A stretch of DNA of 38,621 nucleotides from Thermoflexales bacterium (GCA_007123205.1 SKLM01000304.1:1-38621); one strand, 5' to 3'. Shown: positions 1-38,621, counted from the first letter of the stretch. Translations and numbers: made by a program. Notes: generated by a model not told the origin, from the sequence alone.

Positions 1-42
1 GCACGCGGCTTAGCTCCGCACGCGGCTTAGCTCCGCACGCGG
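1..42. repeat. Tandem 17-bp direct repeat (2 full copies plus an 8-bp partial copy), cut by the window edge
   Basis: gcacgcggcttagctcc occurs at 1-17 and 18-34, followed by gcacgcgg at 35-42. The 11-mer tagctccgcac recurs near 38546. Confidence 0.8.
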
Positions 43-126
43 GGCAAGGGCAAGGCAGTGGACTGCAGCGGCCGGACGCCACTCCGCTCCGCTGCGTGGC
101 TAACTACGAGCAGAAGCTCCGTCCAA

Positions 127-588
127 CTATACGTCGAAGGGGAAACGCTCTAGCGCCACCCGGGCGCGTAACTCGGCCACCGCCTTTCGCGCCGCTCGGC
201 GCTCCTCCCGCCTGAGGCATAGCTCCGCGAACTCCTCCTCGTCCAGCACCTGAATGGTACCGTCCGGCTCGACCCACAGGTCGAGGGCCAGATCCTCGGC
301 CGCTACCTCATCCGCGCCGATGCGCGCCGGACGCGTGATATTGCAGTACCAACCCTTGAGACGGCCGTCGCTGGTGCGGATCTCGAATATGTTGTACCAT
401 CGGTTGGCGTAGAAGATCTCCGTCCAACGGTCATCGGGTTCCAGAACGACAAAACCGAGATCCATAGGGTCCCGGTCCCAGGAGGCATGGAGCACAATGG
501 CATCATCGCCGCGGCGCACTACCGTTGCCGGATACGAGATGACCGGCCGGCCGGCGTGGTCCAGTTTGCGGACAGTCACTTGGTCCAT
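127..588 (-). CDS. DUF402 family protein (FomD/Ntdp-like nucleoside di/triphosphatase fold)
   Basis: 153-aa ORF. The pattern ...WTEIFYANRWYNIFEI...GWYCNITRP...DLALDLWV.PDG is typical of DUF402 proteins. Confidence 0.75.
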   Translation of the reverse strand: MDQVTVRKLDHAGRPVISYPATVVRRGDDAIVLHASWDRDPMDLGFVVLEPDDRWTEIFYANRWYNIFEIRTSDGRLKGWYCNITRPARIGADEVAAEDLALDLWVEPDGTIQVLDEEEFAELCLRREERRAARKAVAELRARVALERFPFDV

Positions 589-699
589 AGGCCCCTATGG
601 TACCGCGTTTCGCAGCGATGGACAAAGCCGTATCGAAAATGGACAGCGCGTGTTGTAGACCCTGATTCCGGATAGCAGATACCGTCATAGGAGGTGACA

Positions 700-1506
700 G
701 TGGTCGAGAACGAGTTGCAGGGACGATGGGCCCTCATCCTTGGGGCATCGAGCGGCTTTGGGGCCGCGGCGGCCCGAGGGTTGGCCAGAGCAGGGATGAA
801 CATCTTCGGCGTCCACCTGGATCCGCGTTCCAGGATGGCCCGGGCAGAAGCGGTTATCAAGGACATTGAGGCCGCCGGGGCTAAGGCCGTGTTCTTCAAC
901 ACCAACGCAGCGGCCGAGCGCAAACGGGCCCGGGTGCTTGATCGCATGGAGACAGCGTTGGCGGACGACCCAGCCGGAGGTGTCCACTTCGTGCTCCATT
1001 CCCTCGCCTTCGGAAGCTTGCTGCCCTTCATCGCAGACGATCCCGAGGAGGCGATCAGCGAGTCACAGATGGAGATGACCCTGCGGGTCATGGCCCACAC
1101 CCTGGTCTACTGGGTGCAGGACATGGTGCGGCGTGATCTGCTCAGACGGGGTAGCCGGGTCTACGCTCTTTCGAGCGAGGGTGCCGAGCGCATGGCTGCC
1201 AATTACGGCGCGGTGTCGGCAGCAAAGGCAGCATTGGAGAGCCATATGCGGCAGCTGACGCTGGAGCTGGGTCCTCGAGGCATCGCCATCAACTGCCTGC
1301 GGCCCGGGGTAACGGACACCCCGGCATTGCGCGCCATTCCAGGCCACGAGGCCTACATGGAGGAGGCACTGCGCCGGAATCCGCACGGCCGGCTCACCAC
1401 GCCGGAGGACGTAGCGAGGGCGCTGGTGGCGCTGGCGAGCCCAGAGATCTCCTGGATCAGCGGAGCCGTCATCCCCGTGGATGGGGGGGAGACCGTTGTG
1501 GGGTGA
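700..1506 (+). CDS. SDR-family oxidoreductase, FabL/FabI-like (Y-x6-K spacing)
   Basis: Track ORF is 694-1506. Gly-rich NAD(P) motif ILGASSGFG; YGAVSAAK gives the Y-x6-K spacing typical of enoyl-ACP reductase-like SDRs. AGGAGG at 689-694 favours the in-frame GTG at 700 over the GTG at 694. Confidence 0.8.
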   Translation: MVENELQGRWALILGASSGFGAAAARGLARAGMNIFGVHLDPRSRMARAEAVIKDIEAAGAKAVFFNTNAAAERKRARVLDRMETALADDPAGGVHFVLHSLAFGSLLPFIADDPEEAISESQMEMTLRVMAHTLVYWVQDMVRRDLLRRGSRVYALSSEGAERMAANYGAVSAAKAALESHMRQLTLELGPRGIAINCLRPGVTDTPALRAIPGHEAYMEEALRRNPHGRLTTPEDVARALVALASPEISWISGAVIPVDGGETVVG

Positions 1507-1507
1507 T

Positions 1508-1535
1508 TTGACATTCCCCTCTGGCATGATAGAAT
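1508..1535 (+). promoter_or_regulatory. Sigma-70-type promoter upstream of rpsA
   Basis: TTGACA (1508-1513), 16-nt spacer, TGaTAGAAT extended -10 (TAGAAT at 1530-1535). This leaves a leader of about 190 nt before rpsA. Confidence 0.6.
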
Positions 1536-1733
1536 AAGCGGTCGAATCGAAAGCCTTCGCCCTGGCGAACCGGCATTAACATCCTTCGGAGGTGCGCGTA
1601 GTCGAGCGATTCCACTCAGCATCCGTCGATGTCCGTGGCTATTGAACCCGACATGGTCTGCGCGCCCAGAGGATGCAGACGTGTCGGGTTTTGTGCGGAG
1701 GTTACGCAAGTTATATAGGAGTTATATCAGTTG

Positions 1734-3620
1734 ATGAATAAGGATACCCTACCAACCAAACAGGACTCAAAGGGTGAGGACGAACTCGGCATCAGCCTGA
1801 TGGAGGAGCTAGAGGATGAGTCCGGTGCTACCTTCATGGAGGAGTTCGAGGACGAATCCGCCGCCAGCTTGATGGATCAGCTGGAGGAGTACCTCAGCGA
1901 GGGTGAGTATGACTACGAGCCACCAAAGCGGGGCGATATCCACGATGGCGTGGTCATCGAGATCAGCGACCGCGGGGCCATCGTAGACGCCGGGTTCAAG
2001 CGCGACGGTATCGTCCCTGTGAGCGATCTGGATCGGCTCGACCCCGAGACGCGGAAGAGCATCAGGCCGGGTGATGAGATCGCCGTGGCCGTCCAGACAC
2101 CTCAGGACGAGGAGGGGCGTCTCCTGCTCTCCATCTACCAGGCCCTGGTGCGCGAGGACTGGGAGAAAGCCGAGGAGATGATGGCCAAGGGCGAGCTCTA
2201 CGAGGGCGAGATATCAGGCCACAATCGTGGAGGTCTCCTGGTTCCCTTCGGAAGGATTCGCGGCTTCATCCCTGCATCCCACACCGTGGGAATGCCCAGG
2301 GGCCTGCAGGGAGACGAGCGCCGTGATCGCCTGGCCGATATGGTGGGGGATAAGGTAGGGCTGAAGATCATTGAGGTAGACCGCCATCGCCGTCGCCTGA
2401 TTCTCTCTCAGCGACAGGCGCGTCGGGCATGGCAGAGAATCCAGCGCAAGCGAGTCATGGAGGAGCTGACGGAGGGCGAGACGGCCAGGGGCACCGTGAC
2501 AGGTATCACGGACTTCGGGGCCTTCGTGGACCTCGGCGGGGCCGATGGGTTGATCCACATCTCGGAGTTGTCGTGGAGCCAGGTCGACGACCCCCGCGAG
2601 GCGGTCGAGGTGGGAGACGAGGTAGAGGTCTACGTGCTCAGTCTGGATTGGGACCGGACGCGCATCGCCCTCAGCCTCAAGCGGCTTAAGCCGAATCCCT
2701 GGTCCCAAGTAGCCGGCCACTACGAGGTCGGTCAACTGGCTGAGGGTAAGGTGAGCCGCGTGCTCGACTTTGGTGCTTTCGTCGAGCTGGGACTGGGCGT
2801 GGAGGGACTGCTTCACATCAGCGAGATGACCGGTGCGTCGCAGCTGAGCCCCACGGAGATCCTGGAGCCGGGACAGAAGGTGTTGGTGAAGATCATCGGC
2901 ATGGACACGCACAAGCAGCGCATCACCTTAAGTGCCCGGCAAGTCCAGCGAGAGCAGTGGGAGAGCTGGATGGCGGAGCACAGGATGGCGCAGGAAGAGG
3001 AGGCTGTCGAAGAACCGGCGGAGGCTCGCGAGGCTGAGGAGACAGTCACCCTTGAGGAGGTTGAAGAGGTAACCCCCGAGGCTCAGGCACTCGTCGAGGA
3101 GGCCCCGGTGGAGGCGGAGGAGACTACCGCCCCCGAGGACCTCGAAGAGGCAGCCGCCGACACCGAGCCGGTCGCCGAGGAGGCCCTTAACGAGGCGGAG
3201 GAGACCACCGCCCCCGAGGACCTCGAAGAGGTAGCCGCCGACACCGAGCCGGTCGCCGAGGAGGCCCTTGACGAGGCGGAGGAGACCACCGCCCCCGAGG
3301 ACCTCGACGAGGCAGCCGCCGACACCGAGCCGGTCGCCGAGGAGGCCCTTGACGAGGCGGAGGAGACTACCGCCCCCGAGGACCTCGAAGAGGCAGCCGC
3401 CGACACCGAGCCGGTCGCCGAGGAGGCCCTTGACGAGGCGGAGGAGACCACCGCCCCCGAGGACCTCGAAGAGGCAGCCGCCGACACCGAGCCGGTCGCC
3501 GAGGAGGCCCCAATGGAGGCAGAGGAGACCACCGCCCCCGAGGACCTCGAGGAGACAGCCGCCGAGGCCGAGCCGGTCGCCGAGGAGGCCCCGGTGGAGG
3601 CGGAGGAAACAGCAGGCTAG
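1734..3620 (+). CDS. rpsA: 30S ribosomal protein S1 with four S1 domains and a long acidic repeat tail
   Basis: Four S1/OB repeats: [98 protein letters not shown]. The ATG at 1734 follows an in-frame TTG at 1731. Confidence 0.93.
3096..3611 (+). repeat. 81-bp (27-codon) tandem repeat, about 6.4 copies, inside the rpsA 3' end
   Basis: The period was measured directly: gagac at 3120 and again at 3201. The unit encodes EEAL(D/N)[11 protein letters not shown](E/D)E(A/V)AADTEPVA. Internal copies are nearly identical at the DNA level. Confidence 0.95.
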
Positions 3621-3632
3621 CCGACGGAAGTT

Positions 3633-3661
3633 AATGTCGCCTCCGGTCTGGAGGCGACATT
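3633..3661 (+). terminator. Perfect 12-bp hairpin 13 nt after the rpsA stop
   Basis: aatgtcgcctcc / ggtct / ggaggcgacatt. There is only a weak T tail (ttctcct), so this may be a terminator or an RNA-stability hairpin. Confidence 0.6.
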
Positions 3662-3700
3662 CTCCTGTGGCTCCGGTCTATTGGCAGGCGATCGGGGCAG

Positions 3701-3751
3701 GAGAAGAAGCAGCAGCAGCAGCAGAAGAAGAAGAAGAAGAAGAAGAAGAAG
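3701..3751 (+). repeat. Trinucleotide microsatellite (AAG)2(CAG)5(AAG)9 ending 5 nt before the infA ATG
   Basis: Direct reading of gagaagaag-cagcagcagcagcag-aagaagaagaagaagaagaagaagaag, followed by ggaatATG. Confidence 0.95.
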
Positions 3752-3756
3752 GGAAT

Positions 3757-4002
3757 ATGGGAAAAGAAGAGAAGCTCTATATGGAGGGCACTGTCACCGA
3801 GGCGCTGCCAAACACGCAGTTCCAGGTGGAGTTAGATAACGGCCACGAGATGCTGGCGTATCTCTCCGGAAAGATGCGGCGCTACTATATCCGCGTGCTG
3901 CTCGGCGACCGCGTGCGCGTCGAGTTGTCACCCTATGACCTTACCCGGGGGCGGATCGTCTACCGGTACAAGGCCTCCGATCAGGAGCAACAGTCAGGCT
4001 GA
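3757..4002 (+). CDS. infA: Translation initiation factor IF-1
   Basis: 81 aa. [72 protein letters not shown] is a canonical IF-1 S1-fold sequence. It lies in frame inside track ORF 3268-4002. Confidence 0.95.
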
Positions 4003-4004
4003 AT

Positions 4005-4877
4005 TTAGGGCCGCTTCGCCAGCAGGGTGACCCAATCGTCTTGCTGGCGTTGGTCAAGAATCTCCAGGCCCTTGCTCTTGAACGCTGCAATCACCTCCGG
4101 CGTCCTATCGCTCGTGATTCCAGCACCGACGAAGAAAGCGCCGCGACGCATCCGCTCACAGAGCCCCTGCTCCACCAGTTCGACGATCACCTTGGCCAGG
4201 ATGTTGACCACTAACAGGTCATAGGTTCCGGCCACATCGGACAACGACCCCCGCTTAATCCGCACCGTCCCCTGAACACCGTTGCCGATCACGTTACTGC
4301 GAGCCACTCGCGCGGCTTGCGGGTCGCTATCCACAGCCAGGACATCCCGCGCCCCCAGTTTGGCGGCCGCGATGGCCAGGATGCCCGAGCCCGTACCCAG
4401 GTCCACCACCTCCATCCCTGGCCGAACCAATTCCTCCAGGGCAACCAGACACATCTGAGTGGTTGGATGCAACCCGGTGCCGAACGCCATCCCCGGGTCT
4501 AGGCGGATAACGACGTCCCCCGCCTCGTGCTCATAGTCCAACCACGATGGTTGGATGACGATGTGCGCTCCCACACGAAGCACTCTGAGCCGTTTCTTCC
4601 AGGCCTCGGTCCAGTCCTCCTCGGCCACAGATCGGAACGAAGGCTCAGGGATTCTAACGATCTGTCCCAGGTGCCAGAGCCCCTCCTGGATCTGCTTCCT
4701 CCTAGCCCACCGCTCATCATCGTCGGGCAGATAGGCTCTGACGACCACGGGACCGGCATGCCAACCGTCCGGTCCAGCCTCTATGGCAACTCCGCGTTCG
4801 ACATACCGCGAGAGGACCTCCGCGACCGCCTCTGCCGCTTCGGCATCGACTTCCACACTGACCTCAAGCCATCTCAT
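4005..4877 (-). CDS. prmA: Ribosomal protein L11 methyltransferase
   Basis: 290 aa. N-terminal MRWLEVSVEVDAEAAEAV..., SAM motif VVDLGTGSGILAIAAAKLGA, and a position downstream of dnaJ as in Firmicutes. Confidence 0.88.
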   Translation of the reverse strand: MRWLEVSVEVDAEAAEAVAEVLSRYVERGVAIEAGPDGWHAGPVVVRAYLPDDDERWARRKQIQEGLWHLGQIVRIPEPSFRSVAEEDWTEAWKKRLRVLRVGAHIVIQPSWLDYEHEAGDVVIRLDPGMAFGTGLHPTTQMCLVALEELVRPGMEVVDLGTGSGILAIAAAKLGARDVLAVDSDPQAARVARSNVIGNGVQGTVRIKRGSLSDVAGTYDLLVVNILAKVIVELVEQGLCERMRRGAFFVGAGITSDRTPEVIAAFKSKGLEILDQRQQDDWVTLLAKRP

Positions 4878-5000
4878 GCCTGCTGTATTCCTGTCAGTAA
4901 ACGTTAACGGCGGCGACGAACGCCCCCCGCAGCGAGCGAACGTCTTGCACCGCGCAGCTCAGACAACCAGTATCCAGCATGTCGGACTCCGGTTTCAGGC

Positions 5001-6125
5001 TTACAATCCAAGAAACTCCCGAACGTCATCCATGAAGCTTCGTCTCTCCTCAATGACAGTCTCCGGTTCCAACGTCTCACCCAACTTCAAGAACAGTTCT
5101 CTCTGTTCGCGGGAGAGCTTCTTCGGGACGCTGACCCGGAGTAGCAGCAGCTGATCGCCGCGGCCGTTCCGCTTCACGTGGGGCACGCCCCTGTTCGGCA
5201 TACGCAACACCGTATCGGTCTGAGTCCCCGGCTCGACGCTGATCTCCTCCTCCCCTTCCAGGGTCGGGACGCAAATCCGGCCGCCCAGGGCGGCCTGCGA
5301 GATGTTGATCTCCACCTCGACGAGAATGTCGTCATTGCGTCGGCGGAAGATGGGATGGGAGTCGACCTCGAGCGCGATGTACAGGTTACCGCGCGGTCCT
5401 CCGTGGATCCCCGCCTCCCCCTCGCCGGCCAGCCGGATTCGGGTCCCGTCGTCCACCCCCGGGGGGATGCTGACGGAGAGCTCCCGCCTGACGCGCACGT
5501 GTCCCTCTCCATTGCAGCGGGGGCAGTGCTCAGTGATCACCGTGCCCTCACCGCGACACGTCGGGCAGTCGGTGACACTGACGAAGGAGCCCAGAATGGA
5601 TCGCTGTACCTGTCTCACTTGCCCCTGGCCGTTGCATTGGGTGCATCGAGAGGGTGATGTTCCTTTCTCGGCCCCGGTGCCCTCACACTCAGGGCAAGCT
5701 TCACGACGGGTGACCTCGATATCCTTCTCGCACCCGAAGGCCGCCTCCTCAAAGGTCAGATGAAGATCATAGCGCAGATCGGCCCCACGTCGCGGGCCTC
5801 TTCGACGCCCAGTGGCGAAACCGAACCCCTGACCGAAGAACTCCTCGAACATCTCGAAAGGATCTCTGAATCCACCGAAGTCGAAGCCGCCGCGGGCCCC
5901 TTCGACGCCCGCGTGGCCAAAGCGATCGTAGGAGCTTCGCTTCTGAGGGTCGGAGAGAACCTGATAGGCCTCGTTAACCTCTTTGAAGCGAGTCTCAGCA
6001 TCGGGCTCATCGCACACATCTGGATGGCAGGCCCGTGCCCGCTCGCGATAGGCCTTCTTGATATCTCCCTGCGAGGCCGACCGCTCGACCCCCAGCACGT
6101 CATAATAGTCGCGTCTAGATCCCAT
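5001..6125 (-). CDS. dnaJ: Molecular chaperone DnaJ
   Basis: J domain (DYYDVLGV...HPD), G/F region, and four CxxCxGxG zinc motifs (CPECEGTG, CTQCNGQG, CPTCRGEG, CPRCNGEG). Confidence 0.97.
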   Translation of the reverse strand: MGSRRDYYDVLGVERSASQGDIKKAYRERARACHPDVCDEPDAETRFKEVNEAYQVLSDPQKRSSYDRFGHAGVEGARGGFDFGGFRDPFEMFEEFFGQGFGFATGRRRGPRRGADLRYDLHLTFEEAAFGCEKDIEVTRREACPECEGTGAEKGTSPSRCTQCNGQGQVRQVQRSILGSFVSVTDCPTCRGEGTVITEHCPRCNGEGHVRVRRELSVSIPPGVDDGTRIRLAGEGEAGIHGGPRGNLYIALEVDSHPIFRRRNDDILVEVEINISQAALGGRICVPTLEGEEEISVEPGTQTDTVLRMPNRGVPHVKRNGRGDQLLLLRVSVPKKLSREQRELFLKLGETLEPETVIEERRSFMDDVREFLGL

Positions 6126-6147
6126 GACAACCCTCTCGGAACACTCG

Positions 6148-8073
6148 CTAGATCTCGCCGAAATCCCCCTCGATCACATCCTCTTCCTCATCAAGCGGTC
6201 CATCGTCCGCCCCCATATCCTGGGACGCGGGCGCCGCTCCGGCGCCGGGTTCGAAGCCAGGACCGGCTTCGCTCTCGTACATCTCGGCCCCGATCTGCTG
6301 CACCGCCTGTCTTAGCTCGTCCACGCGACGACGAATGCCACCGATGTCATCGCCATCCAGCACACCCTGCAGAGCCTCAATCCTGGCCTCCACGTCAGCA
6401 CGAGTATCCGCCGGGATCCGGTCACCCTGCTCGCGCAGGAGCTTCTCCGCGCTGTAGATGGCGGTGTCAGCCTGGTTACGTGCTTCCACCCGCTCCTTCT
6501 TCTCTCGATCCTTCTGGCGGTGTCTCTCTGCCTCCTGGACCATGGAGTCGATGGCATCGTCGGATAGCCCGCTCGACGATATGATCTCCATGGACTGCTC
6601 ACGCCCGGTGGCCCTGTCCTGAGCGGAGACCTGGAGAATCCCATTGGCATCGATGTCGAAAGTCACCTCGATCTGGGGTACGCCCCGAGGCGCCGGCGGA
6701 ATGCCGTCCAGGATGAACTTGCCGAGACTCTTGTTGTCGGCCGCCATCGCGCGCTCGCCCTGAAGCACGTGGATTTCGACCTGGGTCTGACCATCGGAAG
6801 CCGTGGAGAAGGTCTGGCTCTTCCGCGTCGGAATCGTGGTGTTCCGCTCGATGAGCGAAGTCGCGACTCCTCCAAGAGTCTCGATACTGAGCGTCAAAGG
6901 TGTCACATCCAGCAACAGGATGTCCTTCACCTCCCCGCCCAGCACCCCGCCCTGAATCGCCGCCCCCAGCGCCACAACTTCGTCCGCGTTGACCCCCTTG
7001 TGAGGCTCTCTGCCGAAAAAATCCGCCACCAGCTCCTGAATGGCCGGCATGCGCGTCTGACCACCGACCAGAATCACCTCGCTAACGTCAGAGGCGTCGA
7101 GGTCAGCGTCGGCAAGAGCCTGTCTACAGGGCTGGAGTGTAGCCTCGATCAAGTCCTCCGTCAGTTGCTCCAACTTAGCCCGTGTCAGTTTCGTCTGCAG
7201 ATGCCGGGGGCCCGAGGCGTCAGCTGTGATGAAGGGCAGGTTGATCTCTGCCTCCAGCACGGTACTCAACTCGACCTTCGTCTTCTCAGCCTCCTCCTTG
7301 AGCCGCTGGAGCGCCTGGCGATCATGCCGCAGATCGATGCCCGTGTCCTTCTTGAACTCGTCGGCGACCCAGTCGATGATGCGCCGGTCCCAGTCATCGC
7401 CGCCCAAGAACGTGTCCCCGCTGGTCGAACGGACCTCGAACACGCCCTCACCGACATCGAGGATCGACACATCAAAGGTCCCGCCCCCGAGGTCGAAGAC
7501 AACGATGGTCTCGTCCTTGTACTTGTCCAGCCCGTACGCTAGCGAAGAGGCGGTCGGCTCGTTGATGATGCGAAGCACGTCGAGTCCCGCGATCTTCCCG
7601 GCATCCTTCGTCGCCTGTCGTTGATTATCGTTGAAATAAGCGGGCACGGTGATCACCACCTGTTTGATCTCCTCGCCAAGATACGCCTCAGCATCGGATC
7701 GGATCTTCTGGAGGATCATCGCCGAGATTTCCGGGGGGCTGTACTCTTTGCCCCCCATCCAGACTCGCACGTCACCGTTCGCGGCCTCGCTCACCCTGTA
7801 GGGGACCAACTCGATGGCCTTCTGGACGTGCTCGTCATGGAACTTGCGTCCCATGAAGCGCTTAATGGAGAAGATGGTGTTCTCCGGATTGACGACAGCC
7901 TGTCGCTTGGCCACCTGGCCGATAATCCGCTCATCAGTCCTGGGGCTGACGGCTACCACAGAGGGAAACAGCCGACCTCCTTCGACACTGGGGATCAGAG
8001 TTGGCTCGCCACCCATCATCGCCGCACAGACCGAGTTGGTCGTGCCAAGATCAATGCCGATGATCTTACTCAT
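6148..8073 (-). CDS. dnaK: Molecular chaperone DnaK (Hsp70)
   Basis: 641 aa. Contains [21 protein letters not shown] and [11 protein letters not shown]. Confidence 0.98.
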
Positions 8074-8677
8074 CGTTCACTGTGCCTTCCGCGCCCCCCC
8101 TCTGCTCCGTTTCATCGGGTGCGCTCGTCGGTGCTTTGGCTACACGCACCAAGGCAGGCCGGATGACCCGCTCGTGGAGGATGTACCCCTTCTGGATCTC
8201 TCCGATAATCTCCCCGTCCTCGTACCCCTCGAGCTCTTCGTGAGTCACTGCTTCATGATAATGGGGATCGAACATCCTGCCCTGGGTCTCGATGGGTTCG
8301 ACTCCCTCCGCTTCCAGGACCAACTCGAGCTTACGCTTAACCATCAAGATACCCTCGCTCCAACTGAGCTGGTGGAGGGGCGCCGGCATGGTAGCCATAG
8401 CCCGGTCGAGATCGTCCAAGATCGGTAGCAGTTTTCGTGTCAAGCTCGCGTTGGAGAGCTCCTGGGTCCTCTTCTGCTCCGCCCGCTGGCGCTTCTTGTA
8501 ATTGGAGAATTCGGCCTGAGCCCGCCGCCATCCATCAAGGTACTCCTCAGCCTCGGCCCGCGCTGCCTGCAGTTCCTCTTGGAGGGACGCAGCATCGGCT
8601 ACCCCTGCAGATCCCTCGTCCTGAGTGGTATCGACCTCTCCGGCGGCTTCGTTCTCTATGGCTTCGTTATCCGTCAT
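8066..8677 (-). CDS. grpE: Nucleotide exchange factor GrpE
   Basis: Start chosen at [10 protein letters not shown] (ATG 8675-8677) with a GGAG 6-7 nt upstream. The GrpE core is [18 protein letters not shown] ... [12 protein letters not shown]. The stop overlaps the dnaK start by 8 nt. Confidence 0.9.
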
Positions 8678-9767
8678 ATCGATCTCCTCGTGAGTCTGAT
8701 TCGGTTTCACCGCTACTGTATTCGTGGGAGGGTTCCTCCACGTACGCCTCGTGCACCAGATCAGACAGCAACTCCGCCACGAAGCGTACTGCGGAGATGG
8801 CACGGCCGTAGAACATCCGCGTCGGACCCACAACGCCGAGGGCTCCTGTGGAAAAATCAGCCACGCCATACCGTGTCAGCACCAGGCTGCACGTGCGCAG
8901 CTGCTCCCACTGCCCCTCGCCGCCCACCAGCACCCGAACGTGGCCTACCTCCGGGCTAAGGGCCTCCTCTATGACCCGCCTCAGGAAGCTGCGCTCCTCC
9001 ATAACCTGTACGAGCTCGTGAGCCTTTTCGCCCTCGGAGAACTCAGGCTGCTGCAGCATCTCGCTCAGTCCATCGCTGTAGATGACACCGCTGGCGCGCG
9101 CATCAACCTGACGCATCATGTCGGCCACAAGCCCGGCTATCTCCCCGTCCAATCCCGGAAGCGCATCCACATCTGCCCCGATATCCTCGGCCGTAAGGCC
9201 GAAGCACACGCGGTTCAAGCGATTGCTGGTCTCCGTCAGCTCATCCTGTGTCATCGGATCGGCCAGCGTCAGCATCCGCTGCCTGACCATCCCTCCGTGC
9301 AGGACCAGCACCAACAGCACACCCGTTCCCTGCGTCGAGATGAGTTGCAGGTGCTTGTACTGGGCCCGCCGCGAGTGGGGAGCCGTCACCAGGGCCGCTC
9401 CCCGCGCTGTACGTGCCAGCGTGGAGGCAGCCAGCGGCATCCACTGCTCCAGGTTCTGACGCGCCTGGTGAAACTGGTGGACAATGGTCAGACGTTCTCG
9501 GAGCGGCAGCTCCACCTCGCCCAGAAGGCGCTCCACGAAGTAACGGTACCCCTCGTGGGTGGGCACACGACCGGCGGAGGTGTGAGGGTGGGTGAGGTGC
9601 CCGGTCTCCTCCAGGTACGCTAACTCGCTGCGCACGGTGGCAGAGCTGACGGGTAACTCGTAGCGCTCGACCAGGGCCCGCGAGCTGACGGGTGACGCGG
9701 TCTTCACGTATTCCCGCACGGTCAGCCCCAGTATGGTCTGCTGGCGGGGAGTAAGCTCTTGATTCAT
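8667..9767 (-). CDS. hrcA: Heat-inducible transcription repressor HrcA
   Basis: LTPRQQTILGLTVREYVKTASPVSSRAL...TVRSELAYLEETGHLTHPHTSAGRVPT. The ATG at 9765-9767 is preferred because the upstream GTG (9792-9794) lies inside the CIRCE operator. Confidence 0.92.
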   Translation of the reverse strand: MNQELTPRQQTILGLTVREYVKTASPVSSRALVERYELPVSSATVRSELAYLEETGHLTHPHTSAGRVPTHEGYRYFVERLLGEVELPLRERLTIVHQFHQARQNLEQWMPLAASTLARTARGAALVTAPHSRRAQYKHLQLISTQGTGVLLVLVLHGGMVRQRMLTLADPMTQDELTETSNRLNRVCFGLTAEDIGADVDALPGLDGEIAGLVADMMRQVDARASGVIYSDGLSEMLQQPEFSEGEKAHELVQVMEERSFLRRVIEEALSPEVGHVRVLVGGEGQWEQLRTCSLVLTRYGVADFSTGALGVVGPTRMFYGRAISAVRFVAELLSDLVHEAYVEEPSHEYSSGETESDSRGDRYDG

Positions 9768-9787
9768 AGGTATGACCAGCGGCTCGG

Positions 9788-9814
9788 TTAGCACTCGACA
9801 TAGAAGAGTGCCAA
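9788..9814 (-). promoter_or_regulatory. CIRCE operator (HrcA binding site)
   Basis: TTAGCACTC-N9-GAGTGCCAA, 17/18 matches to the TTAGCACTC-N9-GAGTGCTAA consensus. It lies between the -10 element and the hrcA start. Confidence 0.9.
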
Positions 9815-9827
9815 GAATTGACCGCTA

Positions 9828-9856
9828 ATCGTACCACGGGGTCGGGCATCTGTCAA
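9828..9856 (-). promoter_or_regulatory. Sigma-70-type promoter of the hrcA-grpE-dnaK-dnaJ(-prmA) operon
   Basis: Minus strand reads TTGACA (9851-9856), 17 nt, TGgTACGAT (TACGAT at 9828-9833). CIRCE starts 13 nt downstream of the -10. Confidence 0.7.
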
Positions 9857-10038
9857 CCTGCCGAGCCCAGCCGCAGGGTCTCCTCATCCTCGCCGTTGAG
9901 GTGAGCGGCACTCAGCAGAATCGTACCCATTTCACAAAAGCAGCCGTAGATGTCGGTTTGGGCCGGTGGTATCTCGGCCAAAGCGCCGATGCTCTCGAGC
10001 CTGAAGAGAATGAAGCCGTAGCCAAGCTGCCCCGATAC

Positions 10039-10067
10039 TTGCCAATCGACGCACCTTCTGGTACGAT
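10039..10067 (+). promoter_or_regulatory. Sigma-70-type promoter upstream of the PBP gene
   Basis: TTGCCA (10039-10044), 17 nt, TGgTACGAT (10062-10067), 32 nt before the ATG at 10100. Confidence 0.55.
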
Positions 10068-10099
10068 GAGTGGCTCACCGGCGGGAGGTGGGGTAGCTA

Positions 10100-13000
10100 A
10101 TGACATCTGACGGAACAGTGCGTTACATCGCCTTGCGGCGACACAGAAACCGACGTTATCGTCAGCGGTCCGGCGTCCAGCAAGTGCTGCGCATCCTGAT
10201 CGTGGTATTCCTTGCCACTTTCATCGCGGTCTCGGCCTCCATCGTGGCGGGCGTCAGCGCCATCGGCGGCGCCTATGCCTACTTCACCCGCGATTTGCCC
10301 GCCCCTGCGGAGATCGAGGCGGCCGAGGAGGGGTTTGAGACCACGCAGATCTTCGACCGCACAGGCCAGCACATCATCGCCCGACTTATCGATCCCACAG
10401 GAGGCGAACGAGCGTGGGTATCCCTGGACCAGCTGCCAGACCATCTGATCCAGGCGACCGTGGCCAGCGAGGACCGCACGTTCTGGGACAATCCCGGCTT
10501 CAGCCCGCGGGGGATAGCCCGGGCCGCGTGGTCTACCGTCCGTGGGGACGAGATCCAGGGTGGTTCCTCCATCACGCAGCAGCTCATCAAGAACTTCGTC
10601 ATTGAGAGAGAGCGCCGCTACATTGGGCCCGAGGGACCGCAATGGGACGACTACGATCGGAAGATCACTGAGATCCTGCTCTCACACCGCATCACTGAAG
10701 TCTACAGCAAAGAACAGATCCTGGAATGGTACCTGAACACGAACTTCTACGGCAACCTCTCGCACGGCATTGAGGCAGCAGCCCAGGTCTACTTCGGGAA
10801 GAGCGCCAGCGAACTGACCCTGTCGGAATCGACCACACTGGTGGCGGTTCCGCAGAACCCGCGGATGAACCCTTTCGACAACCCCGACATGGCCCGCAGA
10901 CGCCAGGGCGTCGTGCTCGACAGCATGGTGCGAGACGGCTACATAACGGCCCAGGAAGCGAACATGGCCAAAGAAGAGCCGTGGGAGCTGGCCGAGGCAG
11001 AATCTCTCGCGCGCTTCGACATGCGGGCCCCGCACTTTGCTGTCTATGTGCGTAACCAGTTGGAGGGGATGCCGGAGGTCGGAGCTGGTGCTCTCTATCG
11101 CGGCGGGCTGCGCGTCTACACCACCGTGGACCTCGATCTCCACGAGCAAGCCCAATGTGCGGCGCAGACTCACCTACGCCGTCTTTCGGGGGAGGACGAG
11201 GTCCAGGTCATCCAGGAGGCTGTCGAGTCCGGTTGTGAGGCTGCGCGGTACCTGCCTCCCCTCCGTGCGGCGTCTGTAGGCAAGGATCACGACGTCAACA
11301 ACGCATCGGTGGTGGTCATCCGTCCGGGGACAGGCGAGATTCTGGCCCTGGTGGGCAGCGTCAACTTCTGGGACGACGGAATACACGGTCAGTACAATGT
11401 CGCCGTGGACGGGCTGGGACGGCAACCAGGCTCGTCCTTCAAGCCCTTTACCTACCTGACGCTGCTCTCCCAGGGTTACAACGCGGCCCACATGTTCCTC
11501 GACGTAAGACATACCTTCCCTCAACCCGTCGGGGAACCCTACATACCAGAGAACTATGACCGGCGCTACCACGGCCCCCAGCGCATGCGCCTGGCCCTGG
11601 CCCGCTCCTACAACATACCAGCAGTCTCGGCCCTCCAGATGGCCGGCATCGAGAACGTTCTCCGCACCGCCCATCGCATGGGCATCAACAGCCTCGACCG
11701 AGGACTGGATCACTACGGCCTGAGCCTGACGTTAGGAGGCGGCGAGGTACACTTGCTGGACCTGACCTATGCATTCAGCGTCCTCGCCAACAACGGCAGG
11801 ATGTACGGGGCGCCGGTGCGGGCGGAAGAGGCGCGCCGGGGGTTTCGCGAGCTTGATCCGGTGAGCATCTTGAGGGTTGAGGACCGCGATGGAAATATCC
11901 TCTATCAGTACGATCAGCCTGGGAGCGACGCCGTGCTCTCGCCCGAGCTGGCTTACCTGATGAACGATATTCTGGCCGATCGGCAGGCGCGCTGGGCAGC
12001 GATGGGCCAGGCCAACCCCCTGGAGCTGTCCGACGGTCGGCCGGCGGCGGCTAAGACGGGCACCACCGACGACTTCCGCGACTCCTGGACCGTCGGGTAC
12101 ACGCCGCAGCTGGCCGTCGGCGTCTGGGTCGGCAATACCGACAACAGGAAGATGGACGACGTGCCGGGAGTTCGGGGCGCTGCGCCGATCTGGCACGCCG
12201 TGCTGGAATACGCGCTCCGGGACGATCTATCCGTGCCTTTCAACCGGCCCGAGGGACTGATCACTCGATCAGTCTGCGCAGTCTCGGGCAAGCTCCCCAC
12301 CGACGACTGCCCGACGGTCACCGAGCTGTTCATCCCGGTCACCGAGCCGACGCAGCGATGTGACATCCATCAGACCTACCTCGTGAACCGGGAGACCGGG
12401 AGGTTGTGCACCGTCCATACCGATCCGGCGCTTTGCGAAGAGAGGACCTACGAGGTCTACCCCCCGGAGGCGGAGAGCTGGATCGACGCCCTTCCGGAGG
12501 ACCGGCGGCCGGAGAGACCGCCCACCGAATACGACACGATCTACGGTTCAACGCGCGGGGACGCAGATGTGGTCATCCTCTCCCCGGAGTCTTACGCCTA
12601 CGTAGCCGGCGTAATCCCCATCCATGGAAGCGCCCGGGGTGAGGATTTCAACTTCTTCCGTCTGGTGTTCGGCAGAGGGCTCAACCCCACCGAGTGGATC
12701 CAGATCGGGCCCGAGCATGCCCATCAGGTGGACCACGGCCTGCTGGAGAGCTGGGACACGGCTGGGTTGGATGGTCTCTATAGCCTGCGCCTTCAGGTCG
12801 TCGGGCATACAGGGGACGTCCGGGAACACGAGATCCAGGTCACCGTGGACAACGTCCCACCGACGGTCCGTGTCACCTACCCGACAGAGGGATCCCGATT
12901 CCAGCGAGCGAACCAGAGACGGGTCAGCATCAGCGCCGAGGTCGAGGACTACTCTCTGGACCGGGTAGAGTTCTATGCCTATGCCGGTGGCAAGGAGACG

Positions 13001-13171
13001 CAACCGGCGGGGCTCCAGCCGTTTTCCGTGCAGCGAGTCGCTCCATTCGCCGCCAACTGGACCCTCAGCGAGTCGACCAGCCTCGGTAGCCACACGTTCT
13101 ACCTCATCGCTTTCGACGCTGCAGGGAATAGATCGCGGAGCAATCTCGTGACGATCGAGATCGTCCCTTGA
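10100..13171 (+). CDS. Class A penicillin-binding protein (transglycosylase/transpeptidase) with a C-terminal Ig-like extension
   Basis: N-terminal TM anchor, GT51 motifs EDRTFWDNPGFS and GGSSITQQL, transpeptidase motifs SSFKPF (SxxK) and KTGTT. About 200 extra C-terminal residues are beta-rich. Confidence 0.93.
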   Translation: MTSDGTVRYIALRRHRNRRYRQRSGVQQVLRILIVVFLATFIAVSASIVAGVSAIGGAYAYFTRDLPAPAEIEAAEEGFETTQIFDRTGQHIIARLIDPTGGERAWVSLDQLPDHLIQATVASEDRTFWDNPGFSPRGIARAAWSTVRGDEIQGGSSITQQLIKNFVIERERRYIGPEGPQWDDYDRKITEILLSHRITEVYSKEQILEWYLNTNFYGNLSHGIEAAAQVYFGKSASELTLSESTTLVAVPQNPRMNPFDNPDMARRRQGVVLDSMVRDGYITAQEANMAKEEPWELAEAESLARFDMRAPHFAVYVRNQLEGMPEVGAGALYRGGLRVYTTVDLDLHEQAQCAAQTHLRRLSGEDEVQVIQEAVESGCEAARYLPPLRAASVGKDHDVNNASVVVIRPGTGEILALVGSVNFWDDGIHGQYNVAVDGLGRQPGSSFKPFTYLTLLSQGYNAAHMFLDVRHTFPQPVGEPYIPENYDRRYHGPQRMRLALARSYNIPAVSALQMAGIENVLRTAHRMGINSLDRGLDHYGLSLTLGGGEVHLLDLTYAFSVLANNGRMYGAPVRAEEARRGFRELDPVSILRVEDRDGNILYQYDQPGSDAVLSPELAYLMNDILADRQARWAAMGQANPLELSDGRPAAAKTGTTDDFRDSWTVGYTPQLAVGVWVGNTDNRKMDDVPGVRGAAPIWHAVLEYALRDDLSVPFNRPEGLITRSVCAVSGKLPTDDCPTVTELFIPVTEPTQRCDIHQTYLVNRETGRLCTVHTDPALCEERTYEVYPPEAESWIDALPEDRRPERPPTEYDTIYGSTRGDADVVILSPESYAYVAGVIPIHGSARGEDFNFFRLVFGRGLNPTEWIQIGPEHAHQVDHGLLESWDTAGLDGLYSLRLQVVGHTGDVREHEIQVTVDNVPPTVRVTYPTEGSRFQRANQRRVSISAEVEDYSLDRVEFYAYAGGKETQPAGLQPFSVQRVAPFAANWTLSESTSLGSHTFYLIAFDAAGNRSRSNLVTIEIVP

Positions 13172-13207
13172 CCGCATAACTCACGCACTGCGAAGAGTAC
13201 CCCATCA

Positions 13208-14014
13208 GTGACACCTGATAGACCCCATATTCTGGTAACAAACGATGATGGCATCAGGGCCCCCGGGTTGTTGGCCTTGAAGAACGCCTGCAGCAGACTG
13301 GGCAAGGTCACCATCCTGGCCCCCGCGCGCAACTGGTCGGCCTCCGGCCACGTCAAGACGATGCACAAACCGCTGCGCGTGGAGGAGGTACTCCTCGATG
13401 ACGGGACGCCAGCGCTCTCGACTACCGGGGCACCCTCCGACGCTGTAGCCCTGGCGCTTCTCGGCATCATCTCGGGGCCCATCGACCTGGTGGTCTCGGG
13501 TGTCAACGAGGGAGCCAACCTGGGCCACGATGTGACGTACTCCGGCACCGTCACTGCCGCGATGGAGGCCACTATCTTCGGTGTGGAGGCGGTTGCCGTC
13601 TCCCTCGACTCCCGCGAGTCCGACGATTTCTCAGTGGCCGCGATGTGGGGAGCCCGAGTAGGCCGCGCGGTCCTGGAGCGTGGGCTGCCCCGGGATGTGC
13701 TGCTTAACGTCAATGTCCCGCCCGTCTCAGCCGATCGGATAGCAGGCGTGAAGATCACACGAATGGGGCTCCGGATCTACCGCGACGAACTGACTGAGCG
13801 GGTTGATCCGCGGGGGCGGCCCTACTACTGGATCGTGGGACCGGAACCGACGGGCGTCGAGGATGAAGGTACCGATATCTGGGCCGTCGCCAACGACTAC
13901 GTTTCGGTGACCCCCATTCAGCTCGATCTGACGGCGCACAGGTTTATCGACTGTCTGCACGATTGGGATCTAGCGCGCGACGGCGTGGAACCGGACGAAG
14001 GGACATTCCGGTGA
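13208..14014 (+). CDS. surE: 5'/3'-nucleotidase SurE
   Basis: ILVTNDDGIRAPGL ... GVNEGANLG.DVTYSGTVTAAMEA. Confidence 0.92.
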   Translation: MTPDRPHILVTNDDGIRAPGLLALKNACSRLGKVTILAPARNWSASGHVKTMHKPLRVEEVLLDDGTPALSTTGAPSDAVALALLGIISGPIDLVVSGVNEGANLGHDVTYSGTVTAAMEATIFGVEAVAVSLDSRESDDFSVAAMWGARVGRAVLERGLPRDVLLNVNVPPVSADRIAGVKITRMGLRIYRDELTERVDPRGRPYYWIVGPEPTGVEDEGTDIWAVANDYVSVTPIQLDLTAHRFIDCLHDWDLARDGVEPDEGTFR

Positions 14015-14146
14015 ATTGGCCCGATTCTGTGGAGCGGCAGCGGGCCACGGCCCGTGGGCCCGCTGCCCTGGTGGTACAGACAGGACTGGAAACGTACGAC
14101 GGGATGATGCGACCCTATTCCCCATCGGAGCAATGAGAATCCTAAG

Positions 14147-16183
14147 ATGCCTGAGAACGATAGACGCACCACGACCGCGGCCGATCTGTATCGCTTCCGC
14201 CTCGTCACGGACTGCCAGCTCTCTCCTGACGGGCGGCACGTGATCTTCTGTGTTCAGCGCGTGGAAGAGGACAGCCAGAAGAAGTTCACCAACCTCTGGT
14301 TGGTCCCCACGGCAGGGGGCAAGCCCCGCCGGTTCACCGCTGGGGATCACGTCGACAGTAGCCCCAGGTGGTCTCCGGACGGGGGTCAGATCGCGTTTCT
14401 CTCGAACCGCGTGGACGAGGATCAACCCCAGATCCACCTGATTCCCGTTGACGGCGGGGAGGCACGCCAGCTGACCGACCTCAAGGGCAAGTTCGCCAGC
14501 CTGGAGTGGGCGCCGGACGGATCCCAGCTCCTATGTCAGTTCCAGAAGAAGGACCAGGAGACGATTGAGCGCGAGGACGACGAGCAGAGGAAGGAACTCG
14601 GCGTCGTCTTGCGACACTACAAGAGGGTCTTCTACAAACTTGACGGGGAGGGCTACCTTCCCCAGGAGCGCTGGCACATCTGGACGGTCGACGCGGAAAC
14701 GGGCGAGCCCACCCAGCTGACCGAGGGCGACGTCCACGACGAGCTTGACCCACGCTGGTCTCCTCATGGAGACCAGATCGTATTCCACTCCATCCGCACC
14801 GAAGAACCGGATCTGGATCCCGACGCCGTCGACATTTTCGTTATGCCGGCCGCGGGAGGTGAGCTGCGCAGAATAGCGACCCCCATTGGTGAGAAGCAGA
14901 TGCCCGTGTTCTCGCCGGACGGGCGCTGGCTGGCTTATCTGGGCCGGGAAGGCCGGGGAGAATGGTGGAAGCAGACCAGCCTTTGGATCGTCCCCGTAGG
15001 CGGCAGCGACGAGGCCCGGAACCTGACGGAGCCTTTCGACGTCGAGGTCTCCTTTGCGACCATCAATGACCTGCCAGGGGGGCTTCCCTTGTCGCCGCCC
15101 ATGTGGTCGAAGGACGGAAACCACGTGTACGTACAGATCTCGGAGCACGGGAACACCCATCTGAAGTCGGTCTCCGTCGATGGCAGCGACGCAGAGCTCA
15201 AGACGGTCATCGGCGGGGATGGGGTGGTAGGAAGCTTCACCTTCGATGATCGGCAATCGACGCTGGCCTATCTCCACGCCAATATGGCGGCGCCCGCCGA
15301 GGTCTGGACGATGGAACTGACCGATGGCGGAGCCATAAGGCTCTCGGATCTCAACAGCAGTCTGCTCCAGGGGATCGACCTGGGGGAGATGGAGGAGGTG
15401 TGGATCGAAGGATCGGCTGGCCATAGGCTGCACGGCTGGCTCCTGAAGCCCCCGCGCTTCGAGCCGACGGAGCGCTATCCCGCCCTGGTGGAGATTCACG
15501 GTGGGCCTCGCGCCCAGTACGGAAACTTCTTCATGCACGAGTTCTACTTCCTCGCGGCCCAGGGCTACGTGATCGCGTTCTGCAACCCGCGCGGCAGCCG
15601 GGGATACGGCGAGGCACATACCAGGGCGATCGTCAACGATTGGGGTAACTCCGACTACGACGACTTAATGGCCTGGACAGACTTCGTTGCGAGCAGACCG
15701 TACGTGGACTCCGGGCGGATGGGCGTCGCCGGCGGCAGCTATGGCGGCTACATGACCAACTGGATCATCGGTCACACAGACCGCTTCCGGGCCGCCGTCA
15801 CACAGCGCAGTGTCAGCAATCTGCTCAGCTTCTACGGCTCCACCGATTTCAACTGGGTCTGGGAGCATGAGTTCGGCAATCAGCCACCGTGGGAGGCCTT
15901 TGAGAACTACTGGCGGCAATCACCCATCAGTCACATCGGCAATGCGACCACACCCACGCTGGTCATCCACAACGAGGACGATCTCCGCTGTCCCATCGAA
16001 CAGGGTGAGCAGGTCTTCGTGGCACTGAAGAGACTGGGGGTGGATACGGAGATGGTCCGCTTCCCCGACGAAGCCCACGGCCTCTCCCGCGGTGGGCGGA
16101 CCGACCGGCGGATCGAGCGACTCGAGCACATCCTGCGCTGGTTCGACCGGTACCTGAAAGGGGACACACCAGCGGATGATTAG
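14147..16183 (+). CDS. S9 family serine peptidase (beta-propeller plus alpha/beta hydrolase domain)
   Basis: Repeated SP(D/H)G propeller motifs, nucleophile elbow GGSYGGYM, and distal EDDLRCP and DEAHG acid/His motifs. Confidence 0.9.
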   Translation: MPENDRRTTTAADLYRFRLVTDCQLSPDGRHVIFCVQRVEEDSQKKFTNLWLVPTAGGKPRRFTAGDHVDSSPRWSPDGGQIAFLSNRVDEDQPQIHLIPVDGGEARQLTDLKGKFASLEWAPDGSQLLCQFQKKDQETIEREDDEQRKELGVVLRHYKRVFYKLDGEGYLPQERWHIWTVDAETGEPTQLTEGDVHDELDPRWSPHGDQIVFHSIRTEEPDLDPDAVDIFVMPAAGGELRRIATPIGEKQMPVFSPDGRWLAYLGREGRGEWWKQTSLWIVPVGGSDEARNLTEPFDVEVSFATINDLPGGLPLSPPMWSKDGNHVYVQISEHGNTHLKSVSVDGSDAELKTVIGGDGVVGSFTFDDRQSTLAYLHANMAAPAEVWTMELTDGGAIRLSDLNSSLLQGIDLGEMEEVWIEGSAGHRLHGWLLKPPRFEPTERYPALVEIHGGPRAQYGNFFMHEFYFLAAQGYVIAFCNPRGSRGYGEAHTRAIVNDWGNSDYDDLMAWTDFVASRPYVDSGRMGVAGGSYGGYMTNWIIGHTDRFRAAVTQRSVSNLLSFYGSTDFNWVWEHEFGNQPPWEAFENYWRQSPISHIGNATTPTLVIHNEDDLRCPIEQGEQVFVALKRLGVDTEMVRFPDEAHGLSRGGRTDRRIERLEHILRWFDRYLKGDTPADD

Positions 16184-16267
16184 CCCAGCAACGCCGGTCA
16201 GCGAGCAGGGCTGCTTACGCGACCGCGCGGTTTGGAGGAAGACCGTTCGAAAGAGAAAGGAGCCGCT

Positions 16268-17137
16268 GTGATACCGTTGACCCGGAACGACAATCGGAGA
16301 TCCCGGATCGTCGGAGAGATTCTCGAGTTCTGCCGGGGTCCGGAGAACACGCTTCGGACGGCTCAGGCGGATCGCGCGTGGGCCGAGCCTCTCGTAGGGT
16401 TCTCCCGGGGAGACGATCCGCTGTACGAGGCGTACAAGGAGTACGTGGGGCCTTTCCACTGGACTCCAGTCGAGATATTCCGGCGGACCTTCCCCGACAG
16501 TGACGCCGAGGCCAGCGAGCTCACCGTCATCTCCTGGGTACTGCCGCAGACGAGCCAGACGAAGCACGACAACCGGAATCAGAAGGTCTATCCGGCCGAG
16601 AGCTGGGCCCGCTCCCGCATCTACGGTGAGGCGTTCAACTGCCGCCTGAGAGAGCACGTGGTTATCACTCTGAGCGACCTGGGACATGAATCTGTGGCGC
16701 CGCACCTATCCCCGGCCTGGGAGACGACGGCTTTGTCCGACTACGGCTACGCTTCCACCTGGTCAGAGCGCCACGCCGCGTACGCGTCCGGGCTGGGCAC
16801 ATTCGGCCTGTGCGATGGGCTCATCACTCCCAGAGGTAAAGCTGTGCGGGTCGGATCGGTGGTGGCTCGTGTCCAGCTACCCACCACACCAAGGCTCTAC
16901 GACGGCCACCAAGAGTTCTGCCTGTTCATGGCTGAGGGCACCTGCGGACAGTGCATGGACCGATGTCCTGTGGGTGCCATCACGGAGACAGGGCACGACA
17001 AGGAGACGTGCGAGAGACACCTGTCGAGGACCAGGGAGTTCGTCAGAAAGGAGTATGGATTCGAGGGGTACGGCTGTGGCCTGTGTCAGACCGGTGTCCC
17101 CTGTGAATCGGCGAGACCGATCGGCGCCCACCAGTAG
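16268..17137 (+). CDS. QueG/reductive-dehalogenase-like 4Fe-4S protein
   Basis: Two Fe-S motifs: CLFMAEGTCGQCMDRCPVGAI and CGLCQTGVPC. The GTG at 16268 is preceded by AAAGGAG (16256-16262). The track ORF starts at 16232. Confidence 0.6.
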   Translation: MIPLTRNDNRRSRIVGEILEFCRGPENTLRTAQADRAWAEPLVGFSRGDDPLYEAYKEYVGPFHWTPVEIFRRTFPDSDAEASELTVISWVLPQTSQTKHDNRNQKVYPAESWARSRIYGEAFNCRLREHVVITLSDLGHESVAPHLSPAWETTALSDYGYASTWSERHAAYASGLGTFGLCDGLITPRGKAVRVGSVVARVQLPTTPRLYDGHQEFCLFMAEGTCGQCMDRCPVGAITETGHDKETCERHLSRTREFVRKEYGFEGYGCGLCQTGVPCESARPIGAHQ

Positions 17138-17333
17138 CGGGCCCGAAGCCACTGCTTCTCGGTGGGGTCTCACAGTCGACCGCTCCTGCTGTCAGGTCCG
17201 GGCGATTCTGCCGAGAGCCTTTCGCGCGGGCTCCATTCCGCTCACCGGGTGCGTCCCAGTGAGCATCCGGTAACATTAGGAGGAGACCTTTTGGCGCCCC
17301 CTGCCGAAGTTGGGCTGGCGAGAACAGGAGTAG

Positions 17334-18104
17334 ATGGAAGCCATACAGAATTTCCGGGATGTCGGCGGCTGTCGCACGGTCGATGGCCTGTTGGTCAGGC
17401 GCGGGCTCCTGTATCGCAGCGCCAGCTTAGCCCTTGCGTCGCGTGCCGACCTGGAGGAATTGTCCTCCCTGGGGATTCGCACCATCTGTGACTTGAGAAC
17501 GTACGAGGAGAGAGATGAAGCGCGAGATCGTGTCCCACGCCACGCGGCGGTGCGGTCCGTCCACATCCCGATCCGGGTGAACCACCACAAGGACCTAGGT
17601 GTGGTCTCGCGACTGCTCTGGCTCCTGTTCGGGGATGGGCGTCGGCTCGATTACGAGTCGGTGGCCAGAGAGAGCTACCGAGAGTACGTCACGGATTTCC
17701 GCTCCGAGTTCGGGGCTGTCATGAGGCTGGCCTCGGAACCGCATAACCTACCCCTGCTGATACACTGCACAGCGGGCAAGGACCGCACCGGGTTCGCCTG
17801 CAGCCTCATCCAACGGACGCTGGGCGTATCTGCGGACGTGGTCCTGGACGATTACCTGAAAAGCAACGATCATCTTGACAGATTCCGGGAGGTGACGCTG
17901 CACAGGCTGAGGTTCCTGAAGCTGTTCGGCATCTCCAAACAGAGGATATTGCCCCTGTTGGAGGCACGCAGTGACTACCTGGAGGCAGCTTTCGACCAAA
18001 TCCGTGCTGTCCACGGCACCGTAGACGCCTACGTTAGCGACGGGCTGGGCTTCTCGGAGAGGGAGACGAGACGATTGAAGGGGCTGCTGCTGGAGTCAGG
18101 ATAG
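17334..18104 (+). CDS. Protein-tyrosine phosphatase family protein (Y_phosphatase3-like)
   Basis: The CX5R P-loop HCTAGKDRTG sits in a 256-aa protein. N-terminal NFRDVGG is typical of this family. Confidence 0.8.
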   Translation: MEAIQNFRDVGGCRTVDGLLVRRGLLYRSASLALASRADLEELSSLGIRTICDLRTYEERDEARDRVPRHAAVRSVHIPIRVNHHKDLGVVSRLLWLLFGDGRRLDYESVARESYREYVTDFRSEFGAVMRLASEPHNLPLLIHCTAGKDRTGFACSLIQRTLGVSADVVLDDYLKSNDHLDRFREVTLHRLRFLKLFGISKQRILPLLEARSDYLEAAFDQIRAVHGTVDAYVSDGLGFSERETRRLKGLLLESG

Positions 18105-18202
18105 CCAGCGCTGAGGACGTCGGCCGACCATCGGGCCGGTTCTAAGCACGGCATAGACCGCTGTCGTCGCTGGCCGGCGGCCGGCGGTAGGACGGATGCG
18201 AT

Positions 18203-18940
18203 ATGAGAGCGTATGACGACCTGACGTACGGTGACCGAATCGCTGAATTCTATGACGACCTGTATGGTGATGTCGGAGAGGACACCGTCAGCCTCCTGGA
18301 GGAGCTCTCGGCAGGGGGCGATGCGCTCGAGCTGGGGATCGGAACGGGGCGGGTAGCCCTCCCCCTGGCAGCACGATCCGTCTCTGTGACGGGCATCGAT
18401 GCGTCTCCCGCCATGGTGGAGAAGCTGCGCGCCAAACCCGGCGGAGATAGGATCCCGGTGGTGATGGGCAGCTTCGCCGAGATCCCCATGGACCAGGCGT
18501 TCGACCTCATCTTCGTGGTCTTCAACACGTTCTTTGCCCTCTCCACCCAGGAGGAGCAGATCGCGTGCTTCAGGAGCGTCGCCGCGCACCTCAATGACCA
18601 CGGACACTTTCTTGTGGAGGTCTTCGTGCCGGACTTAACCCGGTTCGAGGACCACCAGGCCGTACGCTTGATCGAGCTGAGGGACGACGGCGTGCGGCTC
18701 GACGCAGCTGAGCATGACATCGTCAACCAGCAGGTCTCCAGCCAACACGTCATGATCAGCCAGGAGGGTGTCAGGCTGTTTCCGGTGAAGCTGCGCTACG
18801 CGTGGCCATCGGAGCTCGATCTGATGGCCAAGCTGGCTGGACTGACGCTGAAAGAGCGCTGGGGATCGTGGCAGAGAGAACCGCTCACGAGGGACAGCAC
18901 CAAGCACATCTCTATCTACGGCAAGGCCCATGATACCTGA
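18203..18940 (+). CDS. Class I SAM-dependent methyltransferase
   Basis: Motif I ALELGIGTGRVALPLA and post-I VTGIDASPAMV. Confidence 0.8.
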   Translation: MRAYDDLTYGDRIAEFYDDLYGDVGEDTVSLLEELSAGGDALELGIGTGRVALPLAARSVSVTGIDASPAMVEKLRAKPGGDRIPVVMGSFAEIPMDQAFDLIFVVFNTFFALSTQEEQIACFRSVAAHLNDHGHFLVEVFVPDLTRFEDHQAVRLIELRDDGVRLDAAEHDIVNQQVSSQHVMISQEGVRLFPVKLRYAWPSELDLMAKLAGLTLKERWGSWQREPLTRDSTKHISIYGKAHDT

Positions 18941-19080
18941 CCATGCACCTCCCTGGGCCAAGTGCATCGTACGATGCGGCTGATCGTGGGCCGCCCCTTC
19001 CACGAGATCGCAGCTCCCAGGTTGCGATCTCTTTCCAGCGCAGGTCCGCGACATATGCAGCGCGGAACGTGCCCACTCTG

Positions 19081-20190
19081 ATGACAGTGCGCTACCGACA
19101 GGTCACCTTCTACTACTACACCGGCTCGGGCAACTCTCGCCGCGTGGCCGCCTGGATGGCCGACGCTGTCCGTGCGACGGGATCCGCGGTCATCTTCTCA
19201 CCCCTTCAATCCGCCAACCCGGCCGACGACGTGGGCCACGGAGAGAACGCGCTCCTGGTGTTGGTGATGCCCACCCACGCCTTCACGGCGCCCTGGGCCG
19301 TGTTGCGCTTCGCCCTCGGCCTGCCGCGCCGCAAGGGGACCGATGCAGCCGTTGTGGCTACCCGGGGCGGGCTGAAGATCGGCCAGCTTTACACGCCCGG
19401 GTTCGAAGGGACTGCTACGTCGCTGGTGGCCCTGATCCTCGCCGCCAAAGGGTATCGAGTTCAAAGCACGGAAGGCATCGACATGCCCTCCAACTGGACC
19501 GCGCTTCACCCGGCCCTACCGCGCCGCGCAGTCGATGGCATCATCGACCACGCCCAGCGGAAGACAGCCCGGCTCAGCGCCGAGATCATATCGGGCGCGC
19601 CGGGTTTCGCCAACTGGCGCGCTTCGCTACTGGGCGTACTGGTCCTGCCCCTATCGCTGGGCTACTTGCTTTGCGGAAGGTTCTTCCTGGCGAAACTGTT
19701 CTTCGCCTCCGACGACTGCACGGGATGCAGACTCTGTGCCGAGCGCTGCCCCAACGACGGGATCGCACTCTGGGATGACGGAGTGGCAATCCGTCCATAC
19801 TGGACTTTCCGCTGTCAGAGTCGTATGCGATGCATGGCCTACTGCCCCACCCAGGCTGTAGAGGCGAGCCATATGCTGGCGGCCGTCGTTCTGCTCCTGG
19901 CTGGGAGCTTACCCACCGGGGTAGCCCTGTCCCGGTTGACGGCCTGGATTCCGTCCTTGCGCTTCTTGAGGATGATACCACGCTGGGTGCTGCACTGGGG
20001 CACTGGGCTGGCGCTGCTGACCGCTGCCTATCGGCTGTCCCACTTTCTCCTGAGGTCACGGGCGGGCAACTGGCTGTTCACGCACACGACGCTCACCCAC
20101 GCCTACCGCCGCTATCGCGAGCCATCTACCCGCGTCGAGGACTTGTGGGAAAGGGAACCACCCCCGGACGGGGGTCGGAGTTCCCGATGA
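19081..20190 (+). CDS. Flavodoxin-like / 4Fe-4S dicluster (EFR1-type) ferredoxin with hydrophobic membrane segments
   Basis: YYTGSGNSRRVAAW (flavodoxin-like N-terminus), CTGCRLCAERCP plus C..RMRCMAYCP, and several hydrophobic helices. Start set at MTVRYRQ (19081); the track ORF starts at 18943. Confidence 0.62.
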   Translation: MTVRYRQVTFYYYTGSGNSRRVAAWMADAVRATGSAVIFSPLQSANPADDVGHGENALLVLVMPTHAFTAPWAVLRFALGLPRRKGTDAAVVATRGGLKIGQLYTPGFEGTATSLVALILAAKGYRVQSTEGIDMPSNWTALHPALPRRAVDGIIDHAQRKTARLSAEIISGAPGFANWRASLLGVLVLPLSLGYLLCGRFFLAKLFFASDDCTGCRLCAERCPNDGIALWDDGVAIRPYWTFRCQSRMRCMAYCPTQAVEASHMLAAVVLLLAGSLPTGVALSRLTAWIPSLRFLRMIPRWVLHWGTGLALLTAAYRLSHFLLRSRAGNWLFTHTTLTHAYRRYREPSTRVEDLWEREPPPDGGRSSR

Positions 20191-20254
20191 TCAGGATGAC
20201 CTACCTGCATCCCGCCCCGTGTCCGCACCCGGTCCTCTGAACATCGGAGTCCCA

Positions 20255-20983
20255 ATGGATCCACTGACCCGTACGATAGTCGTTCTGATCATTCTGTTCC
20301 TCGCCGCCTTCACCGGATCCGCGTTCGGATTCGGGGATGCCCTGTTGGCGATGCCGCTGCTGACCCTGGCCGTCGGTCTCCCCACGGCGGTGCCGCTGGT
20401 CAGACTGGCTGGATCGACGATGTCGATCGGCGTTCTGATAGGGGCCTGGCGCCAGGTGGACATACACGCCGCCTGGCGTCTCGTCGTCGCCAGCATCGTC
20501 GGGGTGCCGTTGGGCGTGATTCTGCTCCAGCTGGCCCCCACCGGGGTCGTGACAGCGATCCTGGCCGTCGTACTGATCGCCTACGGGATCGCCAATCTGA
20601 CCACGCTACCGTTGCCCACCCTAGGAAGCGAACGGACATCGTATATCTTCGGCTTCGTTGCCGGTATCCTGGGCGGAGCCTACAACACCAACGGCCCCCC
20701 GATCGTCATGTATGGCGTGATGCGAGGCTGGTCACCCAAGAGGTTTCGTGCCACCCTCCAGGGCTATTTCTTGCCCACGGGATTCGCTGTGCTAGCCGGT
20801 CAGGCGCTGGCGGGGTTGTACACAAGGGAGATATGGCAGCTCTACGCCTACAGCTTGCCGGTGATTGGAGCGGCCGTCCTGGTGGGAGGATGGATGAACC
20901 GCCGGTTTGAGGCCCAGCAATTCGAGCGGCTCGTGTATGCACTCCTGGTGGCCATAGGCGTGGTCTTGTTGATCTCGGGATAG
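20255..20983 (+). CDS. TauE/SafE family sulfite/anion exporter
   Basis: About 8 hydrophobic segments, with G(S/F)AFGFGDALL and GGAYNTNGPP motifs. The ATG at 20255 is preceded by GGAG (20246-20249). Confidence 0.78.
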   Translation: MDPLTRTIVVLIILFLAAFTGSAFGFGDALLAMPLLTLAVGLPTAVPLVRLAGSTMSIGVLIGAWRQVDIHAAWRLVVASIVGVPLGVILLQLAPTGVVTAILAVVLIAYGIANLTTLPLPTLGSERTSYIFGFVAGILGGAYNTNGPPIVMYGVMRGWSPKRFRATLQGYFLPTGFAVLAGQALAGLYTREIWQLYAYSLPVIGAAVLVGGWMNRRFEAQQFERLVYALLVAIGVVLLISG

Positions 20984-21048
20984 CAGCCAGCCCGCTCAAC
21001 TCGAGCATCGCGTCGAAACGCCATCCAGCGGCGAGAGGAGACGGACGT

Positions 21049-21567
21049 ATGGACACAGAGAGCCTGATCACTCAGATGGAGGCGACGGCCGAAGCCATCC
21101 GCGCCCTGACCGCGGGCATTTCGGACAAAGCCGCGACGTGGAGCCCCGACCCGGATGGGTGGTCCTTGCTGGATGTCATCAACCATCTGACTTACGAGGA
21201 GGCGGATGACTTCCGGGCCCGGCTCGATCTGGTGCTTCACTCCCCCGAGGAAGCGCTGCCCCCCGGTGACCCCGCCCGCGGAGCCACCGACGAGAGCCGG
21301 CGGCGGGGATTGGCCCTCGCCTGCGACGGGTTTCTCGAGGCGCGGCAAAAATCGCTCAGCTGGCTGCGCGCCCTGCAGGCCCCCGACTGGGATCAGGCGG
21401 TCGAGACACCCTTCGGACGCCTCCGGGCTGGCGACATCCTGGCCTCCTGGGCGGCCCACGACCTGCTGCACTTGCGGCAGCTCATCGAGCTGCGCTACCA
21501 TTGCCTGGCGCAGGCTGTCGAGCCCTACAGTGTAGGATATGCCGGAGAGTGGCGCCAGGAGCCCTAG
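21049..21567 (+). CDS. DinB-superfamily protein
   Basis: 172 aa four-helix-bundle-type sequence with WSLLDVINHL ... AHDLLHLRQL His motifs. Confidence 0.72.
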   Translation: MDTESLITQMEATAEAIRALTAGISDKAATWSPDPDGWSLLDVINHLTYEEADDFRARLDLVLHSPEEALPPGDPARGATDESRRRGLALACDGFLEARQKSLSWLRALQAPDWDQAVETPFGRLRAGDILASWAAHDLLHLRQLIELRYHCLAQAVEPYSVGYAGEWRQEP

Positions 21568-21679
21568 CTGAACCCGGCCTGACGGCGGGTCCGGTCAATC
21601 GGGATCACCGGCGACGCTGCTGACCAGCCCTGCAGCTCAGGGACGAGGCTGAGGCTAATGCCCGTCGTGATCGCCTGGC

Positions 21680-22327
21680 TCAGTCGCCGGGCGCGATCCC
21701 GCGGAAGAACTCCGGACGCCCCTCCCTCATCTGCTCCCGGAAGTCACCGAACACGCCGGGGGCGTGAGGGTAGATCAGCTCCAGCATCCTCACACCTACC
21801 TCGCGGATCTCCCATTGGGCCGGTCCCGATATGCGGATACGGAAGAAATGGAGCAGTTCCCGGAAGTTCATCGTGACGATGATACGGGTGGCAGCCGCGT
21901 TCGGCAGCACGAACCGCGCGTCCTCCTTCCGCATCCCCAGCTCCCGAAGCGCTCGGTAGGCACCCTTCACTTCGTTGGAGAGAGCCTCCCAGACCGCCAT
22001 AGCCCCTTCGCTCGCCCGCACGTCTGGCGGCAGAGCCCACTCCGGTTCCGCCATATCGACGTACCGCTGCGACTCCTGACTGTACGAGGCGAGCCGGTGC
22101 CGCACCAGCTGATGCGAACAAGCGCGGCTAATGCCGCTGATCTCGAAGCTGGCACTGGCGTGCTCGATGATGCTCTCGTGGCCCTCGGCGACGCGAGCCT
22201 GGATGAACCTCCCCGGCTCACCACGGCTCTCGCTCTGATAGCAGATCCGCCCGGCGTGCTCCAGCAACTCCTCAGCGGTGCCCTCCCCTCTCAGATAGCG
22301 CGTGATAGCGATTAACTCGACGTCCAT
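21680..22327 (-). CDS. thyX: FAD-dependent thymidylate synthase ThyX
   Basis: ThyX signature RHRLASYSQESQRY. GGAGG lies upstream of the ATG. Confidence 0.93.
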   Translation of the reverse strand: MDVELIAITRYLRGEGTAEELLEHAGRICYQSESRGEPGRFIQARVAEGHESIIEHASASFEISGISRACSHQLVRHRLASYSQESQRYVDMAEPEWALPPDVRASEGAMAVWEALSNEVKGAYRALRELGMRKEDARFVLPNAAATRIIVTMNFRELLHFFRIRISGPAQWEIREVGVRMLELIYPHAPGVFGDFREQMREGRPEFFRGIAPGD

Positions 22328-22524
22328 GTCTGACCTCCAGTAGAGCTGGCTCGATCTTCTCAGTGCAGCGACAGCGGGATCCGCCGTCGGCCTCGGACAC
22401 GTTGGCTCGTGGGGTGTACCACCCCGAGTCGGCCCATCGCGGTCAGACCGACCGCATCGGTCGACGCGGTCGGACCGAGCGGGCTAGAGCTGAATCGCAC
22501 CCGGGGATCGGCGGTGAGGCCGCG

Positions 22525-23238
22525 TCACCCGCGACATGTGACGTCGCCGGCCAATTCTCGACCGCCCGTATCCACGTACCCGGCGGTCTCCAGGAGATAG
22601 GTCCCAGCCTCGTCCTGAGCATCCACAACCGAGAGGGGATGCCTTCCGGAACGGATGACCCACCGTGTGCACGCGACAACCACCGCCCGCCCCAGCCCGC
22701 GCTCGCGGGCAGCCGGGGTCACCTGGGCATAGATGCCTCCAAAATGAGGGGAAAGCCAACTCACCCCGGCCTCCGCCACGATCTCATCCTCCGAGCGAAC
22801 CAGAAAGCGAGGACGGCCCTCGATTCCCACGTCGGGCACGACCAGGACATTCACCTCCTGGTTCAGGCGCGACAGATCGACCTCATAGATCCGGTTGATC
22901 TGCACCTCGGCCATCTGCACCACCTCGGCCACGGCCTCCTGCAGATGAAGCGTGGTCACCAGGTAGTAAGGCCGCCCGGGCTTCAACGCCCGGCGCAGCA
23001 ACTCGACGGCGACGTCCGGATCCAGGGCACGAAGCGCGACGGTCGGTTGGAACAACCTCTGGGCCGTCTGGCAGACGGCCACAAACCCATCGGCCCGCCC
23101 CGCGGTGCCCTCATGGACGTAAAGCTCCGTGCGCTCGGGATCGTGATAGAACCCGTAGTAGGTGTAGAGGGCATCGGCCGGTGCCGATAGGCTGAGCATT
23201 GGACGGATTTTGAGGCGAAGGGCATCGAATTCAGCCAT
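22525..23238 (-). CDS. GNAT-like acetyltransferase (FR47-like C-terminal domain)
   Basis: The C-terminal ARERGLGRAVVVACTRWVIRSGRHPLSVV...ETAGY resembles the acetyl-CoA binding segment of GNATs. The N-terminal half is not recognised. Confidence 0.5.
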   Translation of the reverse strand: MAEFDALRLKIRPMLSLSAPADALYTYYGFYHDPERTELYVHEGTAGRADGFVAVCQTAQRLFQPTVALRALDPDVAVELLRRALKPGRPYYLVTTLHLQEAVAEVVQMAEVQINRIYEVDLSRLNQEVNVLVVPDVGIEGRPRFLVRSEDEIVAEAGVSWLSPHFGGIYAQVTPAARERGLGRAVVVACTRWVIRSGRHPLSVVDAQDEAGTYLLETAGYVDTGGRELAGDVTCRG

Positions 23239-23247
23239 CTACCAGCC

Positions 23248-25161
23248 TCACTCTAGCTGACTATTACGCAAGACCGGGAACACGAGGAGGCGCCAGGGCA
23301 ACACCGCCTCGACGGGTGCACCCACCACCGGGGTGAGAAGCTCCCGCGCCCGCACCTGGTAGTCGGCGTTGATGACCAGCGACCCTCGGGGCAAAGACTC
23401 AACCGAGACGGCGAATTCCGCCGTGAGCGTCTCCGAGGGCCCCAGGCTCTCAGTTGTCCAGCTGAGCCACCCTCCGGCGCTGGTGTAGTGGCCGCTAGCC
23501 CAGGTGAGGGTGGTGCTGAGAGGGACCATGTCCGTCAGCACGACACCGGTCAGGGTGACGGGACCGGTGTTGGTCACGACCAGGGCGTACTCGAGGGAGC
23601 GCACCCGCAACTGCCCGGAGCGACGCACGCCCTTGACAATCTGCACCCCCGGCAGCGTGCGCTCCACCGCAGCCAGAACATCCAGGTTGCCCCAGCCGTA
23701 GACGTTGTTCGGCACATCCCCGGTGCCGTCGCCGCCGCAGCCCTCGGTCGTCGTCCGTGGACGGGCCGCCCGGGCAATAGCCTCCTCCGTCGCGTCGACA
23801 TCCCCCAGAAGATGAGGGACCGCCGACCACAGGAGCGCCGCCGTTCCCGCCACGTGGGGCCCGGCCATCGACGTGCCGCTGAAGCTCGCGTAGCCGGCGC
23901 CGGGGACGCTGGAACGGACGCCGACTCCCGGGGCCGAGAGATCCGGCTTGAGCCGCCCCGAGCCGTCCACGGTCACGGGGCCGCGGCTACTGAAGCTGGC
24001 GATGGCCCCGGAGTTGTCGGTCGCACCCACGGAGAGAGCAGCGCCATAGATAGCGGGGGGATGTTCAACGGTGCTACAGCTTGAGCCGCCGTTCCCCGCA
24101 GACGCCACCACCAGAATGCCGGCGGCGCGCACGTTCTCGACCACCGCTTGCAGCGTCTCCCAATCGCACCCTTCGTACGGTGGGCAGGTCCACGAGTTGT
24201 TGATGACATGAGGAGCAAGATCCGGCTCGCCGTCCTGAAAGGGATCTCCTCCGAGGGGATACGGCGCCAGGAAGAACTGGAAGCACTCAGCATACCTCTC
24301 CGGAGTCCCCCACCCCCTATCCATGTTTCGGCAGCCGATCCACCTGGCCCCGGGGGCCATGCCGACGCGGTTTCCCGCCCCATCGTCGCCAACGATGGTA
24401 CCCATGGTATGCGTGCCATGACCGATATCGTCACAGGGAGCGGCAAGGTCGAAGCCGCAGGGATTGCCCGGGCTGGTACTCGGATCGTCCTCGTGGATCG
24501 CGTCGTGCCAGTTGTAGTCGTGGGTGACCGTGACACCGTCGTAGCCTCGATACTGAGCGATAAGCGCTGGATGCTGCCAATCGTATCCCGTATCCTGCCC
24601 GGCGACGACGATTCCCTCCCCGGTGTACCCGAGGGCCCAGACATCCGGTGCCCGGACATAGGCCACATTCGCCTCAACACCGGCGACGGTCTGAGGTACC
24701 AGCGGCCCCGAATCCGGCATCGGGGTGCTCATACGCACTTTGGGGTTGGCGACGACGCGGGCAATCTCGGGCCGGGCGGCGAGACGGATCACCAGATCGC
24801 GATCGCCCCGTAGAGCGATCATATTGACCAGATAGAATGGTCGGTAGTTCACGCCCGCACTGTCGAGGACCCTGCGTATCCCCGCCTGGGAGCGCTGCGC
24901 TGTCACCCGGAGCGTATCGTAGCCGTAGCGGAGACGGGCCTCCCTCCCCGATACGTCCCAAGCCCCGCTCAGATCGGCCTGGTCCCTGAGGATCAGCAGG
25001 ATATCGACGTCGGCCCCGCTGGCGCTGGCATCCCACACCTCGGGCGCGATGTTGGCAACCCGGCTGGGAGCACGTGCTCGCAACGTGCCGCCGGTGGCGA
25101 GAAGGAGCAGCCCACCCAGGGCAACTGCCAGTCCGGCGCGGAGGTAACAACGCATTTCCAT
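23248..25161 (-). CDS. Secreted S8 (subtilisin-like) serine peptidase with a C-terminal DUF11-type repeat domain
   Basis: Signal peptide MEMRCYLRAGLAVALGGLLLLATGG. Catalytic triad motifs GQDTGYD, HGTHTMGT and SGTSMAGPHVAG. C-terminal VVTNTGPVTLTGVVLTD. Confidence 0.92.
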   Translation of the reverse strand: MEMRCYLRAGLAVALGGLLLLATGGTLRARAPSRVANIAPEVWDASASGADVDILLILRDQADLSGAWDVSGREARLRYGYDTLRVTAQRSQAGIRRVLDSAGVNYRPFYLVNMIALRGDRDLVIRLAARPEIARVVANPKVRMSTPMPDSGPLVPQTVAGVEANVAYVRAPDVWALGYTGEGIVVAGQDTGYDWQHPALIAQYRGYDGVTVTHDYNWHDAIHEDDPSTSPGNPCGFDLAAPCDDIGHGTHTMGTIVGDDGAGNRVGMAPGARWIGCRNMDRGWGTPERYAECFQFFLAPYPLGGDPFQDGEPDLAPHVINNSWTCPPYEGCDWETLQAVVENVRAAGILVVASAGNGGSSCSTVEHPPAIYGAALSVGATDNSGAIASFSSRGPVTVDGSGRLKPDLSAPGVGVRSSVPGAGYASFSGTSMAGPHVAGTAALLWSAVPHLLGDVDATEEAIARAARPRTTTEGCGGDGTGDVPNNVYGWGNLDVLAAVERTLPGVQIVKGVRRSGQLRVRSLEYALVVTNTGPVTLTGVVLTDMVPLSTTLTWASGHYTSAGGWLSWTTESLGPSETLTAEFAVSVESLPRGSLVINADYQVRARELLTPVVGAPVEAVLPWRLLVFPVLRNSQLE

Positions 25162-25189
25162 AAGGCGCGATTATAGCAGAAACGGCTGC

Positions 25190-25218
25190 TTGACAAAAGC
25201 TCTTGGACAGATCATAAT
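25190..25218 (+). promoter_or_regulatory. Sigma-70-type promoter of trxA
   Basis: TTGACA (25190-25195), 17 nt, CATAAT (25213-25218), 40 nt before the ATG. Confidence 0.65.
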
Positions 25219-25257
25219 CCCAGGAATCTAATCCGAGCAACCAGTCTTGGGGGTAAC

Positions 25258-25581
25258 ATGGCAGACCTAGTGGAAGTAACCGATACGACTTTTCAGAGTG
25301 AGGTTCTGAACGCCGACGAGCCGACCCTGGTCGACTTCTGGGCCGCGTGGTGCGGGCCGTGCAAGATGGTGGCGCCGGTGGTCGAGGAGATTGCCGAGGA
25401 GTACAGCGATAGACTGCAGGTAGCCAAGATGGACGTGGACACCAACCGGGAGACACCTTCGGCCTACGGCATTCAGGGCATCCCGACTCTGATTCTGTTC
25501 AAGGACGGGGAAGAGGCAACCCGCATTGTCGGGTTCCGCCCCAAAGAGGCGATGATGGAGGAGTTGCTCCCTCACCTGTAA
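25258..25581 (+). CDS. trxA: Thioredoxin
   Basis: 107 aa with the WCGPC active site (DFWAAWCGPCKM). Confidence 0.95.
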   Translation: MADLVEVTDTTFQSEVLNADEPTLVDFWAAWCGPCKMVAPVVEEIAEEYSDRLQVAKMDVDTNRETPSAYGIQGIPTLILFKDGEEATRIVGFRPKEAMMEELLPHL

Positions 25582-25582
25582 C

Positions 25583-25611
25583 TTGACGTCAGCAGAGCTT
25601 TGTGGTATACT
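25583..25611 (+). promoter_or_regulatory. Sigma-70-type promoter of the T-box leader / trpS operon
   Basis: TTGACG (25583-25588), 17 nt, TGgTATACT (TATACT at 25606-25611). The -35 starts 2 nt after the trxA stop. Confidence 0.7.
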
Positions 25612-25873
25612 CCCGTAACAACTGTAGATTGAACGACTGCGAACGGGAATAGTAAGCGGCGCCGTGAGGTTCAGAGAGTCGGGTGCTCGAGGGTGTGACC
25701 CCGATACCGATGGCGACGTCGAATGGGCCCGGGAGTTGCCCGCCGAAACGCCAGGCCGTGAAGTGCGGAGTAGGTGGGGCCGGAGACGCCACCGTTATCA
25801 TGGCCGAGGGTATCGTCCGCACCCAGCAGGGCGGACCGTATCTGCTAACGAGTGAGGCTGGCTTTTCACCCCT

Positions 25874-25898
25874 AACGCGCCATCACGGCGCGTTTTTT
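25874..25898 (+). terminator. Intrinsic-terminator-like hairpin inside the T-box leader (Stem III position)
   Basis: aacgcgcc / atcac / ggcgcgtt, followed by ttttttcgtttt. It lies upstream of the T-box sequence. Confidence 0.5.
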
Positions 25899-25953
25899 CG
25901 TTTTCGGGTCTGGAGGGAAGCCGCCTAACCAGGGTGGCACCGCGGGTGTTCGA

Positions 25954-25990
25954 AACAAACGCTCGCCCCTGATGGGGGCGAGCGTTTGTT
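25954..25990 (+). terminator. T-box terminator helix
   Basis: A 16-bp stem, aacaaacgctcgcccc / tgatg / ggggcgagcgtttgtt. Its 5' arm (cgctcgcccc) can alternatively pair with the T-box GGG...GCG to form the antiterminator. Confidence 0.75.
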
Positions 25991-26039
25991 GCTATCTACG
26001 ACGTGGGGAGGCTCCTCGAAGGCTTCGAGGAAGATAGGG

Positions 26040-27083
26040 ATGAGAGACAAACGAGTGTTGACCGGCGACCGGCCGACGGGGGAGCTACACCTGGGCCACT
26101 ACGTCGGCAGTCTGCAGAACCGGGTTCGGCTGCAACACGACTGTGAGAGCTTCTTCATCATCGCCGACCTGCACGTGCTGAGCACGCGCCCGGAGAAACG
26201 ACACGTGGCTCAGATCGGCCATCACATCCGCCAGATCGTGCTTGACTATCTGGCCGTCGGCATCGATCCGGAGAAGAGCACGATCTTCGTCCAGTCCGCC
26301 ATACCGGGCACCTACCAGCTTAACCTGCTGTTCGAGATGCTGGTCAGCGTCCCCAGACTGGAGCGCGTACCCACCATCAAGGAGATGGCGGCGAACGCCC
26401 ATCTGGACTCGTTGCCCTTCGGGCTCCTGGGGTACCCGGTACTCCAGGCGGCAGACATCCTGCTCCCCCGGGCGCACCTGGTACCTGTCTCCAAGGACAA
26501 CGAGGCACACGTCGAGGTGACCAGGGAGATCGCGAGGAAGTTCAATCGGCTCTATGGCGAGGTCTTTCCCGAGCCCCAGGCGGTGCTTGGCGAGCTGCTC
26601 GTCGGAACCGACGGCAAGGCGAAGGCGAGCAAGTCGCGGGGCAACGTGATCACCCTTTCGGACGACGCCGAGACAGTGCGGGAGAAGGTACGCCGCATGT
26701 ACACCGATCCGCGTCGTGTCCGGCCCGACATACCCGGTCGGGTCGAGGGCAACCCGGTCTTCATCTACCACGAGGCCTTCAACGAGGACCGGGCCCAGGT
26801 TGCGGAGCTAAAGGACCGCTATCGCCAGGGAAAGGTCGGAGACGTGGAGGTGAAGAGATTGCTTGCCCGGGCCATCAACCGCTTCCTCGACCCGATCCGC
26901 ATGCGGCGCCGGCGCTACGCGGCGCAGCCCGGTCTGGTCCAGGACATCCTAAGAGACGGCAACCGGCGCATGCGAGAGGAGGCCGCCCAGACGATGAGCG
27001 TGGTGTATGATGCGATGGGTCTGCCCGGTCCCGACGCCGCAGCGGGCGCCGGCTACCCGGCCGCATCACCAGCGGAAAGCTAG
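26040..27083 (+). CDS. trpS: Tryptophan--tRNA ligase
   Basis: HIGH-type motif GELHLGHY and KMSKS-type motif KASKS, about 347 aa. Start at MRDKRVLTGDRPTG. The track ORF begins at a TTG at 25986, inside the terminator region. Confidence 0.94.
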   Translation: MRDKRVLTGDRPTGELHLGHYVGSLQNRVRLQHDCESFFIIADLHVLSTRPEKRHVAQIGHHIRQIVLDYLAVGIDPEKSTIFVQSAIPGTYQLNLLFEMLVSVPRLERVPTIKEMAANAHLDSLPFGLLGYPVLQAADILLPRAHLVPVSKDNEAHVEVTREIARKFNRLYGEVFPEPQAVLGELLVGTDGKAKASKSRGNVITLSDDAETVREKVRRMYTDPRRVRPDIPGRVEGNPVFIYHEAFNEDRAQVAELKDRYRQGKVGDVEVKRLLARAINRFLDPIRMRRRRYAAQPGLVQDILRDGNRRMREEAAQTMSVVYDAMGLPGPDAAAGAGYPAASPAES

Positions 27084-27107
27084 AGAGCTGCGCGGAAAGG
27101 AGCTCAC

Positions 27108-27830
27108 ATGTACGTGACCCGGCTGCAGATCAAGAGAGAGGACTTCCCAACGGAGCATCATTACCCCTTCAACCTGCCGATCCTGAGGAATACCTCCGAG
27201 CTGAGATTCAAGAGTCCGGTGGCCCTCTTCGTCGGGGAGAACGGCTCGGGGAAGTCGACCCTCCTGGAGGCCATCACCGCGGCCTGCGACATCCACATAT
27301 GGGACAAGCCCAGCCGACACCTGGCCCACAAGAATCCTTACGAGGACCAACTGAAGGGCGCCATCGAGATGACATGGGCCAACGGCCGTGTCCCCGGCTC
27401 GCTGTTCAGGGCCGAGACCTTTCACGACATGGCCGACTTCCTCGACGATCTGGCGCTGTGCGACCCCGGTCGCCTGAAATACCACGGGGGCCAGCTTCTC
27501 AACGTGCTGTCGCACGGCGAGGGCACCCTTAGCTACTTCAGTGGGCGTTTCCGGACTCGGGGGCTGTATCTCCTGGACGAGCCAGAGGCCGCGCTCTCGC
27601 CGGTGAGTCAGCTCCGATTTCTGAAGCTGGTTCAAACGCTGGAGGCTGAGGGGCACGCTCAGTTCATCATGGCCACCCACTCTCCCATTCTGCTGGCCTA
27701 CCCCGGGGCACAGATCTTCAGCTTCGACTCAGAACAAATCACGGAGGTAACATTCGAGGAGACCATCCACTTCAGAATCTATAAGCGGGCGTTAGAGGAC
27801 ATTGGCGCCTTCCTGGACGACGTATCGTAA
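27108..27830 (+). CDS. Stand-alone ABC/AAA_21-like ATPase (COG3910-like)
   Basis: Walker A GENGSGKST, signature-like LSHGEG, Walker B LYLLDEPEAALS, H-loop ATHSP. AAAGGAG lies upstream of the ATG. Confidence 0.75.
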   Translation: MYVTRLQIKREDFPTEHHYPFNLPILRNTSELRFKSPVALFVGENGSGKSTLLEAITAACDIHIWDKPSRHLAHKNPYEDQLKGAIEMTWANGRVPGSLFRAETFHDMADFLDDLALCDPGRLKYHGGQLLNVLSHGEGTLSYFSGRFRTRGLYLLDEPEAALSPVSQLRFLKLVQTLEAEGHAQFIMATHSPILLAYPGAQIFSFDSEQITEVTFEETIHFRIYKRALEDIGAFLDDVS

Positions 27831-27859
27831 CGGCAAAGCAGTGAAAAGGAGAATCTGAG

Positions 27860-29233
27860 ATGACCCAGTACAAGTACCTGCTAGAAGAAGACCAGATGCC
27901 GACCCACTGGTACAACATCCTCCCCGACATGAAGACCCCACCGCCACCGTACCGGCACCCGGTGACGCTTGATCTGATGGCCCCGGGCGATCTAGCACCG
28001 GTGTTCCCCCAGCCGCTGATTGAGCAGGAGATGAGCCCTGAACGGTGGATCGAGATCCCGGATGAAGTACGGGATGTCCTCAAGATGTGGCGCCCCTCGC
28101 CGCTCTATCGAGCGGTGCGCTGGGAGAAGGCCCTTGACACGCCGGCCCGCATCTACTACAAGTGGGAAGGCGTGAGCCCGCCGGGCAGTCACAAACCGAA
28201 TACCGCCGTGGCCCAGGCCTACTACGGCAAACAGGAAGGACTCGAGGGATTCGCCACGGAGACGGGGGCCGGTCAGTGGGGCAGCGCCCTGGCCTTCGCC
28301 ACCCAGTTCTTCAACATGAAGTGCAAGGTCTTCATGGTCACCATCAGCTTCCACCAGAAGCCCTACCGCCGTGTCATGATGGAGACCTGGGGCAGCGACG
28401 TCGTGCCGAGCCCCAGCTCCGAGACCAACGCGGGACGGAGCATCCTGGAGGTCGATCCCGAGACCACCGGAAGCCTGGGTATCGCCATCAGCGAAGCCAT
28501 CGAGTACGCCGTCACCCACGACGGCTGGAAGTACTCCCTGGGCAGCGTGGTCAATTTCGTGATGCTGCACCAGACGGTAGTAGGCTTGGAGGCCCGCCAG
28601 CAGATGGAGATGGCGGGAGACTACCCGGATATCCTCGTCGGCTGCGTGGGGGGCGGGAGCAACTTCGCGGGCCTCTTCCTCCCCTTCGTGAAGGACAAGC
28701 TGGATGGCAGCAAGCCAGATATGCGGGTGATCAACGTGGAGTCGACGGCCTGCCCCAGCCTGACGCGCGGCCTCTACGCCTACGACTGGGGTGACACAGC
28801 CAAGACGGGCCCGGTGGCCAAGATGCACACCGTAGGCCACGACTTCATCCCGGCGCCCGTCCACGCGGGCGGGCTGCGCTATCACGGCATGGCCCCCATC
28901 ATCTGCAGCCTGATGGACGACGGTTTCGTCGAGGCCGCAGCCTACAACCAGCTCGAGATCATGGCGGCGGCTCATAGCTTCGCTCGCGCGGAGGGGCACA
29001 TCGTGGCGCCCGAGACAGCCCACGCGCTTAAGGCCACCTACGACGAGGCCATAGCTTGCAGAGAGTCGGGTGAATCGAAGGTGATCCTCTTCAACTGCAG
29101 CGGTCACGGCCACTTCGATCTCGCCGCCTACGACGCCTACCACCGCGATGAACTCGTCGATTACGAGTTGAGCGAGAAGGCGCTGCAGGAAGCCCTGGCA
29201 AAGCTCCCCGAGGTGCCCCCCCTCAAGGAGTAG
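27860..29233 (+). CDS. trpB: TrpB2-type tryptophan synthase beta-like PLP enzyme
   Basis: 457 aa with the TrpB2-type N-terminal extension ([12 protein letters not shown]...) and the PLP-lysine motif [22 protein letters not shown] lies upstream. Confidence 0.87.
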
Positions 29234-29256
29234 GGCCAGGGCGTACGTCCCAGCGA

Positions 29257-29284
29257 CAGGCGGGAACCGGGGTATTCCCGCCTG
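29257..29284 (+). terminator. 10-bp GC-rich hairpin after trpB2 (no U tract)
   Basis: caggcgggaa / ccggggta / ttcccgcctg, 24 nt after the stop. Confidence 0.4.
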
Positions 29285-29285
29285 C

Positions 29286-29313
29286 TTGCCCTCTCGCCCC
29301 GTCTGGGTAGAAT
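29286..29313 (+). promoter_or_regulatory. Candidate promoter for the ThiS/MoaD-like gene
   Basis: TTGCCC (29286-29291), 16 nt, TAGAAT (29308-29313), about 105 nt before the ATG. Confidence 0.4.
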
Positions 29314-29420
29314 CTGGGAGCCGTACGGCGTTGGAACCTCCGGGGCGCGGGGGTTGGAGCCGGGTCAGGACGGGGGGCCGCAGAAGACCTCGTCGGGTCC
29401 CTTTTTGCTGGAGCAGACCG

Positions 29421-29609
29421 ATGAGAATCCGTTACCGGGACAAGGAATGGGAACTGGAAGGTGAGCGGACCGTCCGTGAGGCGATCAAGGCAGTGGGGCT
29501 CACCCCAGAGACGGTGGTCGCCGTGCGTGATGGCCGGGTATTGAGTCAGGGGACGCTGCTGGAGGAAGGGGAAGAGATCAAGCTTCTGGCCGTGATCACG
29601 GGAGGTTAG
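29421..29609 (+). CDS. ThiS/MoaD-family ubiquitin-like sulfur-carrier protein (C-terminal Gly-Gly)
   Basis: 62 aa, MRIRYRDKEWELEGERTVREAIKAVGLTPETVVAVRDGRVLSQGTLLEEGEEIKLLAVITGG, with the stop directly after GG. GGAG lies 7 nt upstream of the ATG. Confidence 0.7.
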   Translation: MRIRYRDKEWELEGERTVREAIKAVGLTPETVVAVRDGRVLSQGTLLEEGEEIKLLAVITGG

Positions 29610-29645
29610 TGCTCAACCACGCTTGTCATTCCGAGGAGCGGCGTG

Positions 29646-29671
29646 ACGAGGAATCCCCCTCTTCGCCACCG
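29646..29671. repeat. 26-nt dispersed direct repeat, copy 1
   Basis: acgaggaatccccctcttcgccaccg, 25/26 identical to 29867-29892. gtcattccg also occurs twice (29625 and 29782). Confidence 0.85.
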
Positions 29672-29688
29672 AGGGGCTGGGGATGGGA

Positions 29689-29715
29689 CGCAGATTTGCG
29701 CAGATCTTCGCAGAT
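29689..29715. repeat. Three helically phased copies of cgcagat (10-bp period), with a fourth at 29744
   Basis: cgcagatttg cgcagatctt cgcagatgga, then cgcagatgtg at 29744-29753. Confidence 0.8.
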
Positions 29716-29866
29716 GGATACAATCGCTAAGAGCGCAGATGTGCACTGAACGCACTAGAGAGACAGCGAAGCCCCATAGCGGTCATTCCGGGTGATCCAT
29801 AGCGCGCACACCACTCAGAATGCGAGTACCTCGGATTGCAGCTGGAGTTACGTGGTAGCATCAGCA

Positions 29867-29892
29867 ACGAGGAATCTCCCTCTTCGCCACCG
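29867..29892. repeat. 26-nt dispersed direct repeat, copy 2
   Basis: acgaggaatctccctcttcgccaccg. Confidence 0.85.
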
Positions 29893-30044
29893 CGGCAACC
29901 CGCGACCTCCGCTCCGGGCGGATCCGATTTGCGGGGCATATGGCACCCATGTGGTAGACGCGCTGCCACAGTCAGCCCGGCTATGCTGCTGCCTGGAGCG
30001 TGGCCGGAGCGGAGCGAGTGGTACTCGATCCTCTTGCGTGTGAT

Positions 30045-31184
30045 CTAATCCCAGATGCCCGGGATCTGGTGACGGCACGAGGGACACCCACCGTCCTCAA
30101 TCTGGTTGGAGATGACCTGGTAGTGAACCCTCTCAATGAGGAGCTGGCCACACTGGGGACAGAAAGTGGAGTTTGCCCGGTGACCCGGAACGTTGCCGAT
30201 CGTCACGTACTCCAGTCCTGCCTGGGAAGCTATCTCTGCAGCCTTCTCCAGGGTCGCAATGGGAGTGGGCGGCAGTCTGGTCAGCTTGTAGGCGGGGAAG
30301 AATCGGCTGAAGTGGACCGGCACGTCGGTCCCGAGCTCGTCTCTGATCCACGAAGCCATCTCCGCTATACCCTCCAGATCATCGTTGAGGGTGGGGATGA
30401 TCAAGTTGGTGATCTCAAACCAGACCCCTTCTGCTTTCATGATCTGGAGAGCGGTTAGCACCGGTTTCAGTTCAGAGAATGACGTGTGCTCGTAGAAGTC
30501 CGCGCTGAAGGCCTTCAGATCAACGCACACAGCATCCATGTGTCGCAAGAGTGCCCGCAGAGGCTCGGGGTTGATCGCCCCATTGGTGTGGAAGAGCGTT
30601 TTTAGCCCTTCCTGTTGAGCTCGCTCGGCGACATCGACCATGTATTCATAGAACACGGTTGGCTCGTTGATGGTGCAGGAAATGGACTGGCAGTTTCTCT
30701 CACCTGCCAGCTGAACCACCTGCATAGGAGATAGCTCAACCGCGTCGATCTCCTCCGGCAGTTTCGTCGCGACGTGCCAGTTGTGGCAAAAACTGCACAT
30801 AAAATTGCAGCCCGCCGTGTAGAGCGCCAGGTTCCGATGGCCAGGAAGCATATGGTAGATCGGTTCTAGCTCCACCGGGTCAACCTGGGTGCCAGCCGCC
30901 TTTCCATAGACTAGAGAGAAGAGCACGCCGTCCCGATTCTCCCTGACTCCACAGTACCCTCTTCCTCCCTCGGGAATCGCGCAGTTTCTGAAACAGAGCT
31001 GGCATTGGACCATCTTCCTGTCGAGTGCTGTCCAGTAACTGGCTTCGTGGAGGCGTTCTGGACGAAGGGAGGACGCATTACCAAAGATAGACATCCGCGA
31101 CGCCACCTTCCCTCCGATGACAGCAGCCGATGTCAGGGCCGCCATCTTGATGAACCCCCTTCTGGTCAAGCAGATCCTCCTCAC
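30045..31184 (-). CDS. AmmeMemoRadiSam-type (PflA-like) radical SAM enzyme with a Tat-like N-terminus (paralog 1)
   Basis: GTG start with GGAGG 6 nt upstream. N-terminal LTRRGFIKMAALTSAAVIGG. N-terminal Cys cluster CQLCFRNCAIPEGGRGYCGVREN. Radical SAM CX3CX2C motif GCNFMCSFCHNW. C-terminal zinc ribbon CPQCGQLL...CPSC. Confidence 0.85.
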   Translation of the reverse strand: MRRICLTRRGFIKMAALTSAAVIGGKVASRMSIFGNASSLRPERLHEASYWTALDRKMVQCQLCFRNCAIPEGGRGYCGVRENRDGVLFSLVYGKAAGTQVDPVELEPIYHMLPGHRNLALYTAGCNFMCSFCHNWHVATKLPEEIDAVELSPMQVVQLAGERNCQSISCTINEPTVFYEYMVDVAERAQQEGLKTLFHTNGAINPEPLRALLRHMDAVCVDLKAFSADFYEHTSFSELKPVLTALQIMKAEGVWFEITNLIIPTLNDDLEGIAEMASWIRDELGTDVPVHFSRFFPAYKLTRLPPTPIATLEKAAEIASQAGLEYVTIGNVPGHRANSTFCPQCGQLLIERVHYQVISNQIEDGGCPSCRHQIPGIWD

Positions 31185-31323
31185 CGTTCACCTCCGCGTA
31201 TGCTCAGTCCAGGCACAGCGACTGTTGCCAGGTACCGAGGACAGCAGCAGTCGCCTGGCACGCTCCAAAACCCTCCAGCGACGAAGGGAAGGTCTCGAGC
31301 CAACCGGGACTCCGGGGCATCTC

Positions 31324-33606
31324 CTACGCCACCCCAATCAGCAAGGCCAGGCTGGCCAGCTTGAAGATGACGACGGTCAGACAGGTCCCCCTGATCCCGA
31401 GAATCGGGATGAGAAACACGCTGGTCAATAGGGCACCGAACACGGCGCCTGTCAGATCAGACGCATAGAGGCCGCCAGCCACCCGCCCAAAGCCTCCCTG
31501 GCTCGTCCCCAGGTAGATCTTGTTTGCCAGGGGGAATTGCAGACCCACCAGCAACCCGGCCAGGCAGTTCAGCAGAGTAAGGGGCGTTTCCTGTGGCAAT
31601 AGTCGAGACAGATCAGCGATCTCGGGAAGACGCATCACAAGGAACGGAAGTAAGATCGCGTAGCCAATAATGGCCACCTCTGTGCTGACCAGGGCACGCA
31701 CGTCCCTCCTCACGTTCTCCACGATCCCGGCCATAGCCAGTGCACCCAGAGCCAGCCCCAGCATAAAGGCGGCAACCAGGACACCGATTCGCTGATAGAG
31801 AAGGCCGTGGAAGATCTGAAACACGAGCATCAGGACGATGTTGAGCGTCATCCCGGCGAAACCGGTGGAGGCTATGGCGAGGATCACCGCCGCGTTTCTG
31901 AACCGTGCCTCTCCCGCTTTGCGTCTGATCGCCGTCAGGACAAGGACCAGGAGGGCCGCGGGGGTCAACGCCCACCACAGGTCCAGCCCGGACATCCAAG
32001 CGAAGAAACGGCCCCAAGCCGGATAGAACATCGCGTTCCAGAGCGCCAGATTGTGGTAGGTGGCGATGGGCCGCAGATCGCGGTTGATCGGGGCCTGATC
32101 CGCCAGATAGGGGATCAGAAGGCGCTCAGTCCGTTCCGGCGAAAGCCGGTACTTAAGATACGGGACGTTGAGGAGCCTCGTCTCCAAGTCCCTTTCCTCG
32201 AACCGGTGCGGAATCTCGCCCGGTTCGAGAGCAGAAGGCGAGGCCAGGAGAACCGTCCAGTCCCCAGGGATCACCGAGACGTGCGAAAAAACCGCGCTGG
32301 TGGTTTCGTAGATGGATCGGTTGTGCTCAATCATCTCTCTGCTCATATAGGCCTCGGAGGCTGGAACGCCAAAGGAGAAGACACCCTCCAGACTCAAGCG
32401 CTCAACGACCTCCTGGAAGAACTCCTTCGTGTAAGCGCGGTTCAGCTGCAGAGTAGAGGGAGGAGGCAGGCTGACAATGATGACATCGTATTCCTCCCGC
32501 GCATGCCTGACGAACACCCGAGCGTCGGTATGGATGATCCGTACTCTTGGATCATCCAGAGCCTGCGCGCTGGAGTACTTCCGAGCTGCCTCAATCATCA
32601 GGGGGTCGAGCTCAACGTAGTCCACTCTGTCGATCGGATGCTTCAGGATTTCCTCCAGGACCCCACCGATTCCCCCACCGACGAGGAGGACCGCTTGCGG
32701 CGCAGGATGAGAGAGCAAGGGGTAGTGGGCCATCTCCTCGACGAAGACGATATCTGGATCCGGGCTCGTGAAGGCCAGGAGCCCGCTGAAGTAGAAGCTG
32801 GTTTGCCCCTCGCTTTCGGTAGCGGCGATATTCCCGTAGACCGAATCTTGATGGTGAACCAGATGGTATCCTTTCCATTGCCATTCGCGAGAGAGTTGCT
32901 CTACCCGATCGAGGTTCCCAGAAAGCCATGATTGGACACCCAGGCCCAGGATGAGGATGATCGGGCCAACCAGAAATCTGGTCAGAAGTTCTTGTGGCTG
33001 CTGCCAGGGCCTGAGCAGAATAACCCCCGCCATCAGATTCAAGAGAACTGCGAGCAGGGCTATCTCGAAGGCATGAAAGCGGTGAACCAACAGGTAGGTG
33101 AACCCAGCGCCACCTATCATGCACCCCAGCGCTTCAGCCACGTAGATCTTGCCGACCTCCCTGGCCGGCGTCTCAGCTCCGGCCGCCAAAATCCGGCAGC
33201 CAAGGGCAAACTGAGCACCGATCAGCACACAGACGGGAGCCAGAAGCAGGAAGGAGGAGTAGAGGATCGGCAGGAGGCCAACCATCTCGCCAGGCTTGAC
33301 CCCGATCAGGTTGTTGATGCCTCTAGCCAGGAGGATCTGAACCGGCAGAATCAGGCAGAAGAGGATCTGGGTGATCACGAACACGGAGGCCCGAGCCGGG
33401 ACGCGGTCAGCAGCTCTTCCCAGAGTCCAGCTTCCGACAGCAATCAGGAAGAGCCAATTGGCAAGGATCACGCCCAGAGCAAGCTCGTTGCCCTGAAAGT
33501 TGGTCATCAGCTCTCTGATCATCAGGACCTGAGAGACCGTCTCGCCGAAGCCAACTGCCAGGAAAGCCAGAATCAGCGGCTTCACCTTCACTCTCTCATC
33601 TCCCAC
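31324..33606 (-). CDS. Polytopic membrane protein with a central spermidine-synthase-fold domain (fused MFS/spermidine synthase family)
   Basis: About 7 N-terminal and 5-6 C-terminal hydrophobic helices flank a Rossmann domain, VLLVGGGIGGVLEEILKH...VDYVELDP...YDVIIVSLPPPS...YTKEFFQ. This aligns with the SpeE motifs GGGDGG / E(I/L)D / D(V/I)II.DS.DP. Confidence 0.82.
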   Translation of the reverse strand: MGDERVKVKPLILAFLAVGFGETVSQVLMIRELMTNFQGNELALGVILANWLFLIAVGSWTLGRAADRVPARASVFVITQILFCLILPVQILLARGINNLIGVKPGEMVGLLPILYSSFLLLAPVCVLIGAQFALGCRILAAGAETPAREVGKIYVAEALGCMIGGAGFTYLLVHRFHAFEIALLAVLLNLMAGVILLRPWQQPQELLTRFLVGPIILILGLGVQSWLSGNLDRVEQLSREWQWKGYHLVHHQDSVYGNIAATESEGQTSFYFSGLLAFTSPDPDIVFVEEMAHYPLLSHPAPQAVLLVGGGIGGVLEEILKHPIDRVDYVELDPLMIEAARKYSSAQALDDPRVRIIHTDARVFVRHAREEYDVIIVSLPPPSTLQLNRAYTKEFFQEVVERLSLEGVFSFGVPASEAYMSREMIEHNRSIYETTSAVFSHVSVIPGDWTVLLASPSALEPGEIPHRFEERDLETRLLNVPYLKYRLSPERTERLLIPYLADQAPINRDLRPIATYHNLALWNAMFYPAWGRFFAWMSGLDLWWALTPAALLVLVLTAIRRKAGEARFRNAAVILAIASTGFAGMTLNIVLMLVFQIFHGLLYQRIGVLVAAFMLGLALGALAMAGIVENVRRDVRALVSTEVAIIGYAILLPFLVMRLPEIADLSRLLPQETPLTLLNCLAGLLVGLQFPLANKIYLGTSQGGFGRVAGGLYASDLTGAVFGALLTSVFLIPILGIRGTCLTVVIFKLASLALLIGVA

Positions 33607-33618
33607 CTCTTCGTCCCG

Positions 33619-34764
33619 CTACTTCCAGATCCCGGGAATGGGGTGGCCACAGAACTGACACGCTCCGTCCTGGACATGGTTGCCCAGCACGCTGAAATGG
33701 ACCCTCTCAATCAGGATCCGGCCGCACTCGGGGCAGTACGTCGAGTTGGCCATATGCCCCGGGACATTGCCGATATAGACGTATTCGAGTCCTGCCGCCA
33801 GGGCGATATCCCGGGCCTTCTCCAGCGTCTCAACTGGAGTAGGCGGCAGTCGAGTCTGCTTATAGGCGGGGAAGAACCTGGTGAAATGGAGCGGGACTCC
33901 TGGCCCCATCTCATCTCTGATCCAGAGGCACATCTCTCCGATTCTGTCCAGGTCATCGTTCAAGGTCGGGATAATCAGGTTGACGATCTCGCACCAGGTC
34001 CCTTGCTCCTCAATCACCTTCAAGGTGGTCAAAACCGGCTCCATGCGGGCGTGGGAGACGGTCGTTTGGTAGAACTCGCTGGTAAACGCCTTGAGATCCA
34101 CGTTGACGGCGTCCAGATGGGGAAGAAGCTCCTTAAGGGGGTCAGGGCTCATCGCGCCATTCGTGTTGAGGAGGGTTCGCAGGCCCCTGTTGCGGGCCAG
34201 CCTGGCGATGTCGTACATATACTCGTAGAAGATGGTCGGTTCCGTGTAGGTAAAGGCGACGAACTCCAGGTTGTTCTCCACTGCCACGTCCACGGCCTCT
34301 TCTGGGGACAGGTCGTGGCTCTCCACTTCTTCGGGAGCCCGGGTGGCGATCTCCCAGTTATGACAGAAGCTGCATCTGAAGTTACAGCCGGCCGTGGCCA
34401 GGTTGAGACGCAGGCTGCCGGGGACGACGTGATAGAGGGCCAGTTTCTCCATCGGAGAACCGGGGGTGACGGAGCACGGCCTCCCATAGACCAGGGAGTA
34501 GAGGGTTCCGCGCCGATTCTCCCTGACGCCACAGAATCCCCTTCCGCCCTCGCGAATGGTGCAGTTTCTGAAGCAGAGCTGGCACTGAACCGTGTTTCCC
34601 TCGAGTCGTGTCCAGTGTCTTGCTTCTCCAGAGGGCTCCAGGCCAGGGGGCGACCGAGAACTCATGGGACTCCTGCGGCATGCAATCTTCCCGCCGACCG
34701 CGGCGAGAGAGGTCAAGGCCGCGATCCTGATGAACCCTCTTCTCGTCAGTCCGGTTCTACCCAT
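33619..34764 (-). CDS. AmmeMemoRadiSam-type radical SAM enzyme with a Tat-like N-terminus (paralog 2)
   Basis: Start at MGRTGLTRRGFIRIAAL (ATG 34762-34764, GGAGGGAG upstream). Contains CQLCFRNCTIREGGRGFCGVREN, GCNFRCSFCHNW and CPECGRIL...CQFC. The track ORF extends to 34881. Confidence 0.85.
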   Translation of the reverse strand: MGRTGLTRRGFIRIAALTSLAAVGGKIACRRSPMSSRSPPGLEPSGEARHWTRLEGNTVQCQLCFRNCTIREGGRGFCGVRENRRGTLYSLVYGRPCSVTPGSPMEKLALYHVVPGSLRLNLATAGCNFRCSFCHNWEIATRAPEEVESHDLSPEEAVDVAVENNLEFVAFTYTEPTIFYEYMYDIARLARNRGLRTLLNTNGAMSPDPLKELLPHLDAVNVDLKAFTSEFYQTTVSHARMEPVLTTLKVIEEQGTWCEIVNLIIPTLNDDLDRIGEMCLWIRDEMGPGVPLHFTRFFPAYKQTRLPPTPVETLEKARDIALAAGLEYVYIGNVPGHMANSTYCPECGRILIERVHFSVLGNHVQDGACQFCGHPIPGIWK

Positions 34765-34837
34765 GATCTCCCTCCCTCTGTCTGTGGCTGCGGAGGCATG
34801 TCGCCCGGCGGTGGTGGTGTAGCGGTGTTGGATCCCT

Positions 34838-34867
34838 ATTCTACCCTGAAGTAGCCCTTCGGCGCAA
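34838..34867 (-). promoter_or_regulatory. Candidate promoter of the radical SAM cassette
   Basis: Minus strand reads TTGCGC (34862-34867), 18 nt, TAGAAT (34838-34843), about 70 nt upstream of the paralog-2 start. Confidence 0.3.
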
Positions 34868-34980
34868 GGCTGAGTGTCCATTCATCGACCGGTCTGCCGA
34901 AGGCGCCGCGGAGTCGCGTTCGGGCGCCTGTCTGTCCTGGTGATACAGCGCGTCTGCCGATTGACCACAGAACTGGTTGT

Positions 34981-35426
34981 CACTCCTGCTCGCCTCTCCC
35001 CGACGCCCAGCGCCTGTGCATGGTCTACCATACCCATTCTCCCTTGCGCCCACACCCGCGATCCGGGCAGGATCGAACCTGGACACCTGATCAGTTCAGG
35101 TTCAGTCCGGCTGCTCGCCGGCCCAGAAAGGCCGCATAGAGCGGGTGGAATCGATAGGCATCGTCGCCGCTCTCGGCCGTGACAAAGAGATTCGGCGCCG
35201 CCCGCATCTCGAGTGTCGCCTGCCCATCCGCGCGCCCGGTGACCGCATTGCAGGCGGCCACATCGCGCGTCTCCCGGTGCGCGGTGGCGAGCAGAAAGGC
35301 GCGCACCGGCACCGGCCGGACGTCGTACCAGATCGTCTGATCGTTCCCTGACGTGACGCGCCAGGCGCCGAACGCGATCAGTGCCACCAGCGGACTGAAG
35401 ATGAGCATCACCGGAGAGAGGATCAT
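34981..35426 (-). pseudogene. Frameshifted internal fragment of a MalT/LAL-type (STAND ATPase-LuxR) regulator
   Basis: Frame of ORF 35091-35426: RAFLLATAHRETRDVAACNAVTGRADGQATLEMRAAPNLFVTAESGDDAYRFHPLYAAFLG, compared with the LAL pattern FLL.TS.L..L...LC.AVTG......L..LE..NLF...LD....WYRYH.LF..FL. After the stop the similarity continues in another frame (RVWAQGRMGMVDHAQALGVGERRAG). The N-terminal ATPase and C-terminal TPR/HTH parts are absent. Confidence 0.5.
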
Positions 35427-35473
35427 CTCGGTGAGCTTGTAGTGAGTGAACAGACAGATGGAGTCTCGTGGTT

Positions 35474-35923
35474 CTAGTAGTCCGGGTCTTCGCTCGAACT
35501 TGCTCTACTCGCCAACCATCGCCGGACGGACCTGACAGATCGCTCCAAGTCCTCAAGACGATGCACGGCCTTGTACACTTCGCCCCAATCGACAGCCACA
35601 CACTCGTGCACTAGGGCATTAGGGAAGCCGGCCACGGGCGCCAGTTGCCGAGCGAAGTCCGCCTGCAAGACACCCAACCCGCCCATGCTTAAAGTGGCAT
35701 CGTAGTCGTCGATTGGCTTCCGAGCACCTTCTATGGAGATGATGCGGTGGCTGATGTCGATGCAGCACCGGGCCGAGACCTCAAGGTTGCGTTCTATGCC
35801 GTCACGCAGGTAGGGGTCTTTGTGGACCTCAATCCGTGGCCTGTCGATGAGCGGCTTCAACCTGACCAAGCGGTCGCTCAGTTCGTCTAAGCGTCGCTCG
35901 ATACCGGCGAACTCGGCGGTCAT
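35474..35923 (-). CDS. DUF86/HEPN-domain protein (HepT-like toxin homolog)
   Basis: ERNLEVSARCCIDISHRII and GFPNALVHECVAVDW match the DUF86 layout, with P in place of the R-x4-H arginine. AAGGAG at 35930-35935 gives 6-nt spacing to the ATG at 35921-35923. Confidence 0.72.
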   Translation of the reverse strand: MTAEFAGIERRLDELSDRLVRLKPLIDRPRIEVHKDPYLRDGIERNLEVSARCCIDISHRIISIEGARKPIDDYDATLSMGGLGVLQADFARQLAPVAGFPNALVHECVAVDWGEVYKAVHRLEDLERSVRSVRRWLASRASSSEDPDY

Positions 35924-36323
35924 AGTCATCTCCTTGCAGGATATCTCTGCGCTGCCTGCGCAGCACGGGCAGGAGATCGCCGTAACGACTCAAGACAGTG
36001 GCCTCGCAGTCGGCCCGCGTCGCCACATCCTGCTCGTAATGCACCTTGCCCTGCGCAACGACGGCGTAGGCCAACTCAATCGGAGCACGATTCAGGAGCA
36101 CCACGTCGATCCGGTCCGTCTGGAGAACGCAAGCTAACTTGTGGGCCACGCGAGCGCGCAGCCGAGGTCCGTCGGCGGCGCTGTCGACCAGGACAGCGAG
36201 GTCGAAGGCGCTCATGGGGCCGAGGTTGTTCACGACTCGCGAGCCAAAAAGATAGACAATTCGCAGGCCCTCAAGGCTCGGCGAGACGGTGGGCAATTCG
36301 TCCTTCAGTGCTTCTGCTTCCAT
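35829..36323 (-). CDS. Minimal nucleotidyltransferase (MntA-like antitoxin homolog)
   Basis: RIVYLFGSRVVNNLGPMSAFDLAVLVD ... RIDVVLLN, a Pol-beta NTase GS-x(n)-[D]xD layout in which the first acidic residue is Ala. Start at MEAEALKDE (36321-36323). The 3' end overlaps the HEPN gene by about 95 nt. Confidence 0.68.
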   Translation of the reverse strand: MEAEALKDELPTVSPSLEGLRIVYLFGSRVVNNLGPMSAFDLAVLVDSAADGPRLRARVAHKLACVLQTDRIDVVLLNRAPIELAYAVVAQGKVHYEQDVATRADCEATVLSRYGDLLPVLRRQRRDILQGDDYDRRVRRYRATLRRTERPLGQVEAAHRQATD

Positions 36324-36868
36324 ACGTTCTAGTCTTCCATAGCCAGGGCGGATCCGCAACAGGGTGCGGCCGTTCTCTCTTTCCCAAGTCCGTCCAGTCC
36401 CCCTTGTCGAGACTGTGCTAGGCAATCCCTTGCCCGCGACACCCGCTCTTGCTCTCATCGGATCTCAAGGCTCACTTTCCAGTCAGCCACGTTGTCTGAG
36501 GCAGGGCCTGCAGTCGTTTTTGTGCCAGCTCGTGGAGCACGAACCAGGGCAACGGGAGGCGGAGGACCCGTTCCCACTCCGGTCGAGGGTCCGAGATTGC
36601 CTCCTCCGATGCCTCGCGCTTTCATCCCCGGTCACAGAGCGCCGGTTTGCCTTCGACTAAGGCGAGATCAGGCTCCCCACGGGGGCCCTGAGGGAGTCAG
36701 AGTGTCCCTGACGCTCGTTGTGCTGTCAGATGGTCCGCGACCGGCGGCTTCCCCCACCAGACGGAGAAGCCGGTGGATGGAGAACCCTCTGCCGAAGGGC
36801 CCAGGCGCCCTCCCGTTGCGGTTGGGCTCGCAAGTACTCCATCGGATCGGTCAACCTGCGGCCGCCCA

Positions 36869-36897
36869 TTGACACGTTCTCAGCCATCCAGTATACT
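36869..36897 (+). promoter_or_regulatory. Near-consensus sigma-70-type promoter with no ORF directly downstream
   Basis: TTGACA (36869-36874), 17 nt, TATACT (36892-36897), about 435 nt upstream of the FGE-domain gene. Confidence 0.55.
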
Positions 36898-37335
36898 GGG
36901 TGACAGTGACGCATCGCACTTCGACCACCGACCGAAGTGGCTCAGCACTCTGACCCAGGTCCCGTTCGACCGTGCGAGCGATCCTCGCAGCCATCAAACA
37001 AGACGGCCCCCGGCCTCCAAGGCCAGCCTCGAAGCGCCTGATGACTGTCAGGGCAGCTAGAGGACACCGCCCCGGCAGGCGGTCAGGGTGTCGGCACCCG
37101 CAGGTCACTGGAGTCGCCAGGATTGCCGAGAGTAGCATCGGTGGAAGGCGTCACGAGAGATCAAGGTCGTGTAACTACGCCGGGTAGATCGGTGGATCTG
37201 TGGAGTTTCGGGACACAGGCCGGCGGCCCGCCCTAGCGCTGCACGGGAACGGCCCGAACGAGAACGAAGTCGAGAGGAGATGCTCCCAGAGAGACATGGA
37301 CTCCGGAGGCCTGGGACGACAGCGATGGAGACACA

Positions 37336-38382
37336 ATGGGGAAACGAACCTGGTTCGTCATCCTGACGCTCGTGGCAGTGACTGCGGCCAGCCCGGCGTG
37401 CGGTCTGGCGAGTCCAGAACCGGAGCCAACGCACACACCGACACCATTACCGACGGATGCACCCGTCTCTGAGGACACACCAGCCCCGTCGCCGACGGAT
37501 ACTCCCGTCCCTGAAGATACACCGACCCCGTTGCCGACTGACACGCCAGTAGTAACCGATACCCCACAGGCCACGCCGGCCTGGCAATTCGGCCATACCT
37601 GGACCCGCCACGCCGACGGCATAGTGATGGTCTACGTGATGGCGGGCGAGTTCCGGATGGGCAGCACGGACGCTGAGGTCGACGCGGCGCTGGAGCTGTG
37701 CAGCCAGTACTCCGATGCCTGCTGGTGCGGCCGATTCGAGCGTGAGCAGCCGGCGCATATGGTGGCGTTGGACGGGTTCTGGATCGACCGCAACGCGGTG
37801 ACCAATGTACAGTACGCCCGCTGCGTGGCCGTAGGTGACTGTGAGGAACCGGCGTACTCAGGCGACTCGCTCTTCAACGGGCCTGACTATCCGGTTGTGG
37901 GGGTGAATTGGCACAACGCGGCGGCCTACTGCCAGTGGGCTGGAGCGCGGCTGCCGACGGAGGCGGAGTGGGAGTACGCGGCCCGGGGCCCGGAACGGGG
38001 CACATTCCCTTGGGGTGAGCGCTTCGACCGCACCCGGCTCAACTTCTGTGATGTGAATTGCGAGTTCGATTGGAGGGCAGCGGAGTACGACGACGGCTAC
38101 CGCTACACTGCGCCTGTCGGCAGCTACGCGGACGGAGCCAGTTGGTGTGGGGCCCTCGACATGGCGGGCAAGGTGTGGGAGCGGGTGGCGGATTGGTACG
38201 GCGGCTACCCGGGCGCTCGACAGGTCAACCCGACGGGACCTTCCTCAGGCGACCACAAGGGGCTGCGTGGGGGCTCGTGGGACATCGACCCGAGCAACAC
38301 GCGCAGTGCCAGTCGCCACAGGGGCAACCCCGACGTCACGTGGAACGGCGGAGGGTTTCGCTGCGCCAGAGGTTCTGGATGA
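37336..38382 (+). CDS. Formylglycine-generating-enzyme (SUMF1/EgtB/PvdO) domain lipoprotein with a Pro/Thr-rich linker
   Basis: Signal sequence MGKRTWFVILTLVAVTAASPAC, linker with repeated TP.P.PTD.P, then an FGE-sulfatase-type domain (GFWIDRNAVTN.QY, VNWHNAAAYCQWAGARLPTEAEWEYAARG, LRGGSW, RSASR). Confidence 0.85.
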   Translation: MGKRTWFVILTLVAVTAASPACGLASPEPEPTHTPTPLPTDAPVSEDTPAPSPTDTPVPEDTPTPLPTDTPVVTDTPQATPAWQFGHTWTRHADGIVMVYVMAGEFRMGSTDAEVDAALELCSQYSDACWCGRFEREQPAHMVALDGFWIDRNAVTNVQYARCVAVGDCEEPAYSGDSLFNGPDYPVVGVNWHNAAAYCQWAGARLPTEAEWEYAARGPERGTFPWGERFDRTRLNFCDVNCEFDWRAAEYDDGYRYTAPVGSYADGASWCGALDMAGKVWERVADWYGGYPGARQVNPTGPSSGDHKGLRGGSWDIDPSNTRSASRHRGNPDVTWNGGGFRCARGSG

Positions 38383-38574
38383 GCTACCTGGCCTCTGTCC
38401 CCCGCTACCTGCTAACTAATGCTGAAACGTCGCCCCCACCCGGGGCAGACGCAAGGGGGCCCGCTAGTGCGGTGACGAGAGCTCCTGCTCAGATGTTGGC
38501 CTACCCAGTCCACCAACTGGCCAACACCCACAGGGCCGACTGGACTAGCTCCGCACCATCCGCCTTCGTTTCGC

Positions 38575-38603
38575 TTGCGCGCTGCCCATAGTACCCATAT
38601 ACT
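38575..38603 (+). promoter_or_regulatory. Candidate promoter reading out of the window
   Basis: TTGCGC (38575-38580), 17 nt, TATACT (38598-38603). It shares TATACTGGG with the promoter at 36892. Confidence 0.35.
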
Positions 38604-38621
38604 GGGGTCGTCCCAGGTACC

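Follow-up and report, generated by a model that had tools for sequence, protein, structure and literature searches.

A candidate envelope module of anaerobes that pairs radical SAM enzymes with a permease carrying a spermidine-synthase-fold domain

Three co-directional minus-strand genes in a 38.6-kb window from a Thermoflexales genome (the window being the whole stretch of DNA analyzed) encode two radical SAM enzymes, here called rSAM-B and rSAM-A, with a membrane protein between them. The best explanation of this cassette, judging from sequence comparison and predicted structures, is that it is one case of a widespread envelope module of anaerobes, of which we found no prior description in the literature. 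Our preferred reading, to which we give slightly less than an even chance, is an extracytoplasmic radical SAM module in which the permease domain of the membrane protein supplies or holds SAM. A preliminary description of this DNA had proposed a membrane- or envelope-associated, SAM-centered module, and the sequence and structure predictions support and extend that proposal. The features are as follows.

30045..31184, minus strand: rSAM-B, 379 aa, TIGR04337-type radical SAM enzyme
31095..31184, minus strand: predicted Tat-type signal of rSAM-B, (M/V)RRICLTRRGFIKMAALTSAAVIGGKVAS-R
31324..33606, minus strand: membrane protein gene, 760 aa, 14-TM MFS-type with a central spermidine-synthase-fold domain
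31327..32091, minus strand: amphipathic helices and TM8-TM14 (aa 506-760), second hairpin limb and second MFS half
32092..32877, minus strand: SpdS/SpeE-fold domain (aa 244-505), predicted on the outer face, matched to SpeE structures by Foldseek and phmmer
32458-32487, minus strand: DVIIVSLPPP, in place of the catalytic D-x-x-D-P segment of aminopropyltransferases
32662-32679, minus strand: GGGIGG, glycine loop without the dcSAM-selecting Asp
32878..33606, minus strand: TM1-TM7 (aa 1-243), with TM1-6 the first MFS half and TM7 the first limb of the central hairpin
33619..34881, minus strand: rSAM-A, mechanical ORF
33619..34764, minus strand: rSAM-A from its likely start M40, 381 aa, MGRTGLTRRGFIR, TIGR04337-type radical SAM enzyme
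34675..34764, minus strand: predicted Tat-type signal or anchor of rSAM-A, MGRTGLTRRGFIRIAALTSLAAVGGKIAC-R

Gene calls and conserved neighborhood

The arrangement of two rSAM paralogs around a membrane protein was confirmed overall, and the ORF coordinates agree with the close spacing first reported, with gaps of 139 nt between rSAM-B and the membrane protein gene and 12 nt between that gene and rSAM-A. These gaps shift slightly in the public gene calls, which give 755 aa for the membrane protein and 374 aa for rSAM-B. The most likely start of rSAM-A is M40 (MGRTG) rather than the ORF end at 34881, in agreement with the public gene call (P0131).

By sequence comparison, the synteny of rSAM and membrane protein, on which the idea of a cassette depends, is kept across many phyla. 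An rSAM adjoins the membrane protein in 37 of the 43 loci with 2.5 kb or more of sequence on either side, and all six of the AmmeMemo-type rSAM homologs looked up adjoin a Spermine_synth protein of 738-772 aa (one of these proteins is truncated to 576 aa by the end of its contig). A second Tat-tagged rSAM family, which is PflX-like and a distant relative of the first (25% identity), has the twin arginine (RR) in 117/120 homologs and adjoins the membrane protein gene in three of four look-ups, and also in 12 fetched loci. The genes are tightly coupled, with start and stop codons that overlap in places, and the set recurs among numerous anaerobic bacteria as well as some archaea, the phyla including Bathyarchaeia.

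Relatives often carry accessory genes as well, whose products either shuttle electrons across the membrane or are exported proteins. They include DsbD_2 (11 loci); CcdA/DsbD-like, NosR/NapH-like, Fer4_5, and signal-bearing nitroreductase-like genes; and Memo-AMMECR1 fusions that carry a lipobox (lipoproteins) and are encoded beside lgt, such fusions adjoining the membrane gene in eight loci. Genes of the CcdA or NapH-like kind are absent from the window. The absence of an AMMECR1 or MEMO1 partner, noted earlier, was borne out, as tblastn (E > 0.4) and Pfam scans of the larger ORFs found no AMMECR1/Memo homolog in the window, and none was found in collinear contigs.

Radical SAM enzymes with predicted N-terminal signals

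Both enzymes score far above the 220-bit cut-off of the TIGR04337 profile (350.5 bits for rSAM-B, 334.5 bits for rSAM-A), and every AmmeMemoRadiSam hallmark claimed for them is found in the translations: CQLCFRNC.I.EGGRG.CGVREN, GCNF.CSFCHNW, a C-terminal CP.CG...C..C, and a terminal IPGIW. They are 59% identical across 100% of their length, within the range of about 55%-65% estimated by eye, and appear from sequence and fold to be old paralogs within the PflA-like TIGR04337 family. Each has three conserved Cys clusters (an N-terminal CX2CX3CX9C, the radical SAM CX3CX2C, and a C-terminal four-Cys ribbon), and 11 cysteines are invariant among 64 rSAM homologs. Canonical TIGR04337 enzymes partner with AMMECR1/Memo. 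The window enzymes share the scores (334-350 bits) and the three Cys motifs of this uncharacterized NCBIfam family but differ in having no AMMECR1/Memo in the window, in their Tat-type signals or anchors, and in their constant MFS/SpdS-fold neighbor. The closest solved fold to the AF2 model of rSAM-B (pLDDT 91.1) is PflA (PDB 3CB8, also 8FO0; for 3CB8, TM-score 0.80 normalized to PflA, rmsd 2.7 Å), and both have an open partial TIM barrel that would suit a protein substrate. Unlike PflA, with which identity is 17%, the window enzymes carry extra Cys-rich modules at both ends as well as an export signal, score far under the PflA cut-offs, and have no glycyl-radical enzyme nearby.

A twin-arginine signal or anchor is predicted at the N terminus of each enzyme. 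Translation verified the LTRRGFIK and LTRRGFIR sequences on which the preliminary description based its claim of two Tat signals, and against the TIGR01409 Tat-signal HMM (cut-off 16.7 bits) rSAM-B scores above the threshold (17.8 bits for the whole protein, 22.8 bits for the N terminus alone), whereas rSAM-A falls slightly short (16.1 bits). In the signal of rSAM-A, a Cys followed by RR resembles the Tat-lipoprotein-like ends of homologs (LTAC-RR, LLSC-VRRE); in the AF2 model of rSAM-B, a helix (8-31) is followed by a disordered linker (32-41). The h-regions of both are weakly hydrophobic, and the flanks of the rSAM signals carry a net charge of +2.8 to +3.4 on the N-side of the hydrophobic core and of about 0 to -1 on the C-side. 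A hydrophobic N-terminal extension is present in 110/120 of the nearest rSAM homologs, but RR occurs in only 56 of those 110, and among more distant homologs roughly one in two is without it. This counts against the preferred reading; Sec-type insertion would move an unfolded Fe-S enzyme. Signals tend toward the cleavable AxA type in diderm lineages, while anchors or lipobox-like ends are found in Chloroflexota, Atribacteria, and Bathyarchaeia, and at some loci a signal is missing from one of the rSAM paralogs.

Tat-exported or -anchored Fe-S proteins, such as the Rieske protein and hydrogenase small subunits, use an S/T-R-R-x-F-L-K signal that in some cases stays on the protein as an N-terminal anchor, and signal-less partners can be carried along. 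The window rSAMs are predicted to resemble these proteins in being cofactor-loaded and bearing such a signal, although many rSAM homologs lack the RR. To our knowledge, none of the known Tat Fe-S proteins is a radical SAM enzyme, and we know of no exported radical SAM enzyme of any kind. The earlier characterization of a Tat-tagged rSAM as highly unusual seems apt: we found no literature report of exported rSAMs, and the signals or anchors are conserved among homologs.

A permease with an embedded spermidine-synthase-fold domain

The PGAP family name of the membrane protein is "fused MFS/spermidine synthase," and it matches the corresponding model, named in the preliminary description, at 61.4 bits (NF037959, cut-off 40) and PF01564 at 96.5 bits. 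A SpeE fold between about seven and about six TM helices had been described; the embedded domain and the first seven helices stand, but the second set also numbers seven, according to the AF2 model (pLDDT 92.2, pTM 0.92) and the internal repeat. TM1-6 and TM9-14 align as homologous, parallel repeats (hhalign probability 98.3%, E = 1.8e-14), and Pfam MFS_1 matches 13 of the 63 membrane-protein homologs (best E = 2.8e-16). Used as a query, the aa 506-760 segment retrieved 1,854 cluster representatives (50% identity) at E <= 1e-10, the full-length proteins (~730-820 aa) among them being matched typically at about residues 500-770 and the others being shorter sequences. The protein is thus predicted to be a 6+6 MFS-type permease in which the central loop became a two-helix hairpin (TM7/TM8), with a complete spermidine-synthase-fold domain on its outer tip. 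That domain is predicted to be extracytoplasmic because of positive-inside statistics (K+R of 19.4 on predicted inner loops and 3.5 on outer loops, inner exceeding outer in 63/63 homologs) and the MFS architecture, in which a 6+6 repeat and an odd number of helices before the domain place it outside. The 14-TM DHA2 and POT types of MFS transporter likewise have two homologous 6-TM halves, termini inside, and two extra helices between the halves, and the window protein has an MFS-like basic G-R-x-x-D-R loop between TM2 and TM3. It differs from them in the 260-residue enzyme-fold domain at the hairpin's outer tip, and transport by it is a prediction. Golgi SAM transporters also belong to the MFS.

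The protein has the entire SpeE fold (PDB 1INL, 1UIR), with the N-terminal beta-hairpin domain as well (Foldseek E = 2e-14; phmmer E = 9e-27), and the TM1-7 plus SpeE layout of the membrane-bound PRK03612 type aligns over residues 32-480; in contrast to SpeE, the protein scores under all equivalog cut-offs, and its domain is predicted outside the cytoplasm. The altered signature segments described earlier were verified: GGGIGG and DVIIVSLPPP occupy the places of GGGDGG and DVIIIDSTDP in the alignment with T. maritima SpeE, and we take D101, D170, and D173 of that enzyme to correspond to I, S, and P here. The window protein lacks the dcSAM-selecting Asp and the two catalytic ones. Across the 63 homologs, this loss is complete at two positions, with position 313 (the GGGDGG Asp) never acidic (A/I/V/L/M) and position 379 (the first catalytic Asp) never Asp (N/G/T/S), but not at the third, the second catalytic Asp position being acidic in 10. 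The ribose/adenine-binding residues E332, D334, and D361 vary little or not at all, as is true of H294, R390, N389, and E290. By alignment and model, the domain retains the side chains that grip the adenosyl moiety of SAM and lacks the acidic ones for dcSAM selection and aminopropyl transfer, in keeping with the earlier view that the middle protein is probably not a spermidine synthase.

Alternative readings and a proposed mechanism

It is extremely improbable that the middle gene encodes a genuine membrane-bound polyamine aminopropyltransferase with unrelated rSAM neighbors: the PF01564 match and source annotations naming homologs "spermidine synthase" would fit, but equivalog cut-offs are not reached (TIGR00417, 101.5 vs. 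249.55; PRK03612, 202.5 vs. 472), the acidic residues are lost, and synteny with the rSAMs is conserved. An unlikely alternative is that the outer-face domain is a working SAM-dependent N-methyltransferase, as in fungal NHMT and the SpdS-like domain of METTL13, with the MFS part supplying SAM or acceptor, and that rSAMs and methyltransferase act one after the other on a shared target, an exported protein or envelope molecule. Fungal NHMT (AN4663) has seven TM helices followed by a SpdS-fold domain, uses SAM, has Ile for the Asp/Glu of GxG(D/E)G while retaining the SAM-binding Glu, and methylates the N-terminal His of LPMOs, which are secreted, its TM domain being required; the paper describing it considers the transport of SAM into secretory compartments and cites the Golgi as a precedent for providing lumenal methyltransferases with SAM (PMC10349129). 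The window protein shares this architecture and the Asp-to-Ile change, 26/63 homologs match an MTS methyltransferase model and others match generic methyltransferase models, and H294, R390, N389, and E290 could form an acceptor site. However, the acceptor-site motif of known N-methyltransferases (NPPY/DPPY) is absent, the equivalent segment reading (N/G)-L-P-x-P, and the comparison with NHMT covers the SpdS domain and the layout. Further, NHMT has neither the second 7-TM half that completes the 6+6 repeat nor an rSAM partner, the window family is not known as a methyltransferase, and methylation by itself leaves the constant partnership with exported rSAMs of two families unexplained.

Quite unlikely is a scheme in which the rSAMs have the membrane protein as their substrate or radical-bearing partner and, as PflA-like activases or maturases, would modify a residue in its SpdS-like domain, possibly once per molecule with SAM carried out enzyme-bound. 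The closest structure is indeed PflA with bound peptide substrate, both associated rSAM families are PflA-like, and the genes are tightly coupled; yet inspection of conserved residues in the domain recognized neither a glycyl-radical-type motif nor a conserved Cys, and the canonical enzymes pair with AMMECR1/Memo rather than with this membrane protein. We also think it improbable that all parts face the cytoplasm, the N-terminal helices tethering the rSAMs to the inner face (compare the amphipathic helix of viperin on the ER) and RR being an ordinary positive flank, for membrane-tethered chemistry on, for example, a lipid. The cytoplasmic location of SAM, flavodoxin or ferredoxin, and Fe-S assembly, the many homologs without RR, and the weak h-regions all favor this, but the repeat architecture, the charge bias of loops and signal flanks, the AxA and lipobox-like ends among homologs, and the lipoprotein Memo-AMMECR1 fusions, Lgt, CcdA, and NapH-like proteins encoded nearby in relatives argue against it. 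Very unlikely, finally, is a dispersed canonical AmmeMemoRadiSam system with its true partners elsewhere in the genome and the membrane protein accessory or merely adjacent. The TIGR04337 scores, the eight Memo-AMMECR1 loci, and the nesting of signal-less canonical-type rSAMs within signal-bearing clades of the rSAM tree are consistent with it, although AMMECR1/Memo are absent from the window and collinear contigs, the constant neighbor is the membrane protein, and a non-TIGR04337 rSAM family pairs in the same way.

Under the preferred reading of an extracytoplasmic module, the rSAMs would fold and gain their Fe-S clusters in the cytoplasm, be carried loaded across the membrane by the Tat system, and act at the outer face, free or tethered, beside the permease. 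The permease would deliver SAM to that face or take 5'-deoxyadenosine and methionine away from there, with the outward domain of the permease capturing the nucleoside and handing it over to the rSAMs, whose open PflA-like barrel may act on a protein or other large envelope substrate. Neither SAM nor a low-potential reductant is known to be available beyond the cytoplasmic membrane; electrons would have to cross it, in many relatives via the neighboring CcdA/DsbD-like or NapH/NosR-like proteins, and in the Thermoflexales genome the genes for electron delivery would sit outside the window. We infer the SAM-supply role only from the permease's architecture and its pairing with two rSAM families; as these are distant, they could share one target instead. 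Taken from sequence and structure prediction, the gene set suggests radical chemistry outside the cytoplasm.

The cassette and its chromosomal setting

The cassette consists of two genes for radical SAM enzymes (rSAM-A and rSAM-B) on either side of a membrane protein gene, all on the minus strand. The ORF calls are as follows.

Open reading frames of the cassette
30045..31184, minus strand: rSAM-B
31324..33606, minus strand: membrane protein
33619..34881, minus strand: rSAM-A (gaps between the three ORFs, 139 and 12 nt)

The true start of rSAM-A is almost certainly Met-40, which gives a gene at 33619..34764 and a protein of 381 aa with the N-terminus MGRTGLTRRGFIR..., in agreement with the gene calls of the public assembly (protein P0131).

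The surrounding genes form an ordinary chromosomal set that includes hrcA-grpE-dnaK-dnaJ, a class A PBP, surE, trpS and thyX. Features closer to the cassette are a gene pair that could be a sulfur-carrier/PLP-enzyme pair, a direct repeat, and a toxin-antitoxin pair.

Features flanking the cassette
27860-29233, plus strand: TrpB-like PLP enzyme, convergent with the cassette
29286-29609, plus strand: small ThiS-fold protein ending GG (62 aa in the public call), after the TrpB-like gene
29646-29674 and 29867-29895, intergenic: 29-nt direct repeat, copies 93% identical, downstream of rSAM-B
35474-36458, minus strand: HepT-like RNase and MNT-type nucleotidyltransferase (toxin-antitoxin pair), directly upstream of the cassette

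A locus from another Thermoflexales MAG (L001) is collinear with the window from 34944 down to 25207 at 86-89% nucleotide identity, with an identical rSAM, membrane protein, rSAM order. Collinearity stops at ~34944, so the HepT/MNT region differs between the two genomes. The ~221 nt bracketed by the direct repeat are absent from the otherwise collinear L001, and this stretch therefore looks like a small insertion in the window. The cassette has a G+C content of 0.59 compared with 0.62-0.65 around it (0.586-0.590 across 30001-34000 vs. 0.616-0.644 in the flanking 2-kb bins). A gathering-threshold scan of the window gave no Rfam match, and promoter and terminator scans gave counts no higher than expected from shuffled sequence. 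ARAGORN called an 89-nt tRNA-Gly(GCC) at 23023-23111 (minus strand) where Rfam finds no tRNA anywhere in the window, which leaves the call in doubt unless the gene is an unusual one. We also considered and rejected a RiPP-type cassette that encodes a precursor peptide, as the small ORFs in 29500-30100 resemble noise and the intergenic region has only the direct repeat.

The radical SAM proteins and their N-terminal signals

Both outer proteins belong to the AmmeMemoRadiSam-type rSAM family to which the preliminary description had assigned them from motifs. The whole-protein HMM TIGR04337 (AmmeMemoRadiSam system radical SAM enzyme) scores 350.5 bits for rSAM-B and 334.5 for rSAM-A against a curated cut-off of 220, and the cysteine motifs are all kept. 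In a 64-sequence alignment eleven cysteines are invariant (C61/C64/C68/C78, C126/C130/C133, C342/C345/C367/C370), of which C126/C130/C133 form the CX3CX2C radical SAM triad, flanked by N- and C-terminal four-cysteine motifs. The two proteins share 59% identity, within the 55-65% estimated by eye when they were called paralogs. A neighbor-joining tree places rSAM-A with Candidatus Hakubella and Atribacteria sequences and rSAM-B with a WS2 sequence; because the two are not sisters, the duplication is old, and a recent tandem duplication can be ruled out, as each sits in a different subclade with relatives from other phyla. A glycyl-radical activase with its enzyme can be set aside as well: the PflA models TIGR02493/02494 score 54-59 bits against a cut-off of 231.75, both rSAMs are far below the cut-offs of NrdG and other activase models, and no glycyl-radical enzyme gene occurs among the window ORFs scanned.

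The AlphaFold2 model of rSAM-B (pLDDT 91.1) has a single N-terminal helix at residues 8-31, a disordered linker at 32-41 (pLDDT 47) and then the catalytic core. We found no solved structure for this family; the nearest to the model is 3CB8, PflA with SAM and a peptide substrate (TM-score 0.80 normalized to PflA, 17% identity).

The N-terminal helix bears on where these enzymes act. Translation gives MGRTGLTRRGFIRIAALTSLAAVGGKIAC-R for rSAM-A and (M)RRICLTRRGFIKMAALTSAAVIGGKVAS-R for rSAM-B, and both carry a Tat-type motif followed by an h-region and a basic c-region (LTRRGFIR-IAALTSLAAVGG-K-IAC and LTRRGFIK-MAALTSAAVIGG-K-VAS). The motif is of the S/T-R-R-x-F-L-K type with a mildly hydrophobic h-region, and it is kept in the closest orthologs. 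The Tat-signal HMM TIGR01409 (cut-off 16.7 bits) recognizes rSAM-B, at 17.8 bits over its whole length and 22.8 when only the N-terminus is scored, and gives rSAM-A 16.1 bits, just under the cut-off. The earlier proposal that both enzymes are Tat-tagged is supported by motif for the pair and by HMM for rSAM-B, with rSAM-A falling marginally short.

A signal or anchor at this position is conserved in the family, as judged from sequence. Among the 120 nearest database homologs of rSAM-B, 110 have a hydrophobic extension before the first cysteine motif, and most of these have a basic n-region.

Basic residues in the n-region of the 110 extension-bearing homologs
RR: 56
RxR: 18
KR or RK: 8
Single K or R: 26
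No K/R: 2

The net charge of the rSAM homologs averages +2.8 over the 15 residues that precede the uncharged core (median 17.5 residues) and -0.15 over the 15 that follow it, which by the positive-inside rule makes these N-termini probable N-in/C-out signals or signal-anchors. About half of the homologous N-termini lack the twin arginine, yet they resemble strong type II anchors. Diderm lineages mostly have cleavable-looking signals with AxA, and Chloroflexota, Atribacteria and Bathyarchaeia have long helices with the common pattern R(R/L)R-x-x-E-[IL]-x-A-L-x-S-F-x-x-I-G-G, of which the ...AALTS..V.GG in the window is a recognizable relative. Several homologs combine the RR motif with a lipobox-like L-x-[AGS]-C and then RR, and rSAM-A is similar, ending ...KIAC-RR. 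Public gene calls cut off the signal or anchor of some homologs, including that of rSAM-B itself (31170-31184); thus, database lengths understate how common the signal is. For instance, a Bathyarchaeota rSAM is called at 348 aa, and its ORF runs on upstream with MRPRLRLGLEVTALVVFVLIGLVLIS (L094:11349-11460, minus strand).

The membrane protein and its SpeE-fold domain

The only Pfam match of the membrane protein is Spermine_synth (PF01564; 96.5 bits). It passes the subfamily model NF037959, 'fused MFS/spermidine synthase' (61.4 bits against a cut-off of 40), and PGAP gives the same name to homologs P0051 and P0100. Sequence and structure prediction show the family membership of all three cassette proteins.

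An AlphaFold2 model built with 63 homologs (pLDDT 92.2, pTM 0.92) predicts seven TM helices, a complete SpeE fold that includes the N-terminal beta-hairpin domain (residues ~245-500), two amphipathic helices, and seven more TM helices. The embedded domain and the first seven helices agree with the preliminary description, which had counted about six helices after the domain rather than the seven modeled. The last helix, of 54 residues, corresponds in the alignment to a pair of helices in the first half. Profile-profile comparison with hhalign aligns TM1-6 (residues 4-198) to TM9-14 (567-757) in the same orientation (probability 98.3%, E = 1.8e-14), which rules out an inverted-repeat (7+7 antiparallel) transporter fold. 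Pfam MFS_1 is matched by 13 of 63 family members (best E = 2.8e-16), with no match by the window protein itself. The parallel repeat and the MFS_1 matches point to a 6+6 MFS-type permease in which, according to the model, the central MFS loop is turned into a TM7/TM8 hairpin with the SpeE-fold domain at its far tip. A PDB structural search aimed at the TM domain was uninformative about the TM fold, since all 50 matches listed were SpeE-type.

In the MFS superfamily the termini and the basic TM2-TM3 loop, here G-R-A-A-D-R, are cytoplasmic, and this arrangement would put the SpeE-fold domain outside. Loop charge offers evidence for an outward domain that is independent of the MFS architecture: across the 63 homologs the loops hold 19.4 K+R on the predicted cytoplasmic side vs. 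3.5 on the other, with inner exceeding outer in 63/63.

Foldseek matches the domain to 1UIR and 1INL with E of ~1e-14 to 1e-11, and its active site has changed throughout the family. In an alignment to T. maritima SpeE, GGGDGG becomes GGGIGG, DVIIIDSTDP becomes DVIIVSLPPP and YHEM becomes VEEM, so that the window protein has I313, S379 and P382 at the acidic sites. In aminopropyltransferases the two Asp of D-S-x-D-P bind and deprotonate the amine, and the GGGDGG Asp selects decarboxylated SAM (dcSAM).

Residues of 63 homologs at the acidic sites of SpeE
Position 313 (dcSAM-selecting Asp in SpeE): A/I/V/L/M, acidic in 0/63
Position 379 (first catalytic Asp): N/G/T/S, Asp in 0/63
Position 382 (second Asp): acidic in only 10/63

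The glycine loop, E332, D334, D361, D374, H294, N389 and R390 are invariant or nearly so in the same sequences; E332 corresponds to the residue that binds ribose in SpeE and class I methyltransferases, and D361 lies in the adenine-binding position. This pattern indicates that the nucleoside site has been kept and that the dcSAM-specific and amine-attack chemistry has been lost, a conclusion that residue conservation and the model establish at the level of prediction. The equivalog TIGR00417 gives 101.5 bits against a cut-off of 249.55, and PRK03612 (NF002956, membrane-bound polyamine aminopropyltransferase) gives 202.5 against 472, aligning only to residues 32-480 and leaving TM8-14 without a counterpart. 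On the missed cut-offs and the missing catalytic Asp residues we reject a true spermidine synthase or PRK03612 member, as the altered signature had suggested at the outset, and we regard a genuine aminopropyltransferase as hardly credible.

Conserved pairing, competing readings and implications

We scanned one genome per species for relatives of the membrane protein and found 146 (34-81% identity). We kept 80 loci, and in nearly all of them the match spans almost the whole protein. The phyla represented are Chloroflexota, Omnitrophota, Planctomycetota, Desulfobacterota, Cloacimonadota, Zixibacteria, KSB1, Ignavibacteriae and others, including the cultured Desulfobulbus alkaliphilus DSM 24258 (L071), and the protein database added homologs from Bathyarchaeia. 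The C-terminal TM half alone retrieved 1,854 50%-identity cluster representatives at E <= 1e-10; in the full-length matches (~730-820 aa) it typically lies at ~residues 500-770, and the remaining matches are shorter sequences.

When the ORFs of 81 loci were clustered, the dominant neighbor was a PflA-like radical SAM gene, present in 63 loci, with every other cluster in <=11. The rSAM gene adjoins the membrane gene in 37 of the 43 loci that have >=2.5 kb on both flanks. In the reverse direction, six of six rSAM homologs looked up (one each from Deltaproteobacteria, Bathyarchaeia, Candidatus Hakubella and Atribacteria, and two from one metagenomic contig) adjoin a Spermine_synth protein of 738-772 aa, or of 576 aa in the one cut at a contig end. 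The comparison of neighborhoods that the preliminary description called for thus reveals a signal- or anchor-bearing rSAM paired with the membrane protein across bacterial phyla and in one archaeal class, as far as sequences and predictions allow this to be established. Two rSAM genes occur in the window, L001, L002, L026, L032, the Atribacteria locus L084 and L085/86; one member of the pair is signal-less in L084 and likewise in L085/86.

The neighbor belongs instead to a PflX-like rSAM family in 12 of the loci fetched. This family, marked by the motif FEPAYL.LH..GEL (e.g., L071:8419-9489; P0241-P0360), is only ~25% identical to the window rSAMs, reaches the threshold of no NCBIfam model, and is listed in databases just as 'radical SAM protein'. 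It is very large, with at least 8,000 members at E <= 1e-30 (all 8,000 candidates scored), and the Tat motif [IM]-T-R-R-x-F-[LF]-[EK] is present in 117 of its 120 nearest members, about half of which have AxA. In three of four look-ups the PflX-like gene either directly follows a Spermine_synth membrane gene of 763-770 aa or overlaps it. Since both families adjoin it, the membrane protein is the common partner of two export-tagged rSAM families.

Accessory genes in relatives point to the outer face and to a trans-membrane electron supply. A DsbD_2 (CcdA-like) gene occurs in 11 loci, from Omnitrophota, where it separates the rSAM gene from the membrane gene, and from Dehalococcoidia and Atribacteria; these are largely lineages whose rSAM N-termini lack RR. 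Fer4_5 (NapH/NosR-type) proteins are encoded in Hakubella, Atribacteria, metagenomic and Bathyarchaeota loci. The Bathyarchaeota locus, on a 1.5-Mb contig, has nitroreductase, membrane protein, anchored rSAM, DsbD_2 and Fer4_5 together. Immediately upstream of its MFS/SpdS gene are a second large protein of 821 aa with a faint Spermine_synth match (L094:4643-7108, minus strand) and a PCMT-like methyltransferase (L094:7284-7949, plus strand). A convergent operon faces the membrane gene in Omnitrophota and Planctomycetia (L027, L045, L050, L055 [8250-13781, minus strand], L061, L074 and L076). Its products are a nitroreductase-like protein with a signal, Lgt, an FMN-binding Fe-S membrane protein that resembles NosR/NapH, a TIGR04337 rSAM that has no signal, and a Memo-AMMECR1 fusion bearing the lipobox L-F-S-C. 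An exported Memo/AMMECR1 appears to have gone undescribed so far. The window has none of the DsbD_2, Fer4_5, nitroreductase-like, Lgt or Memo-AMMECR1 accessory genes.

We consider it probable that the SpdS-fold and rSAM domains are extracytoplasmic. The fuller mechanism that we propose is about as plausible as not, with the balance tipped slightly against it: Tat would export the rSAMs with their clusters in place, and they would act on the outer face; the permease would supply SAM or remove its cleavage products, its domain holding the nucleoside for the rSAMs; and electrons might arrive through CcdA- or NapH-like proteins. We know of no route for building Fe-S clusters after Sec-type translocation. 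The open, PflA-like barrel suggests a protein or another large envelope molecule as substrate. The sources of extracytoplasmic SAM and of low-potential reductant are hypothetical in this scheme.

The closest characterized analogue of the membrane protein in architecture is NHMT (AN4663), a fungal N-terminal histidine methyltransferase with seven TM helices followed by a SpdS-like domain, which resides in the ER, needs its TM domain, and methylates the N-terminal histidine of secreted LPMOs (PMC10349129). SpdS-like N-terminal methyltransferases (NHMT, METTL13) share with the window protein a non-acidic residue in GxG(D/E)G and a SAM-binding Glu; GGGIGG and E332 correspond to I322 and E340 of NHMT, in which the Asp-to-Ile change is the published criterion that separates it from spermidine synthases, and its authors suggested that secretory compartments may be limited by their SAM supply (PMC10349129). 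An outward-facing, genuine N-methyltransferase of this type working alongside the rSAMs would leave the constant rSAM partner to be explained; we consider it unlikely, though the strongest of the competing readings. That the membrane protein is itself the substrate of the rSAMs would fit the adjacency of the genes, and we think it improbable.

To our knowledge radical SAM enzymes have been regarded as confined to the cytoplasm, since that is where SAM, low-potential reductants and Fe-S assembly occur. A tether purely on the cytoplasmic face would respect this view and would run against both the MFS topology and the loop charges; it strikes us as similarly improbable. A canonical AmmeMemoRadiSam system that is merely dispersed seems a shade more doubtful still. 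The AMMECR1/Memo/rSAM triad is conserved up to humans, its function long unknown, and its gene contexts are said, in work by Burroughs and colleagues from 2019, to be linked to base and isoprenoid modification. Memo-AMMECR1 fusions do adjoin the membrane gene in eight related loci; no AMMECR1 or Memo homolog is found in the 38.6-kb window (tblastn E > 0.4), as had been noted earlier, or in the collinear contigs.

Full-text literature searches turned up no account of radical SAM enzymes that are exported, periplasmic or Tat-dependent, nor of this rSAM/membrane-protein gene pair. The parts carry database names ('fused MFS/spermidine synthase', 'spermidine synthase', 'AmmeMemoRadiSam system radical SAM enzyme', 'pyruvate formate lyase activating enzyme', 'radical SAM protein') and are catalogued, uncharacterized families, and the system they form is without a described counterpart. 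More tentatively than for the mechanism, we suggest that this could be the first radical SAM system outside the cytoplasmic membrane, in which two Tat-exported or anchored rSAM families work with a dedicated MFS permease whose outward SpdS-fold domain delivers or holds SAM and with CcdA/DsbD- or NapH/NosR-like electron transfer, in many anaerobic bacterial phyla and Bathyarchaeia, with Memo-AMMECR1 lipoproteins in some.

On this evidence, the labels 'spermidine synthase' and 'pyruvate formate lyase activating enzyme' seem to be wrong for thousands of genes. Should the topology prediction fail, the cassette would still be a new membrane-tethered SAM module. If the Memo-AMMECR1 lipoprotein link is true, it would be a first handle on AMMECR1/Memo function. 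Further, the conserved pairing predicts a prokaryotic transporter that exports or presents SAM, and it implies that anaerobes may carry out SAM-dependent radical chemistry at the cell surface or in the periplasm.
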